Shown piece after piece: positions 1-52,362 of a DNA stretch of 52,362 nucleotides. This stretch comes from a bacterium. Lineage in GTDB: Bacteria; UBP18; UBA7526. How positions within the stretch are numbered: position 1 is the stretch's first letter; each line of letters starts with the position of its first letter. The notes under the pieces were generated by a model that had not been told where the DNA came from, searched no databases, and saw nothing but the letters and a program-made list of their open reading frames with translations. The DNA is taken from positions 1 to 52,362 of the forward strand of contig JAUWXM010000001.1 of assembly GCA_030616365.1 (NCBI GenBank). Direction: 5' to 3'. The position numbers were made by a program, and so were the translations under genes.

Positions 1-129
1 AAAATAAGCCAAGCAAGTTGTCTCTTTTACTCGCTTCGCTCATAAAATAAGCCAAGCAAGTTGTCTCTTTTACTCGCTTCGCTCATAAAATAAGCCAAGC
101 AAGTTGTCTCTTTTACTCGCTTCGCTCAT
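1..129. repeat. 43-bp direct tandem repeat, 3 identical units (aaaataagccaagcaagttgtctcttttactcgcttcgctcat); array may continue upstream of the window
   Basis: Units 1-43, 44-86 and 87-129 read identically. There are no spacers. Each unit junction carries TTGTCT-N17-CATAAA (or N19-TAAAAT), a sigma70-like -35/-10 pair. Confidence 0.9.
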
Positions 130-205
130 AAAATAAAGGCAGCAGGTAAAAATTGTTACTTGTTCATTGTTACTTGTAAATTGAAAAGGAAGGGAGGTGA
201 GAAGA

Positions 206-721
206 ATGAAGAGAGGGAAAGGGGATTCACCCCGCACCTTTAAGAAAAGTGCAGGACGAATACAGAAAGGTGCGGGGTTCACCCTGATTGAGTTGATGGT
301 GGTGATAGTCATCATCGGGATCTTATCTGCTGTTGCCCTACCGAGGTTCATGACCCAGCAGAGGAAGGCCAAGGAGGGTGCCGGCTGGGCAGACCTGGAT
401 GGTATGACCACGGCCATGGAGATGTACTACCTGGACTGCGACACCTATCCTACAGGTGGTTCAAAGGACGATGGATCTATTGCTCTGCTGAAGTTAAAGA
501 CTGATACGTCAACCAGCAACTGGGCTGGACCTTACATGAAGTTCAGAAGGGTTGGAGATGGTTCAGGAGGAAGTGGCGATAAGCCTATCGATCCCTGGCT
601 GAGAACCTATGGATGTGAAAGTTCCGCTACCGAATACACCATTTGGTGCCAGGGGCGGGCGGCTGCGTCTTACGTAACCGAGTATATTCCTTACTCAGGT
701 CTCGACTTCAAGAGCCCCTAA
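206..721 (+). CDS. Major pseudopilin / type IV pilin-like protein (GspG/PulG-like)
   Basis: Prepilin signal ...KGAG|FTLIELMVVIVIIGILSAVALPRF. The C-terminal GPY...DPW pattern is typical of GspG. SD gggagg lies 8 nt before ATG 206; the ORF track opens at GTG 197. Confidence 0.85.
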   Translation: MKRGKGDSPRTFKKSAGRIQKGAGFTLIELMVVIVIIGILSAVALPRFMTQQRKAKEGAGWADLDGMTTAMEMYYLDCDTYPTGGSKDDGSIALLKLKTDTSTSNWAGPYMKFRRVGDGSGGSGDKPIDPWLRTYGCESSATEYTIWCQGRAAASYVTEYIPYSGLDFKSP

Positions 722-831
722 AAGTGCCTGCCCCGTAGGCTTGTCCTTCGGGGGAGCGATTCACTTGAGATAAAACCCCGCCCCCAACTGGGAACGGGGT
801 GCAATTATATCTTTATAACAACTCTTACTTG

Positions 832-1314
832 ATGAATAAAAAGCAAGGCTTTTCGATAATAGAGTTATTGGCTGTAATATTTATTATTGCTCTTATGGCC
901 CTGGCGGGCTTTGCCATTTTCAAGGGGTTCCGGGAGACGACGAGCGTCAAGGTAGCCGCCCGGGATGTGGTGAATATCATGCGCCTCGCCCGAAGAAAAG
1001 CGATCACTGAGAGAGTAGAGTATTACGCCTTATATGATAAGGTAAATAATAAGGTATGGGTTCAACCCAAGTCATCTTATCCGCCAAAGAATCCGGATTT
1101 TGGCACAGAGCAGATATTGCCTGAGAAGGCAGTCATAGACCGTGTGACGAGCGGAGGGGGTAGCAACCCCTATCACCACACCTTTACTCCCAAGAGTACC
1201 CTGGCCCATGGTAGCGGAGGGGTATACTTAAGGGATGAGGGGGAAAAGATAAAATACCGGGTGACGGTCATAAATACTACTGCCCGGGCGAGAATCTATG
1301 ACAGCTGGCCATAA
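832..1314 (+). CDS. Minor pseudopilin, GspH/FimT-like (set A)
   Basis: MNKKQG|FSIIELLAVIFIIALMALAGF N-methylation motif. Paralogous to 3514..4275 (ARDVVNIMRLARRKA.. / ..YRVTVINTTARARIYDSW). The ORF track opens at GTG 799. Confidence 0.75.
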   Translation: MNKKQGFSIIELLAVIFIIALMALAGFAIFKGFRETTSVKVAARDVVNIMRLARRKAITERVEYYALYDKVNNKVWVQPKSSYPPKNPDFGTEQILPEKAVIDRVTSGGGSNPYHHTFTPKSTLAHGSGGVYLRDEGEKIKYRVTVINTTARARIYDSWP

Positions 1315-1317
1315 TGA

Positions 1318-1448
1318 GTAATGAAACGGAGAAAGTGGGTAGGTGAAACAGTGAAACGGAGAAGGGGAGAAACGGAGAGGGGGAGAAACGGAGAAAAAAA
1401 GAAGCTCACCGATTCACCGATTCCCCGATTCCCCGATTCCCCGATTCG
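1318..1448 (+). repeat. Dispersed repeat copy A: gaaacggaga words plus the octanucleotide c[a/c]ccgatt x5 (1407-1446)
   Basis: Aligns by eye with 3509-3610. It lies inside the 5' end of ORF 1321..1875 and is translated as ...GETERGRNGEKKKLTDSPIPRFPDSPIR. Confidence 0.8.
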
Positions 1449-1875
1449 TTTTCAGACGGGCTTCAGTCTCTTAGAGGTCATGGTTGCTGTAGTTGTCCTG
1501 GGCTTCGGCCTCCTGGCTATCATGCACCTCTTCCCCATTGGCTTAAGGGCAAGCAAGATATCCCAGGATACTACTACGGCTTCCTTCTTAGCCCAGCAGA
1601 AGATAGAGGGATTGAAGAATGTGACCTTTACTGGGGGAGGATTTGCTGATGGGGTAACCACAGAGGGTTACGATCCACCCATTCAGATTACGGTTGATAA
1701 AGTGACCTATTCCTATCCAGGATTCAAAAGGGTAACCACCATCCAAACCAAAGAAGCTGATGAACCGATACTCAAGAGGATTACGACAGAGGTCTTCTAT
1801 AAACCCTATGGTGGGGAGCGGAGCGTAAAACTGGTTACCTTGAGAACAAACTATAAAAAGACAATGAAAAAATGA
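1321..1875 (+). CDS. Minor pseudopilin, GspI/PilV-like (set A), with an unusually long basic leader; start uncertain
   Basis: ...FQTG|FSLLEVMVAVVVLGFGLLAI prepilin motif. Paralogous to 4376..4765. The only canonical in-frame starts (ATG 1321, GTGs up to about 1351) give a leader of 37 aa or more. Confidence 0.7.
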   Translation: MKRRKWVGETVKRRRGETERGRNGEKKKLTDSPIPRFPDSPIRFQTGFSLLEVMVAVVVLGFGLLAIMHLFPIGLRASKISQDTTTASFLAQQKIEGLKNVTFTGGGFADGVTTEGYDPPIQITVDKVTYSYPGFKRVTTIQTKEADEPILKRITTEVFYKPYGGERSVKLVTLRTNYKKTMKK

Positions 1876-2492
1876 AGGCCAGAGGAGTTACCTTAGTTGA
1901 ACTTTTGGTCGCGGTTACCCTACTCTCCTTAATAATGGTCGCTTTCTATACTGTCTTTAAGATGGGAACCAGGGCCTACCGGACCGGAGAGGAGAGAGTA
2001 GAACTAATTCAGAACGCGCGTATTGCCCTGGATATGATGGCCTCCCAGATACGTCAGGCCCTCCCTGAAGACGATGGCGCCGTTCCGCGCATTGAGTTTG
2101 AGATTGAGGGAGGAACGGGCAGGGAAGGCCCCCAGATCAGGTTCTCGTCCCCCATAGATAACACTTCTGGGGCAGAGGAGATTACCTTTTATCTCAACGA
2201 CTCCAATCACACCCTATATAAGAAAGTGAATAACCCTTGGGCAAAGGGGAGTGATCCTGGGTACAGCTTTCAGCAGATAACGGCTGACCTCCCTATCACA
2301 GAGACAGAGGGGGTTGTTAGCTATCTATGGTTTAATGAGAAGGAACCGGTAGGGGTGGCTCACTCCGGGATGATAAGGATTACCCTGACAGTCAAAGCCG
2401 ACCCCACAGATGATAGTGACCCCGGGACTACCCTGCACGCCATTGTCAAGAGTGCCTTCTGCTATGGAGTGGGTCTGAGCGGCGAGTTCTGA
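1872..2492 (+). CDS. Minor pseudopilin, GspJ/PilW-like (set A)
   Basis: MKARG|VTLVELLVAVTLLSLIMVAF motif. ATGA overlap with the upstream gene. Paralogous to 4778..5491. Confidence 0.75.
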   Translation: MKARGVTLVELLVAVTLLSLIMVAFYTVFKMGTRAYRTGEERVELIQNARIALDMMASQIRQALPEDDGAVPRIEFEIEGGTGREGPQIRFSSPIDNTSGAEEITFYLNDSNHTLYKKVNNPWAKGSDPGYSFQQITADLPITETEGVVSYLWFNEKEPVGVAHSGMIRITLTVKADPTDDSDPGTTLHAIVKSAFCYGVGLSGEF

Positions 2493-3448
2493 TGAAGGAA
2501 GAAAAGGGAGTGGCGGTAATCATGGCCATGTGGCTCTTAGCTGTCCTGGCCATCATCGGCACTACCTTCATCTTCATGATGCGCTTAGAACCCATCATCG
2601 CCCGCACCCATCGGGATGATATGAAAGCCCTCTACGTTGCCCAGGCGGGAATAGACCATGCGGTCTATATCCTGAAGCAGGACGTTGGGGGAGATATCGA
2701 CCATCTGGGCGACCCCTGGGCAGGTGGATTTACCGATCAGCTGCTTCTGGATGAGGCGGGGTATAGCGTAGGATATTATACGGTAGAGGTCCAGGATGAA
2801 TCGGGCAAGACAAACCTCAATACCGCCCCCAAGCCCCATCTTATGGGATTGAATCTTATGACTGAGGTACGGGCAGATGCCATCATCACTTATCGGAGTG
2901 GAGACCATGGACTCCTTGAGACCGTCGATGAGTTCTTATGTGTTCCAGAAATCACCCAGACAGTCTTTGATAGGAACCGGGAGATAATCACTGTCTATAC
3001 TGATGGATTGGTAAATCTCAATACCGCTTCCTATTCGGTACTCATGGGGATAAAGGATGGAGCAGCGAGCAGCCTGGATGCTACTGATGTAACCTCCATT
3101 ATCACCTATCGTGAAGGGGCATACAGCCCCTATGATACCCTAACCCCTCCTCCTGCCGAGCCCACGGAGAAGGCCACCGAGGTGAATAATGCCAGCGAGA
3201 TTGATAATACCGAGACAGAGTATCTCACGGGAGAGGATGCCGATGGTGGAGGAGTGGCCGCGGGCGCCGAAAAGAGGGTGGATGTCAAATCGAATGGTCT
3301 CTTTACTATAATATCGCTGGGAGAGATAAAGGACGCTTCCGGGAATACCATCGCCCAGAAGAAGATAAGGGTGGTGGTCAATCGGGAGAAGGTAACGCCG
3401 TCTGTGGAAAGCAGGGTTGAGTACTACCGAGAGGTCCCAGAGGACTAA
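2492..3448 (+). CDS. GspK/PilX-like minor pseudopilin (set A)
   Basis: N-terminal hydrophobic helix GVAVIMAMWLLAVLAIIGTTF without a G|F site. YVAQAGIDHAV motif and NLNTA helix-hairpin-helix motifs typical of GspK. TGATG overlap with the upstream gene. Confidence 0.7.
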   Translation: MKEEKGVAVIMAMWLLAVLAIIGTTFIFMMRLEPIIARTHRDDMKALYVAQAGIDHAVYILKQDVGGDIDHLGDPWAGGFTDQLLLDEAGYSVGYYTVEVQDESGKTNLNTAPKPHLMGLNLMTEVRADAIITYRSGDHGLLETVDEFLCVPEITQTVFDRNREIITVYTDGLVNLNTASYSVLMGIKDGAASSLDATDVTSIITYREGAYSPYDTLTPPPAEPTEKATEVNNASEIDNTETEYLTGEDADGGGVAAGAEKRVDVKSNGLFTIISLGEIKDASGNTIAQKKIRVVVNREKVTPSVESRVEYYREVPED

Positions 3449-3508
3449 CGCCAACTGGGAAGCTGAGCAGGATCAAGTACTACAAGGAAGAACCAGAGGA
3501 CTGATGAG

Positions 3509-3610
3509 GTGAAATGGAGAAAGTGAACAGGCGGGCAGGTGAAACAATGAGACGGAGAAAGGGAGAGACGGAGAAAGGGAGAAAGCTCACCGATTCCCCG
3601 ATTCCCCGAC
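3509..3610 (+). repeat. Dispersed repeat copy B (same family as 1318-1448; octanucleotide present in about 3 units)
   Basis: aggtgaaacaatgagacggagaaagggagagacggagaaagggagaaagctcaccgattccccgattccccgac aligns with copy A. Confidence 0.8.
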
Positions 3611-4275
3611 TTGCCCCGTTGGAAGCCGAAGGCTTTCCTTCGGGGTTCCCCGATTCAAAGAAAAAGGGTTTTAGTCTCCTGGAACTTATGATGGTAATCA
3701 CCATTATGGGCATTCTAATTACTTCTTCCCTCTTATTTGGGAATAATTTTTTGAATAGTACTGCGGCGAAGAATGCTACCCGGGATATCGCTTCTGTTAT
3801 GCGCATGGCGCACAGCAAGGCCATGACCCTGAGAACTAATTATTATGTGGTCTATGATGCCACTAATAAAATAGTCTGGGTTCAGGATCTCAGAGGTCCC
3901 GATGGCAAGCCGGGCGTAAAGAATGTTGATGATGATAATAATGGTGTTGTCGATGAGACCGGGGAACTGGGCTGGGCCGGTTCTGACGACTTCAATATCA
4001 ATGATCCCAATACCTGGAACCCGCTCTTTGGTAGTGAAAGAAAACTTTCCAGAAGGGTGGAGATAGATAGCGTAAACGTCGAACCTGAAGATTATGGGGG
4101 CAAAAGTGATTACCAGACAGTGACGGGAGGCTCGGGCATCGGCTATCTTCCTTTCCGTTGGAATGGGACCTCCGTCTCTGGTTCGGTCAGACTGCAGGAT
4201 AGCAGAGGCAATAATCAATATTCGGTAACGGTTATGTACACTACCAGCCGGATCAGGTTATACAGTTTTTGGTGA
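3514..4275 (+). CDS. Minor pseudopilin, GspH/FimT-like (set B), long leader; start uncertain
   Basis: ...DSKKKG|FSLLELMMVITIMGILI motif. C-terminal YSVTVMYTTSRIRLYSFW matches set A GspH. An alternative in-frame TTG at 3619 would give a 17-aa leader. Confidence 0.7.
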   Translation: MEKVNRRAGETMRRRKGETEKGRKLTDSPIPRLAPLEAEGFPSGFPDSKKKGFSLLELMMVITIMGILITSSLLFGNNFLNSTAAKNATRDIASVMRMAHSKAMTLRTNYYVVYDATNKIVWVQDLRGPDGKPGVKNVDDDNNGVVDETGELGWAGSDDFNINDPNTWNPLFGSERKLSRRVEIDSVNVEPEDYGGKSDYQTVTGGSGIGYLPFRWNGTSVSGSVRLQDSRGNNQYSVTVMYTTSRIRLYSFW

Positions 4276-4375
4276 GATTGAATGATAGGTAATGGGTTTG
4301 CCTGTTCTCCGGTTTGCCTGTTCTCCGGTTTTGAACTGGTTAACTGGATAACGAAATCACCTATCGGAGGATAGC

Positions 4376-4765
4376 GTGTTAAGGAGTAGCAAAGGGTTTA
4401 CCATTCTGGAGGTCATGATTGCTCTGGTTCTCTTGGCGTTTGGTATACTGGCTCTCCTGCGGGTGATGCCCGTATCCCTCCAAGCGAGCAAGAGGGCAGA
4501 GGAGACCACCATTGCCACCCTATTGGCCCAGCAGCAGTTAGAGAAGTGGCGGGCGTGTGATAAAGATCCCGATGCTGGAGCAACATCCTTGGGAAGCAAT
4601 GGTTCTTTCCCTGCTCCCTATGATAAGTATGAATGGTCAATAGTCACCACCAACATTGTTACCGATGTCTGGGTCTCCTCTGTAAACGTCTGGTGGCCGG
4701 TGGGGAAACCCCGAGAAGAACAGAGGGTGGTCAACCTGACGACCTATATGTTTGTTTTCCCCTAA
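4376..4765 (+). CDS. Minor pseudopilin, GspI/PilV-like (set B)
   Basis: MLRSSKG|FTILEVMIALVLLAFGILAL, then LQASKRAEETTIATLLAQQQLE parallel to the set A protein. GTG start 5 nt after ggagga. Confidence 0.75.
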   Translation: MLRSSKGFTILEVMIALVLLAFGILALLRVMPVSLQASKRAEETTIATLLAQQQLEKWRACDKDPDAGATSLGSNGSFPAPYDKYEWSIVTTNIVTDVWVSSVNVWWPVGKPREEQRVVNLTTYMFVFP

Positions 4766-4777
4766 GGAGTTTTTTTG

Positions 4778-5491
4778 ATGTCTAAAAACCGTTTGAAGCG
4801 TTTCCTATCTCCAACGGGGTTTACCCTAATGGAACTCTTAGTAGCCATGGTTATTACGGTTCTCTTAGTAGCAGCGCTCTTTAATGTCTTTGACTTAGCG
4901 GGCCGTGCCTGGCAGAAAGGAGAGGCCCGTACCCAGAGATACCAGAACCTCCGGCAGGCCCTGGACAGGATGAGCGATGATATTCGTAGTGCTATCCTGC
5001 TCAGCATTGGCAATAATCCGGGTAAGGAAGATGGTATTAAATTCTATGGCGAGAATGATTTTAATTCTGAGGGGGATAGATTGAGCTTCATCCCCGTCTC
5101 CCATCCTCCGGATGGCTGGGATTATGGAAGCGACTATGGTGTTTCTCCTCCTGAACTATGTTTTGACTGCTGTGAGATAGGCTACAATGTCACGGGAACT
5201 ACACTCTATAGGAGGAAGCAGGAGAAGAGTGTCCCGGATGGCGAAGTCACCAACGGCGGAAGATCTGATCCACTGGCGGAACATATTACGAGATTAGATT
5301 TTACCTACTATGAGGCGGACGGCACCGAACATAACACCTGGGATTCCAGTCCTGCTGGAGCTTCCTATTGTCAAGACAAACTGCCCACCAGAGTCAGGAT
5401 TGAACTTACGGCTCAGGCAGACCTGGCCCGGGAGCAGAAGGAAGAGACTTTCACCACCGAGGTCTGGCTGGGCCAGGCTAATTTCCAGTAG
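4778..5491 (+). CDS. Minor pseudopilin, GspJ/PilW-like (set B)
   Basis: ...SPTG|FTLMELLVAMVITVLLVAALF, then RQALDRMSDDIRSA parallel to the set A GspJ-like protein. The ORF track opens at TTG 4775. Confidence 0.75.
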   Translation: MSKNRLKRFLSPTGFTLMELLVAMVITVLLVAALFNVFDLAGRAWQKGEARTQRYQNLRQALDRMSDDIRSAILLSIGNNPGKEDGIKFYGENDFNSEGDRLSFIPVSHPPDGWDYGSDYGVSPPELCFDCCEIGYNVTGTTLYRRKQEKSVPDGEVTNGGRSDPLAEHITRLDFTYYEADGTEHNTWDSSPAGASYCQDKLPTRVRIELTAQADLAREQKEETFTTEVWLGQANFQ

Positions 5492-5506
5492 ATTAAGGAG
5501 GTTAAG

Positions 5507-7006
5507 ATGAAGATGCTAAAGAGAGAGAAGAAGAAAGGGATAGCCCTTATTATGGCCCTCTGGATAATGGTCGCTCTTCTGGTCATCTGCTCTTCTTTTG
5601 TCTATATGATGCGCATAGAGTTGCGCATCGCCAAGGACTACACCCATGGGGTCCAGGCCCATTACTTAGCCAGGGCCGGGATAGCCCGCGCCCTGGGGGA
5701 ACTCAATGCAGATAATGTTGATGCCCCACCCAATTATATAAAAACGGATAGTCTGCATGAGAACTGGTTCACTACTTTTAGTGAAAACTTTGGATATACT
5801 ACTGCAGACTATGATGAAATGGTCTGGGACGAGACGTGGTTTCCTCTGGGGGAGGGGGGTTATCAGGTCCGTCTACTAGACGAGTCCGGGATGCACAATA
5901 TTAATGCTATGGAGGGAGGGATACTCCATCCCACTAGTACGGTTGGTATGGATGACCTATTTGGAGAGACAGTAGCAGGCGAGCATAAGGCGTGTAGGAT
6001 TCGTGATTACCGGGATGACGACATCATTGCCATGAGTAATACTGGTAGTGGAACTGGCTGGGATAGTCCTGACTGCAAAAATAAACCCTATGATACCATA
6101 AGAGAGATTCAGAAGGTAAAGGATATCAATGTCGATATGAGTGGAGATGGTATCGATGATAATCCTCTGGCCCTGTATACCAATGAACTGACCGTTCATT
6201 CCCAGGATTATGATACTGACCTAGACGGCGCGGCAAGGCTAAATCTCAATCTCGCCACCCAAGCCGAGATTGCGTTTGTCCTAAATAACCCCGGCGAAGA
6301 CGCCGACCCCACCGAGGCAGCACTCTCTATATGGAATGGGATTCCCTGGTCAACTGTGGGATGTATCGATGTAGAGCTAACCGGGACTACTGATGAGAGA
6401 TCAATAACAATGAAAAAGGTTGCCGATAAGTTCACCGTAGCCCCTCCTGTCGCCGGTGCGATATATTATAAACCGGACACTCTCCCCAATGTTATTTTAG
6501 GGCCCATCAATATTAATACTGCCCCTAAGAAGTCACTTTGCTCTCTAATCTATATTGGCCCGACATGTGCAAAATATATCATTGAGACACGGCATTATTA
6601 TGGGGGCAGAGAACCCTCCGCCGCAAGGAAAGAAGATGCTGTAGGGAGTCCCACCTTTACCTATGGCGTTGCCAACAGCGGAGAGTATGGAAGAGGGGAG
6701 CTTGTATTAACTTATTGGATTGGTTCCCTCACCTTTGACCACATGTCTGACCAGGTTACGGTAAGGTCCGACCGCTTCAGAATCGTCTCCACAGGAAGAG
6801 TGGGCACTGATGGGAATGGCGATGGCAAGATTGACCCCGGTACTGCAGCGGATACCGTTTTAGCCCAGAGAAAGATTGAGGTCGTGGTGGACCGCCACTA
6901 CCATGATCAAAATCCAACGGCTAGCGGAATTGATACTGGGGTTTTCCATACCATGGGCCCCTTTGAAATCCTCTACTGGTCGGAGACCGTGCCGGAGTTG
7001 TTTTGA
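5507..7006 (+). CDS. GspK/PilX-like minor pseudopilin (set B, enlarged, 499 aa)
   Basis: GIALIMALWIMVALLVICSSFVYMMRIELRIA...YLARAGIARA parallels the set A GspK-like N-terminus. LNLNLATQ and ININTAPKKSL HhH-type motifs. Confidence 0.7.
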   Translation: MKMLKREKKKGIALIMALWIMVALLVICSSFVYMMRIELRIAKDYTHGVQAHYLARAGIARALGELNADNVDAPPNYIKTDSLHENWFTTFSENFGYTTADYDEMVWDETWFPLGEGGYQVRLLDESGMHNINAMEGGILHPTSTVGMDDLFGETVAGEHKACRIRDYRDDDIIAMSNTGSGTGWDSPDCKNKPYDTIREIQKVKDINVDMSGDGIDDNPLALYTNELTVHSQDYDTDLDGAARLNLNLATQAEIAFVLNNPGEDADPTEAALSIWNGIPWSTVGCIDVELTGTTDERSITMKKVADKFTVAPPVAGAIYYKPDTLPNVILGPININTAPKKSLCSLIYIGPTCAKYIIETRHYYGGREPSAARKEDAVGSPTFTYGVANSGEYGRGELVLTYWIGSLTFDHMSDQVTVRSDRFRIVSTGRVGTDGNGDGKIDPGTAADTVLAQRKIEVVVDRHYHDQNPTASGIDTGVFHTMGPFEILYWSETVPELF

Positions 7007-7096
7007 GATTTCTCTATTCCAACCATTGCTTAAGCCGCGAATGGCAACCGCCAAGACTCCTGTCCGCCGCACATAGTGTGCTATGGAAGGCGGGCT

Positions 7097-7149
7097 AAAT
7101 TTTCCGCCAAAGGCGGATCAGCCTCGGGCTGAAACTGGAAGACGCAAAA
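7097..7149 (-). repeat. Inverted copy of the 52-nt element found at 36673-36724
   Basis: The reverse complement of 36673-36724 matches at 49 of 52 positions by eye. It contains the hairpin ccgccaaaggcgg. Confidence 0.85.
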
Positions 7150-7204
7150 ATAGGAGAAACAACGCGAATAAGAATTTGAATAGTCTATTAAAAAGGAAAA
7201 AGAT

Positions 7205-9049
7205 TTGAAGAAGATTTCTCTATTCAAGACCTTAGGTAAGGCCAAGGCGGTCCTTGGCCTGGACGTCGGAACCAGTTCCCTAAAGGCCATTCTATTGAAG
7301 GTGACCAAGGAGGAGGTGGAACTGGCCAACGTTGGGATGGTGGAGCTTCACCTTGATCCTGCCATAGAAGATAAGGAGAAGAGGGCCAAGGTCATTGAGG
7401 GAATAAAGAAATTACTGGAAGAGAATGAGATAAAGACCAGGGAGGTGGTCATCGCGGTCCCCGGCCAGTCAGTGATCATAAGACACCTGAAACTCCCTGC
7501 CGGAGCCCGGGAGAGGATCGCTCAGGTGATTAAGTTCGAGGCCCAGAGCCAGATCCCCTTCCCCCTGGATAAGGTGGGCATGGACTATCAGGCTCTGCCC
7601 GGTAAGGAGGGGGAGGAGGTAAAGGTCATCCTGGCCGCCATGAAGCAGGAACTCATCGATGACCGTCTGGCTCTGGTTGAGGAGGCGGAGCTTAGATGTG
7701 AGGCCATGGACATCTCCTCCCTGGCTCTCTACAATGCCTTGAGGTTCAAGAGGCCCTCTAAGGAAGCAGAGGTGGTGGCCCTCATTGATATCGGGGCAAC
7801 GACCACAGACATCAGCATCCAACGGGATGGGATGCTGGAGTTCACCAGGAGCGCACCGGTAGCCGGGAATGATTTAACCGAGACCATTCAGACCAAGCTC
7901 GGGGTATCCTTTAGTGAGGCGGAGAGGTTGAAGAGGGAGGAAGGGGATGCTCTCTTTGAAATGCTTGAAAGACCTCCCGAAGTTCCTCCGTCTCCAGAGA
8001 AACCACCTGAAAAGCCACCAGAAATTCCTCCGTCTCCAGAGAAACCACCTGAAAAGCCGCCAGAAATTCCTCCGGTACCAGAGAAACCACCCGAGATACC
8101 CCCTGCTCCTGAAAAGCCACCAGAGACCCCTCCCGCTCTCAACCCCACCTCCCAGGTAGCCAGCGCCCTCTCTCCCATACTGGAGAACCTATTCGCTGAG
8201 ATTCGACGCTCCCTGAACTACTATAGGAGCCAGCCAGGGGGGGCGGAGATTACCAAGGTCATTCTCTCTGGAGGGAGCGCCCGACTCAAGAACTTGGAGA
8301 AATTCCTATCCCAGAGGCTAAGGGTTCCGGTTGAGATTGCCGATCCCCTCTCCCAGATTAAGTATGATCCCACTACCTTCAAACTGGAGGAGATACTGCC
8401 CTCCCTTAGCGTGGTCGTGGGATTGGCCTTGCGTGCCATCGAACTGGGCGAGATAAGGATAAGCCTCCTTCCCCAGATTGTAAGGGAGAGGGTACTCATC
8501 CGGGCCAGGAGGAGGAACCTTATGATTGCTGCTGGTCTGGGAGCGACGATTATTTTCCTCATTGGCCTGCTCTTCTTACAGAGGCTCCAGCAGAAAGAGA
8601 CCAGGTTGAACTATGTCGAAGCGGAACTGGAGAAGGTAAAGGAGATCGTTCCCAAGGTGAAGAAGCTCAAGAGAGAGAAGGCCGCGGCGGAGAAGAGAGA
8701 AAAGGTCATTACTGGGTTACTTACTGAGAAAGCCAGATGGCTCGATGTCCTTTTGGAGATGACCCGGGTCTTCCCTTCCTCTGTCTGGCTCAAGAGCCTC
8801 TCCCTGCCAGCAAAGGATAGCGCCAGCATCTCTGCCCAGGCGAGTTCTGTAGAGGCGGTCTCCAACCTCATGGTGAGGCTCAAGAGCTCGCCCTACTTTG
8901 AGGATCCAGATCTGGGGAGCATAACTACCTCTCCAGAAGGGGGAGTAAGCTTCCCCATGAGCTGGAAGATTAAGAAGGTAACGGAAAGGATTGAGAAGAA
9001 ACCTGCAACCGCAAAGGTCGCAAAAGAGGCCGCAAAGGTCGCAGAGTAA
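7205..9049 (+). CDS. PilM-PilN fusion protein with a proline-rich insertion
   Basis: N-terminal actin-like ATPase fold (LGLDVGTSSLKAILL, IDIGATTTDISI, ILSGGSARLKNLEKFL). After about 420 aa come the PilN signature ISLLPQ, a TM helix (LMIAAGLGATIIFLIGLLFL), a coiled coil and the PilN C-domain. TTG start. Confidence 0.8.
   Translation: MKKISLFKTLGKAKAVLGLDVGTSSLKAILLKVTKEEVELANVGMVELHLDPAIEDKEKRAKVIEGIKKLLEENEIKTREVVIAVPGQSVIIRHLKLPAGARERIAQVIKFEAQSQIPFPLDKVGMDYQALPGKEGEEVKVILAAMKQELIDDRLALVEEAELRCEAMDISSLALYNALRFKRPSKEAEVVALIDIGATTTDISIQRDGMLEFTRSAPVAGNDLTETIQTKLGVSFSEAERLKREEGDALFEMLERPPEVPPSPEKPPEKPPEIPPSPEKPPEKPPEIPPVPEKPPEIPPAPEKPPETPPALNPTSQVASALSPILENLFAEIRRSLNYYRSQPGGAEITKVILSGGSARLKNLEKFLSQRLRVPVEIADPLSQIKYDPTTFKLEEILPSLSVVVGLALRAIELGEIRISLLPQIVRERVLIRARRRNLMIAAGLGATIIFLIGLLFLQRLQQKETRLNYVEAELEKVKEIVPKVKKLKREKAAAEKREKVITGLLTEKARWLDVLLEMTRVFPSSVWLKSLSLPAKDSASISAQASSVEAVSNLMVRLKSSPYFEDPDLGSITTSPEGGVSFPMSWKIKKVTERIEKKPATAKVAKEAAKVAE
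7985..8134 (+). repeat. In-frame 42-nt tandem repeat encoding PPSPEKPPEKPPEI (2 near-identical units plus degenerate units)
   Basis: Units 7985-8026 and 8027-8068 differ at one position by eye. Degenerate continuation runs to about 8134. Confidence 0.85.
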
Positions 9050-9411
9050 AAGGCAGGCGGGCCCCGACGAGCGAGGAGCTGGGAATCGGGGTCTCCGCTT
9101 CGCTCCGAAAAGTGAGCAGGTGGGGAAAGGTATAGAAACTGGTTTAAGGGTATAGAAACTCGTATCGAGACTCATATCAAATAATATAACGCAATATCAA
9201 AAATCAAAATGCAAAAATTAAAATGACAATGCAAAATGTAAAATTTTGAATTTTAATCTGTAATTTTGATATTTAATTCTTAATGTTTGATTTTCTTAAA
9301 CGTTACGAGCATCGACAACGACAAACTTTTATTGACGATAAACGGTAGATTTGCAAAAGTTAAGTAATAATGTAAATTGCTCAATGTTCAATGTAGAGAG
9401 AGGAGTAGATT

Positions 9412-9957
9412 ATGAAGCTCAGTCCCCGGGATAGGAAATTGCTCATCTTTATGGGAGTGATTATTATCTTAGCCGCGGGCTACTATTTTTTATATATGAC
9501 CGAGGGGTCCCCGGCCGATAGGTGGAACGAGGTCAATGAGAAGTTAGCCAAGCAGGAGGCCCAGCTCAAGGAGGCCCGGGCAGCAGCCAGGATGGAGGAG
9601 AAGTTGGAGAGGGACTACCTCGAAGCCCAGACCAGGCTGAAGTTTGCCAAGGGAAGACTACCTGTGGAGGAGGAGGAAAGATTACCTCAACTATTAAAGG
9701 ACGTCTATAAGATGGGAAGGGATTCGGGAGTAACCATTTCTTCCTCCAGCCCTGGGACTCTCCAGGCAAAGGAATATTATAAGATTCGACCCATATCCTT
9801 GAACCTGACGTGCGATCTCCCTTCCCTGGTCAAGTTTCTTTATAAGATTGAGAAGTCGGAGCGGCTACTCGATGTTCAGAATATAAGCATATCATCTGAT
9901 GAAAAGGGAAACCTGAGCGTTACTCTTCACCTGGCCACCTTTGTCTATCTGGAATAA
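9412..9957 (+). CDS. PilO-like pilus assembly protein
   Basis: N-terminal TM (LLIFMGVIIILAAGYYFL), a coiled coil, and a C-terminal ferredoxin-like segment (LPSLVKFLYKIEKSERLLDVQNISIS). Sits after pilMN. SD gaggag. Confidence 0.7.
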   Translation: MKLSPRDRKLLIFMGVIIILAAGYYFLYMTEGSPADRWNEVNEKLAKQEAQLKEARAAARMEEKLERDYLEAQTRLKFAKGRLPVEEEERLPQLLKDVYKMGRDSGVTISSSSPGTLQAKEYYKIRPISLNLTCDLPSLVKFLYKIEKSERLLDVQNISISSDEKGNLSVTLHLATFVYLE

Positions 9958-10128
9958 TCAAACAGTTAGTTAGCAGTTAGCACGGCAACTCCGTTGCCTA
10001 TAGTTGGTTAGTAAAAGAATAAGAAAAACAAATTTTTCCATTAAAGACCTTCAACTAACAACTAAAGCGAGCGAAGTGAGCGTGCTAACCGACTAACAAA
10101 CTAACTATCTGAGCGGAGCGAGGAAAAA

Positions 10129-11106
10129 ATGGCAGTAGATATTAAAAAGGTCCTTACCAGTCTCAAGGAGAGAAAGGAGACCACGCTCGTCTGGGGATTG
10201 GGAGCGGTTGCCCTCTGCCTGGGAGTCTTTCTCTTTATCGGTTTTATGAGAGGGGTTTCTCCTCCAGCCAGCCTGGAGGCGATTATCAAAAGAACGAAAT
10301 CCCCGGAGAGTAGGGAAGAGATTGCAGAAAAGGTCGTCGCTAAACTCAAGGAGACCCAGAAGATACCCCCCTTCATTGATTATCAGGATATCCTGACCAG
10401 AAGCCTCTTTATCAAGTCACGAGTCGGAATAGGTATAGGGGAACCTGGAGAAGGAACGGGTGTCTTTGAACTGAAGGGGCTTATTGAGATACCAGATAAG
10501 GTCAAGGCCTTTATCAATGATCCTGCGGGCAAGCCCCATCTGGTAGGGAAGGGCCAGATGATCGGCACCACAGGAGTAAAAGTAGGCGCAATTGATTTCA
10601 AGAACCAGAGCGCTACTCTAATACATAAGGATTGGACGAAGCCCCGGGTCATCAGGATGGCCAGAGAAGAGATAGAGAAAGCGGGAGACATGATAACCTT
10701 CAAACCAAGCGAAAAGAAGAAAGCAGCAGAAAAACCGAAAGGGGTCACAGAAGAGGAGGCGAAGAAGGCCATAGCAGAGGCAAAAAAAGCGTTGAGCGAT
10801 GCAAGCGATGTTATTCTTACCGCCCGCTCGGAGGGAGGGGATACTGATGAGGCCGAAGACCGGCGGGATGATGCCAAGGTCAAACTTCAGGATGCTCAGG
10901 AGGCGATGAAGGAGAAGGATTACAAGAGGGCTAAGGAGTCGGCCAAGAGTGCTCAGGCTCTTGCCCGGGAGGCAAAGAGATTGGCTGGCGAGGCAGAAGA
11001 GGAAAAGGAGGAGGAAGAAAGAAGAGAAGAAGAGAGAAGAGAAGACGAAGAAGATGAAGAAGAGGAAGAGGAGCCCGAAGGGCCGGGAGAGGAGCCCGCC
11101 TTTTAA
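10129..11106 (+). CDS. PilP/GspC-like membrane-anchored protein with a long charged coiled-coil and poly-acidic tail
   Basis: TM helix LVWGLGAVALCLGVFLFIGF. Beta-rich core FELKGLIEIPDKVKAFINDPAGKPHLVGKGQMIGTTGVKVGAIDF resembles the PilP/GspC HR domain. The last ~45 residues (from about 10970) are dominated by E, R and D. Confidence 0.5.
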   Translation: MAVDIKKVLTSLKERKETTLVWGLGAVALCLGVFLFIGFMRGVSPPASLEAIIKRTKSPESREEIAEKVVAKLKETQKIPPFIDYQDILTRSLFIKSRVGIGIGEPGEGTGVFELKGLIEIPDKVKAFINDPAGKPHLVGKGQMIGTTGVKVGAIDFKNQSATLIHKDWTKPRVIRMAREEIEKAGDMITFKPSEKKKAAEKPKGVTEEEAKKAIAEAKKALSDASDVILTARSEGGDTDEAEDRRDDAKVKLQDAQEAMKEKDYKRAKESAKSAQALAREAKRLAGEAEEEKEEEERREEERREDEEDEEEEEEPEGPGEEPAF

Positions 11107-11131
11107 AATGAATATAAATAAGGAGAAATTA

Positions 11132-12379
11132 ATGAAAATGAAGAAGAGAATAGGATTAGTGGGAATTTTGTTTGCCATTTTGATTCTTCCTGTTCATAGT
11201 TGGGCAGGAAAGGAAGTAATAATATCCCCAGCAGCTCTGGATCATTTTGTCCTGGAGGGCCCGCAGAAGACCATTGCTGGGGAGGAATTTACCCTGGTCA
11301 TCACTGCTCAGGATGCCTTCGGCAATGTGATTATTGATTACTCCCTAAGTGGTAAGGGGATAGAGATCACCACCGATGGGGTGGGGAAGATCTCACCAAA
11401 TAAGGTGCTTCCCGCACAGTTTAAAGATGGCTGGGCAGAGATCCTGCTCACCTATGATAAGGCCCAGGATATTATTCTCACTTGTAGAGAGATTGAAGGG
11501 AGGGCTTTGGGAAAGAGCGAGAGGATTGCTGTCTTTCCTGCGGGATTAGACCACTTTGTCTTGACCGCACCAAAGGAGGCTATAGCTGGGGAGTCCTTTG
11601 ACCTATGGATCAGTGCTCAGGATACCTATCGGAATACCATTCCTGATTATACTACTTCAGGGAAGGGAGTAACCATTAGCGCTTCTGGGGAGGAAAAGAT
11701 ATCACCCAGTAAGGTGGCGGCCACTCAATTTATAAATGGTGTTGCCCGGGTAAGCCTCTCTTATAACAGGGCGGAGACCATTACCCTCTCTTGTAAGGAG
11801 GAGATGGGGGAGGCTAAAGGAGAGAGTTCCCTCTTAACCATAAAGCCCGCCTCTTTAGACCACTTCCTTCTTTCTACAGCACCTACGGCCACTGCGGGAA
11901 AGAAGTTCCAGGCCACAATTACTGCCTGCGACTCCTTTGGAAATATCGTTACTGACTATGGTCAGAAGGGAAAGGGGGTTTTGCTCTTGACCAGGGGAAA
12001 GGGCCATTTGAGTCCCTCTTCCATCCCCGCCTCCCAGTTCCAGGATGGAGTAGCAAAGATAGAACTGGCCTACGATAAAGCAGAGCCCATTACCATTGAA
12101 GTGAATGAGGCAACCCCGGTTAGTAAGGTACTTCCTCCGGAAGAGATCAAGCCCCGGGTAGTCCTACCAAAAGTAACCATTCTTGTCGCTGGAAAGAAAA
12201 TCCCGGTGGAGCGCATAGATAGCGCCAATGGCTGGGCCTATGTCAGGGATGAGATCAGGTATGTCAATATCAGAATAAGGGGAGATAAGGCCGATATCTG
12301 GAGGGAGGTTCCCAGGGGAAGGACCCCGGAGACCTATCAGGCCATCCAGAGACTCTTGAGGAAGAGAGGGATGGAATGA
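11132..12379 (+). CDS. Secreted protein with three 103-aa Ig-like repeats (function unknown)
   Basis: Signal peptide MKMKKRIGLVGILFAILILPVHSWA. P[AS][AGS]LDHF[VL]L repeat starts at 11228, 11537 and 11846, an exact 309-nt period. SD aaggag lies 6 nt before ATG 11132. The ORF-track extension to 10949 overlaps the acidic tail of the previous gene. Confidence 0.7.
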   Translation: MKMKKRIGLVGILFAILILPVHSWAGKEVIISPAALDHFVLEGPQKTIAGEEFTLVITAQDAFGNVIIDYSLSGKGIEITTDGVGKISPNKVLPAQFKDGWAEILLTYDKAQDIILTCREIEGRALGKSERIAVFPAGLDHFVLTAPKEAIAGESFDLWISAQDTYRNTIPDYTTSGKGVTISASGEEKISPSKVAATQFINGVARVSLSYNRAETITLSCKEEMGEAKGESSLLTIKPASLDHFLLSTAPTATAGKKFQATITACDSFGNIVTDYGQKGKGVLLLTRGKGHLSPSSIPASQFQDGVAKIELAYDKAEPITIEVNEATPVSKVLPPEEIKPRVVLPKVTILVAGKKIPVERIDSANGWAYVRDEIRYVNIRIRGDKADIWREVPRGRTPETYQAIQRLLRKRGME

Positions 12380-13587
12380 GAAGAGTAACTATTCTTTTCC
12401 TAATCATTACCTTTACTCTTCTTCTCGCCGTTTCTGCTTTTACCCTGACAAAGGAGGAGCAAGCCTGGAAGGAGGATATCCTCACCCTCCTCTCCCTGGT
12501 GAAAAGGCTTGGGGATTACTCAGAAGCGGTGGAACTCATCGAGGTTGCTCCAGCATTAAAAGGGGACCCGGAGATAAGAAAGGCATTTGTTACCTTTGCT
12601 CCTCCGGGAGCCACCCCTCCTGAATGGGCGAGAGAAGAAAAGGAGGCTCCTCCTGTCAAGATAGAGGTTCCGGAGAAGATTGCAATCGCAGAAGCGGCCC
12701 GTAAAGCTCTGGAAGAGCAACGGGCCAAGCAGAAGGAGAAAGAAAGACGCGAAATGAAGGAAGGGGAAGTAAAAGATTACTACCGGGTGGGGAAGAAATA
12801 TTATTGTGCCGCTGACTATCAAAAAGCAATAGGAGAGTTTGAGAAGGCCTTAAAAATCAATCCCCTTCATAAGAAGGCGAAGAAATATCTCATTAAAAGC
12901 TATTATGAAATGGGTGAAAAATTTTATAGGAATCAGGCCTACCGCCAGGCGAGTATCGAGTTTAAAGAAGTACTGGCTCTGGAGCCAGGACATAAGAAGG
13001 CCAAAGAGTTTTTAAGTAAATGTCAGGCTAAGGTGGGAGTAGAAGTGGTCAAGGAAATTCCTGAAGAGAAAAAAGTCGAGATTGTTAAAGGAGAACCGAA
13101 GATCGAAGCTCCCCGGGAGGCTGAAATAGTAACTGAAGGTCCTCCGGAGAAGATTGTAACCGCAGAAGCGCAAAAGGAAAAAGAAAGACGCGAAAGGGAA
13201 GAAGGAATTGAGGAAGAGTTAGGAATTATACCCACCCCCCTTCCCAAGGGAGCCAAGGTTATCTACTCTACGGATGTGGTGAGCGGGGTGAAGGCTGAGA
13301 TGGTTGGGGGGAAGATGAGGGTGACCATCGCCCTCTCTGGCGAGAGGGAGTATAAGGTATCCGAAAGAACTCGGCCACCGAGCATTGTCATTAATATTCC
13401 CCATACCATAAACGCTATCGCTCCCGAGACCATCCCAATAAATAAAGGATGCCTGAGAATGATTAAGGCCACTCAGCATAGGCATCTTCCTGTTGCTGAG
13501 GCAAGAATAACGGTCATCCTCAATCGTTGGACAGAGTACCGGGTAACCCACAGGAATAATGAGATATACATCGATTTTGAAGAATAG
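12376..13587 (+). CDS. Signal-anchored TPR protein with a C-terminal AMIN domain
   Basis: TPR pairs (YYRVGKKYYCAADYQKAIGEFEKALKINP; AYRQASIEFKEVLALEP). The C-terminal KMRVTIALSGEREYKV...SIVINIPHT...RITVILNRWTEYRV...NEIYIDFE matches the AMIN pattern. ATGA overlap upstream. Confidence 0.65.
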   Translation: MRRVTILFLIITFTLLLAVSAFTLTKEEQAWKEDILTLLSLVKRLGDYSEAVELIEVAPALKGDPEIRKAFVTFAPPGATPPEWAREEKEAPPVKIEVPEKIAIAEAARKALEEQRAKQKEKERREMKEGEVKDYYRVGKKYYCAADYQKAIGEFEKALKINPLHKKAKKYLIKSYYEMGEKFYRNQAYRQASIEFKEVLALEPGHKKAKEFLSKCQAKVGVEVVKEIPEEKKVEIVKGEPKIEAPREAEIVTEGPPEKIVTAEAQKEKERREREEGIEEELGIIPTPLPKGAKVIYSTDVVSGVKAEMVGGKMRVTIALSGEREYKVSERTRPPSIVINIPHTINAIAPETIPINKGCLRMIKATQHRHLPVAEARITVILNRWTEYRVTHRNNEIYIDFEE

Positions 13588-14143
13588 ACTCATACTCATC
13601 TTGAGTATGCTATTGCTGGCCACTTCCCTTTTGGCCCAGGATGAGGATGTTACCATTATTATTGGAGAGAGAAAGGCTCTCCAGGATGAGGGAGAGGAGG
13701 ATTTTCAGCTAATCCTCCAACCGGAAATAAATATTGAGCCGGAAATAAACATCGAGTGGAAAACAAATATCGAATCCCCCCAGTTAGAGATCTCAAAGGA
13801 AATAAATAATCAGAAATTTTTCTTATCTTTATTACAGGATAAGAACCCCTGGAACCGAGCAGAGGCAGCAAAAGCCCTGGGGGAGATAGGCAGCCAGGAG
13901 GCAGTCCCTTTTCTAGGTAAGATTTTGAAGAAGGATAAAAACCACTATGTGCGCTATAGGGTTGCCTGGGCCCTGGGAGAGATTGGAGGCAAGGAATCCC
14001 TCGTTACTTTAAAAAAAGCTCTTAAGAGGGAAAAGGATCGGCAGGTAAAGGAAATGATTGAAAAGGGTATAAAAAAGATAGAATCTGGCCCCTTTATCAG
14101 CCCCGAGGCACACTACCAGAATTTCTTAAGGAGGAAGAGATGA
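13559..14143 (+). CDS. Exported HEAT-repeat protein
   Basis: Signal peptide RLILILSMLLLATSLLAQ. Two PBS-lyase-type HEAT repeats (RAEAAKALGEIGSQEAVPFL; YRVAWALGEIGGKESLVTL). Overlaps both neighbours. Confidence 0.6.
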   Translation: MRYTSILKNRLILILSMLLLATSLLAQDEDVTIIIGERKALQDEGEEDFQLILQPEINIEPEINIEWKTNIESPQLEISKEINNQKFFLSLLQDKNPWNRAEAAKALGEIGSQEAVPFLGKILKKDKNHYVRYRVAWALGEIGGKESLVTLKKALKREKDRQVKEMIEKGIKKIESGPFISPEAHYQNFLRRKR

Positions 14144-16218
14144 GAATACATCTGAGATGGATAATGGGCGGTTTAACGGTCCTTTTAATCCTGGGAATGG
14201 TAGGAGGTATTCTCCTTGCCCAGGAGGAAGAGGCCTATTCACCTGAAGAAGAGGCCGCCTATTCACCAGAGGAGGTCATCCCGGTTGTGGAACCCGTGGT
14301 TCCGGTTCCCGCCAGGCCAACCAATGCTGTTCAGAATATTGAGGTGGTAGATTTACCGGAGAAGGTGAGAATCATCATCCATACCACCCAGCCGGCAGAG
14401 TATATTATCGGTAAGCTCTATAAGCCAAAGATGCTCTATATCGATATCTTAAACTCGGTGAACGACCTCCCCAGAAAAAGGTTCCGGGTGAAGAAGGGAC
14501 CAGTAAAGAGGATAAGATCCAGCCAGTACCATGTCCTTCCCACAGAGATTTCAAGGATTGTGATAGACCTTGATAAGTGGGTGAAGCATGAGGTAGCGAA
14601 AGAAGGGAATAAGTTATACTTAGAGTTCTATAAACCAGAGGTCTTAATGGCCAAGGCCCCACCAGAGGAGAAGGCCCCTCCCGAGGAAGAGAAGGTCCCC
14701 CCTGAAGAAGAGGAGAAGGCTCCCCCTCCTGGGGAAAGGTTAATCAGCCTCTCTTTTACTGATGCTCCTATGTCTGCGGTATTGAACTTCCTGGCCGAGA
14801 TGAGTGGCTACAATATCGTGGCCAGCGCTGAAGTAATTGAGGGAACGGTGACCATAAACCTGAAGGATGTTCCGGTCATGACCGCTCTGGATATCATACT
14901 GAAGACCAAGGATCTGTGGTATACCGAGGAGAAGAATATCATCATGGTTCTGACCATGACCGAGTTCCTGGAGAGCATCAAGGCCAAGGCAGAACTCACC
15001 AAGATCTATCCCCTGCAGCATGCCATTGCTGAGGATTTGGCCCAGACCCTGAACGAGGTCCTGGGAGGAGCGGTGAAAAGGGAAATTTCCCCAAAAATCA
15101 AAACCGTATATGTCGATACCCCTCACGCAATAGAGGCCATGAAGTCGGTTTCCTTCACGGGGAAGACCTTTGTCATTCCGGAGAAAAGGACCAACTCCCT
15201 CATCATCACTACCGATACTCCCTCCAACTTTATCATGCTTGAGATGCTCATTAAGAAACTCGATACCCCCACCCTTCAGGTGCTAATCGAGACCCAGATC
15301 GCAGAAGTGAAATTAACCGACCAGTTTAAATTTGGAATAACCTGGCTCTGGAGGAAGATGGGCATTGAGCCCGCCCTTGATGCCCAAGGCATTATGAGGT
15401 TCGATGACGCCGAAACTATGCTCTCTGAGGTCGAGGGGATGACATTCACGGGAACCAGAAGGATGTATGATCCCGCGACTGGAGAATGGATTAATGTTTA
15501 CTTCGAGGACAAACCCTATCCAATGAAGACAATTAGCCCCCTAACCACGGAGAGCATGGCGGGTTATAATTTTCTCATTCTCAACAGGCACCTGGATGTG
15601 CTACTTCAGCTGACAAGAAGCATCTCAGATCTTGATATTGTCTCCAATCCCAAGATTGTGACCGCCAATCACATCGGAGGTCATATCTTTGTCGGCGAAA
15701 GGATCCCCATTATATACGGTACCGGTAGAGGTCAGTGGACCTGGAAGTGGGAGGAGGTGGGAGTGACCCTCGATGTCACCCCTCACATCAACGACCAGGG
15801 GGAGACCACCCTGGAAACAAGGACCCACGTGAGTGAGCTTGGAGAGTATCGTACTCTTTATGATGTCCCCTCCATCATTACCCGAACGGTGTCTACCAAG
15901 GTAGTGGTGCCCAGTGGCTATACCCTGATCATCGGAGGGATGATGAGGAATAAGGTAACCGTAGGCAGAACCGGGATCCCGGGACTGATGAGAATCCCCC
16001 TCCTTAAGTATCTCTTCAGCAGCAAGACAGAAGATAAGGAAAAGGTGGAGTATATCTTCTTCCTTACCCCGCGGATCATAATGGCGGGAAGGGAGGTAAG
16101 ACCAGAAGATATCCCAGCGATGAGCGAGGCACCTACCCGATTAGAATCCTCTCCTCCCGCCGAGGTGAGGGAGATTAAACCCATTAAGGAGAAAGAGAAA
16201 AGCAAAAAGAGGAAGTAA
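14140..16218 (+). CDS. pilQ: Type IV pilus secretin PilQ with an N-terminal AMIN domain
   Basis: AMIN domain (VQNIEVVDLPEKVRIIIHT...SRIVIDLDKW...KLYLEFY). N0/STN domain (ISLSFTDAPMSAVLNFLAEMSGYNIV). Secretin core (VSNPKIVTANHIGGHIFVG...GVTLDVTPHINDQG...GIPGLMRIPLLKYLF). Confidence 0.9.
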   Translation: MRIHLRWIMGGLTVLLILGMVGGILLAQEEEAYSPEEEAAYSPEEVIPVVEPVVPVPARPTNAVQNIEVVDLPEKVRIIIHTTQPAEYIIGKLYKPKMLYIDILNSVNDLPRKRFRVKKGPVKRIRSSQYHVLPTEISRIVIDLDKWVKHEVAKEGNKLYLEFYKPEVLMAKAPPEEKAPPEEEKVPPEEEEKAPPPGERLISLSFTDAPMSAVLNFLAEMSGYNIVASAEVIEGTVTINLKDVPVMTALDIILKTKDLWYTEEKNIIMVLTMTEFLESIKAKAELTKIYPLQHAIAEDLAQTLNEVLGGAVKREISPKIKTVYVDTPHAIEAMKSVSFTGKTFVIPEKRTNSLIITTDTPSNFIMLEMLIKKLDTPTLQVLIETQIAEVKLTDQFKFGITWLWRKMGIEPALDAQGIMRFDDAETMLSEVEGMTFTGTRRMYDPATGEWINVYFEDKPYPMKTISPLTTESMAGYNFLILNRHLDVLLQLTRSISDLDIVSNPKIVTANHIGGHIFVGERIPIIYGTGRGQWTWKWEEVGVTLDVTPHINDQGETTLETRTHVSELGEYRTLYDVPSIITRTVSTKVVVPSGYTLIIGGMMRNKVTVGRTGIPGLMRIPLLKYLFSSKTEDKEKVEYIFFLTPRIIMAGREVRPEDIPAMSEAPTRLESSPPAEVREIKPIKEKEKSKKRK

Positions 16219-16323
16219 CAGCACAGATTAGCGCGGATGAAAAAAGACACGGATGAGTACGGATTAAATCTGTGCTAATCAGTTTTAATTAATCAGTGCT
16301 AATCAGTGTCTAAAGGAGGTAAG

Positions 16324-17532
16324 ATGAAAAGAAGACTAATAAAAAGTAGTTTAATTCTTATGCTCATGCTAGTCATTTTAGCATCCACTGGCTACTCTTT
16401 GAGTCGGGAGGCAAGGAAACATAGGGATTTGGGCTACCAGTATTATGAACAGAGAAAATTCAGAGAGGCGGCCAAGGAATTAGAGAAAGCCATGGAATTG
16501 GGCGATGCTGGAGCGCGCACCACTATCTGGCTACAGAATTGCTACCAGGAAATTAGAAAAACAATTAAACTCATTACGGAACAGTCGCTCAAGGAAGCGA
16601 TTACCCAGAACCCGGATGATATCCAGGCCCACTGGCAGCTCGCCTTCTTATACAAAAAGAGGGGTTATACTAGTATGGCGGCTGATGAGTTTAAAGAAGT
16701 GATCAGAATAAACCCCCGCGTCACCGAGGCCTATTACCAGTTAGGGAGTTACTATGAAAGCATTAATAACCCAGAGGAGGCGATTAGGGAGTATGAGAAG
16801 GTCTTAGAGATAGAGCCCAGTTATAGTAAGAAGGGGAGAGTTCAGGGAGCACTCTTTACTCTCTACTATAATCAGGGAGTAGATTACTACAACGAAAGAA
16901 GATTTCAGGAGGCAAGAGAAGAATTTCAGAAAGCCCTAAAGATCAAACCACAAGACAAAAAAGCCCAGGCGATGCTTAAGGAAACAAAGCCTCATCTGGA
17001 GCCCGTAGTTGTCCCAGAGATTTCTGGCAAGACCCAGGATTATCTGGATAAAGGAGTCAGCTACTATAATTTTGGCCAGCATGACGCGGCTATTGCTGAG
17101 TTTCAAAAGGCAATTAAGATAGAACCCCGGTCTTTAGATGCCCATCTCTACTTGGCCTGGGTCTATGAGAAGAAGGGAGAGCAGAAGAAGGCCATTAGGG
17201 AGTATCAAAAAGTAACCGAGATCGATCCCGATCATCTGGATACCCATTATCGGTTGGGAATCTATTATGATAGTGTAGGCAGGAAGGCGGAGGCTATAAA
17301 AGAGTATGAAAAGGTTCTATCTTTGAAACCGCGTAAGGAGAAACTTGAGAAAATCTCCCCGGTTCTCTATGCCTTCTACTATGAACAGGGGATAAAGTCC
17401 TATAAGAAGGGGAAATACCAACAAGCAAAAGAGAGTTTCCAGAAAGCGCTGAAGGTCAAACCGGGTGATTCCGAGGCTACTGAGATGCTTTCTACAGTGA
17501 AGATGTTTATCGAGGAGAAAGGAAAAGAGTAA
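16324..17532 (+). CDS. Exported TPR-repeat protein (PilF/PilW-like candidate)
   Basis: Signal peptide MKRRLIKSSLILMLMLVILAST. Multiple TPRs (AIREYEKVLEIEP, AREEFQKALKIKP, AIAEFQKAIKIEP, and others). SD aaggagg before ATG 16324; the ORF track opens at GTG 16306. Confidence 0.7.
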   Translation: MKRRLIKSSLILMLMLVILASTGYSLSREARKHRDLGYQYYEQRKFREAAKELEKAMELGDAGARTTIWLQNCYQEIRKTIKLITEQSLKEAITQNPDDIQAHWQLAFLYKKRGYTSMAADEFKEVIRINPRVTEAYYQLGSYYESINNPEEAIREYEKVLEIEPSYSKKGRVQGALFTLYYNQGVDYYNERRFQEAREEFQKALKIKPQDKKAQAMLKETKPHLEPVVVPEISGKTQDYLDKGVSYYNFGQHDAAIAEFQKAIKIEPRSLDAHLYLAWVYEKKGEQKKAIREYQKVTEIDPDHLDTHYRLGIYYDSVGRKAEAIKEYEKVLSLKPRKEKLEKISPVLYAFYYEQGIKSYKKGKYQQAKESFQKALKVKPGDSEATEMLSTVKMFIEEKGKE

Positions 17533-17538
17533 GAAGAG

Positions 17539-18771
17539 ATGCCAAAAAAGTTCGCTCTGAGATTAGAAGATAGGCTCATCATCCTGGTGGTGGTCCTGAT
17601 CCTCGCCATCATGACTGCCGTAACTATAGTTATCATCAGACATGAGCAGCAGGGGTCGGAACTGAACTTGAGGGTCAAGGCAAAGGCCCATTCCGAGATC
17701 TTGGCAATAAGCAATGTGGAACAACTCCTCAAGAAGGACTACGTCGCCCTGGGGAGTGCGGTAGAAGAGGTAATCAAGAGGGATCCGGATATTGCCTATG
17801 TTGCCATCTATGATGAGGATGGTCACACCATGGCACGCAGCCGCAGCGCCGTCCTAAGCGAGGAGACCTTCCAATCAATCAATAGACTACTCAAGGAATC
17901 CATTAAGATTACCCTGGCGAGCAAGATGGAGAAGATCCAGATAGGAAAGGGAGAAGCCCTCTATGATACTATTGTTCCCATCAAGGTTCCTGAGTTGAAG
18001 ATAGCGCCAGTAGGGGCGGTGCGCATCGGGTTCACCACGGCGCGCATCCAGGAGAAGGCTAACGAGATCCGGAATCGGAGTATCATGCTTACTGTGATCT
18101 TCGTCTGTCTGGGTATGGTGGGGGCCCTAATTTTGGGAAAGATAATGAATAAGCAGATCAGCCAGGAGATCGCTGCCCGCACCGCCTCCCGGGAAGAGCC
18201 TGTTCCGGGAGGGGAATACGATCTGGAGAAGGAACTGAAAAAGTATCTCCCGGAGTATGGGGACAGATTCGATGAAGCATACAAAAAACTCTCCCCCCAA
18301 GATCTCTTTGCTCTCTTCAAGGCAGCCAGGGAGATACCGACTGCCCTGCATCTCAAAGAGGCCCTAAGACTCAGCGCCCAGACCATCTCGGACCTCATGA
18401 AGGTCTCGGAACTCATCATCTTCTTACACGATGAGAAGACTAAGGAATTGAAGGCTAGGATGGGCTATGACGCCCAAGGTTCCATGAGTAAAGAGGCTTT
18501 AGAAGACATCAAGGTAGAGGAAGGAAGGGGGGAGGTCTGGATGGCCTCGGAGTTCGGAACCTCCTCTCTCATTGATACTCCCAAGCCAGGAAGTGGCATC
18601 GTCTCCCCCTTAGCGAGCAAGGGAAAGACCGTGGGAGTGATTGAGGTCAGGAACCGGCTGTCCGGGGAGCCCTTCAGAGAGAAAGATCAATTACTCTTAG
18701 AACTTCTTGGGGGACTCATCGCTACTTCCATTGAGAAGGCGCAGGCCATAGAAGAGAGAAAGAAGAAATAG
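17539..18771 (+). CDS. Two-TM membrane protein with a periplasmic loop and a cytoplasmic GAF-like domain; no recognisable output domain
   Basis: TM1 LIILVVVLILAIMTAVTIVII and TM2 IMLTVIFVCLGMVGALILG. C-terminal ELIIFLHDEKTKELKA...GKTVGVIEVRN...FREKDQLLLELLGGLIATSIE fits a GAF fold. Confidence 0.5.
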   Translation: MPKKFALRLEDRLIILVVVLILAIMTAVTIVIIRHEQQGSELNLRVKAKAHSEILAISNVEQLLKKDYVALGSAVEEVIKRDPDIAYVAIYDEDGHTMARSRSAVLSEETFQSINRLLKESIKITLASKMEKIQIGKGEALYDTIVPIKVPELKIAPVGAVRIGFTTARIQEKANEIRNRSIMLTVIFVCLGMVGALILGKIMNKQISQEIAARTASREEPVPGGEYDLEKELKKYLPEYGDRFDEAYKKLSPQDLFALFKAAREIPTALHLKEALRLSAQTISDLMKVSELIIFLHDEKTKELKARMGYDAQGSMSKEALEDIKVEEGRGEVWMASEFGTSSLIDTPKPGSGIVSPLASKGKTVGVIEVRNRLSGEPFREKDQLLLELLGGLIATSIEKAQAIEERKKK

Positions 18772-18801
18772 CCCTCCTGAGCCCAGGCAGGGAAAGTAAT
18801 T

Positions 18802-18829
18802 AAAAAAAAGGGGGGAAACCCCCCTTTTT
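18802..18829 (+). terminator. Rho-independent terminator (bidirectional type)
   Basis: A8-GGGGGG-aaa-CCCCCC-T5, 30 nt after the stop at 18771. Confidence 0.85.
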
Positions 18830-18867
18830 AATATCAAGAATAGTCAGCATAGAGGAAAGAAAGGGAA

Positions 18868-20493
18868 ATGATTCGCTTTGAGAAGATAATCCCCCTTATC
18901 CAGAAGTTTATCAGTGATCTTTTACTCCGGGGAGCAGTGAGATTAAGTTATGCTAAAATCAGCACCTACAGTCAGTGCCCCTTAAAGTATAAGTACCAGT
19001 ATATTGAGAAAAGACCCACCAAACCCAGTCCTTACTTAGACTTTGGCTCCACCATCCATAATACCCTAAGGGATTATCACAGAGACTTTGACCCTAAGCA
19101 AGCTAAGTTAGAGGGTCTGATGGCTGCTTATCAGAGGAACTGGATTGCTAAGGCCTATAATCAGGATAAAGAGGAAGAAGAGGCCTTCAGGGAACGCGGT
19201 AGACGCATCCTGGAGGCCTATTATGAGAAGGCCAAGGTAGACCCTAATCAAATCTTATACCTTGAGGAGTTCTTTCGGGTGAAGATCGGGGATTATGAAC
19301 TGGTGGGGAAGATAGACAGAATAGATAGGCTCCCTGATGGGGGATGGGAGATTATCGATTATAAGACTTCCCCTAAGGTCAAGGATGAGAGTGAATTGGA
19401 GAGCCCCCTCCATCCCACTGAGGTCCAGGAGACCCTGCAGCTCGATATCTATTATATTGCCTGCCAGGAGAACTGGAGGAGGGAACCGAAGAGGCTCTCT
19501 ATCTACTACCTTGCTGCCCAGGAGAACGGTCAATATCGACCGCGCAAGGTAAGCGTCTCCCGTAGCGGGGGAGAGGCCCCAAGAATAAAAGCCCTTAAAC
19601 GGGCCATCCACAATATCGCCCAGGGCATCCAGAAGGAGGACTTCTCGCCCAAGATCGGCCCCCTCTGTGGCTGGTGCGATTATAAAGAGCTCTGCCCGGA
19701 GTTCAAGGAGATCCCGGATGCTAAGGAGAGGTTGCGCCTCAGTTACTCCAAGATGAGTATGTTCCAGAGATGCCCCGCTCAGTATAAGGCGGTCTATATC
19801 GATAAGCTTCCCATGAAGCCCAAGTTCTTCTTTTCCTTTGGCTCCAGCATCCATGCTACTTTTGAGGAGTTCTACGATTATGATGGTCTCTTCACCACAC
19901 CCTCCCTGCGCTACCTCTTGAAACTCTATAATAAGCACTGGATCCCGGTCGGTTATCGGGATAAGAAAGAGGAGGAGAGGTACTATCAGGATGGGCTGAA
20001 GATGATGAAGGATTACTACCAGAAATTCATCAAGAAAGGCTTCCAGCGAGCCAGGTATTTAGAGAAGTACTTTGAGTTACCTATTGGGCAGAAAGCCATT
20101 ATGAGCGGTTATATGGACCGGGTGGACGAACTTCCCGATGGTAGCCACATATTAATCGATTACAAGACCGAGCCCCGCGAGCCTACCCAGGAGGACTTGG
20201 ATAACGACCTCCAGTTTACCACCTACTACTGGGCGGCCCCCATTGTCCTGGGCTTCACCTTCGATCATTTATACTTCGATTACCTGAGGTTTGGCAAGAG
20301 ATTCGAGACCAAAAGAACCCAGGAGGATATGGAGCGGCTCATCATTACTGTGGACCAGGCAGCAGAGGATATCCGACTGGCTACAGAACTGAATGATTTT
20401 CCCAGAAAGATGAATAAATACTGCGTAAGCTGCGACTTAGAGTGCCCCTACCAGGAAGAAGCAATAAAGATATACGGAGACTTAGAGGTCTAA
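18868..20493 (+). CDS. Tandem double PD-(D/E)XK (RecB/Cas4/AddB-type) nuclease, each half with a 4-Cys cluster
   Basis: Half 1: QCPLKYKY, GKIDRIDRLPDGGWEIIDYKTS, LQLDIYY, CGWCDYKELC. Half 2: RCPAQYKA, GYMDRVDELPDGSHILIDYKTE, LQFTTYY, CVSCDLEC. Confidence 0.8.
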   Translation: MIRFEKIIPLIQKFISDLLLRGAVRLSYAKISTYSQCPLKYKYQYIEKRPTKPSPYLDFGSTIHNTLRDYHRDFDPKQAKLEGLMAAYQRNWIAKAYNQDKEEEEAFRERGRRILEAYYEKAKVDPNQILYLEEFFRVKIGDYELVGKIDRIDRLPDGGWEIIDYKTSPKVKDESELESPLHPTEVQETLQLDIYYIACQENWRREPKRLSIYYLAAQENGQYRPRKVSVSRSGGEAPRIKALKRAIHNIAQGIQKEDFSPKIGPLCGWCDYKELCPEFKEIPDAKERLRLSYSKMSMFQRCPAQYKAVYIDKLPMKPKFFFSFGSSIHATFEEFYDYDGLFTTPSLRYLLKLYNKHWIPVGYRDKKEEERYYQDGLKMMKDYYQKFIKKGFQRARYLEKYFELPIGQKAIMSGYMDRVDELPDGSHILIDYKTEPREPTQEDLDNDLQFTTYYWAAPIVLGFTFDHLYFDYLRFGKRFETKRTQEDMERLIITVDQAAEDIRLATELNDFPRKMNKYCVSCDLECPYQEEAIKIYGDLEV

Positions 20494-20584
20494 AGGAGAA
20501 TAACGCAGAAACGCTGAAGGAGTAGAAGCGCAGAGGCGCCAAAATAAGAAGGGGTTCTGTTTTCTCTGCGTTTTTCAGTTCCAT

Positions 20585-20611
20585 TTTGCGTTTCGGCGGT
20601 TGCAAGGGAGG
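20585..20611 (+). promoter_or_regulatory. Conserved SD-fused box, ttttgcgtttcggcggttgcaagggagg
   Basis: Same box as at 26611-26632, 28953-28983 and 36722-36749, with a degenerate copy at 50077-50095. It ends in the Shine-Dalgarno sequence, 9 nt before ATG 20621. Confidence 0.6.
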
Positions 20612-20620
20612 ATAGAGAAG

Positions 20621-20788
20621 ATGAGAACCATGGAGCGCCGGGATATTCTGCGTCTCTTGCTAGTAACTTTCTTGGTCGGTTTTGTAGTATTAATCGTGGC
20701 CAAATTCAAGAGGGACTTTGCTTACGATATAAAGAGCAACCTGCGCAGCAACCGCAACTACTATCCTGCAGTCCAGGTGGAGAAATAA
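20621..20788 (+). CDS. Small single-TM protein (55 aa), unknown function
   Basis: MRTMERRDILRLLLVTFLVGFVVLIVAKFKRD... follows the conserved box. The ORF-track start at TTG 20600 lies inside the box. Confidence 0.45.
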   Translation: MRTMERRDILRLLLVTFLVGFVVLIVAKFKRDFAYDIKSNLRSNRNYYPAVQVEK

Positions 20789-20882
20789 GAACCTGCGCTA
20801 CGCGCAGAACCTTGTTTCTTCGTTAACACTCAGAAATAAGAAAGCCTTTCGCTATCGCTCAAGAACCTTGTTTTGCTTATTG
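20782..20882 (+). repeat. Two tandem copies of the AATAAGAAAGCC-hairpin-AGAACCTTGTT element
   Basis: Copy a is 20782-20824 (hairpin ctgcgc-tac-gcgcag). Copy b is 20833-20882. Copy a supplies the TAA stop of the upstream small ORF. Confidence 0.75.
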
Positions 20883-21028
20883 AAGTTCCGATACCTCAAA
20901 ATAGATTTAGAGTAATAGTGATCAGTGATCGGTAATCGGTCAGTTAAAAAAATTAACTATTCAACATTTTAACTCATTAACTTGTTAACTTATCAACTTG
21001 TTAACTATCCGAGCAAAGCGAGGGTGAG

Positions 21029-24000
21029 ATGGTTGAGGCCTATGGAGCAAAGCCAATTGAGGAGAAACCAACTGGTAAGGGGATGGGATTAAAGGAGAAG
21101 AAAATAATCCTCTGCTGCTGGATCTTCATCTTAGGGGTGGCCTTGGCCACGGCCTTCTTCCATGGGGTTAGTTTTCGGGGCCGGGAGATTATTCCTCCCG
21201 AATCCTTCCTCATCCTCCCCCAATATCTCCCCATGGCCTGGGTTGCGGTTGTTCTTCTGGCGGCTCTGACCGCCTTTTTCTTTTATAGGAAGATGAGATG
21301 GGCCACTCATTCCTTACTCATCTTAGCCCTCCTCTTGAGTATCGCTTGCTATACCAATAAGGTAGATACCTCCCCTCCCAATCATCTAGTCCGTTTCCTG
21401 AGCAAGGATTTTGGGGAGAAGAGGGTGGTCATAGGAAAGATCTGGAAAGAGCCCGAGGTAAGGTATCATACCGATCCGGAAACAGGGAAGATGGAGCAGA
21501 AAGATACCCGAATCCTCATACGACCCACTAAGATTCAACTCGAACCCCCGGATGGCCCTTTCTATAAAGTCAAGAGAGGAGATATCTTAGTAAAGATCGT
21601 TCCCATGATTGGATGGGAAATCTATAACAGGCTATCCTCATCCGAGGCCCTGGGCTATACCGTCAAGTTACACGCTCCGCTACTTGAACCGCAACCCGCT
21701 ACCAATCCGGGAACCTTTGACTATAAAAAATACCTGACCAATAGCGGGGTCTATGCCACTTCCCCGCTCACCTATCCCAGTAGATGGGCCCCTCCCATTG
21801 AGATTCTGAAGGAGACCAGGGGAAGACTCTGGGTAGAGACCGCCCTGTTTATCAAGAAGAGGATGCTTACGCTCATTAAGAAGAGCATGCCCTATCCAGA
21901 GAGTGCCTTCCTGGGTGGGGTTACTCTGGGTCTGCGCCATGGACTGATGAAGCTCCATTATCAAGGTCATCCCTTAAGTGTGGAGAATGCCTTCAAGTGG
22001 TCAGGGACCTTCCATGTCTTGGCGGTCTCTGGCCTTCACGTAACGGTAATCGCTGGCCTCCTCTTCGGCCTCTCCCTTCTTCTGATCAAGTCAAGAGAGA
22101 AAGCGGCGGCCCTCACCCTCTTCTTCATGATCTTTTTCGCCCTGATGATATTCACCGCCCTTACCGGGGCCCGTCCCTCCACCATGCGCGCCTTCATCAT
22201 GGTCTCCATCGCCCTCCTTCTCTGGGCAATGGGTATTGGTCTGCGCTACTCCATCCTTCTATCCATCCCCATTGCGGGCACCGCCATCCTTCTCCTCAAC
22301 CCCCTGGTCCTGACCGAGGCCAGTTTCACCCTCTCCTTCGGTGCTGTTTTATCCTTAGGGCTGATTACCGGCCCCACTATGAAGTATTTAAGGCGGAAGG
22401 ACCTGAAGGGTCTACCTTCCGTAGCTCTTTTAGCTCTTGCCCTTATCTTTCCCATTATCTCCTATTTCCATAAAGAGGCCTTCAAAGAACTCTACACTAC
22501 CGGACAGTTCATCATCCTCGCTTTCCTACTTCTGGTACTCTCCTACGTCATTCAGAGACGCTATCGCTTTGGAAGGTTCCGGAGGGTAGAGAATATTATT
22601 ACCTATCGTGAGAAGCAGGGGGGCTTTAAGAGCATAGAGGAACTTGCTCAGGTTCCGGGCATAGATAGAGGAACTTCCTTAAGACTCAAGAAAAAGATGG
22701 AGAAGCCGGGGAAAGATATTAATACCATCTCTCCCTACGCCTTAGAGAATTTAATGCCGGGAGGACCCCTCTTCAGGTTTGGCCTGGGCAGTGGGAACCC
22801 CTTCTTTCTTGCCCGGTGGTTCTTTGCTTTCCTCTGTGCCCAGGTAGCCATTAACTTAGGGATGATGCTCCCCCTCTCCCTCTACTACTTCAAGCACATT
22901 CCCTATGCCGGTCCCTATGCCAACTTCATGGCTATTCCTCTGATTACCACTATCATCCCTTTAGGGATAATGGCGGGCATCCTGGGGATGATTATCCCTG
23001 GCTTGGGTCAGTACTTAGCCTTACTCATCAATGCGGGCAACTGGCTTCTGGTTAGATTCTTCCTCTGGCTTTCCTATACCGCCACCAATATCTTCCGCTA
23101 TCCTTTTGAGAAAACCCCTACGGTCTATCAGTTAGCTGGCTATTTCTCCCTCCTTCTGGTCTATGTTTATTTCGATGACCTGCATGGTCGTCTGGTCCGT
23201 GGGAGATTTAAGGAGAAGATGCGTGCCGGGATAATCATGGGCCTCGTTGCCCTCCTCTTCTTCATCGGTTCTCTATCCGCCCAGAGAAAGCCTCTTCTGA
23301 AGGTCCTCTATCTCTCCGTGGGATATGGGGACTCCATCTTAATCCAGACCCCCCAGGGAAAGAATATCCTCATTGATGGGGGATACCCCAGCCCCGACTG
23401 GGAGACCATCGCCCCGGTCTTAGTGAAGGAGGGGATTAAGAGATTGGATACCGTATTACTCACCAATCCCAGCCTGGAACATATGGGAGGATTGATCTCC
23501 GTCATTAAGAACTTTGAGGTCAACCAATTCATCGATAGCCTGGGTCCTGACCGGGTGAGCCCAGATATCTCCTATGATGAATTCCTCACCCTCTTAAATG
23601 AGAAGTATTTTTTGGAGAATAGAGATAAAGAATATGTCCGAGAGACCTATGAGACCTATCTAAAACTCTTAAGAGTCCTGAAGGAGAGGATGGTCATCCA
23701 TAAGAAGGGGAGCTATGGGACAATCATCGCTAAAGAGAGATTCCGGGGTAAGGATTTAGAGTTCTATATCCTGAACCCCATGGAACCTAAGATCGATTAT
23801 GCCTACTCCAACCTCTCGGCCAATTCCATAGTGACCAGGCTCATCTATGGTAATAACACCTTTTTATTTACCTCCAACCTTGGCCCAGAAGGAGAAGCGA
23901 GATTAGTGGCTTCCGGGAATGTCTTAAGAGGCGCCATTTTACAGATTCCCGCTCATGGGAACATCCATTCCAGCACCTCTGGTTTCTTAAGGGCGGTCAA

Positions 24001-24259
24001 TCCCCGGGTAGCCGTCCTCTGCTATGGAAGTGCCAAGTATTCTGGCCGGGATAAGAGAGAGGCCACACGACTCAAGAAGGAGATGCAACAGACCTTAGCC
24101 AAGTATCGAGGAGAGGTGGAGAGGTGCTACACTACAGACCGCTACTCTGAGAGTGCGGATATGGCGGTCATTATCACCTCCAATGGGAGAGAATATAGTA
24201 TAGAGACTATGCGTGGTCGCTCAAGGCATGAGAGACCATTAGTTATGAGGGCGCGCTAA
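21029..24259 (+). CDS. comEC: ComEC/Rec2 paralogue 1 (1076 aa): DUF4131-like OB region, competence membrane domain with an inserted ComEA-like HhH module, and an MBL domain with a degenerate metal motif
   Basis: FHVLAVSGLHVTVIAGLLFG competence motif. Insert IITYREKQGGFKSIEELAQVPGIDRGTSLRLKKKM (about 22586-22700). MBL region VGYGDS...LLTNPSLEHMGG...IPAHGNIHSS. Confidence 0.85.
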   Translation: MVEAYGAKPIEEKPTGKGMGLKEKKIILCCWIFILGVALATAFFHGVSFRGREIIPPESFLILPQYLPMAWVAVVLLAALTAFFFYRKMRWATHSLLILALLLSIACYTNKVDTSPPNHLVRFLSKDFGEKRVVIGKIWKEPEVRYHTDPETGKMEQKDTRILIRPTKIQLEPPDGPFYKVKRGDILVKIVPMIGWEIYNRLSSSEALGYTVKLHAPLLEPQPATNPGTFDYKKYLTNSGVYATSPLTYPSRWAPPIEILKETRGRLWVETALFIKKRMLTLIKKSMPYPESAFLGGVTLGLRHGLMKLHYQGHPLSVENAFKWSGTFHVLAVSGLHVTVIAGLLFGLSLLLIKSREKAAALTLFFMIFFALMIFTALTGARPSTMRAFIMVSIALLLWAMGIGLRYSILLSIPIAGTAILLLNPLVLTEASFTLSFGAVLSLGLITGPTMKYLRRKDLKGLPSVALLALALIFPIISYFHKEAFKELYTTGQFIILAFLLLVLSYVIQRRYRFGRFRRVENIITYREKQGGFKSIEELAQVPGIDRGTSLRLKKKMEKPGKDINTISPYALENLMPGGPLFRFGLGSGNPFFLARWFFAFLCAQVAINLGMMLPLSLYYFKHIPYAGPYANFMAIPLITTIIPLGIMAGILGMIIPGLGQYLALLINAGNWLLVRFFLWLSYTATNIFRYPFEKTPTVYQLAGYFSLLLVYVYFDDLHGRLVRGRFKEKMRAGIIMGLVALLFFIGSLSAQRKPLLKVLYLSVGYGDSILIQTPQGKNILIDGGYPSPDWETIAPVLVKEGIKRLDTVLLTNPSLEHMGGLISVIKNFEVNQFIDSLGPDRVSPDISYDEFLTLLNEKYFLENRDKEYVRETYETYLKLLRVLKERMVIHKKGSYGTIIAKERFRGKDLEFYILNPMEPKIDYAYSNLSANSIVTRLIYGNNTFLFTSNLGPEGEARLVASGNVLRGAILQIPAHGNIHSSTSGFLRAVNPRVAVLCYGSAKYSGRDKREATRLKKEMQQTLAKYRGEVERCYTTDRYSESADMAVIITSNGREYSIETMRGRSRHERPLVMRAR

Positions 24260-24275
24260 AGCTTGCCCCCTCTAC

Positions 24276-24327
24276 TAAGGAAGCCCGAATAACAAGGTTC
24301 TCCGATGAAATCGGAGGCTTCCTTATT
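24276..24327 (-). repeat. Reverse-orientation copy of the AATAAGRAAGCC-hairpin-AGAACCTTGTT element
   Basis: The reverse complement reads aataaggaagcc-tccgatttcatcgga-gaaccttgttattcg. An outer stem taaggaagcc/ggcttcctta is also possible. Confidence 0.7.
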
Positions 24328-24345
24328 ATGAAAGGTAGTTAAAAA

Positions 24346-24765
24346 ATGAATTTTATCACCCTTATGAGTTTTGGCATGGTGCTGGTCATCCTCTTCTTAT
24401 TCCTTGAGAAGAGGTTATGGGAAAAGGAGCTGGAGCAGAAAAAGATTCTCTCCACCAAAAAAGGGGAGAAGGTCCAGTCCTCTGGTGAGGTGAGGATTGC
24501 TGACTGGCTCTTCGAGCATAATATTGAGTATGAATATGATCAGGAAAAAGAAATTGCTTCTGAGTTCATCCGTCCCGACTTCTATCTTCCCAGAGAGAAT
24601 GTGGTCATCGAATACTGGGGAATCATGACCGACCCCAGTTATCGACGACAGAGGGAAAGGAAAGAAAACCTATATCGCATGGAAGGAATGACTCTCATCT
24701 CCATCGAGAATATAGGGAGTATTGACAGTATCCTTTCTTCCAACCTTGAAAAAGAAGGAGTGTAA
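24346..24765 (+). CDS. Membrane-anchored small protein with a PD-(D/E)XK-like (restriction-endonuclease-fold) domain
   Basis: N-terminal TM FITLMSFGMVLVILFLFL. SSGEVRIADWL...YEYDQ...IRPDFYLPRENVVIEYWG...LYRMEGMTLISIE resembles the E...PDF...hhE.xG pattern of Vsr/DUF559/helicase-IV-N-type nucleases. Assignment is from motif memory only. Confidence 0.4.
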   Translation: MNFITLMSFGMVLVILFLFLEKRLWEKELEQKKILSTKKGEKVQSSGEVRIADWLFEHNIEYEYDQEKEIASEFIRPDFYLPRENVVIEYWGIMTDPSYRRQRERKENLYRMEGMTLISIENIGSIDSILSSNLEKEGV

Positions 24766-24770
24766 AGTAA

Positions 24771-25319
24771 ATGTCCCTTTCTTCTGGCCAGAGACTAATA
24801 GTCATTATCCTCTTCCTGGCCTTTCTCTCTGGGGGAGGGGTTCTGGGCTATAAAATATCACAGGAGTATCCGGAATTTGCCCCAGCCGCTGAGATAGAGA
24901 AGCCTATTATTAAAGAAGCGGTTCCATCCCGACCAATAGTAGTGACAGAGAAGACTCCCATTGAGAAATTAGCTAAAAAGGAGAAAAAAAAACTTAAAGC
25001 CGCCTTAGCGATAAATATCAATACCGCCTCTTCAAAAGAATTGCAGAAGCTATCCTATGTCGGTCCCAAAACGGCAGAGAAGATCATCGCTGGTCGACCC
25101 TACGGAAGGAAAGAAGATATCATGAGGGTTAGTGGTATTTCCGAGGGGCGCTACCAGCAGATAAAGGATTACATCACTGTGAGCGGCAAGGGCTTAGAGG
25201 ATTATAAACCTCCCACAGAAAAGGCTAAGGTCCCAGCGGAAGAAAAGAAACTAAAAATCGTTAAAGTAGATACCGATGGGGACGGGATTCTCGATACCTG
25301 GATTACCAAACCCCAGTAA
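24771..25319 (+). CDS. ComEA-type HhH DNA-binding protein, membrane anchored, with a C-terminal DxDxDG motif
   Basis: TM LIVIILFLAFLSGGGVLGY. ININTASSKELQKLSYVGPKTAEKIIAGRPYGRKEDIMRVSGISEGRYQQIKDYITV. C-terminal VDTDGDGILD. Confidence 0.8.
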   Translation: MSLSSGQRLIVIILFLAFLSGGGVLGYKISQEYPEFAPAAEIEKPIIKEAVPSRPIVVTEKTPIEKLAKKEKKKLKAALAININTASSKELQKLSYVGPKTAEKIIAGRPYGRKEDIMRVSGISEGRYQQIKDYITVSGKGLEDYKPPTEKAKVPAEEKKLKIVKVDTDGDGILDTWITKPQ

Positions 25320-25435
25320 GAAGTAACAAGTTAACAAGGATACAAGTTAACAAGTTCCAAGTCGTCCCAAAACTTATTGACTTATTAACTAATCAACTTG
25401 TTAACGTATTAACTCGCGACCGAAGGGAGCGTGGG

Positions 25436-26491
25436 ATGGTTGAGGCCTATCAAGTAGAGAAAGAGCCAGAGAAACCAAAGGAAGTAAACCCCGCCCCTAT
25501 GAGGGGCGGGGTAAAGAGGTCGAATAAGGGTTTCTTCTCTTCAGTCATTATTCTACTTTTGCTTGCTTCCTCTGCCTGGGGATTGGCATTAAATGCCAAT
25601 TGGCGCCAAGCGCTCTATGCCTCCTTTAAGGAGGCCTCTCTTCCCACTCCCGTAGAGACCAAAGAAGCATATCGACCGCCTAAAGAATTGACTATTACCT
25701 ACTTCGACGTTGGCCAGGGATTGGGCCATCTCATTCAGATTCCTTCAGGAAAGGTGATTATGTATGATGCGGGAGAGGGAGCGGACCCGGACAATAAGTA
25801 TAGCAAGTATCGGGGTGCGGGGGGAAAGGCTGTTCTCCCGGTCTTAAGAGGAGAGCATATTAAAAAGATTGATGTTATCGTTAGTTCCCATCCCCATAGC
25901 GATCACCAGGGAGGATTCCTTTCCATATTGAGTAGCGATGAGTTTGAGATAGGGGAAGTATTAGACCCGGGTATGGTCCATCCCACCCCCACCTATAACG
26001 CCTTTCTGGAACTGATAGAGGCAAAAGGGATACCCTATCGCATTGTGAGGGATGGGGAGATACTGGACTGGGGCCCGGAGGTCTTTGTCCAGGTCCTCTC
26101 TCCTCCTAAAGGCCAGTTATGGACTCATGCCAATGATAACTCAGTGACTATAAAGTTAATCTATGGCAAGACCAGTTTCCTTTTCACGGGAGATATTGAG
26201 AAGTTAGCCATCAATAGACTCATCAATGAGTATGGCCCGAGAATAAAGGCAGACGTGGTTCAGGTTCCCCATCATGGCTCCAATACCTCAAACGATAGGA
26301 ACTTCCTTAGATTAGTAGGGGCCTCCCATGCCGTGACCAGTGGTACTGGAGGACCACCATTTGGTCATCCCACCCCAGAGACCGTGAAGAGGTGGAGAGA
26401 GATCGGGGCCCAGGTGCATCAGACCCATCTGGATGGAGATATTACCATCATCAGTGATGGAAAGAATATAAGAGTAAAGACCTTGAGGTAA
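25436..26491 (+). CDS. Free-standing membrane-anchored/exported metallo-beta-lactamase, ComEC C-terminal-domain type, metal motif intact
   Basis: TM FFSSVIILLLLASSAWGLAL. ITYFDVGQG...VSSHPHSDHQGG...FTGDIE...VPHHGSNTSN...FGHP. An alternative ATG exists at 25499. Confidence 0.8.
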   Translation: MVEAYQVEKEPEKPKEVNPAPMRGGVKRSNKGFFSSVIILLLLASSAWGLALNANWRQALYASFKEASLPTPVETKEAYRPPKELTITYFDVGQGLGHLIQIPSGKVIMYDAGEGADPDNKYSKYRGAGGKAVLPVLRGEHIKKIDVIVSSHPHSDHQGGFLSILSSDEFEIGEVLDPGMVHPTPTYNAFLELIEAKGIPYRIVRDGEILDWGPEVFVQVLSPPKGQLWTHANDNSVTIKLIYGKTSFLFTGDIEKLAINRLINEYGPRIKADVVQVPHHGSNTSNDRNFLRLVGASHAVTSGTGGPPFGHPTPETVKRWREIGAQVHQTHLDGDITIISDGKNIRVKTLR

Positions 26492-26526
26492 GTTAGGAAA
26501 AGAATTTAATTTTGCGCCTTTGCGTT
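26484..26526 (+). repeat. 43-nt repeat spanning the last 2 codons, the stop and the downstream spacer (copy 1)
   Basis: tgaggtaaGttaggaaaagaatttaattttgcgcctttgcgtt equals 28910-28952 except for one base. Confidence 0.9.
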
Positions 26527-26610
26527 TAAGCGCCAAGTCGCTAAAGTTTAAAACAAAAACGCCAAATTATTTTGGCGCTTTTGCGAACTTTTAGCGCTTT
26601 AGCGTTTAGC

Positions 26611-26632
26611 GCTTTGGCGGTTGCAAAGGAGG
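26611..26632 (+). promoter_or_regulatory. Conserved SD-fused box gctttggcggttgcaaaggagg
   Basis: Identical to 28962-28983. Followed in both loci by tgaagaga. Confidence 0.6.
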
Positions 26633-28917
26633 TGAAGAGAACGAGAAAAATATTTTTGGTATTATTCATTTTATTCATTAGTGCTTTATTTCTATTGCCA
26701 GAAGCCCAGGCAAAAGAGGAGTTTGTTAAGGCTTTAGTATTGAGCGCCCGGAATGAGAAGGGTCCCATCGAAAGGAACCTCTTTTACTATCCCGCCCAGA
26801 CCCAACACCTTTCCCTTAAGGTTCTGGGGGGCGTTCATAAGGGAAAGATAATCGATCTTGAGAATCACCTCGTTGGTCAGCGGGGATACGATACTCTCTT
26901 AGAAACTAAAGAAAAGGCCCTCATCCAGATTGCCACTACTCCTCAGGGGAAGATTTCTCATATTACCCTGGTTAGTTATCTCAGGGATAAGTTCATCTAT
27001 CTTCTTTTAGCGGTCTTTCTATTTTTTCTTATCCTGATCGGGGGATTGAGGAAGGGATTACGAACGGTAACCGCTCTCATGATTACCGTGGGCTTAATCT
27101 TCTTCGTTATGTTCCCCCTCTTTAAGATAGGTTCTCCTCCTTTATTGACCGGTATTATCATCTCTCTTCTGGTTAGTATCATTGTTCTCTATTTAGTGGG
27201 GGGTGGCGGGGTGAAGAGCCTCTCCGCCATCTTAAGCACCATCATCGGCGTAGCCATTGTTGCTGGGATAGCCTTATTGGGCGCTCACTTCATGCGCCTT
27301 AACGGTTATCATATGGAGGAGTCGAAGACCCTGGTCTTTTTACTCCGTCATACCCCTCACTGCGCTCTGAGCGACTTACGAGGGTTACTCTTAGTGGGGA
27401 TCATCATCGGCGGCTTGGGGGTGATGATGGATGTGGCCATCTCTGTCGCTTCCGCAGTCTATGAGATAAGGGATGCCCATCCCGGAATTGACCAGAAGGA
27501 ACTAATGGGAAGGGGAATGAATGTGGGCAAAGATATCATGGCCACCATGGCCAATAGCCTCATCTTAGCCTATCTTGGCCTCACCCTCCCTCTCATCTTA
27601 GCCTTCCGGGTCCTGCATACCCCGTTCTCGCGCATCTCTAACTGGGCCTTCTTAGATATTGAGGTCCTGGCCGCTTTGGCAGGAAGTATTGGCTTTGTCT
27701 TAGTAATCCCTTTAACTGTAGTAATAACTACCAGCCTCTTATTTAAGAGAATCCCTTTCCCCAAGACTAAAGTAGCCGGGGTCATTCTTTTACTATTTCT
27801 ATCTTTAGGAGTGGGTTTTAGCGGTGCCCAGGCTTCTCATCAGGAGGAACTCCTGCCCGACTCCGATCTGCGCAGTCATCCCCTGGTCTTCGTTTATGAG
27901 AGAGGGGACGAGTTCGCTAAGGGAAGGGTCCTGGAGATAGAGAAAAGGGGAGAGGACCAGGAGCTTATTACCTTTAAGGTCTTAGAAGGAAGGCATAGAG
28001 ATAAGATAGTAACCATACCAAATTATCTATCTGGAAAACCACAGTATGACTTTATCTTTCAAAAGAATGACTCTGCCCTTCTCCAGGTATCCCAGGGGGA
28101 GTTCTATATCGCAGACTATGTCCGGGATAGGTTCTTGATTATTCTATCAGGTATATTTCTCGTTCTCCTCATCCTGGTGGGAAGATTGAAGGGTCTGCGT
28201 ACCGCCTTAGCCTTAGGACTAACTTTGGCTCTGATTCTTTTTCTTTTCCTGCCTCTTATCGAGGCCGGTCATTCTCCAATATTAATAAGTATCCTGGTCT
28301 CTATCTTAGCCACTTTCATTACCCTTTATCTGGTAGCCGGTTTTGGGATTAAGGCCACCAGTGCCATTCTGGGCACCTCGCTTAGCATCTTCATGGTGGC
28401 CGGACTATCGCTACTGGCCGGGCATCTCCTGAGAATCACGGGCTTTAGTTCTTCCGGCATCCGGATGCTCAACTACTTCTCCCGCCATTATGGAAAGGGT
28501 CTGATCAACGATATGCCCGGGATTGTTACCTCAGTAATTATCATCGGTGCCTTGGGGGTAGTTATGGATGTGGCCATTAGTGTCTCCTCCAGCATTCAGG
28601 AGATAAAGGGGGCCTCTCCCCGGATTAGTCAGGGGGAACTGATTAGAAGGGGATTCAATGTGGGAAGGGACATCATGGCTACTATGGCCAATAGCCTCAT
28701 CTTAGCCTATATCGGAGGAAGCCTATTATTAGTAATGGTCTACCTAGTAGGAGAGTTCCCTTTCCTTCAAATAATCAATACCGAGTTCATTGCCTTAGAA
28801 ATAACCCGCGGCCTGATAGGGAGTCTGGGCTTTGTCTCTGTTATCCCGGCTACCGCTATTATCAGCGGTATGTGGCTATCAAGGTCCGCGGGATATAAAA
28901 CAAAGACCGTGAGGTAA
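26632..28917 (+). CDS. Duplicated (tandem-fused) YibE/F-family membrane protein
   Basis: Two halves, each with a soluble N-domain then a polytopic YibE/F core (GVMMDVAISVASAVYEI...GKDIMATMANSLILAYLG and GVVMDVAISVSSSIQEI...GRDIMATMANSLILAYIG). Start uncertain (GTG 26632, TTG 26614 or TTG 26572). Confidence 0.8.
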   Translation: MKRTRKIFLVLFILFISALFLLPEAQAKEEFVKALVLSARNEKGPIERNLFYYPAQTQHLSLKVLGGVHKGKIIDLENHLVGQRGYDTLLETKEKALIQIATTPQGKISHITLVSYLRDKFIYLLLAVFLFFLILIGGLRKGLRTVTALMITVGLIFFVMFPLFKIGSPPLLTGIIISLLVSIIVLYLVGGGGVKSLSAILSTIIGVAIVAGIALLGAHFMRLNGYHMEESKTLVFLLRHTPHCALSDLRGLLLVGIIIGGLGVMMDVAISVASAVYEIRDAHPGIDQKELMGRGMNVGKDIMATMANSLILAYLGLTLPLILAFRVLHTPFSRISNWAFLDIEVLAALAGSIGFVLVIPLTVVITTSLLFKRIPFPKTKVAGVILLLFLSLGVGFSGAQASHQEELLPDSDLRSHPLVFVYERGDEFAKGRVLEIEKRGEDQELITFKVLEGRHRDKIVTIPNYLSGKPQYDFIFQKNDSALLQVSQGEFYIADYVRDRFLIILSGIFLVLLILVGRLKGLRTALALGLTLALILFLFLPLIEAGHSPILISILVSILATFITLYLVAGFGIKATSAILGTSLSIFMVAGLSLLAGHLLRITGFSSSGIRMLNYFSRHYGKGLINDMPGIVTSVIIIGALGVVMDVAISVSSSIQEIKGASPRISQGELIRRGFNVGRDIMATMANSLILAYIGGSLLLVMVYLVGEFPFLQIINTEFIALEITRGLIGSLGFVSVIPATAIISGMWLSRSAGYKTKTVR

Positions 28918-28952
28918 ATTAGGAAAAGAATTTAATTTTGCGCCTTTGCGTT
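28910..28952 (+). repeat. 43-nt repeat spanning the last 2 codons, the stop and the downstream spacer (copy 2)
   Basis: See 26484-26526. Confidence 0.9.
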
Positions 28953-28983
28953 AAATTTTGCGCTTTGGCGGTTGCAAAGGAGG
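28953..28983 (+). promoter_or_regulatory. Conserved SD-fused box aaattttgcgctttggcggttgcaaaggagg
   Basis: Same box as 36722-36749 and 26611-26632. ATG 28992 follows 8 nt later. Confidence 0.6.
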
Positions 28984-28991
28984 TGAAGAGA

Positions 28992-29657
28992 ATGAGAAAG
29001 AGCATTGTTTTGATGGGAATTTTGGCTCTGGGTCTCATCCTCTTGGCAGGATGTCGCCAGAGACCGCAGGAAGTGGAACTGGAGAAGAAGGAATTGGTCC
29101 CTCTTGAGGAGATGGTTCCTTTGGAACCTATGGCAGAAAAGGCCCCTATGGTTGCTGAGGCACCTCCTGCTGTAGCACCAACCCCAGTCGCACCAGCTGC
29201 TGTGACCGGAAAGATAAACATCAACACCGCCACTTCCTCTCAATTAGAGAGCTTGCCCGGTATCGGACCAGTCAAGGCTCAGGGCATCATCGCTGGCCGT
29301 CCTTACTCAAGCATCGAAGACCTGGATAAAGTTCCCAGAATCGGACCCAAGACCATAGAGAATCTGAGGCCCTACATTACTGTTGGAGAAGCTGCTGCCC
29401 CGGCAGCGGCACCAACCATTGCTCCGGCTGTTATTCCAACCGTTGCTCCTGCTGTGGCACCAGCTGTTGTGGCCGGAAAGATAAACATCAATACCGCCAC
29501 TCAGGCCCAGCTGGAGAGTCTTCCCGGTATCGGACCAGTCAAGGCCCAGGGCATCATCGCTAATCGACCTTACTCAAGCATCGAAGACCTGGATGAAGTT
29601 CCCAGAATCGGACCCAAGACCATAGAGAATCTGAGGCCCTACATCACTGTCGAGTAA
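28992..29657 (+). CDS. Lipoprotein with two tandem ComEA-type HhH modules
   Basis: Lipobox MRKSIVLMGILALGLILLAG|C. KININTAT..QLESLPGIGPVKAQGIIA.RPYSSIEDLD.VPRIGPKTIENLRPYITV occurs twice. The ORF-track start 28938 lies in the repeat box. Confidence 0.85.
   Translation: MRKSIVLMGILALGLILLAGCRQRPQEVELEKKELVPLEEMVPLEPMAEKAPMVAEAPPAVAPTPVAPAAVTGKININTATSSQLESLPGIGPVKAQGIIAGRPYSSIEDLDKVPRIGPKTIENLRPYITVGEAAAPAAAPTIAPAVIPTVAPAVAPAVVAGKININTATQAQLESLPGIGPVKAQGIIANRPYSSIEDLDEVPRIGPKTIENLRPYITVE
29208..29651 (+). repeat. Intragenic duplication: 177-nt HhH-coding unit at 29208-29384 and 29475-29651 (period 267 nt)
   Basis: Long identical runs, for example gttcccagaatcggacccaagaccatagagaatctgaggccctacat in both copies. 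Confidence 0.9.
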
Positions 29658-29937
29658 CACGCCTGCCTGCCGGTAGGCAAGGATGATCGTGGATTAAAGG
29701 CACGGATGGTCACGGATAATAAATACTGGATGCTGGGTCCTTAGATCTTTGTTCTTGGTCACGTCTGTCTTTTAGATCTGTGATCTGTGCCAATGCTTAA
29801 TATTAAACAGCGCACTTCGTTCTCTGCCGTTGATGATTAAATATTAGTCAATTTGATGCTCTCTAGGATGCCAGCGAAGTGCATCCTGTAATCTGTTTCT
29901 TATCTGTGTAAATCTGTGTTAAAAAGGAGGGAGAAGT

Positions 29938-30615
29938 ATGTTCAAATTATCCACTCAGGAATCGATTATCGTCCTCTGCCTAATCGGTGCCATTCTCTTG
30001 GGGGGTGTCATCATGCTGACCAGAAGACCCCCTCCCATCCCACCCGAAGCAGAACATCTGGTAACCCTGGAGAGTATTGCGGCCGGCCCAAGGAAGACCA
30101 TCATCCACATTACCGGAGCGGTGAATAAGCCCGGGGTCTATCAGTTTGATGAGGGAACCCGGGTGATCGAAGCCATCAAGGTCGCCGGAGGGGCGAAGAA
30201 GGGAGCCATCCTGGATATTCTGAACCTTGCCCAACCCCTGATTGATGGTTCAAAGATTGTTGTTCCCCAGAAGTTTGACGTAGCGGCCTTCCGAAAGAAA
30301 CTCCTCTCCTATGGCCCAGAGCATGTCTATACCACAGAGGAATTGAAGTTAGCCTATCTTGACCTTGAAAAGGAGGAAGAGAGGAAGGAGGAAGAGAAGA
30401 AGAAAACAAAGAAGAAAGCCAAGGCAGAGGCCGGGAAGATAAACATCAATACCGCCAGCCCGGCCCAGCTGGAATCCCTACCCGGTATCGGGCCCAAGAG
30501 AGCCCAGGCCATCATTGCCAATCGACCCTATTCCAGCCCGGAGGAGATTACCAAGGTCCATGGGATCGGTCCCAAGATCTATGGGGCGTTGAAGGATAAG
30601 ATTACTGCGAACTGA
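29938..30615 (+). CDS. comEA: Canonical ComEA (TM + SLBB + HhH)
   Basis: TM IIVLCLIGAILLGGVIML. SLBB IHITGAVNKPGVYQFDEGTRVIEAIKVAGG. HhH KININTASPAQLESLPGIGPKRAQAIIANRPYSSPEEITKVHGIGPKIYGALKDKI. Confidence 0.9.
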   Translation: MFKLSTQESIIVLCLIGAILLGGVIMLTRRPPPIPPEAEHLVTLESIAAGPRKTIIHITGAVNKPGVYQFDEGTRVIEAIKVAGGAKKGAILDILNLAQPLIDGSKIVVPQKFDVAAFRKKLLSYGPEHVYTTEELKLAYLDLEKEEERKEEEKKKTKKKAKAEAGKININTASPAQLESLPGIGPKRAQAIIANRPYSSPEEITKVHGIGPKIYGALKDKITAN

Positions 30616-30670
30616 AGAGACGCGCCCGCCTGCCGGCGAGGCAGGAATCAACGCGAATAAGGAGACACGA

Positions 30671-33052
30671 ATCAACGCGAATCTAAAACAGGAATATTCG
30701 CGAATAAGATACCCGCTTGTCGCTATTATCCTCGTCTATATCTCAGGAATCATCCTGGGGCATCTATTAGACATCTCCCTCCCTTCTCTACTCTCCATTC
30801 TCGCTCTCCTTTTAATCCTTTTCTTCCTTGCTTTCTGGAGGAAGAAACCTACCATCTCCACTCTTCTCTTGGGTATTCTGCTTCTTCTCGCCAGCCTCCT
30901 CTACCATGACATTACTCTCGAGCGTATCACCAGAGGAGAGATAACCCCCTTTCTCAATAAAGGCTGGGTTGAGATTTTAGGTACTATCGATCGTCTGCCC
31001 GAGATTAAAAAAGATAGAATCCATTTAATCGTTAAGACAGAGAAGATATCGTTCAAGAAGAAAGAATTCTCAGTCAGAAGCAGAATCCGGGTATCTCTCC
31101 CGAAAGGTAAGACCTCCCTTAATTATGGAGACAGGCTCAGGATCAGGGGAGAATTAATCTCTCCTCCTGGAGCCAGGAATCCCGGAGGCTTCAGTTACCG
31201 GAATTACTTAGCAACCCAGAAGATATCTGCTTTAGTAAATCTGGTCGTTGATGAGCAGATAGAAAATATTGGAAAAGCAAGGGTCAATCCCTTCTTCAGG
31301 ATTGCTTTCTATCTCCGGAAGCGCTTGGTTGAGACCATTGACCATACCCTCCCTTCCCGCGAAGGCTCGGTATTAAAGGGTATCCTTTTAGGAGAAAGAG
31401 GAGAGCTCCCTTCCACCCTTCGCCAGGCATTCATTGCTACTGGAGTGGCTCATGTCTTAGCAGTCTCTGGCCTCCACGTTGGCCTCATCGTGATCTTCTT
31501 CCATTATGGTCTCTTTCGTCTGTTTCGTCTACCCAACAAGGGAAGTGCTCTCCTTACCCTCTTCATCATTATTCTCTACTGCTTTATGACCGGTTGTCGG
31601 CCCCCTGTGGTGCGCGCCACGATTATGTTCGGTCTTTTTCTGCTTGCCTCTTGCCTGGGACGAAAAAGAGAGGTCTATACTACCTTAGCCCTGGCTGGTC
31701 TGGTCATCCTCTTAATCAATCCCCTTACCCTGTTCGACCTTAGATTCCAGCTCTCTTTTGCTGCCGTGCTTTCCATTCTATATCTCTATCCCAGGATCTG
31801 GTCCAGACTAAAGTTCCTCTCCTCCTATCCCGCAGGTTTGATAAGTGTCTCCCTTGCTGCCTGGGTAGGGGTAGTCCCCTTAGTTGCCTATCACTTCAAC
31901 TATTTTACTCCGGTAACCATCTTAGCCAATCTCTTTGTCATTCCTTTAGTTACCATTGTCGCCGCCTTAGGCTTTCTAGCCACCATCTGCTCCTTCTTTC
32001 TTCCCTTGGCCCAGCTCTTCTCTTCCTCTAACTGGCTCTTTCTCACTATCCTAATAAAGGTCATCCATCTCTTCAGCCACTTTCCCGGAGCCGGGATAAG
32101 AGTTGTTACCCCTTCTCTTTCTTTCATTAGTATCTATTACTTAGGCATTGTCGGGCTAATAAATTTTAAACGTTCCCTTTTAATAAGAAAAGCAATCTCT
32201 ACGGGAGCCCTGTGCCTGATAGCCATCTTCGTCTGGGGAAATATCTTTGCCTCTCAAGATAAGTTACTGAAGGTTACTTTCTTAGATGTTGGTCAGGGGG
32301 ATTCAGCCTTCATCCAGTTCCCTGATAGAAAGAGTATGCTCATTGACGGAGGAGATGGTAGGCTTGATATTCTACCTTCTTATCTCTGGGATGAGAGAAT
32401 AAGGAGAATCGATTACTTAGTATTAACCCATCCCCATGCCGATCATGTGACCGGACTCATCAACGTTCTCTCCTATTTCAAGGTAGGCGAGGTCTGGGAC
32501 AGTGGTCAGGAATTTACTTCACCAGAATATGAGAAATTTTTGAGGATTATTGACGACAAAAAAATTGCCTACAAAATAGTCCGGGCGGGTCAGAGGCTAT
32601 CCATAATGCCTGGGGTGGGGATGGATATCCTCCATCCTCAAGAAAGATTCCTGAAGGGTGGCGGTTCAGAACCAAATAATAACTCCATAATAATAAGACT
32701 CCTCTATAAAAAGGTAAGCCTTCTCTTTACCGCTGATATTGAGAAAGAAGCAGAGGATCTTTTAGAGAGAAAATATGGTACTCAACTACATAGCACTATC
32801 CTTAAGGTTCCCCATCAAGGATCTAAGACCTCAAGCACTTTAAAATTTTTAGAGAAAGTTTCCCCAGAATGTGCTATAATCAGCGTTGGTGCCCGGAATC
32901 CCTTCGGTCATCCCAATCCCGCAGTCCTCAAGAGATACCAGAAGATGAAGATTAAGACATATCGAACGGATGAGCGTGGGGCAATAATCATAACCACAGA
33001 CGGGGAGAAATACTGGGTGAGGACCATCTCCCAGACCTGGAGGAATAGATGA
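30671..33052 (+). CDS. comEC: ComEC/Rec2 paralogue 2 (OB region + competence domain + intact MBL domain); start codon unresolved
   Basis: GVAHVLAVSGLHVG. LKVTFLDVGQGDS...LVLTHPHADHVTG...VPHQGSKTSS...FGHP. The ORF track starts at TTG 30869, but the frame is open from 30593. Positions 30710-30868 encode two further hydrophobic helices. ATC 30671 lies 6 nt after AAGGAG. Confidence 0.85.
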   Translation: MNANLKQEYSRIRYPLVAIILVYISGIILGHLLDISLPSLLSILALLLILFFLAFWRKKPTISTLLLGILLLLASLLYHDITLERITRGEITPFLNKGWVEILGTIDRLPEIKKDRIHLIVKTEKISFKKKEFSVRSRIRVSLPKGKTSLNYGDRLRIRGELISPPGARNPGGFSYRNYLATQKISALVNLVVDEQIENIGKARVNPFFRIAFYLRKRLVETIDHTLPSREGSVLKGILLGERGELPSTLRQAFIATGVAHVLAVSGLHVGLIVIFFHYGLFRLFRLPNKGSALLTLFIIILYCFMTGCRPPVVRATIMFGLFLLASCLGRKREVYTTLALAGLVILLINPLTLFDLRFQLSFAAVLSILYLYPRIWSRLKFLSSYPAGLISVSLAAWVGVVPLVAYHFNYFTPVTILANLFVIPLVTIVAALGFLATICSFFLPLAQLFSSSNWLFLTILIKVIHLFSHFPGAGIRVVTPSLSFISIYYLGIVGLINFKRSLLIRKAISTGALCLIAIFVWGNIFASQDKLLKVTFLDVGQGDSAFIQFPDRKSMLIDGGDGRLDILPSYLWDERIRRIDYLVLTHPHADHVTGLINVLSYFKVGEVWDSGQEFTSPEYEKFLRIIDDKKIAYKIVRAGQRLSIMPGVGMDILHPQERFLKGGGSEPNNNSIIIRLLYKKVSLLFTADIEKEAEDLLERKYGTQLHSTILKVPHQGSKTSSTLKFLEKVSPECAIISVGARNPFGHPNPAVLKRYQKMKIKTYRTDERGAIIITTDGEKYWVRTISQTWRNR

Positions 33053-33101
33053 GAGAGAAGCGAGGAGGGAGGCGAAGCTTCAGGGCAAGCCCGTTGTCCA
33101 G

Positions 33102-33611
33102 GTGCAGGAAGGCCGGCCGGTGAAGAAGGAAAGAGAGGTAGAAGAAAAGAGGTTACTAGAGGAAAAGGGAAAATTAGAGGAGACCTCTCTTCAGGAAGAA
33201 GAGCGATTGAGGAAAGCGGCCCTGGAGAGGGAGAAAGAGGTCCGGGTAGCGGAGGCGAGGAGAAAGTTAGAGGAGTTACGCAAGAAAGAGGAAGAGCAGA
33301 GAAGAGTCGCCATTGAGGCTTCTCGCAAGGTACAGGAGGCACGCCAAGCGAGAGAAACGGAAGAAAAGAGACTAAAACTGAGAATAATAGAACTGGAAAA
33401 GGCCAAGAAAGTTCCAGAGAAGAAAGTTTCTGCCCCCCTACCGGTTTTTAAAAAGGAAGAAGCGACTCCACCGCCTACTCCAAAGAAAAGAAAAGCCGAA
33501 GCCCCAACAGTAGCAAAGGCCACACCTCCTATCCTTTTTTTGAAAATCACAATTGCTATTGCCCTTATCCTGATCAATATCCTTATCTGGAGAGCATTAT
33601 TTACTAAATAA
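33102..33611 (+). CDS. Tail-anchored E/K/R-rich coiled-coil protein, unknown function
   Basis: Charged heptad-like sequence, a proline-rich linker, and a C-terminal TM ILFLKITIAIALILINILIW. GTG start, weakly supported. Confidence 0.4.
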   Translation: MQEGRPVKKEREVEEKRLLEEKGKLEETSLQEEERLRKAALEREKEVRVAEARRKLEELRKKEEEQRRVAIEASRKVQEARQARETEEKRLKLRIIELEKAKKVPEKKVSAPLPVFKKEEATPPPTPKKRKAEAPTVAKATPPILFLKITIAIALILINILIWRALFTK

Positions 33612-33624
33612 TGAGGAGGTGTTT

Positions 33625-34143
33625 ATGAGCATTTTAACCAGAGGAGAGATTCTGAAGGAGATTAAAAAGGGAAGAATAAAGATCGAGCCCTTCGACGAGT
33701 CAAAGGTAGGGCCAGGCTCCGTTGATCTTCACCTGGGGAATGAGTTCCGGGTATTCAAGAAGGTGCATAATGTAGTTCATGTATCAGAGAAAACTTCCCA
33801 TGAGCAGGTAACAGAGGTAATCAAGGTAAAGAAATACTTTGTCTTGATGCCTGGGGAGACGATACTGGGGATAACAAAAGAGAAAATTACCCTACCCAGT
33901 GACATCTGTGGCTGGCTTGAGGGAAGATCGAGATTCGCCAGATTTGGTCTTCTGGTCCACATCTCGGCCAGTTTCATGCATCCCGGGATCGCCAATCACC
34001 AGGTCCTGGAGATCTCAAATTTTAGCCCCATGCCCCTGGCCATCTATCCTGGAACACCCATCTGCCAGTTCATCTTTCAGAGAACGATTGGCAAGGCAAA
34101 ATATCACGGGAAATATAAGGCTCAGGATGAGACGAACTTTTAG
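33625..34143 (+). CDS. dcd: dCTP deaminase
   Basis: GSVDLHLGNEFRVF...ILGITKEKITLPSDICGWLEGRSRFARFGLLVH...HQVLEISN...PICQFIF. SD gaggagg before ATG 33625. Confidence 0.85.
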   Translation: MSILTRGEILKEIKKGRIKIEPFDESKVGPGSVDLHLGNEFRVFKKVHNVVHVSEKTSHEQVTEVIKVKKYFVLMPGETILGITKEKITLPSDICGWLEGRSRFARFGLLVHISASFMHPGIANHQVLEISNFSPMPLAIYPGTPICQFIFQRTIGKAKYHGKYKAQDETNF

Positions 34144-35083
34144 CGCCTCTTCCTTTGATGCTAACTTACCCTTTAGATTTGAGGGAAAAGTCCACAGCAT
34201 CTTTTCTAAGGCCCTCAATATTAAAATAGAACAAAATGAACTTATCTCTATCGTAGCAGCGGAAAAGTTAAATGGTCCCAATCGTATTCTCCTTCAACTT
34301 CCCGAAGATGAAGATTTCTTTTCCTTTGGAATAAAAAAGGAAGCGAGAACAGTAGGAACTACTCAGAAGATAAGTATTGATAACGGAAATTTCCTCATCT
34401 CTTTAAGAGAAGCGAAGAAATGGTCGCCTAAAATTGAGATAAAAGGAAAGACATCAAGTGCTCGGGTAAGAGACAACCTTACGTTTCTGAGCAAAAGCGA
34501 AGAAAGAGACAACTTGTTTGGCTCATTTCTCCAAAAAGATTTTTCAACCAAACAAGAAAGAAATAAGAAAGCCCCCCCGATAACTCGGGGAGAACCTTGT
34601 TTTCTCACTTCGTTCGAAAATAACATTTCTCAGGAATTAAGAATCCGTATTCAAGAATTAACTGGATCCATTAAAGAAAGAGATCCTTCCAAAATTTCAA
34701 AAAAGGTCAAGAGGCTCATCGGCTTTGGAGAAGGCCTCACCCCTTCTGGCGACGATTTTTTAGTGGGTCTTATCGTCTCTCTTTACTTCTTAAATGATTC
34801 AAGATTTGAACACCTCTCAAAGAAGATAAAAAAGGTTGTTGAGTTAGGAAAGAAAAGGACAACTTTCCTGAGTGAGAAGTTTTTAGAGTACGCCTGTCAG
34901 GGTAGATTCCCAGAAACCGTCCTCGATCTATTAGAGACAATTTTTTCTGGGGATAGCGTGGGGGTAAAAAAAGCGGCCAGAAGATGTTTAGACTTTGGCG
35001 CCACTTCAGGAAGAGATACCCTCTTAGGGGTAGTAAGAGGCTTAGATTTAATAGTCCAAGGTCCATTGTTCACCGATCACTGA
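34127..35083 (+). CDS. DUF2877 (YlbF-like) protein
   Basis: LIGFGEGLTPSGDDFLVGLIV motif, and position next to FdrA. The ORF-track extension to 33899 overlaps dcd out of frame. Confidence 0.65.
   Translation: MRRTFSASSFDANLPFRFEGKVHSIFSKALNIKIEQNELISIVAAEKLNGPNRILLQLPEDEDFFSFGIKKEARTVGTTQKISIDNGNFLISLREAKKWSPKIEIKGKTSSARVRDNLTFLSKSEERDNLFGSFLQKDFSTKQERNKKAPPITRGEPCFLTSFENNISQELRIRIQELTGSIKERDPSKISKKVKRLIGFGEGLTPSGDDFLVGLIVSLYFLNDSRFEHLSKKIKKVVELGKKRTTFLSEKFLEYACQGRFPETVLDLLETIFSGDSVGVKKAARRCLDFGATSGRDTLLGVVRGLDLIVQGPLFTDH
34560..34616 (+). repeat. In-frame intragenic copy of the AATAAGAAAGCC-hairpin-AGAACCTTGTT element
   Basis: gaaataagaaagcc-ccccga-taac-tcgggg-agaaccttgttttctcacttcgttcg, translated as RNKKAPPITRGEPCFLTSF. 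Confidence 0.7.
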
Positions 35084-35090
35084 GGCAAAG

Positions 35091-36632
35091 ATGATTTTAA
35101 AGAATATTGTTAAGAAAAACACCTATCAGGATTCTGTCTTCTTGATGTCCATTGCCCATAGAGTAAAGTCTTTAGAAGGTATAGAGGAAGTATCCTGCCT
35201 AATGGGGACCCCGGAGAATAAGAAACTATTGGCAGAGGTAAATCTTTTAACTAAGGAGGGAGAAGAAGCAAAGCCCAATGACCTCTTGATTGCTATTTCT
35301 GCCCGGGACAAGAGGGCTATTGAAAAGACATTGAAGGAGATCAAAAAATTATTGGCGGAGAAAGAGGTTAGAAAAAAAGAAGGTGAGGCAATTTTACCTA
35401 AGAGCCTGGGTTCTGCCCTTGACCAGTTGCCGGGTGCCAATCTGGTTCATATCTCCATTTCCGGAAGGTATGTGAGATGGGAAGCGGAGAAGGCCTTGGA
35501 AAGAGGTTTAAATCTCTTCATCTTCAGCGACAATGTTCCTGTAGAGGATGAGTTAGAGTTAAAAAAGATAGCCCGGAAGAAGAACTTATTAGCCATGGGT
35601 CCGGACTGCGGAACAGCGATCATTAATGGTGTGGCCTTGGGCTTTGCCAATGTGGTCAGAAGAGGGGATATTGGGATTGTCGCAGCCGCAGGAACTGGCC
35701 TACAGGAGGTTTCGGTATTGATTCATAAAGCTGGCTTAGGAATCTCTCAGGGGATTGGAACTGGAGGAAGGGACCTGTCAAAGGAAATAGGCGGGATTAC
35801 CATGCTTCAGGGAATTAAAGCCCTGGAGAATGATCTGGATACCAGGATAATCGTTTTAATCTCCAAGCCTCCTGCTAAGGAAGTGGCAGATAGAATAATA
35901 AAAGAGGTAAAGAGGAGTAAGAAGCCCTTTGTCGTAAACTTTCTGGGAACTAGGCCAGAAAGAGAGAGTAAAAAAATATACTTTGCTTCTACCTTAGAGG
36001 AGACCGCTTATAAGGCAGTAGCTCTGAGAAAGAAAAAAGCGTATAAATCTAAAGTATTCAGCGAGAAGAAAGAGAGAATAATCTCTTTAGCGAAGAAAGA
36101 ATCCTCAAAATTAAAAGAGAGACAGAAGTATATTCGGGGACTATTCTCTGGGGGAACACTATGTGATGAGGCCATGCTCATTTTAAAGGATTTGATTGGC
36201 GATATCTATTCTAATCTTCCCCTAAAACCCTTTCTGAAGTTAAAGGACAGTAGACTCAGTCAAGAAAATTCTCTGGTTGACCTGGGAGATGATGAGTTCA
36301 CCAAGGGAAGACCCCATCCCATGATCGACTTTACTTTAAGAAATGAGAGGATTATTCAGGAGGCAGCCGATCCCCGAACAGCGGCAATCCTTCTGGATAT
36401 TGTCTTGGGTTATGGCGCCCATCCCCATCCGGCGAATGTATTAAGCCCTGCCCTTAAAGAGGCAAAAAAAAGGGGCGTTTCAATTGTCGCCTCTTTATGT
36501 GGCACAGAGGACGACCCCCAGGATTATAAGAGACAGAAGAGAGAGTTAGAGAAGATGGGAGCAATCATTATGCCCTCCAATGCCCAGGCAGCAAGGTTCG
36601 CTGCCCTAGTTGTAAGGAGAGGCAAAACGTAG
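35091..36632 (+). CDS. fdrA: FdrA-family protein (CoA-ligase/succinyl-CoA-synthetase-alpha-like), lacking the usual C-terminal module
   Basis: NTYQDSVFLMSIA...CLMGTPENKKLL...MGPDCGTAIINGVALGFANV...GIVAAAGTGLQE...GIGTGGRDLS...LISKPP...LGDDEFTKGRPHPMID. Confidence 0.8.
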   Translation: MILKNIVKKNTYQDSVFLMSIAHRVKSLEGIEEVSCLMGTPENKKLLAEVNLLTKEGEEAKPNDLLIAISARDKRAIEKTLKEIKKLLAEKEVRKKEGEAILPKSLGSALDQLPGANLVHISISGRYVRWEAEKALERGLNLFIFSDNVPVEDELELKKIARKKNLLAMGPDCGTAIINGVALGFANVVRRGDIGIVAAAGTGLQEVSVLIHKAGLGISQGIGTGGRDLSKEIGGITMLQGIKALENDLDTRIIVLISKPPAKEVADRIIKEVKRSKKPFVVNFLGTRPERESKKIYFASTLEETAYKAVALRKKKAYKSKVFSEKKERIISLAKKESSKLKERQKYIRGLFSGGTLCDEAMLILKDLIGDIYSNLPLKPFLKLKDSRLSQENSLVDLGDDEFTKGRPHPMIDFTLRNERIIQEAADPRTAAILLDIVLGYGAHPHPANVLSPALKEAKKRGVSIVASLCGTEDDPQDYKRQKRELEKMGAIIMPSNAQAARFAALVVRRGKT

Positions 36633-36672
36633 ACATGCTAAATTGCCAGAAAGTCCGCCACGATGCCAAGAT

Positions 36673-36724
36673 TTTGCGTCTTTCAGTTTCAGCCAGAGGC
36701 TGATCCGCCTTGGGCGGAAAATTT
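36673..36724 (+). repeat. 52-nt dispersed element (direct copy; inverted partner at 7097-7149)
   Basis: ttttgcgtctttcagtttcagccagaggctgatccgccttgggcggaaaattt. Confidence 0.85.
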
Positions 36725-36749
36725 TGCGCTTTGGCGGTTGCAAGGGAGG
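36722..36749 (+). promoter_or_regulatory. Conserved SD-fused box ttttgcgctttggcggttgcaagggagg
   Basis: Followed by ATG 36754. The ORF-track start 36643 reads through repeat DNA. Confidence 0.6.
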
Positions 36750-36753
36750 AGAT

Positions 36754-37836
36754 ATGGACTATTTAATTAAGAAGGTCAGGAAAAGAGACTTTTCTCTCTA
36801 CAGGATAGACCCGGATGGGAAGGGAGTGAGAAGATACATCATTTCTACTCCCCAGACGCGAAAGATATGTAATATTCCGGAGATCATGGGTTTCGAATAT
36901 ATAAGCACCCTCCAGGAAGGGATGAAGAAGATTCTGAAGAACCTTCCTTTCCATCGCTTCGATGATAAAAGTGTCTCTGTCTTACACTTCTTAAGAGGAG
37001 GACTCAACTTCGGCCTCCCTTTTCTCCTTCACAAGGTCTATGGCTTTAATAGGCACTTCTCTTCCTTCATTACCTCCCAGAGATATAAGAAAAGAGGAAA
37101 ATGGTCCATAAAGTTAGACCAGTATCGGAAGTTTTCTATTCCTAAGGATACCAATATCTTCTTGGGGGATGTCATCGCTACCGGAACCACCTTAGAGAAT
37201 GGATTGGGGATACTTTATAGGAGATGTTTGGAAGAGAAGAAGAATATCAGGAACTTCATCGTCTTCACTATCGGTTGTCATAAAGCAGAGAAAATCTTAG
37301 AGAGATTCGATAGACTCTTCAGGACATCATTCGACTATCAAAACACCTATCTCTATTATTTAGAAGGGAGGTTCGGTCTTCCAGAGAAGAGGAAGGATTT
37401 TAGGATCTGTATTCCGGGAACAGACCTCATTCGCCATCCCGCCCTTCTCTCCCCAGAGTTTGAACTATTCCAATATGAAAAAATATCTTATCCCTTGGAG
37501 AGATGCGCTATTTATGATGTGGGCTCTCGCTCCTTTGAGTGCCTTACTCACTTAAAGGATGTCATTGACTACTGGGAGAAATTGTCAAATACAGAAATGA
37601 CTCTCTATGAGGCGTATAAAGAGAGATGGCCGGAGAGGGAATATAGTTCGTTTGCGAGACTGAGAGAAACAAAGAGAAAAACCTGGAGGAATATGGATTC
37701 AAAGTTAATTAAGAACCTTTACCAGGCATACCAAAGGAGATGGACTCCAAAGAGAATAAGAGAGGCCAAGAAGAAAAACGCCCTCAAAAAATTCTGTAAT
37801 CAAAGAATAAAAGAAATAAAGAAACTGATGAAATGA
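36754..37836 (+). CDS. Uracil-phosphoribosyltransferase-like (PRTase fold) protein with a C-terminal extension of about 150 aa
   Basis: VLHFLRGGLNFGLPF...SSFITSQRYKKRGKW...IPKDTNIFLGDVIATGTTLENGL parallels the UPRT RAGLG / PRPP-loop (D-x-x-x-A-T-G) layout. Confidence 0.55.
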   Translation: MDYLIKKVRKRDFSLYRIDPDGKGVRRYIISTPQTRKICNIPEIMGFEYISTLQEGMKKILKNLPFHRFDDKSVSVLHFLRGGLNFGLPFLLHKVYGFNRHFSSFITSQRYKKRGKWSIKLDQYRKFSIPKDTNIFLGDVIATGTTLENGLGILYRRCLEEKKNIRNFIVFTIGCHKAEKILERFDRLFRTSFDYQNTYLYYLEGRFGLPEKRKDFRICIPGTDLIRHPALLSPEFELFQYEKISYPLERCAIYDVGSRSFECLTHLKDVIDYWEKLSNTEMTLYEAYKERWPEREYSSFARLRETKRKTWRNMDSKLIKNLYQAYQRRWTPKRIREAKKKNALKKFCNQRIKEIKKLMK

Positions 37837-37994
37837 AGAAATTACTTGGCAAGAAATTAAAGGTTATCGATCTGGGGCTGGAGTCCTTTCATGATTCATT
37901 AAAGGAGCAGGGAGTGGATGTTCTGCACGTTGACTGGAGACCACCCGCTGGTGGAAATAAGAGACTAATGGAAATCCTGAAGAAACTAAAGTGA
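37833..37994 (+). CDS. 53-aa ORF resembling the detached C-terminal module of FdrA
   Basis: KVIDLGLESFHDSLKEQGVDVLHVDWRPPAGGNKRLMEILKKLK. As I recall it, E. coli FdrA ends ...INIGLRSFALEL...VVHYQWSPVAGGNKKLARLLERLQ. ATGA overlap with the upstream gene. Below the ORF-track size cut-off. Confidence 0.55.
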   Translation: MKKLLGKKLKVIDLGLESFHDSLKEQGVDVLHVDWRPPAGGNKRLMEILKKLK

Positions 37995-38146
37995 AGAAGA
38001 AATTATTTTCTATTTTAATTATAGCCTTTCTTTTCTTAAGCTTTGATGGAGAAACTAAATCTTCTCTTTGGTTGAATAAAGTAGAGGGAAGGGTTATCTC
38101 ACAGTCGGGGGAGTATTCTCTTATTATGAGTTTTCCCATCCTATAG
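37991..38146 (+). CDS. Possible 51-aa exported peptide (GTGA-coupled); may be the frameshifted 5' part of a longer gene
   Basis: VKKKLFSILIIAFLFLSFDGE... looks like a signal peptide. A second open frame, 38080-38241, ends in an ATGA overlap with the next gene. Confidence 0.25.
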   Translation: MKKKLFSILIIAFLFLSFDGETKSSLWLNKVEGRVISQSGEYSLIMSFPIL

Positions 38147-38237
38147 GAGACCGCTTAACAGATAAGAAATGGCAGACGATGTTAAAAGAAGGTAGGGAGC
38201 CGCCACTGCCCATCTGGACGAAGACTTTTATTGAGAA

Positions 38238-39251
38238 ATGATAAAAAGAATATTTCTTATTGCGCTTATTCTATGTCTCTTTCTTGTTTCTGCTGCCTAT
38301 CCAGAGGATATTACCCTGGTGGCCGTAGGAGATATCATGCTGGGAAGATACATCGCTAAAGACTTAGCAAGAAAGGGCTACTCCTTTCCTTACCAAAAAG
38401 TTCAGGGCATCCTCTCTTCTGCTGATGTCACTTTTGGCAACTTAGAATGTTCTATCTCTAAGAGGGGCAAGACGACAGGAAAAGGGTATTTCTTTCGTGC
38501 TTCTCCTGAAGCAGCCCCAGGATTGGCCCGGGCGGGATTCGATATCCTATCCTTAGCCAATAACCACAGTATGGACTATGGAGCCTTGGCCCTTCAGGAT
38601 ACTATTGAGATATTGAATAAAAATCACATTCTACCTATAGGCGCCGGCAAAAATTTGACCGAGGCCAGAAAACCAATAATTATTGAAGTGAAGAAAAGAA
38701 AAATAGCCTTTTTGGCCTATTCTTTTGTCTATCCTGAAACCTACTGGGCAGGAAAAGACCGCGCGGGAACCTCTCCCGGGAAAATAGAATTCATTTGCCA
38801 GGACATAAAAAGAGCCCAGAGACTCTCTGATCTGGTTATCGTCTCTTTTCACTGGGGGAAGGAGTATAGTGAAGTGCCGAGTGACTACCAGATAAGGATT
38901 GCCCATCAAGCAATCGATGCCGGTGCTGATCTGATTATTGGTCACCATCCCCATGTGCTCCAGGGGATAGAGTTCTATAAAGAAAAACCGATTCTTTATA
39001 GCCTGGGTAATTTTATTTTTGATCAAGCATTCGGCAATACCAGAAAGGGCATTATTCTGAAGTGTATTTTTTCTGATGGTAATAAGTTGAAAACCATAAT
39101 CGGCATCCCCATCTCGCGCACCTATGCCACCTACTACCCCCAGATTGCTCAAGAGAAAGAGAAGGAAGAAATTATATCTCATTTTTTAGGGGTTTCAAAA
39201 TCACTCAATAAAGAACAAGAGAACTTGAGTAGATTACGATTCAAAGAGTAA
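38238..39251 (+). CDS. Exported CapA/PgsA-family metallophosphoesterase
   Basis: Signal peptide IFLIALILCLFLVSAAYP. VAVGDIMLGR...FGNLECSIS...LSLANNHSMDYG...SFHWGKEY...IIGHHPHVLQG...YSLGNFIFDQ. Confidence 0.8.
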   Translation: MIKRIFLIALILCLFLVSAAYPEDITLVAVGDIMLGRYIAKDLARKGYSFPYQKVQGILSSADVTFGNLECSISKRGKTTGKGYFFRASPEAAPGLARAGFDILSLANNHSMDYGALALQDTIEILNKNHILPIGAGKNLTEARKPIIIEVKKRKIAFLAYSFVYPETYWAGKDRAGTSPGKIEFICQDIKRAQRLSDLVIVSFHWGKEYSEVPSDYQIRIAHQAIDAGADLIIGHHPHVLQGIEFYKEKPILYSLGNFIFDQAFGNTRKGIILKCIFSDGNKLKTIIGIPISRTYATYYPQIAQEKEKEEIISHFLGVSKSLNKEQENLSRLRFKE

Positions 39252-39267
39252 ATTAAGGAGCGCGCCT

Positions 39268-40518
39268 ATGACCAGGAGGGGAAAGATTATAAATAGGGCG
39301 AATGGGAAAGCGGTCAAGAGGATGATCGATTCCCAGCCGATACTGGTAGATATTAAGCAGGCCAAGGATGTCATTCCGGAAATGACCAAGAGGACTATCC
39401 TTCATGCCGGACCTCCTATAGAATGGAAGAGGATGTGCGGACCGGTAAGGGGAGCCATAATGGGTGCCCTAATCTATGAGGGATTGGCAAGAAACCCCGA
39501 AGAGGCGAAAAAATTAGCGGCATCTGGGAAAATAAAATTTTCTCCCTGCCACCACCATAATGCGGTGGGCCCTATGGCCGGAGTAGTCTCAGCCTCTATG
39601 TATGTCTTTGTAGTCAAGAACGAGAAATTTGGAAATTATGCCTACTGCACCTTGAATGAGGGATTAGGAAAGGTATTGAGGTTTGGGGCCTATAGTGAAG
39701 AGGTAATCGAGAGGCTTAGGTGGATGGAAAAGGTCCTTGCTCCGGGCTTGAAGAAGGCGGTTAAGAAATCGGGAGGGATAAATATCAAGAACCTGACCGC
39801 TCAAGCACTTCAGATGGGTGACGAGTGCCATAATAGAAATGTTGCTGCAACATCATTATTTATAAAGGAGATTACTCCTTACTTCCTCAAGACCGATCTG
39901 GATAAGAAAATAATAAGAGAGATAATTGAGTTTATCTCGGGGAATGTTCACTTCTTTCTGAATATCTCCATGGCGGCCTGTAAGGCAACCGCAGATACTA
40001 TCCTTGGTTTTAAGAATAGTTCCTTAGTGAGCGCCATGGCCAGGAATGGGACAGAGATTGGAATAAGGGTGGCAGGATTAGGAAAGAAGTGGTTTACGGC
40101 AAAGGCCGGAATGCCCAAGGGGTTATACTTTGCGGGATATAGTGAAAAGGACGCCAATCCAGACTTAGGAGATTCCACAATATCAGAGGTCGCAGGCATC
40201 GGGGGATTTGCTATGGCCTCTGCCCCGGCTATCGTTCAGTTCATCGGAGGAAGTCCTCAGGATGCCATAAAATACACCAAAGAGATGTATGAGATTACTA
40301 TTTCCCAACATAGCACTTATAAGATTCCTTCCCTTGACTTTATGGGGACTCCTATTGGTATCGATATCAGAAAGATAGTTGAGACCGGGATTACTCCGTT
40401 TATCAATACTGGAATTGCCCATAAGAGACCGGGCATCGGCCAGATAGGAGCTGGCATCCTGCGCGCCCCCATGAGCATCTTCGAAGAGGCCTTGGTTGCC
40501 TTAAGTTTACCCCGTTAG
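39268..40518 (+). CDS. DUF1116 (YlbE-like) protein
   Basis: ILHAGPPIEWKRMCGPVRGAIMGALIYEGLA...HHHNAVGPMAGV... The family normally accompanies FdrA and DUF2877. Confidence 0.7.
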   Translation: MTRRGKIINRANGKAVKRMIDSQPILVDIKQAKDVIPEMTKRTILHAGPPIEWKRMCGPVRGAIMGALIYEGLARNPEEAKKLAASGKIKFSPCHHHNAVGPMAGVVSASMYVFVVKNEKFGNYAYCTLNEGLGKVLRFGAYSEEVIERLRWMEKVLAPGLKKAVKKSGGINIKNLTAQALQMGDECHNRNVAATSLFIKEITPYFLKTDLDKKIIREIIEFISGNVHFFLNISMAACKATADTILGFKNSSLVSAMARNGTEIGIRVAGLGKKWFTAKAGMPKGLYFAGYSEKDANPDLGDSTISEVAGIGGFAMASAPAIVQFIGGSPQDAIKYTKEMYEITISQHSTYKIPSLDFMGTPIGIDIRKIVETGITPFINTGIAHKRPGIGQIGAGILRAPMSIFEEALVALSLPR

Positions 40519-40571
40519 AGATCCTCGTCAGAGACGAGGCAGACGCTTTAGGCGTCTTATCTCTAACGGGG
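40510..40571 (+). other. 62-nt three-way-junction palindromic element (copy 1) overlapping the stop codon
   Basis: Outer stem ccccgttagagat/atctctaacgggg. Inner hairpins cctcgtc-aga-gacgagg and agacgc-tttag-gcgtct. The TAG stop (40516-18) lies in the 5' arm. Confidence 0.8.
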
Positions 40572-40714
40572 CAGGGCATAATTTTCCTTTCTTTTCCGCT
40601 GAATTTGAAGTATAATGTTTATATTAAACGAGGCAAGCGAAGCGCGTCGTTATAATACTCGTTGTATTAGAAGGGGCAAGCGATGGGGCGTCTTCATACT
40701 TTTAGGGGAGACAA

Positions 40715-42613
40715 ATGATGAGTAAATATAAAGGATATAATGGGAAGTATATCCGGGTTGACCTGACAAAAGAGGAGATTAAAATCCTGGACCTCCCGGA
40801 TGATTTCATTGAGAATTATCTGGGAGGGAATGGCTTTGGGACAAAGATACTCTGGGATGAGGTCCCTCCAGAAGTAGATGCCTTAAACCCGGAGAATAGG
40901 CTCATTTTTGCTACCGGTGCCTTGACTGGAACCCTCTGGCCCTGTTCTGGTCATTTAGAGGTGATCAGTAAATCCCCTCTAACCGGGATCTATGGGGATG
41001 CCAATGCTGGCGGGTTCTTTGCTCCAGAACTGCGCTTTGCTGGCTACGACATGATCGTCTTTCAGGGAAAGGCAGAGAGACCGCTCTATCTATGGATTAA
41101 AGATGATAAGATTGCATTAAGGGATGCTAAGCATCTCTGGGGGAAGAATACCCCCTCTACTCAGAGGATGGTCAGGGAAGAATTGGGGGATGAGAAGATT
41201 AAGGTGGCTAGTATCGGGCCAGCAGGAGAGAATCTGGTGAGATTTGCCTGTATCGTAGTCACTGAGAATCGTGCTCTTGCTCGAGCAGGAATGGGAGCCG
41301 TAATGGGTTCTAAAAACTTGAAAGCCATTGCCGTAAGAGGAACGAAACAAGTGTCGGTAGATAATCCAGAGGAGTTTAAGAAGGCGGCTTCCCTGGCAAG
41401 AAAAGCCATAAAGGAGAATGAGTTCACTGCGGGAGAGCATAAGTATGGGACGGCAGGATTAGTAAATATTGTCAATGAGGTGGGAAGGTTTCCTACCAGG
41501 AACTTACAGGCCGGACACTTTAAAGAGGCGGATAAGATAAGTGGAGAAGCACTGGATGAGAAGCACTTTGTAAGACATCGCGCCTGCTATCGCTGTCCTA
41601 TTGCCTGTGATAAGGTAATGGAAGTAAGAGAAGGAGAGTATAAGGGAACGGTAACCTCTTCCCTGGAGTATGAGACACTATGTGCTCTTGGTTCAAAGTG
41701 TGGCAATAGCAACCTACCTTCTATTATAAAGATGAATGTCATCTGTGATAGCATGGGAATGGATACCATCTCTGCGGGAGGGGCTATCTCCTGGGCCATG
41801 GAGTGCTATGAGAAAGGCATCCTGACCAAAGAGAATACGGATGGCCTGGATTTATCTTGGGGGAATTATCATTCCATAATTACTCTATTGGAGAAAATTG
41901 CTAAAAGGGAAGGTTTTGGTGATATATTAGCAGAAGGTTGTAAGAAAGCAGCAGAAAAGACTGGCAGGGGTTCGGAGTATTATGCCATGCATGTCAAAGG
42001 AATGGAGATTCCTGCCCAGGATGGAAGGAGTCAGCAGTCCATGGGACTGGCCCATGTAACCTCTAATAGGGGAGCAGACCATCTTAAGGGGTTTCCTACT
42101 ATTGATGAGACTGGTTATCCGGGAGCAGCCATAAAGAGGTATGGAAAGGATAAGATGCCTGAGATAATAGATGGCATTCAGACAAAGCATAAGCCCTTTG
42201 TAGTAAAGGACGGGGAAGAGTTCTGCGCAGTGATTGACTCCGGTGGAATCTGTAAGTTCGGAACATTATTTCCTCCTGCTATCTATTGGGATCTTTTGAC
42301 TCCAGGAATAAAGTATGCTACTGGACTGGATGTCGATGTTCCAAAACTGAAGAAGATTGGGGAGAGGATATATAATCTGCAGAGATGCTACAATATCCTC
42401 TTGGGAATATCGAAGAAGGACGATACCCAGCCAGAGAGACTACTGAAGGAGCCCTCCCCCTCTAAAAGAGCCAAAGGCCATGTGGTCTACTTAGATAAGA
42501 TGTTGCCTGAGTATTATCAATTACGGGAATGGGACAAAAACGGCTATCCCACAAGGAAGAAGTTAGAAGAACTGGGCTTAGGCTTCGCTGCTGATAGACT
42601 TGCACGCAGATGA
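40715..42613 (+). CDS. aor: Aldehyde:ferredoxin oxidoreductase (tungstopterin AOR family)
   Basis: GYNGKYIRVDLTKEEI...NYLGGNGFGTKILWDE...GPAGENLVRFA...HRACYRCPIAC...GADHLKG... Confidence 0.85.
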   Translation: MMSKYKGYNGKYIRVDLTKEEIKILDLPDDFIENYLGGNGFGTKILWDEVPPEVDALNPENRLIFATGALTGTLWPCSGHLEVISKSPLTGIYGDANAGGFFAPELRFAGYDMIVFQGKAERPLYLWIKDDKIALRDAKHLWGKNTPSTQRMVREELGDEKIKVASIGPAGENLVRFACIVVTENRALARAGMGAVMGSKNLKAIAVRGTKQVSVDNPEEFKKAASLARKAIKENEFTAGEHKYGTAGLVNIVNEVGRFPTRNLQAGHFKEADKISGEALDEKHFVRHRACYRCPIACDKVMEVREGEYKGTVTSSLEYETLCALGSKCGNSNLPSIIKMNVICDSMGMDTISAGGAISWAMECYEKGILTKENTDGLDLSWGNYHSIITLLEKIAKREGFGDILAEGCKKAAEKTGRGSEYYAMHVKGMEIPAQDGRSQQSMGLAHVTSNRGADHLKGFPTIDETGYPGAAIKRYGKDKMPEIIDGIQTKHKPFVVKDGEEFCAVIDSGGICKFGTLFPPAIYWDLLTPGIKYATGLDVDVPKLKKIGERIYNLQRCYNILLGISKKDDTQPERLLKEPSPSKRAKGHVVYLDKMLPEYYQLREWDKNGYPTRKKLEELGLGFAADRLARR

Positions 42614-42797
42614 CCGCAGATCAAAACGCAGATGCCGGATGCGCTTCGCTAGCATCCGAGAGAGCTTAAATATTATGCAATGACCGCAGATTATCAGCGG
42701 ATAAGCCTCAAGGTAAACGAAGTGCGTTGAGTATCTGCGTCTAATATACCCACGTAGTAAGCAATACAAAAAAATCCGCGTTTAGGAGGTAAGAAAG

Positions 42798-44045
42798 ATG
42801 ATGGATCTCATTATCAGGAATGCTAGGACAAGAGAAAAGGATGGCAGAGTAGATATTGCCATCAAGGAAACGAAGATTAGAAGAATAGCCAAGAAGTTGA
42901 ATGGTAAGGCGAAGAATGAGATTGATGCTAAAGGAAAATTGGTTACCCCCACATTTATCGATCCCCATCTACATCTGGATAAGGCTCTGATTAGCGAAGT
43001 GGTGAGGGAGAATGTCACCGGAACCTTAACCGAGGCCATTGAGATTATCTGGAATAAGAAGAGGAAATATACTATTAAGGACATTGTGAGTCGGGCAGGG
43101 AAGGCCATTGAATGGGGAGTGGGGAATGGGACAACCATCTTCAGAACCCATGTGGATGTCGATAATATCGGGAAATTGATGCCTCTAAAGGGATTGTTAG
43201 AAGTAAGGAAGGAGTATTCCGATATCTGCGATATCCAGATCGTGGCTTTTCCTCAGGAAGGGATATTAAAGAATGAAGGGACAGAGAAGTTGGTGCGTCA
43301 GGCCATGGAGATGGGGGCAGATGTAGTGGGTGGAATGCCCTATAACGAATATACCTATGATGATTCCAAAAAGCACATCGATATTGCCTTTCGGATTGCC
43401 AAAGAGTTTGATGTGGACATCGATATGCATGTGGATGAGACGGATGATCCGGATGCCCGAACCTTAGAGTACTTAGCAGCCAAAACCATAAAGGAGGGCT
43501 GGCAGGGAAGAGTCACCGCTGGCCATACCTGCGCCTTAGCGGCCTATGATGACCTCTATGCCTCCAAAGTAATCGGGATGATTAAAGAGGCAGAAATGAA
43601 TATGATCACCAATCCGGCTACGAATCTCATGATTCAAGGAAGATTTGATAAAGAGCCTAAAAGAAGAGGAATTACCCGGGTGAAAGAACTTTTGGCGGCT
43701 GGAATAAATGTCTGCTATGGCCAGGACTGCCTGAAGGACACCTTCTATCCCACCTGGGGAAGGGAGGATATGTTAGAGGTGGGCCTCATCACCGCCCACG
43801 CGGCACAGTTTACTATGCCAAAAGAGATCGAGGTGCTGTTCGATATGCCTACCATAAATGCTGCCAGGGTATTGAGACTTAAGAAGTATGGGATAAAGGT
43901 GGGAAATCCGGCCAGTCTTAACATTATCGATGCCCACAATGTCCAGGAGGCCTTCCGCACTCAGGCAGATAGGCTCTATGTGATAAGAAAAGGAAAGGTC
44001 ATCGCCCGCACCAAGACCATCTCAGAGCTCTTCAGGAAGAGATAG
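42798..44045 (+). CDS. codA: Cytosine deaminase-like amidohydrolase
   Basis: FIDPHLHLD...RTHVDVD...IQIVAFPQEGIL...GADVVGGMP...IDMHVDETDD...IQGRFDKEPKRRGITRVKELLAAGINVCYGQD is closely parallel to E. coli CodA as recalled. Confidence 0.8.
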   Translation: MMDLIIRNARTREKDGRVDIAIKETKIRRIAKKLNGKAKNEIDAKGKLVTPTFIDPHLHLDKALISEVVRENVTGTLTEAIEIIWNKKRKYTIKDIVSRAGKAIEWGVGNGTTIFRTHVDVDNIGKLMPLKGLLEVRKEYSDICDIQIVAFPQEGILKNEGTEKLVRQAMEMGADVVGGMPYNEYTYDDSKKHIDIAFRIAKEFDVDIDMHVDETDDPDARTLEYLAAKTIKEGWQGRVTAGHTCALAAYDDLYASKVIGMIKEAEMNMITNPATNLMIQGRFDKEPKRRGITRVKELLAAGINVCYGQDCLKDTFYPTWGREDMLEVGLITAHAAQFTMPKEIEVLFDMPTINAARVLRLKKYGIKVGNPASLNIIDAHNVQEAFRTQADRLYVIRKGKVIARTKTISELFRKR

Positions 44046-44060
44046 AAGGAGGTAAAATAA

Positions 44061-44822
44061 ATGAAGTTAATTGATCTGACTCAGCCCTTGAGTGTTTTGA
44101 CCCCTGCCTGGCCGACCTATGAGCCGTTGCAGGTGAAGTTCTTCAAGAGGTTGGCTCCCAATGGGGCCAATGGACAACTAATCACTACTTCCAACCATGT
44201 GGGGACCCATTTGGATGGTGCCTTACACTTCTGCACCCATGGAAGGGACATCGCCTCCATTCCTTTGGAGGATTTGTATGGGCCGGCAGCGGTGGTTGAT
44301 TTATCAGATATGGCAGAGGATTATGGTATTTATACCTCAAAGGATATTACCGATCGGGTGGAAGTTAAAAAAAGGGATATTTTAATCATCAATACTGGAT
44401 ACCATAAGTATGCCTGGGATCAGCCAGAGGCGGATGAGGTGAGATATATGTGTAAGCATCCTGGACCCACTATGGAGTTTGCTGATTGGTGCAAGAAGAT
44501 GGAGATTAAGTGGATCGGTGTGGACTGCGGAAGTGCCGATCATCCCATGAATACCAAGATAAGGGACTGGATGCCTCGTTTAGCCAAGGAATGCAATGAA
44601 TACTTTAAGAAGAAGCGTAAGAAGAGCATTGAGGAGATCTTTCCTTCTGACCATTATCAGCTGATGCACATTCAATTATTCCCTCATGACATCATCCATG
44701 CAGAGAACTTAGGGGGAGAGATAGATAAGGTGTTGAATAAGAGGACCATCGTGGGTTGCTTCCCCTGGAGGTTTATGGGGGGAGAATCCGCATTCTGCCG
44801 TATAGTAGCCTTTGAGAAATAA
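44061..44822 (+). CDS. Cyclase-family hydrolase (kynurenine formamidase / isatin hydrolase-like)
   Basis: MKLIDLTQPL...NHVGTHLDGALHF...IGVDCGSADHP... Confidence 0.7.
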   Translation: MKLIDLTQPLSVLTPAWPTYEPLQVKFFKRLAPNGANGQLITTSNHVGTHLDGALHFCTHGRDIASIPLEDLYGPAAVVDLSDMAEDYGIYTSKDITDRVEVKKRDILIINTGYHKYAWDQPEADEVRYMCKHPGPTMEFADWCKKMEIKWIGVDCGSADHPMNTKIRDWMPRLAKECNEYFKKKRKKSIEEIFPSDHYQLMHIQLFPHDIIHAENLGGEIDKVLNKRTIVGCFPWRFMGGESAFCRIVAFEK

Positions 44823-44832
44823 GGAGGAAATC

Positions 44833-45570
44833 ATGGAAAAAGAGTATCACATTGGGTTGAAGAAGGGAGATGTGGGAAGGTATGTCCTGCTTCCTGGTGA
44901 TCCGGCAAGAACAGAGATAATCGCCAAGCACTTTGAGAATGCTAGAGAAATGGGATTTACCAGGGAGTACCGGACATTCACCGGGACGGTAGATGGGATT
45001 AAGGTCTCTACCACTTCAACTGGAATTGGATGCCCCTCTACCGCTATTGCTATTGAAGAGTTGGCAAAGATCGGGGCGGATACCTTCATCAGGGTGGGAA
45101 CTGCTGGCTCCTTGCAGAAGGAAGTAAAATTAGGAGACGTCGTTATCTCCACTGGGGCGGTGAGGGAGGAGGGGACGACCAGACAGTATGTCCCTCTCAG
45201 TTACCCAGCAGTTGCTGATTTAGATGTAACCCAGGCCTTAGTGGAAGCAGCAAAAAAGTTAGGATTTCCTCATCATACGGGGATCGTCCACTGCAAGGAC
45301 GCCTTCTATACTGAGGGGGCAAAAGATCTGCCCTTGGCCGAACATAATGAGGAGATGTGGAAGGCCTGGTATCGCTCAAATGTCCTGGCCACCTCTATGG
45401 AGTCTAGCGCCTTATTCGTGGTCTCCTCAATAAAGAGGTTGAGGGCCGGAGAGGTATTGGCCATCATCGGCCTCACCTATGCCGATCAGCCTATCGAGAA
45501 GAAGGTAGGGATTACCGAAGCAATAAAGATCGCCATTGAAGCGGTGAAGATACTGGAAAAGGGCAGGTGA
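44833..45570 (+). CDS. udp: Uridine phosphorylase
   Basis: YVLLPGDPARTEIIAKHF...TSTGIGCPSTAIAIEELAKIGADTFIRVGTAGS...PAVADLDVTQALVEAAKKLG...MESSALF. SD aaggagg before ATG 44833. Confidence 0.85.
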   Translation: MEKEYHIGLKKGDVGRYVLLPGDPARTEIIAKHFENAREMGFTREYRTFTGTVDGIKVSTTSTGIGCPSTAIAIEELAKIGADTFIRVGTAGSLQKEVKLGDVVISTGAVREEGTTRQYVPLSYPAVADLDVTQALVEAAKKLGFPHHTGIVHCKDAFYTEGAKDLPLAEHNEEMWKAWYRSNVLATSMESSALFVVSSIKRLRAGEVLAIIGLTYADQPIEKKVGITEAIKIAIEAVKILEKGR

Positions 45571-45681
45571 GCCCCGAAGGACAAGCCTACGGGGCAAGCA
45601 AGCGGGAAAGTGAGCAGGTGAGAGGAGAGTAGTAATACCAATGCAAAATGAAAAACTTAAGATTCCCAGGGAAGTAATTAT

Positions 45682-46512
45682 TTGAAGAGTAAGCAGAGCG
45701 ATTTTTTTAAGCATCTCTTTGGCGGAGAAAAGTCATCACCGAAGATAGAGAAGAGACCCTTGGTCCTGAGCTATTCCCAGATAAGCACCTATCAGCAGTG
45801 CTCCCTCAAGTATAAGTTTCAGTATATAGAGAGAAGACCCACCAAGCCCAGCCCTCACTTAGACTTCGGAAATACCATCCATGATACCCTGAAAGACTTC
45901 CACAAAGAATTTGATCCTAAGAGAACAATCTTGGAAGATCTATTGAATCTCTATGAGAAGAACTGGGTGGCCGAGGGATACGAAAGCCAGGAGCAGGAAG
46001 AGGAGTTTAGGAAAGAGGGAGAGAGGATGCTCAGGGATTATTATCAGACAGCAATAAAGAACCCCAATCTTCCTCTTTATTTGGAGGAAAGCTTTAAGTT
46101 TCGCATGGGGGATTGCGAGATCTGGGGAAAGATCGATAGGATCGATAGGCTTCCTGATGGGGGATGGGAGATCATAGACTATAAGGCGGGTAAGAGAAGA
46201 ATAGACGAGGTAGGATTAGAAGCCGATCTAAATCCTTTAGAGATCGATGAGAACTTTCAGTTATCCCTCTATTATCTGGGCTGTAAGGAGAAGTTCAAGA
46301 AGGTTCCAAAGAAGGTGAGCCTCTACTATCTGAAGTATAATCAGAAGCTAAGTGCCACCAGGAGACCGGAGCAGTTAAGGGATGTGGAAAAAATCGTAGG
46401 TGAGGTTGCCTCCCAGATCAGGGAGAAGAAGTTTGAACCGAAGAAAGGTCCCTTATGTCCCTGGTGTGATTATAAAGAAATCTGTCCGACCTTCAAGGAA
46501 GGCCCCCGTTAA
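45682..46512 (+). CDS. Single-domain PD-(D/E)XK (Cas4/AddB-type) nuclease with a 4-Cys cluster; close paralogue of half 1 of 18868..20493
   Basis: QQCSLKYKFQYIERRPTKPSPHLDFGNTIHDTL, GKIDRIDRLPDGGWEIIDYKAG, FQLSLYY, CPWCDYKEIC. TTG start. Confidence 0.8.
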   Translation: MKSKQSDFFKHLFGGEKSSPKIEKRPLVLSYSQISTYQQCSLKYKFQYIERRPTKPSPHLDFGNTIHDTLKDFHKEFDPKRTILEDLLNLYEKNWVAEGYESQEQEEEFRKEGERMLRDYYQTAIKNPNLPLYLEESFKFRMGDCEIWGKIDRIDRLPDGGWEIIDYKAGKRRIDEVGLEADLNPLEIDENFQLSLYYLGCKEKFKKVPKKVSLYYLKYNQKLSATRRPEQLRDVEKIVGEVASQIREKKFEPKKGPLCPWCDYKEICPTFKEGPR

Positions 46513-46571
46513 AGACTCAGTTTCTTTTTTTCTCGCCATTTTATTTCCCCTTTAATTTTTTTGGAGATTCT

Positions 46572-49238
46572 ATGTCCCAGAAGAGATTCTTTTTGATCGA
46601 TGGGAATGCCTATATCCATAGGGCCTTTCATGCCCTGCCTCCCCTCACTACCTCTCGAGGAGAGATGGTGAATGCGGTCTATGGCTTTATCAGGATGCTA
46701 CTAAAGATCCTACGGAAGGAGTCTCCGGATTATATGGCGGTATGCTTCGACTATCCGGCACCTACCTTCCGCCATAAGGAGTATAAGGAGTATAAGGCGA
46801 CCAGGAAGAGGGCCCCGGATGAACTGAAGAGCCAGATTCCTCTGACCCATGAGGTTGTCAGAGCATTAAACTTAGTCCTCTTTGAGCAGGAAGGATATGA
46901 GGCAGATGACCTAATTGCCACCCTTTCTGAAAGAGCAAAGAAGGAAGGGATAGAGACCGTCATCGTCACTGGGGATAAGGATGCCTTACAGCTGGTCGAT
47001 AAATCTATCTCAGTCTTAAATGAGTCCAAGGATATCTCGTATGACGAGGAGGAGGTAAAAGAAAGAACAGGTGTTACTCCTAGACAGATAACTGATTTTA
47101 TGGCCCTTATGGGTGATCAATCGGATAATGTTCCCGGAGTAAGAGGGGTAGGATCCAAGACCGCTACCCAACTCATCCAGAGGTTCGGAAGCATTGAGAA
47201 TCTATATCAACATTTAGACGAGGTAAAGGGGAAATTAAAAGAAAGGCTAAAGGATTCAAAAGAGGAGGCCTTTCTCTCGAAGAGATTAGTTATCTTAGAA
47301 AAGGACGTTCCTTTAAAGTTTGAGATCTCTCATTGTGAGATGAAGCCGTTCAAGCGAGAAGAACTTCTGGGTCTTCTCCACAGGTTGGAATTCCGGAGCC
47401 TCATCGCGGAATTGGTCACCACTAAAGAGGAGAAGAAAGTAAACTACTCTACTGTTCTTTCTGAAAAAGATTTTGAGAAGCTATTGAAGGATTTGGAAAA
47501 AGCCCCCTTAGTCTCTATTGATTTTGAGACCACGGGAAAGGACCCCATGGCCGCCTCTCTGGTAGGCATCGCTCTATCTCTAAAGCCCCTCTCTGCCCAT
47601 TACATGCCCCTTGGCCATTCCTACTTAGGTGCTCCCAAACAATTGAATAGGAAATATGTATTAGGAGAATTGAAACCTATCCTGGAGAATGAGAGAATAA
47701 GGAAGTATGGACAGAATATAAAATATGAGATTATTCTCTTAAAGAGGGAAAGAATAGATTTAAAAGGAATATATTTTGATACCATGGTGGCCTCCTATCT
47801 TCTGAATCCCGCGAAGTTAAACCACAACTTAGGCGATATCGCCATTGAATACCTGGGCCATAAGATGACCCCGATAAGTGAGCTCATCGGTAAAGGCAAG
47901 AAAGAAATTACTATGGATGAGGTGGAGATCGAGAGGGTCACTCCCTATGCCTGCGCCGATGCGGATATCGTTCTCCGTCTGGCAGAGATCATGGAGCCGA
48001 AGTTAAAGAAGAAAGGCTTAGAGAGCCTCTATCATAAAGTGGAAATGCCTCTGGTAAAGGTACTGGCAGAGATGGAGAGGGACGGGGTTCTTATTGACAA
48101 GGAATATCTTGAATCTCTATCAAAGGAATTTGCTTTAGAGCTCAAAAAATTGGAGAAAAGAATCTACTCCCTGGTAGGGGAGGAGTTTAATATTAATTCT
48201 CCCAAGCAGCTTTCCTATGTCCTATTTGAAAAGCTAAAGCTTCCCGTAATAGAGAAGACCAAGACAGGATACTCTACAAAAGAAGCAGTCCTAAGGGAAT
48301 TAACCCCAAGTCATAAATTACCCAGCCTACTTATCAAATATCGGGAACTGGCCAAACTCAAGTCAACCTACATCGATGCTTTACCTTTACTTATCAATCC
48401 TATAGATGGAAGGGTCCACACCTCCTTTAATCAGACTGTAACCGCTACCGGAAGGCTCTCCTCCTCTGAGCCCAACCTGCAGAACATTCCCATAAGGACA
48501 AAGTTGGGAAGGAAGATCAGGAAGGCCTTCATTCCCAAAGAGGGCTCTATTCTATTATCTGCCGATTATTCCCAGATAGACCTCAGGGTCTTGGCTCATA
48601 TCTCGAAAGACAAGAGTTTGAGAGACGCCTTCTTCAAGGATGAGGATATTCACTCCCGAACAGCCTGTGAAATCTTCGGCATCCTGAAGAAAGAGGTTAC
48701 TCCAGAACTACGCAGGATTGCCAAGACCGTGAACTTCGGTCTCTCCTATGGCATGAGCCCTTTTGGCCTCTCTAAAGACTTAGGCATCCCTTTGAAAGAA
48801 GCCGAGAAGTACATCACAAAGTATTTTAAGAGATATAGCGGAGCGAAGAAGTATATTGAGGAGATCATCGAAGAGGCGAAAAAGAAGGGCTACGTTACCA
48901 CGTTACTTAAAAGGAGAAGATATATTCCAGAAATAAATCACCCGGACCCCAGGCTCTCCAACTTTGCTAAAAGAGTAGCCATCAATACCCCCATACAAGG
49001 GACCTCTGCAGATATCATTAAGGTAGCCATGCTTGAGATAAGCGAGAGACTGAAGAAAGAGGCACTGAAGTCCAAGATGATCATTCAGATCCACGATGAG
49101 CTCCTCTTTGAGGTTCCGCAAGATGAGGTGAAGAGAGTATCCAAATTAGCAAAGGAAATCATGGAAAAGGCAATAGAGTTAGAGGTCCCTATAAAGGTCG
49201 ATATAAAGACGGGAAAGAACTGGACAGAACTCCACTAA
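46572..49238 (+). CDS. polA: DNA polymerase I
   Basis: 5'-nuclease N-terminus (FLIDGNAYIHRAFHAL), 3'-5' exonuclease (SIDFETTG), and polymerase motifs A, B and C (LLSADYSQIDLRVLAH; RRIAKTVNFGLSYGMS; IQIHDELLFE). Confidence 0.95.
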   Translation: MSQKRFFLIDGNAYIHRAFHALPPLTTSRGEMVNAVYGFIRMLLKILRKESPDYMAVCFDYPAPTFRHKEYKEYKATRKRAPDELKSQIPLTHEVVRALNLVLFEQEGYEADDLIATLSERAKKEGIETVIVTGDKDALQLVDKSISVLNESKDISYDEEEVKERTGVTPRQITDFMALMGDQSDNVPGVRGVGSKTATQLIQRFGSIENLYQHLDEVKGKLKERLKDSKEEAFLSKRLVILEKDVPLKFEISHCEMKPFKREELLGLLHRLEFRSLIAELVTTKEEKKVNYSTVLSEKDFEKLLKDLEKAPLVSIDFETTGKDPMAASLVGIALSLKPLSAHYMPLGHSYLGAPKQLNRKYVLGELKPILENERIRKYGQNIKYEIILLKRERIDLKGIYFDTMVASYLLNPAKLNHNLGDIAIEYLGHKMTPISELIGKGKKEITMDEVEIERVTPYACADADIVLRLAEIMEPKLKKKGLESLYHKVEMPLVKVLAEMERDGVLIDKEYLESLSKEFALELKKLEKRIYSLVGEEFNINSPKQLSYVLFEKLKLPVIEKTKTGYSTKEAVLRELTPSHKLPSLLIKYRELAKLKSTYIDALPLLINPIDGRVHTSFNQTVTATGRLSSSEPNLQNIPIRTKLGRKIRKAFIPKEGSILLSADYSQIDLRVLAHISKDKSLRDAFFKDEDIHSRTACEIFGILKKEVTPELRRIAKTVNFGLSYGMSPFGLSKDLGIPLKEAEKYITKYFKRYSGAKKYIEEIIEEAKKKGYVTTLLKRRRYIPEINHPDPRLSNFAKRVAINTPIQGTSADIIKVAMLEISERLKKEALKSKMIIQIHDELLFEVPQDEVKRVSKLAKEIMEKAIELEVPIKVDIKTGKNWTELH

Positions 49239-49361
49239 AGATAGTTACTACGTCCTGCTAAGCGGGACTGTTACCATAGGTTACTACGCTTCGCTGTTAC
49301 CAACGGTTGCTTTTGCACTAATCGGTTTGTAACTGTTAGTAACCTTTTGCAGGAGCAAGAA

Positions 49362-49976
49362 ATGCTGGTCGTTGGCCTGACAGGTGGTATGGCATCTGGG
49401 AAGAGTGTGGTAAGCAAGACTCTTAGAGAACTTGGTCTGCCCATAATCGATGCTGATCTAATCGCTAGAGAAAGGGTGAGGCCGAATGAAATAGGTTATA
49501 AAGAAATCGTAGATCATTTTGGAGAAGGAATCCTCAATCCAGACCAGACCATTCATAGAAGAAGATTGGCTAAGATAATCTTTAGCGATTATAAAGAAAG
49601 GGAAAGACTCAACTCCATCCTTCATTCCAGAATAGTTGAAGAGATCAAAAAAAGAATAGGGGATTTTAAAGAAAAGGAAGAGAAGATAGTCATTGTGGAT
49701 GCTGCCCTCTTAATCGAGGCCGGGCAATTACCTTTGGTTGATGAACTCATTGTAGTTACCGTGAGTCCTAAGATTCAAGTCAAACGCCTGGCCCAAAGGG
49801 ATCATTTGACAGAGCAAGAGGCCAGGGAGAGAATCGCCACCCAGATGCCCTTATCTGAAAAGGCGAAACTAGCTGATTATATCATTGATAATAGTAGTTC
49901 AGTTAAGAAAACCATAAAGAGAACAAAAGAGGTCTATCATAAACTACAATTGACAGTCAGCGCTGAAAAAGAGTAA
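49362..49976 (+). CDS. coaE: Dephospho-CoA kinase
   Basis: LVVGLTGGMASGKSVV...IIDADLIARE. SD aggag lies 6 nt before ATG 49362. Confidence 0.85.
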   Translation: MLVVGLTGGMASGKSVVSKTLRELGLPIIDADLIARERVRPNEIGYKEIVDHFGEGILNPDQTIHRRRLAKIIFSDYKERERLNSILHSRIVEEIKKRIGDFKEKEEKIVIVDAALLIEAGQLPLVDELIVVTVSPKIQVKRLAQRDHLTEQEARERIATQMPLSEKAKLADYIIDNSSSVKKTIKRTKEVYHKLQLTVSAEKE

Positions 49977-50099
49977 AATATTATACCACTGAGAACACAG
50001 AGGAAAACCACAGAAGACACAGAAAAAATTATTGAGAATACAAGACTCTGTGACCTCTATAAATCTCTGTGAATTCTGTGGTTGCAATTGGGGTGAAAG

Positions 50100-51353
50100 A
50101 TGGATATTGTTGCCTTGAAAGAAAAAACCATCTCTGAGTTGAGTGACGTGGCGAAGAAGATGAGGATTCCTGGAATAGGCAATTTGAGGAAGCAAGAGCT
50201 CATCTTCAAGATATTAGAGGCCCAGACGAAGAAGGAGGGTCTTTTATTTGGGGAAGGGGTCTTGGAGATCCTTCCCGACGGCTTCGGCTTCCTGCGTTCC
50301 CCCAATACTAACTACCTGCCCGGCCCAGATGACATCTACGTCTCTCCCTCTCAGATAAGGCGCTTCAGCCTCAGGAAAGGGGATACTGTCTCCGGCCAGA
50401 TTCGGCCCCCAAAAGAGAGTGAAAAGTTCTTCGCTTTACTTAAGGTTGAGGCAGTAAACTTTGAAAACCCAGAACTGGCTAAGGAGAAGATACTATTCGA
50501 TAACCTCACCCCCCTATACCCTAAGGAGAAGATTAGACTGGAGACGGGAGCCGATACTATCTCAGAGAGGGTCATGGACCTCTTAACTCCTATCGGGAAA
50601 GGTCAGAGGGGCCTAATCGTCTCTCCTCCCAGGGCAGGAAAGACCATTCTATTGCAGAAGACCGCTAATTCCATCACCACCAACCATCCAGAGATAATCT
50701 TGATTGTTCTCTTGGTTGGAGAAAGGCCAGAAGAGGTGACGGATATGGAGCGAAGCGTCAAAGGAGAGGTAGTCTCCTCCACCTTTGATGAACCGGCCAC
50801 CCGCCATGTCCAGGTGGCAGAGATGGTATTGGAGAAGGCCAAGAGGCTTGTGGAGTATAAGAAGGACGTGGTCATTCTCTTGGACTCTGTCACCAGGTTG
50901 GCCCGGGCATATAATACTATTTGCCCCCATTCGGGAAAGATACTGACTGGAGGGGTGGATGCCAATGCCTTACCCAAGCCTAAGAGGTTCTTTGGTTCGG
51001 CACGCAACATTGAAGAGGGTGGTTCCCTAACCATTCTGGCTACGGCGCTCATTGATACGGGAAGTAAGATGGATGAAGTAATCTTTGAGGAGTTCAAGGG
51101 AACGGGGAATATGGAACTGGTCCTCGATAGAAGGCTGGTGGATAAGAGGATATTTCCCGCCATTGATATCTCGCGAAGCGGGACGAGAAAAGAAGAACTC
51201 TTACTGGATAAGGAGGATTTGAACAAGGTCTGGGTCTTGAGGAAGGTATTGAGTCCGCTCGATGTTGTTGAGAAGATGGAACTCCTAATTGAAAGGCTGA
51301 AAAAGACTAAGACCAATAAGGAATTCTTAGCGTCCATGAATTCACCCCGTTAG
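50100..51353 (+). CDS. rho: Transcription termination factor Rho
   Basis: N-terminal [20 protein letters not shown], an RNA-binding domain (GFGFLRSP), Walker A ([12 protein letters not shown]), and a C-terminal [22 protein letters not shown]. Confidence 0.95.
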
Positions 51354-51406
51354 AAGTCCACACCGCTGGTGTGGCACCCGCCTGAGGCGGCTTACTTCTA
51401 ACGGGG
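51345..51406 (+). other. 62-nt three-way-junction palindromic element (copy 2) overlapping the rho stop codon
   Basis: Outer stem ccccgttagaagt/acttctaacgggg. Inner hairpins ccacac-cgctg-gtgtgg and ccgcc-tga-ggcgg. The TAG stop lies at 51351-53 in the 5' arm. Confidence 0.8.
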
Positions 51407-51524
51407 CAAGGGAGGGCGCCGGGTGCGACGAATATAAGGAGCACCGACTGAAGCGATGGCACAAGGAAAGGCGCGGGCGCGAGTCGGTGAGCGCCCCGGG
51501 TCGACGACTAAAAGGAGGAGACAA

Positions 51525-51746
51525 ATGAAGAAGGAGATTCATCCTAAGTATGTAGACTGCACCATTACCTGTGCCTGTGGGAACGTCATCCATACCAGAG
51601 CGACCAAGCCCAGCATCAGAGTGGAGATCTGCTCTGCCTGCCATCCCTTCTTCACGGGAAAGCAGAAACTGGTTGATACTGCGGGAAGAGTAGAGAGGTT
51701 CAAAAGGAAGTATGGATTGGGCGAGAAAAAAGAAGAGAAGAAATGA
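51525..51746 (+). CDS. rpmE: 50S ribosomal protein L31 (Cys-containing type A)
   Basis: [21 protein letters not shown]...[18 protein letters not shown] aaaggagg before ATG 51525. The ORF-track extension to 51456 is not supported. Confidence 0.9.
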
Positions 51747-52362
51747 GGGTAAGAGTTGGAGGGCAGGCGGTCATTGAGGGGGTGATGATGAGAACCCCCC
51801 ATGCCTTGGCCATTGCCCTAAGAAAAGAGGATGGAGAGATTCTGGTAAAGAAGGAGATCCTTCCTTCCCGCCATCATCTCTTAAAGAAGCCCATAGGCCG
51901 AGGGGCAATTGCCCTATGGGAGGCACTAGTCATCGGCTATAAGGCCTTAGCTTTCTCTGCCAAGAAGAGTGCCGGGAAGGAGGAGAATGAGATATCAGGT
52001 TTTGCTCTGGGCTTTACCATGATCTTCGCTTTTGGTTTAGCAGTTCTCTTCTTTATCCTCTTGCCCGCCTTCCTAACTAGTTTATTTCAGATTAAAAGTA
52101 GCATTCTCTTTAATCTGGTGGATGGTCTCATTCGCCTTCTCCTCTTCTTCGGTTATCTCTGGGCTATCTCTCGGCTAAAAGAGATTAAGAGATTATTTGC
52201 TTATCATGGGGCAGAGCATAAGGTGGTCTATACTTACGAGACGGGAGAAGATTTAACTATAGAGAATGCCAGAAGTAAAAGCACCCTTCATCCCAGATGT
52301 GGGACGAACTTCATCCTCATCTTCTTAATCATGAGTATCCTGCTATTCTCTCTATTGGGAAG
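51743..52362 (+). CDS. DUF1385 (YqhQ-like) membrane protein, 3'-truncated by the window edge
   Basis: [17 protein letters not shown]...YHGAEHKVV...[12 protein letters not shown] overlap with the rpmE stop. Absent from the ORF track because no stop falls within the window. Confidence 0.75.

Follow-up and report, generated by a model that had tools for sequence, protein, structure and literature searches.

In-frame palindromic repeats in housekeeping genes are best documented in Rickettsia. The elements concerned, RPEs (Ogata et al. 2000, summarised in PMC10969869 and PMC3733652), are short non-coding palindromic repeats that occur both between genes and in frame within housekeeping genes, and they bear the tag CGTC (PMC3733652). 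REPs with the tag GTAG, together with their mosaic arrays (BIMEs), are thought to be mobilised by RAYT tyrosine transposases (PMC3733652). In-frame insertions are also described for bacterial MITEs, namely ERIC, BOX, Coxiella QMITE1, Nezha and others (PMC10969869, PMC3184786).

We analyzed a stretch of 52,362 nucleotides (hereafter, the window), for which an earlier note had proposed that an RPE-like repeat lies in frame inside a gene of the AllH/DUF2877 family. This proposal is borne out by homologues with and without the insert, by a profile match and by empty sites in genomes that bear the family. We consider it very probable that the copy inside AllH (copy d) belongs to a lineage-specific family of short selfish repeats that do not code, bear hairpins and are of the REP/BIME/RPE kind, with the history in AllH and the mode of spread that are set out below. 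The family was found only in four related unclassified MAGs and in 42 metagenome contigs. Its host lineage is uncultured, lies near Elusimicrobiota and comes from sediment and vent metagenomes. A search of viral contigs gave no copy of the family. One pattern match in Bacteroidia (L009) was dismissed as due to chance, as its spacer is longer and unrelated and its profile E-value is 0.1-0.3.

The earlier note listed four copies, and these are the only sites in the window that match the pattern AATAAGRA-N8-38-AGAACCTTGTT (20784-20816, 20835-20872 and 34562-34601 on the forward strand, and 24291-24327 on the reverse strand). None of 100 dinucleotide-preserving shuffles matched this pattern, whose chance expectation is 0. 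The paired arms described for three copies (ctgcgc/gcgcag, ctccga/tcggag and ccccga/tcgggg) were recovered, while copy b has only a mismatched stem; its hairpin is the common mismatched variant TTTCGCTATCGCTCAAG, its 3' half is degenerate, and an orthologue is present in L004. Copy a begins with AAATAA, which is indeed the source of the TAA (20786-20788) that ends ORF 20600-20788, and its DNA fold has z = -3.2. The orthologous locus in KR13 has a unit of type C (see below) instead, which supplies a TGA stop. The reverse-strand copy (copy c) is present as claimed, but its extent had been given too narrowly as 24276-24327; the full unit comprises 83 nt. In this unit an outer stem AAGGAAGCC/GGCTTCCTT surrounds the hairpin CTCCGA/TCGGAG, and beyond it lie GTAG and a 3' hairpin; the DNA fold of the unit is predicted at -21.4 kcal/mol (z = -6.0). 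A ComEC-like ORF (21029-24259) takes its final four codons (MRAR) and its stop from the unit. The orthologous ComEC locus of KR13 is without the element and encodes a protein that ends in ...LKGS; the empty site there reads TTTCAG^AACTAAT, as against TTTCAT[AATAAGG...CCCTCAT]AACTAAT when filled. Absent from the earlier list of copies are a tandem type C array at the start of the window and a type C insert in AllH. In addition, two solitary hairpins, which contain ...GAGGCAAGCGAAGCGCGTCG... and ...GGGGCAAGCGATGGGGCGTC..., weakly suggest by their similarity that they might also be family members.

Table. Repeat units and host gene in the window, with supporting matches
Feature	Positions	Strand	Evidence and remarks
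Three type C units in tandem, period 43 nt	1..136	+	nhmmer type C E ~1e-15 each; cut by contig end
Copy a, short type B unit	20784..20834	+	profile E = 1.4e-08; hairpin CTGCGC-TAC-GCGCAG
Copy b, type B unit	20835..20891	+	profile E = 7.5e-13; tandem with copy a
Copy c, type A unit, 83 nt	24245..24327	-	nhmmer type A E = 1.4e-23
Host gene AllH/DUF2877, 318 aa	34127..35083	+	Pfam PF11392 E = 2.5e-27, residues 197-305
Type C unit in frame in AllH, 42 nt = 14 codons, FLSKSEERDNLFGS	34484..34525	-	HMM 34484-34528
Copy d, type B unit, 57 nt = 19 codons, NKKAPPITRGEPCFLTSFE	34561..34617	+	nhmmer type B E = 1.6e-13
Two solitary hairpins like the type A 3' (REP-like) module, putative members	40623..40698	+	nhmmer type A model positions 52-85, E = 0.02, 0.07

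Units of the family are of type A (82-86 nt), type B (48-60 nt) or type C (43 nt); the three types have modules and junctions in common and occur in mixed tandem arrays. Type A comprises, in order, AATAAGRAAGCC, a variable hairpin, AGAACCTTGTTATTCGGGCTTYCTTA, GTAG, a 3' hairpin and CAT. Type B is the 5' module of type A followed by TTYTCRCTTYGYTCRAAAAT, and type C is AATRAGCCAAGCAAGTTGTCTCTTT followed by the 3' tail of type B. Units are joined head to tail at an A/T-rich junction, at which ...TCAT or ...RA is followed by AATAAG.... The arrays are mainly intergenic, and many units abut or supply stop codons. Among copies, stems vary and flanks are fixed.

In the family alignment, type A folds into three helices with 95% of cells paired, and both sides have changed in 12 of 23 pairs. 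On four of five measures, the observed values were matched by 0 of 500 shuffles, and slid controls were paired to just 36-60%. For the 3' hairpin, (G)AGGGGGC-AAGCGAA-GCGCGCCCT(C), nine pairs are predicted, and compensatory changes occur in six of these. The hairpin is preceded by GTAG in 18 of 23 aligned copies and by TTAG, TTAA or GTAA in the other five; the last G of GTAG is predicted to pair. Types B and C do not have GTAG, and type C yielded no stable hairpin in the fold test. Mismatches in type A stems are G-T in 12 cases and A-C in 9, so neither strand is favored, and action of the hairpins as RNA is not told apart from action as DNA. Terminal inverted repeats are absent when the 5' end, AATAAGRAAGCC, is compared with the reverse-complemented 3' ends, ATGAGGGCGCG (type A) and ATTTTCGAAC (type B). 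Identities of 5-7 nt are found at both ends of some copies (AAATA in AllH, TCATAA at the ComEC end and TCATAAT in MiaA). Because these coincide with the termini of the element and with the tandem junction, they leave target-site duplication unproven. A small reverse-strand ORF of type A, MRARFRLPPLLRKPE, was considered and rejected, since units differ there by 1-nt indels.

The AllH protein encoded in the window has the motif GxGxGLTPSGDD, with the invariant residues G201, G203, T205, P206, G208 and D209. Its gene lies in an AllH-AllF operon, preceded by a dCTP deaminase gene and followed by an FdrA/AllF-like gene; synteny is the same in L030 and L031, which also have AllG downstream. Copy d, with the hairpin CCCCGA-TAAC-TCGGGG, keeps the frame open, as had been noticed, and is read as ...RNKKAPPITRGEPCFLTSFEN.... 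It had been placed just before the conserved core, which is inaccurate: the insert occupies residues 146-164, about 35 residues ahead of GFGEGLTPSGDD (199-210). As AAATA stands at either end of the insert, its limits can be placed only to within about 5 nt. The alignment of homologues that the earlier note had recommended shows that exactly these 19 residues are missing from 17 of 22 close homologues and present in five. The refuting test named in the earlier note thus did not overturn the proposal. In more distant homologues, the linker at this position is unrelated and varies in length. Compared as DNA, filled and empty alleles differ by exactly 57 nt; L005, L030 and L033 have these nucleotides, and L001 and L031 do not. 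The empty site reads GAAAG^AA(G/A)(T/C)AGC and the filled site GAAAG[AAATAAG...GTTCG]AAAATAGC. Repeats occur elsewhere in HyVt-354 (L001) and CSMAG_2709 (L031), where the AllH site is empty. The filled alleles come from five independent assemblies of different projects and each has its own substitutions; all have the hairpin variant CCCCGATAACTCGGGG, in a family whose hairpins otherwise differ widely among copies.

The type C insert in AllH is reversed, lies 36 nt upstream of the type B insert and has TTTCT on both sides. The type C HMM, which was built leaving out the AllH copy, matched it in the window with E = 2.8e-14. At this site, AllH homologues differ by 14 residues or 42 nt. The copy is full in the window only; it is absent from L005 and L030, while L001, L031 and L033 keep its 5' half and are 36 nt shorter, with AAGAGACAAC at the ends of the deletion. 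Neither insert has a stop codon and the length of each is divisible by three, so that the frame runs through both and the protein gains 19 and 14 residues. Structure prediction, another check recommended for copy d, places it in a low-confidence linker, with low pLDDT at residues 151-160. Both AllH inserts fall within residues 120-164, the sole low-pLDDT stretch of the AlphaFold model (mean pLDDT 87.5). Neither a PDB sequence-profile search nor Foldseek gave an informative match to this model, and the position of the inserts is therefore judged from pLDDT and alignment only.

The alleles show a history in which the type B unit entered AllH a single time, within a variable interdomain linker and in an ancestor that several related populations have in common. 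With one hairpin variant in five populations, this copy is old, and arrays at orthologous sites, together with the AllH copy common to populations, show that many copies are old, a point against the activity in this genome that the earlier note had inferred. The 42-nt type C unit entered 36 nt upstream of the type B unit in the opposite orientation, and both inserts are tolerated in this poorly ordered linker. The inserts are patchy on the AllH tree, so that losses or transfer of alleles are needed; later deletions between short direct repeats, or allele transfer between populations, account for this pattern.

The analogy with the Rickettsia RPEs holds beyond AllH. In relatives, in-frame copies occur in about 19 protein families, among them DnaA, MiaA, MnmE, RsmG, AcpS and about a dozen others, and frames and Pfam domains are intact on both sides of every in-gene copy. 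Some Pfam domains are split by such copies, for example MiaA, DnaA_N, GidB and the lipid A acyltransferase. One hairpin variant of type A, encoding the peptide ALPQSGKNL, is common to DnaA, AcpS, NUDIX, MBL-fold, LpxL-like and M54 peptidase genes, and RsmG has the near-identical ALPQGGKNL. Type A units inside genes are all 84 nt long; outside genes, the length is a multiple of three in just 3 of 20 units, and most are 82 nt. MiaA has four tandem units in one assembly and one in another with 99.97% identical flanks, and the acyltransferase has one or two units, as 28-residue repeats. The DnaA and acyltransferase inserts recur across independent contigs. Copy number differs between close relatives, and arrays stand at orthologous sites across species downstream of ribF (L007, L015) and near mreB (L003, L006). 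The DnaA matches listed are all from distant phyla and are about 445 aa long, versus 478 aa for the query, and no orthologous empty site is among them. The difference between these lengths fits 28 extra residues.

The family resembles RPEs in having no coding capacity of its own, in comprising several subfamilies and in encoding peptides that are tolerated; in-frame insertion into many unrelated functional genes, the behavior that marks RPEs, is seen in the same 19 or so host families. However, consensus and tag differ: the CGTC-tagged palindrome is missing from the unit consensus, and type A has GTAG. The units are smaller (43-86 nt, versus about 100-150 nt) and modular, and they form mixed tandem arrays, even inside genes. 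In addition, the host of RPEs is an obligate intracellular alphaproteobacterium, whereas the host here is a sediment lineage. To judge by its consensus and tag, the family is not a member of the Rickettsia RPE families, and the likeness is in behavior only. GTAG-tagged REPs are close in other ways. GTAG leads the 3' module of type A in most copies; an imperfect palindrome, GC-rich and about 23 nt long, comes next, and then a tail of 3 nt. The hairpin of this module falls within the definition of a REP as an imperfect palindrome of 20-40 bp with a stem of 5-13 bp. Frequent clusters or arrays, ends that supply stops, intragenic units and the lack of terminal inverted repeats are also common to both. 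However, REPs are bare palindromes of 20-40 bp, while the present units are composites of a 5' module, a hairpin, a spacer and a REP-like hairpin. REP arrays consist of head-to-head or tail-to-tail dimers, and those described here run head to tail; GTAG is confined to type A, and no RAYT gene was detected in the 429 kb covered. With MITEs, the family has in common that its members are small non-autonomous stem-loop repeats that prefer A/T-rich sites and occasionally form in-frame fusions, and BOX is modular too. It differs in its smaller size, in that no related insertion sequence was found, and in its ends, which do not have the terminal inverted repeats of about 4-30 bp that mark MITEs.

The genes that adjoin arrays are housekeeping genes (encoding SurA-like, MreB, MreC and RibF proteins), with no transposase among them. 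A REPtron-like arrangement was rejected, as the array-flanked gene in L003 encodes a SurA-like chaperone. A phmmer search of 1442 ORFs in the 429 kb gave 0 matches to IS608 TnpA (Y1), which is a weak test.

It is important to consider whether the repeats serve the host. They might be cis elements, acting as bidirectional intrinsic terminators or as stabilizers of mRNA 3' ends, that are selected between genes, with in-gene copies arising by accident; such a role would be compatible with mobility. Comparable cis elements are the pneumococcal SPRITE and the REPs of E. coli. In the 5' module, a GC-rich hairpin stands between a preceding A-rich tract and a following T-rich one, and three of five terminator-like matches in 20400-24800 lie in copies a and c, on both strands. 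Because some hairpins are terminator-like, a host role between genes is possible, and many copies are directly after stop codons or supply them, the element is oriented with the gene at about 11 of 17 loci having co-directional flanking genes, and arrays are kept at orthologous sites. However, five terminator-like matches are no excess over the 5.0 expected from shuffles, AGAACC separates the T-run from the stem, and type C forms no stable hairpin. A terminator has no need of arrays of four to six tandem units, and about a quarter of copies are found within essential genes, where they occur in several frames and both orientations. We accord this explanation a rather small chance of being correct. 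It is quite improbable that type A units are multi-copy small-RNA genes with a structured product, or cis-acting RNA elements, whose covariation reflects RNA function rather than a DNA hairpin used in mobility. Three helices with compensatory changes, a stable fold (z = -6) and the conserved unpaired segment GAACYTTGTTATTC would suit this idea. On the other hand, Rfam 15 gave no match at gathering score in the window and none at E <= 1 in four array-bearing loci, the near-balance of G-T and A-C mismatches favors neither strand, units occur in both orientations relative to neighbors and inside ORFs in three reading frames, and copy number varies among close relatives.

Two further explanations concern the in-gene copies themselves. 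Repeats can cause misassembly, and the four versus one units in MiaA with near-identical flanks might suggest chimeric joins in metagenome assemblies. That in-gene copies are such artefacts is nevertheless extremely improbable, given that the AllH insert is found in five assemblies with differing substitutions, that frames and domains continue across every copy and that the DnaA and acyltransferase inserts were seen again in independent contigs. It is scarcely conceivable that the 19 residues are ancestral AllH coding sequence whose likeness to the repeat is a coincidence. The segment does lie in a linker whose length varies family-wide, but most close homologues are without exactly these residues, the alleles differ in DNA by exactly 57 nt that have ends of the repeat type, the sequence at this place in distant homologues is unrelated, and the profile match extends over the whole length of the unit, including a hairpin of non-coding type.

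If the repeats are mobile selfish elements, as we prefer, they would be copied and inserted by a process for which the hairpins and conserved flanks are required, and they would insert at A/T-rich sites that resemble the junction. The agent would most plausibly be an enzyme of the HUH/RAYT type that works on single strands, which is also the proposal for GTAG-tagged REPs. The GTAG-tagged hairpin presents a testable lead toward a RAYT-like mobilising enzyme. The family adds a new lineage to a known phenomenon, in which dnaA, miaA, mnmE and rsmG are hit and arrays add up to 112 residues per enzyme. It also matters for annotation: units supply stops, alter C-termini and put extra peptides into linkers, and gene models that rely on homology, as well as the assembly of MAGs, can be misled by them. 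With alleles that are filled, half-deleted or empty, a single site provides material on how repeats enter and leave genes and on how proteins tolerate them.

An unlikely but more specific proposal is that the three unit types are cassettes of a previously undescribed mini-integration system. Since stems vary while flanks are fixed, hairpins would be recognized by shape. An enzyme would integrate and excise the cassettes precisely at a core, similar to the unit junction, in which TCAT or RA is joined to AAT, without inverted repeats or duplications. Mixed head-to-tail arrays would result and, in genes, 28-residue protein repeats that grow and shrink (one or four in MiaA; one or two in the acyltransferase). 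The same genomes also contain a second, unrelated repeat family, CCCCGTTAGAGAT...ATCTCTAACGGGG, with two variable inner hairpins, in which the frame is fixed and the stems are free; this similar design hints at a lineage-wide mechanism.

Matches to the pattern AATAAGRA-N8-38-AGAACCTTGTT occur at four positions of the window and in none of 100 dinucleotide-preserving shuffles, so the four copies (a to d) that an earlier note had recognized from the sequence alone are real. A perfect 6-bp hairpin, different in sequence each time, is present in three of them, while copy b carries the mismatched variant TTTCGCTATCGCTCAAG; the note's observation that the stem varies but stays paired in three of four copies is thus borne out, as is its claim that the TAA stop of a small upstream ORF comes from copy a. 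In total, we find eight repeat units in the window (see table).

Coordinates of repeat units and associated features (L handles are loci or contigs of relatives; L001 and L025, HyVt-354; L004, KR13; L031, CSMAG_2709)
Locus	Position	Strand	Feature	Remark
Window	1-136		three type C units	tandem
Window	20784-20891	+	two type B units	copies a, b; pattern matches 20784-20816, 20835-20872
Window	24245-24327	-	type A unit, 83 nt	copy c; pattern match 24291-24327
Window	34484-34525	-	type C unit	inside AllH
Window	34562-34601	+	type B unit (pattern match)	copy d, inside AllH
Window	40623-40698		two weak REP-like hairpins	additional to the eight units
Window	20600-20788		small ORF	62 residues
Window	21029-24259; 30869-33052		ComEC-like genes
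Window	7205-9049; 14140-16218		PilM; PilQ	type IV pilus cluster
Window	34127-35083		AllH/DUF2877 gene
L025	2637-2973		MiaA array	four units
L076	3533-3623		MiaA unit	independent assembly
L007; L015	5729-5958; 4654-4806		type A arrays	downstream of ribF
L003; L006	2120-2449; 7171-7420		type A arrays	next to mreB
L031; L032	12446-12811; 2616-2981		23S_rRNA_IVP gene
Window	40510-40571; 51345-51406		second palindromic family
L004; L018	4372-4433; 2883-2958		second palindromic family
L041; L046	2335-2410; 219-286		second palindromic family
Window	3614; 4819 (-); 46504		half-motif	single copies
L003	174; 344		half-motif	single copies; also in L048, L068, L072

Alignment of the copies with their flanks distinguishes three unit types with common modules. 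Type A (82-86 nt) runs from AATAAGRAAGCC through a variable hairpin, AGAACCTTGTTATTCGGGCTTYCTTA, GTAG and a second hairpin (AGGGGGCAAGCGAAGCGCGCCCT) to CAT; type B (48-60 nt) has the type A 5' module followed by TTYTCRCTTYGYTCRAAAAT; and type C (43 nt) consists of AATRAGCCAAGCAAGTTGTCTCTTT and a tail of the type B kind. Units are joined head to tail at junctions reading ...TCAT/AATAAG... or ...RA/AATAAG..., in arrays of a single type, e.g., four type A units with an 84-nt period in L025, or of mixed type, e.g., six B and C units in L022. Type A arrays also occupy equivalent sites near ribF and mreB in different species. These arrays are not composed of the same units (there are subfamilies with outer stems AAAGATGCC or AAAGACGCC), and we therefore consider some arrays to be old and evolving in place.

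When each GTDB species was represented by one genome, a strict-pattern scan returned 28 loci, of which 27 belong to four unclassified MAGs that are related to each other (HyVt-354, CSMAG_2709, CSMAG_2758 and KR13_S3.mb.88, here KR13); the remaining match, in Bacteroidia, looks like chance. Metagenomes added 42 contigs, and a scan of viral contigs gave no copies. Proteins from MAGs labelled 'bacterium' share 86-92% identity with the window's DNA polymerase I, whose closest named relatives are Elusimicrobiota (~68%) and Omnitrophota (~55%).

We aligned 23 type A sequences, including two diverged subfamilies. The consensus has three helices, i.e., an outer stem, the variable hairpin within it and a 3' hairpin, with 95.3% of cells paired and both-side changes in 12 of 23 pairs. 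For four of five measures the observed values lay beyond those of all 500 shuffles, and sliding the partners by one to three columns lowers pairing to 36-60%. With 12 G-T and 9 A-C mismatches, the two kinds are similar in frequency, which lends no weight to one strand over the other, or to RNA over DNA. For the window's type A unit the fold energy is -21.4 kcal/mol (z = -6.0). No significant fold was obtained for copy b or the type C units, and no Rfam family matched the window or four array-bearing loci. In 18 of the 23 copies the 3' hairpin follows GTAG, the tetranucleotide by which the larger REP superfamily is defined (PMC3733652).

The gene containing copy d encodes a Pfam AllH/DUF2877 protein (E = 2.5e-27, domain residues 197-305), and is preceded by a dCTP deaminase gene and followed by an FdrA/AllF-like gene. 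Among 22 close homologues (51-84% identity over aligned columns), five (proteins P0001-P0004 and P0009) have NKK[AT][PS]PITRG[EK]PCF..., and the other 17 lack exactly 19 residues, in agreement with the in-frame insertion proposed in the earlier note. A DNA alignment of six loci shows the corresponding difference: the empty site reads ...AAGAAAG^AAGTAGCAT in HyVt-354 and ...AAGAAAG^AAACAGCGT in CSMAG_2709, and the filled site ...AAGAAAG[AAATAAGAAAGCC...CGTTCG]AAAATAGCAT, with AAATA at either end of the additional 57 nt. Both genomes with an empty site carry the family elsewhere. All filled alleles have the hairpin variant CCCCGATAACTCGGGG, and given how much the hairpins differ from copy to copy, this suggests one insertion event. 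The filled alleles are not monophyletic in a neighbour-joining tree: P0005 is empty within a filled clade (87% bootstrap), and filled P0009 groups weakly (51%) with empty P0006 and P0008. To account for this scatter, one or more precise losses must be invoked, or else the transfer of alleles from one population to another.

AllH also contains a full type C unit, gagAAATGAGCCAAACAAGTTGTCTCTTTCTTCGCTTTTGCTCAGAAAcg, overlooked in the earlier note, which scores E = 2.8e-14 against a type C HMM built without it. This unit adds 14 codons (FLSKSEERDNLFGS) and has TTTCT on each side. It is entirely missing in KR13 and L030; in L001, L031 and L033 only its 5' half is left, the alleles being 36 nt shorter, and a 10-nt direct repeat, AAGAGACAAC, marks the ends of the deletion. 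Because the window retains the native AGAGACAACCT, as does KR13, beside the element's AGAGACAACTTG, we infer that the full copy is older and that the shorter alleles arose by deletion between direct repeats.

In an AlphaFold model of AllH from an 82-sequence alignment (mean pLDDT 87.5, pTM 0.86), the two inserts (residues 120-133 and 146-164) are placed between an N-terminal beta domain and the helical AllH domain. All blocks exceed 75 except residues 121-160 (45-65; below 50 at 133-139, 141-143 and 151-160); the structure prediction suggested for copy d thus places both inserts in a low-confidence interdomain linker. Distant homologues have unrelated sequence of variable length there. No comparable solved structure was found by PDB sequence-profile search or Foldseek. 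Elsewhere in this operon, CSMAG_2709 has a 121-residue gene (Pfam 23S_rRNA_IVP, PF05635) between the AllF-like gene and the next. In the window the following ORF starts 11 nt past the AllF-like gene, leaving no space for it; the gene is a small accessory-gene polymorphism of the AllH/AllF operon.

A second filled and empty pair lies at the end of a ComEC-like gene, which reads ...ATTAGTT/CTGAAAGGTAG... in KR13 and has the 83-nt type A unit at the same point in the window, changing the C-terminus from ...LKGS* to ...MRAR*. Upstream of this gene, a type C unit in KR13 (L004) takes the place of the window's short type B unit, which implies that units were exchanged there between close relatives. 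The stop of the small ORF is repeat-supplied in both, as TGA (type C) and TAA (type B), respectively; its product has a hydrophobic segment and is conserved in KR13. The window's two ComEC-like competence genes, several helix-hairpin-helix (ComEA-like) genes in syntenic L030 and L031, and the pilus genes make up an unusually large DNA-uptake set.

Among 71 units in related loci, 18 are inside ORFs and five overlap ORF ends. According to translations and Pfam scans, the following proteins are intact and carry the unit in frame: MiaA (four reversed tandem units, 112 residues, splitting the IPPT domain), a lipid A acyltransferase (two units), DnaA (one, within DnaA_N), MnmE, a HAD phosphatase and a PilM-like protein (two type B units). 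The encoded peptides, used as queries against 5.8 billion proteins, also hit AcpS, NUDIX, an MBL-fold protein, DUF3793 and a chorismate-binding enzyme, as well as MiaA and acyltransferase proteins in which the insert is present as a single copy. On metagenome contigs the family was further seen in RsmG, an M54 peptidase, a PHP-domain protein and a class I/II aminotransferase, and again in DnaA. Of the six reading frames of type A, three or more are used. Every type A unit inside a gene is 84 nt; outside genes most are 82 nt, and the length is a multiple of three in just 3 of 20. The four MiaA units of HyVt-354 differ slightly from each other, and an independent assembly with flanks 99.97% identical has one, reflecting either copy-number polymorphism in an essential gene or assembly collapse.

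Comparison with orthologous sequence identifies the units as insertions. Certain hairpin variants have reached many unrelated genes, and stems keep complementarity while their sequence changes. The units lack terminal inverted repeats, and each verified insertion is bounded by 5-7 nt of identity corresponding to the tandem-unit junction. Spread would occur by copy-and-insert, reading the hairpin shape and fixed flanks, probably with a preference for A/T-rich, junction-like targets. Such a preference would account for the arrays as well as for the association with stop codons. As the hairpin is GTAG-tagged, the best candidate agent is a RAYT-type single-strand enzyme; in E. coli, RAYT cleaves REPs at GTAG (PMC3733652). 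No RAYT-type gene was found beside the arrays, or in 429 kb of sequence, less than whole genomes; the latter is a weak test, given the approximate query. Some hairpins score as terminator-like, and these may have a secondary role for the host at intergenic sites.

That palindromic repeats can lie in frame within genes is established from Rickettsia RPEs, and several free-living species are known to have intragenic REPs (PMC10969869, PMC3733652). The present family lacks the RPE tag and, unlike MITEs, inverted repeats, while part of type A falls within the definition of GTAG REPs. Its most fitting place is among repeats of the REP/BIME/RPE kind, as a new member that is unusual in its composite units, mixed head-to-tail arrays and tandem arrays within genes. 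We found no account of it, or of such elements in Elusimicrobiota, in the full-text literature.

These genomes also contain a second, unrelated palindromic family of ~62 nt, in which a 13-bp outer stem (CCCCGTTAGARRT...AYYTCTAACGGGG) surrounds two inner hairpins that vary by copy with complementarity kept, giving a three-way junction or cruciform. It has a fixed frame with free stems, as in the type A/B/C family. Lastly, several of the single copies of the half-motif (TTTA)CCCCGTTGGAGAT(A) lie near gene starts or ends, and the motif may serve in regulation or be associated with terminators in this lineage.

Follow-up and report, generated by a model that had tools for sequence, protein, structure and literature searches.

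Two Y-shaped palindromes at the ends of rho and an AllG-like gene are very probably copies of a non-autonomous DNA transposon

The two 62-nt elements that close rho and an AllG-like gene in this bacterial contig are, in all likelihood, copies of a non-autonomous DNA transposon (MITE). The family to which they belong consists of short, non-coding copies with inverted repeats, and it shows a duplication of fixed length, insertion polymorphism and several copies per genome, as is characteristic of MITEs. An earlier note on this DNA had listed REP/MITE-like DNA among several identities for the elements, and this option was essentially right. That the copies overlap two stop codons follows from where they landed and is an accident of reading frame. 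The element family appears to be undescribed in the searched literature, in which both terminal-repeat 10-mers occurred in no relevant paper. A 77-bp inverted repeat of Porphyromonas gingivalis (PMC3969353) is unrelated; CCCCGTTAGA occurs there only within a synthetic bulge oligonucleotide.

The two copies and related hairpins in the window

The window, i.e., the whole stretch of 52,362 nt that was analyzed, contains two copies of the element, at 40510–40571 (copy 1) and 51345–51406 (copy 2), and the exact 10-mer CCCCGTTAGA is confined in the window to their four arms. Copy 1 lies between an AllG/DUF1116 gene (PF06545; ORF 39268..40518) and an aldehyde:ferredoxin oxidoreductase gene, and copy 2 lies between rho (ORF 50100..51353) and rpmE. 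Copy 1 begins with a left terminal inverted repeat of 13 nt, CCCCGTTAGAGAT (CCCCGTTAGA plus GAT; 40510–40522), followed by inner hairpin A (CCTCGTC-AGA-GACGAGG; 40523–40539), a single C, inner hairpin B (AGACGC-TTTAG-GCGTCT; 40541–40557), a single T and the right 13-nt repeat ATCTCTAACGGGG (ATC plus TCTAACGGGG; 40559–40571). The hairpins are supported by the fold and by covariation in a subfamily (helix 2 for hairpin A, helices 3 and 4 for hairpin B), and hairpin B is homologous to that of two other loci (L009 and L090). Copy 2 has the same arrangement, with CCCCGTTAGAAGT (CCCCGTTAGA plus AGT; 51345–51357) as the left 13-nt repeat, hairpin A (CCACACC-GCT-GGTGTGG; 51358–51374), CAC, hairpin B (CCGCC-TGA-GGCGG; 51378–51390), CTT and the right 13-nt repeat ACTTCTAACGGGG (51394–51406); its hairpins are likewise supported by the fold and by subfamily covariation. 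The arms of each copy are 100% complementary. Arm positions 11–12 are GA in copy 1 and AG in copy 2, and the opposite arm is changed to match. The TAG within CCCCGTTAGA is the stop codon of the AllG-like gene in copy 1 (40516–40518, forward strand) and of rho in copy 2 (51351–51353, forward strand). The positions, lengths and sequences of both copies, the 13-bp outer stem of each and the closure of both ORFs by this TAG had been described in the earlier note and were the same on re-checking.

Both copies fold into a three-way junction, at −38.9 kcal/mol (z = −7.5) for copy 1 and −37.8 kcal/mol (z = −5.9) for copy 2, and for each copy none of 200 shuffles was as stable. The opposite strands fold equally well (−39.9 and −40.5 kcal/mol, respectively), as a DNA palindrome would be expected to do. 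Covariance model R1 returned copy 1 as its top match (87.8 bits) and scored copy 2 at 82.2 bits. No terminator-like U-tract follows either outer stem, as had been stated before, indicating that neither copy is an intrinsic terminator. Rfam gave no match in the window at gathering thresholds, and at E ≤ 10 it gave only generic miRNA-type hairpins of 12–20 bits against thresholds of 40–100 bits. The flanks of the two copies, TTTA/CAGG and TTCA/CAAG, show no recognisable target-site duplication. Both copies are old.

Several other hairpins in the window resemble the element. A 23-nt mini-hairpin, CCCCGCCCCT-ATG-AGGGGCGGGG, at 25489–25511 has TAAA/TAAA direct-repeat flanks and lies in frame in ORF 25436..26491, where its translation is N-P-A-P-M-R-G-G-V-K; it probably belongs to one superfamily with the element. 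A related 48-nt palindrome, CCCCGCACCTTT...AAAGGTGCGGGG, with TTCA/TTCA flanks occupies 230–277 in the leader of a prepilin-like ORF (197..721), and its repeat start CCCCGCACC is shared by an 81-nt element with CTAA/CTAA flanks at another locus (L117). Directly after the stop of ORF 197..721 is a 23-nt imperfect hairpin, CCCCGTAGGCTTGTCCTTCGGGG (731–753, forward strand), the reverse complement of which (45572–45594, reverse strand) directly follows the stop of ORF 44812..45570. A degenerate relative, CCCCGTTGGAAGCC-GAAG-GCTTTCCTTCGGGG, at 3614–3645 lies in the N-terminal extension of a pseudopilin ORF (3514..4275). The window contains several other CCCCG...CGGGG hairpin families (8 found, against 0.83 expected).

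A dispersed family, its terminal repeat and its target sites

The earlier note had proposed a search for further copies, and many were found. Exact paired ends CCCCGTTAGA...TCTAACGGGG occurred at a minimum of 120 loci in a set of species-representative genomes, where approximately 17 matches were estimated by chance, and at a minimum of 120 loci in metagenomes. Among the matches listed, the hosts included Patescibacteria, Omnitrophota, Planctomycetota, Bacteroidota, Cloacimonadota, Nitrospirota, Nitrospinota, Desulfobacterota, Gammaproteobacteria, KSB1 and Clostridia, and some of these phylum assignments could be binning errors because the host genomes, bar one single-cell genome, are all metagenome bins. 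Six viral contigs also matched the element ends. Several bins carry two to three loci each (e.g., CAZQYB01, DCOU01 and MFKK01), and the 52-kb window has two copies. The element is 23–260 nt long, with a freely variable interior of approximately 15 to approximately 250 nt; nested and tandem copies, typical of MITEs, are present (L012, L034, L047 and L063, and the 95-nt and 127-nt subfamilies). The inner hairpins of the two window copies, which had been described as unrelated, do differ in sequence, but this is not peculiar to them, as the interior is generally variable in the family.

The terminal inverted repeat is exactly 13 nt long, with 10 invariant positions and three variable, complementary ones. 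Positions 11–13 were complementary within a copy in 92, 87 and 72% of cases, respectively, compared with 43, 59 and 31% when arms were swapped between copies, and complementarity at position 14 was at background level. The compensated stem changes noticed earlier between the two window copies are therefore real and recur across the family. Approximately half of the copies have a 4-bp target-site duplication and approximately 45% have no recognisable one. The flanking 4-mers were identical at 61 of 134 copies, whereas 9.3 were expected and the maximum in 1000 permutations was 19. In an independent metagenome sample, chosen by one end and a TTTA flank alone, 61 of 110 unique copies had TTTA as the other flank as well. 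The symmetry of the target consensus, g|TNNA|c, points to a dimeric enzyme that cuts duplex DNA. None of the 61 duplications listed was palindromic (e.g., TTAA or TATA).

Orthologous sites with and without the element were found both at the rho–rpmE junction and at the AllG 3′ end. Within the conserved synteny polA-coaE-rho-rpmE-prfA, the junction is empty in two close relatives (L123 and L125), where the rho stop is 2 nt upstream of the rpmE ATG; it is occupied by 62 nt in the window, by a 29-nt mini-hairpin in L126 and by a degenerate element in L121. Two AllG orthologues (L133 and L134) have a 3′ end without the element. The window Rho, for which an exact-sequence look-up returned no match on record, ends in ..SMNSPR*, compared with ..SMNS* in more distant Rho proteins, and the AllG-like protein ends in ..ALSLPR*, compared with ..ALSKI* or ..ALSKK* in its relatives. 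Both window copies thus lie 0–2 codons from the ancestral stop.

A search of approximately 1.5 Mb for an autonomous copy bounded by the element ends gave none: none of 133 randomly sampled ends had a partner more than 400 nt away, no transposase was present beside a solitary end, and when the 908 ORFs of the first 126 loci were compared all-against-all by BLAST, no recurrent transposase-like protein emerged. Using phmmer with an ISEcp1 transposase query, we found one IS1380-family gene (PF13701), in L156, located 4.3 kb from a MITE copy; it was the sole one in the data. The IS1380 element of L156 and L255–L264 has ends CCCTAAAAAAG.../...GGGATTTGGG, unlike the MITE ends, and one clean duplication, of 5 bp (TCAAT). 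The data examined contained no transposase of the IS1380 or piggyBac type between CCCCGTTAGA ends. Four candidates for a longer element were rejected. The inverted pair CCCCGTTGGA...TCCAACGGGG at 3614 and 4810, 1.2 kb apart, encloses pseudopilin genes, and its 4810 arm is coding sequence for the prepilin motif SPTGFTLMEL; a 2.1-kb pair in L105 encloses a gene recognized by eye as that for threonyl-tRNA synthetase; in L012, the genes flanked by three 80-nt copies are those of pseudopilins and not of a transposase; and a solitary end in L059 is intergenic in an ABC-transporter locus.

Insertion at g|TNNA|c sites duplicates 4 bp, and we propose that a DDE transposase acting in trans would make 4-nt staggered cuts. 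Such an enzyme would most plausibly be of the IS1380/piggyBac type; this link, drawn from the end sequence and the duplication, is only a lead. The IS1380 family has 5′-CC(C) ends and a duplication of 4–5 bp. The element resembles this group in its 5′-CCC...GGG-3′ ends (CCCC...GGGG in full), its short repeat and its 4-bp duplication with T first and A last. The repeat is CCCTAGAAAGATA in piggyBac, CCCTAAAAAAGAGATAGG in the environmental IS1380 element and CCCCGTTAGAAAT in the element described here. In piggyBac, of which IS1380 is the prokaryotic relative, TTAA is duplicated and the repeats begin with CCCT or CCCA (PMC10813416); unlike in piggyBac, TTAA was never among the duplications listed for the element. 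A term search for IS1380 and piggyBac gave no match in a review of prokaryotic MITEs (PMC10969869). Points against a MITE are the failure to find an autonomous copy in this sample, the differing ends of the one IS1380-family element, the copies without a recognisable duplication and the absence of palindromic duplications from the 61 listed.

A simple model in which a protein binds duplex DNA needs neither the co-varying repeat positions nor the conserved inner hairpins, and these features hint that some step depends on structure. There is a slim chance that the element is REP/REPIN-like and is moved as a single-stranded hairpin by an HUH enzyme (RAYT or IS200/IS605-type) instead of a DDE enzyme. 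Beyond the first 10 nt, the hairpin seems to outweigh the sequence; the other CCCCG...CGGGG hairpin families of the window, the clustered and nested copies and the failure to find an autonomous DDE partner at the 133 ends or in the approximately 1.5 Mb also fit such movement. The element further resembles REPs in that these are abundant GC-rich hairpins at gene ends in which structure matters, inverted pairs form long hairpins and no transposase is encoded internally. However, IS200/IS605 and RAYT elements insert without a target duplication, whereas variable 4-bp direct repeats surround approximately 50% of the copies, and the target is symmetric. A guide-type model predicts a link between the duplicated 4-mer and the variable repeat triplet, and none was apparent by eye in the listed copies. 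No Y1 transposase was noticed near the copies on incidental inspection. REPs are species-specific and essentially extragenic, whereas the element has symmetric CCCCGTTAGA ends, genic copies and a cross-phylum distribution. Neither end of the element carries the GTAG or CGTC tag, which is the basis for classing REPs (PMC3733652).

Stop codons, reading frames and the Y shape

The earlier note had tied the element to stop codons and had asked whether copies always coincide with them. They do not: the majority lie between genes, and an ORF of at least 100 codons is closed with PR-TAG by only 11 of 287 element ends. At least 36 genic copies (24 from the genome set and 12 from metagenomes), each with at least 60 open codons on either side, are instead read straight through. 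Their length is 3n+2 nt in 35 of 36 cases, and they translate as x-PVR...SNG-V/A. Essential host genes include those for SecA, DnaE, UvrA, HolB, PrmC, HypE and TsaC. Aligned with PDB 2r6f, UvrA shows its insert as a gap of 19 residues, equal to (53+4)/3, and the insert in DnaE appears as 27 unaligned residues against 2 in PDB 2hpi, close to the predicted (68+4)/3 = 24. In compact host genomes, many insertions would hit genes, and only those that preserve the frame and lack a stop would survive there. Survival of this kind would account for the translated inserts in essential proteins and for the excess of 3n+2 lengths, because the 4-bp duplication brings a copy of 3n+2 nt to a multiple of three. 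TAG arises in the phase-0 reading of the terminal repeat (CCC-CGT-TAG); an insertion in this phase would truncate the protein and would therefore be tolerable only at the extreme C-terminus, as with both window copies.

The Y shape, i.e., the presence of two inner hairpins, is inherited within a single subfamily that makes up approximately 10% of copies, whereas 99 of 140 unique copies have a single outer stem and an unstructured interior. Within the Y-shaped subfamily, double changes occurred in 15 of 26 pairs, and 64 cells had changes on both sides, against 20.9 ± 4.1 in shuffles, a test that is partly circular because the subfamily was picked by its fold. Thus, the conserved fold proposed in the earlier note is a real structure with covariation of the inner hairpins in this subfamily, but the Y shape does not extend to the whole family. 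Selection for a structured RNA, or for a transcript 3′-end element acting at stop codons as a stabilizer, a processing site or a Rho or ribosome signal, would be in line with the very stable fold (z = −6 to −7.5), with the covariation, with the location of both window copies at gene 3′ ends and with the recurrence of one and the same 23-nt hairpin directly after two other stop codons of the window. We consider this even less probable than the HUH mechanism. The low frequency of ends at stop codons and the predominance of intergenic copies do not uphold a Rho, ribosome or mRNA 3′-end signal, and many genic copies are read through by the surrounding ORF. Moreover, orientation is irrelevant and the strands fold alike, most copies have an unstructured interior, target-site duplications are present in the flanks, and close relatives with empty sites keep rho and allG intact; the lack of a U-tract and of an Rfam match and the circularity of the covariation count weigh in the same direction. 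As transposon copies, the window elements probably have no dedicated host function, and they may incidentally stabilize or insulate the transcript 3′ end.

The reading phase of the genic copies was strongly biased: in the genome set, approximately 21 were in phase 1 and 3 in phase 2, and all 12 copies of the metagenome set were in phase 1. Frames were open in 68% of 3n+2 copies, compared with approximately 57% when the interior was shuffled, which is a modest enrichment. Phase 2 was open as often as phase 1; therefore, the preference for phase 1 is probably a matter of target and codon composition. Both the phase-1 preference and the open-frame enrichment would also be expected of a selected peptide module, in which the PVR...SNG(V/A) insert benefits host proteins. 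This is very improbable, as conservation is limited to 3–4 residues per terminal repeat, neither the interior peptides nor the host proteins are related to one another, intergenic copies predominate and phase 2 is equally open. Finally, we practically dismiss an integron attC-like recombination site: the element is an imperfect palindrome that keeps structure more than sequence, has a variable and sometimes branched interior, follows an ORF at both window copies and carries GTTAGA and TCTAAC, similar to GTTRRRY and RYYYAAC of the attC core, but the order is reversed (GTTAGA 5′ and TCTAAC 3′ with CCCC/GGGG outside, versus RYYYAAC...GTTRRRY in attC), the neighbors are housekeeping genes in conserved synteny and not cassette arrays, and target-site duplications and in-frame copies inside essential genes are present.

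Known systems and implications

The closest analogue of the element is the Rickettsia palindromic elements (RPEs). A 2024 review of prokaryotic MITEs (PMC10969869) describes RPEs as short palindromic selfish DNA that lies in frame in unrelated, often essential genes and is translated, and singles them out for frequent in-frame insertion. The present element is also palindromic and in frame in protein-coding genes (36 copies). However, RPEs are approximately 100–150 bp long, are restricted to Rickettsia and have a conserved peptide per family, whereas the element is 23–260 nt long, conserves only the 13-bp repeat, has a clear 4-bp target-site duplication and occurs in about a dozen phylum-level groups. 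With such differences in host and size, the RPEs are an analogy and not the family of the element. According to the same review (PMC10969869), Correia/NEMIS of Neisseria, Nezha of cyanobacteria, QMITEs of Coxiella and ERIC are non-coding and have inverted repeats and a target-site duplication, with nested copies, hairpin transcripts, locations at gene ends and occasional in-frame genic copies. Each of these classical MITE families stays within one genus or family, and its parent IS can usually be recognized, whereas the present element spans phyla, has a conserved part of only 13 bp and yielded no parent in the data examined.

On a broader and distinctly speculative reading, which we consider rather unlikely, the element would belong to a superfamily of hairpin transposons (CCCCG...CGGGG, TNNA) that spans many phyla and has no autonomous copy. 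Its members would be recognized largely by structure and moved by a transposase without these ends, for example one that is host-resident or domesticated and IS1380/piggyBac-like, or one delivered by phages. Frame-preserving and translatable as an adaptation to compact genomes, they would continually add loops to essential proteins of the Candidate Phyla Radiation, Omnitrophota and Planctomycetota, such as UvrA, DnaE, SecA and prepilin leaders.

These findings settle what had been taken for a stop-codon element as mobile DNA. The element is a recurrent source of contig breaks, of mis-called gene ends (false PR* C-termini) and of extra loops in conserved proteins. Its 13-bp end with three co-varying positions, together with the g|TNNA|c target, provides a handle for tracing the transposase. 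The in-frame copies are a natural experiment on the tolerance of essential proteins to insertions of 17–30 residues, and, if the element truly spans a dozen phyla, it would be useful for tracing horizontal transfer between uncultivated bacteria of groundwater and sediment.

Two 62-nt copies and their terminal repeat

Copy 1 (40510-40571) and copy 2 (51345-51406) were both 62 nt long, started with CCCCGTTAGA, ended with TCTAACGGGG and were closed by a perfect 13-bp outer stem, as an earlier note had described from the sequence; within the window, the exact 10-mer was confined to these two copies. Stem positions 11-12 were GA in copy 1 and AG in copy 2, the other arm being changed complementarily, and the inner part of each consisted of two hairpins unrelated in sequence between the copies, again as described. 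Each copy folded into a three-way junction (copy 1, -38.9 kcal/mol, z = -7.5; copy 2, -37.8 kcal/mol, z = -5.9; relative to shuffled sequence), and the opposite strands folded equally well. No U-tract followed either outer stem, confirming that neither copy is a classical terminator, and Rfam gave no match for the element.

Further copies, which the note had proposed to seek genome-wide, were plentiful: in a scan of one genome per species with the pattern CCCCGTTAGA-N30-60-TCTAACGGGG, at least 120 loci carried both ends, compared with approximately 17 expected by chance according to our estimate. The interior was not conserved, with AT-rich, unstructured sequence at one extreme and GC-rich hairpins at the other; what is conserved is the terminal inverted repeat. 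Positions 1-10 were fixed by the search definition, and an arm-swap control is not applicable to them. Complementarity within a copy was 92% at position 11, 87% at position 12 and 72% at position 13, compared with 43%, 59% and 31% when arms were swapped between copies; at position 14 it was at background (21%; swapped, 28%), indicating that the repeat is exactly 13 nt. At least 14 distinct triplets occurred at positions 11-13. The compensated change between copies 1 and 2 is a property of the whole family.

Insertion sites and residence in genes

The flanking 4-mers were identical in 61 of 134 copies (expected, 9.3; maximum in 1000 permutations, 19). TTTA, TAAA, TCAA, TTCA, TGAA and TTGA were the commonest, and the reconstructed sites gave a symmetric target consensus, g|TNNA|c. 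In an independent metagenome sample chosen by one end and a TTTA flank alone, the partner end lay at most 400 nt away for 125 of the 133 ends and more than 400 nt away for none; the far flank was TTTA in 61 of 110 unique copies.

Among loci retrieved for comparison (L-numbers), the rho site lacked the element in the close relatives L123 (...ATGAATCGAGGGGGATGAAATG) and L125 (...ATGAATCAGGGAGGTTGATATG), where the rho stop is 2 nt upstream of the rpmE start. The same site was occupied by the 62-nt copy in the window, a 29-nt mini-hairpin in L126 and a decayed copy in L121. Similarly, the AllG orthologues of L133 and L134 ended in ..ALSKI* without an element, and that of the window in ..ALSLPR*. 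The window copies had no recognisable duplication (flanks TTTA/CAGG and TTCA/CAAG). From this, and from the differently decayed copies that relatives with 92-93% identical Rho carry at the rho site, we infer that they are old. Approximately 120 nt of extra GC-rich sequence lies between copy 2 and the rpmE start (51407-51525) and is missing from relatives; this interval is 2-35 nt in L123, L125 and L126.

The left-arm TAG indeed ends ORF 39268..40518 (AllG/DUF1116) and ORF 50100..51353 (Rho), which the earlier note had taken as a possible functional stop-codon signal. PR-TAG closed an ORF of at least 100 codons at only 11 of 287 element ends, arguing against such a signal, and copies do not always coincide with stop codons, as at least 24 + 12 genic copies were read through in frame. 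Thirty ends fell in extended open frames with the phase C|CCC|GTT|AGA, in which the ORF reads through the element as x-P-V-R...S-N-G-V/A. All 24 genome-set copies with at least 60 open codons on each side were 3n+2 nt long, so that the element and its 4-bp duplication add a multiple of 3; the lengths of the other genome-set copies split 47:23:20 modulo 3. The metagenome set contributed 12 additional genic copies, 11 of them 3n+2. The host proteins, judged by eye from their sequences, were housekeeping proteins, including SecA, DNA polymerase III alpha, UvrA, HolB, PrmC, HypE, TsaC/Sua5 and a radical-SAM enzyme. Against Geobacillus UvrA (PDB 2r6f), the UvrA insert appeared as a clean 19-residue gap, equal to (53+4)/3; against Thermus DnaE (PDB 2hpi), 27 query residues were unaligned versus 2 in the structure, the expected insert being (68+4)/3 = 24. 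Phase 0 reads CCC-CGT-TAG, and survival in it is therefore possible only at the extreme C-terminus. Both window copies are phase-0 insertions at this position, and the stop-codon overlap is an accident of frame. The feature reported in the earlier note was real, and the note's mechanistic emphasis was wrong.

In a Jorgensenbacteria contig (L012, MFKK01000008), two pseudopilin genes had copies in their leader peptides: two tandem 80-nt copies (2942-3105) and a third (6121-6200). The target TTTA fell within GGG-TTT-ACx (G-F-T), and the element end and duplication rebuild the G|FT cleavage motif (G|FTLIE); therefore, the insert would leave with the prepilin leader.

The Y shape and other hairpins

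Folding gave a plain outer stem in 99 of 140 unique copies, and the interior was stabler than shuffles (z < -2) in only 20% of the 140. The Y subfamily (62-66 nt) comprised repeat, 7-8-bp hairpin, 1-3 nt, 6-8-bp hairpin, 0-2 nt and repeat, and was hosted by the window, Phycisphaerae, Sedimentisphaerales, Pirellulales, Omnitrophota, Zambryskibacteria, Parcubacteria and Saccharibacteria. We counted covariation in 14 of its sequences, chosen by fold, which makes the test partly circular. Standard pairs filled 90.6% of cells (75.4% in shuffles; at most 48% with partners slid), 15 of 26 pairs were changed on both sides (10.2 in shuffles), and so were 64 cells (20.9 ± 4.1 in shuffles; 0/500 reached 64). 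The claim that structure is conserved and sequence is not is supported by covariation within the Y subfamily and weakened by this circularity and the plain stems. Alternatively, palindrome-templated repair could account for the covariation without selection. Y-type copies were translated within genes at L009, L014, L037 and L084; therefore, any selection on the fold more likely acts on the element as a DNA hairpin or cruciform than on the host mRNA 3' end.

The window contained eight CCCC...GGGG hairpins whose arms measured 9 bp or more, compared with 0.83 expected. A 23-nt mini-hairpin at 25489-25511 (CCCCGCCCCT-ATG-AGGGGCGGGG; perfect 10-bp stem, TAAA/TAAA flanks) is placed close to the N-terminal end of ORF 25436..26491, whose frame it maintains (23+4 = 27 nt); it resembles a pared-down element of the same type, with another terminal repeat. 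A 48-nt palindrome at 230-277 (CCCCGCACCTTT...AAAGGTGCGGGG; TTCA/TTCA flanks) lies in the leader of the prepilin-like ORF 197..721 (MKRGKG[DSPRTFKKSAGRIQKGAG]FTLIEL), and its repeat start, CCCCGCACC, is common to an L117 element with CTAA/CTAA flanks. The 52 nt of palindrome plus duplication are not divisible by 3, and removal of 54 nt restores MKRGKGFTLIEL; a simple insertion model is therefore not an exact fit. The 23-nt imperfect hairpin CCCCGTAGGCTTGTCCTTCGGGG at 731-753 and 45572-45594, on opposite strands and 2-10 nt past the stops of ORFs 197..721 and 44812..45570, had no flanking duplication at either site and could constitute a small repeat family of its own or a hairpin akin to a terminator. 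These hairpins faintly suggest a broader superfamily sharing CCCCG ends.

Other repeats were also observed. The PD-(D/E)XK/Cas4-like ORF 45682..46512 ends in ..GPR* at CCCCGTTAAAGA (46504-46513), one mismatch from the element left end and without a right arm downstream, a decayed copy or chance. Around the pseudopilin genes (3540-3600 and 4290-4330), GAGACGGAGAAAGGGA, GATTCCCC and GGTTTGCCTGTTCTCC each occur twice in tandem repeats, and TTCCCCGA(T/C)T flanks the 3614-3645 hairpin on both sides. Upstream of ORF 25436, direct and inverted TAACAAGTTAACAAG / AACTTGTTAAC motifs cluster in intergenic sequence (25324-25411), perhaps as arrayed sites for protein binding. At 9976-10089, the ends of an imperfect 31-nt inverted repeat (GTTAGCACGGCAACTCCGTTGCC.../...GTGAGCGTGCTAAC; 52 nt between arms) resemble the CIRCE operator (TTAGCAC...GTGCTAA).

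Probable mobilisation and spread of the family

The element is very probably a MITE, a non-autonomous DNA transposon, and works like one. We observed that it ends in 13-bp repeats, that 4 bp of a symmetric target are duplicated, that orthologous sites differ in whether they are occupied, that copies nest or lie in tandem, and that survival within genes is filtered by frame. The defining features of an intrinsic terminator, an integron attC site or a REP/RAYT element were absent. In-frame residence in essential genes is most like that of Rickettsia palindromic elements, as described in PMC10969869; the element differs from these in size, host and anatomy and is not one of them.

A dimeric DDE/DDD transposase provided in trans would move the element by cut-and-paste or copy-and-paste. 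The 5'-CCCC...GGGG-3' ends, short repeat and 4-bp T..A duplication are like those of the IS1380/piggyBac superfamily; piggyBac duplicates TTAA, its repeats begin CCCT or CCCA, and its prokaryotic relative is IS1380 (PMC10813416). No recurrent transposase was found in the loci examined. One IS1380-family gene was present (L156, 10030-11355; PF13701, 440-aa transposase); its element, together with L255-L264, is an abundant environmental insertion sequence with ends CCCTAAAAAAGAGATAGG.../...CTATATCGGGATTTGGG and one clean duplication, of 5 bp (TCAAT), in L263. The left end looks like the terminal repeat of piggyBac. In style the two ends recall those of the MITE, but they are not identical to them, and the L156 gene was rejected as partner for this reason. 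As the partner was not found, an IS1380/piggyBac-type mobiliser is a tentative and rather doubtful lead.

A 95-nt subfamily was abundant and had a 127-nt derivative (L135-L254; e.g., L157 2352-2446 and L250 2050-2176) in which the loop of an inner CCCCGCTG...CAGCGGGG hairpin houses a second palindrome. Near-identical copies across many freshwater and sediment metagenomes suggest that this subfamily was active recently.

Hosts among the matches listed were Patescibacteria (many classes), Omnitrophota, Bacteroidota, Melioribacteraceae, Cloacimonadota, Nitrospirota, Nitrospinota, Desulfobacterota, Gammaproteobacteria, KSB1, Stahlbacteria, Clostridia and, within Planctomycetota, Pirellulales, Phycisphaerae and Brocadiaceae; the element also occurred on six viral contigs. 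An assembly artefact is unlikely because the copies came from many studies and assemblers, including one 1.7-Mb contig and one single-cell genome; binning errors could underlie some phylum assignments. No description of this terminal repeat was found in the searchable literature. The element family is large and spans phyla, and the breadth of its hosts is unusual.
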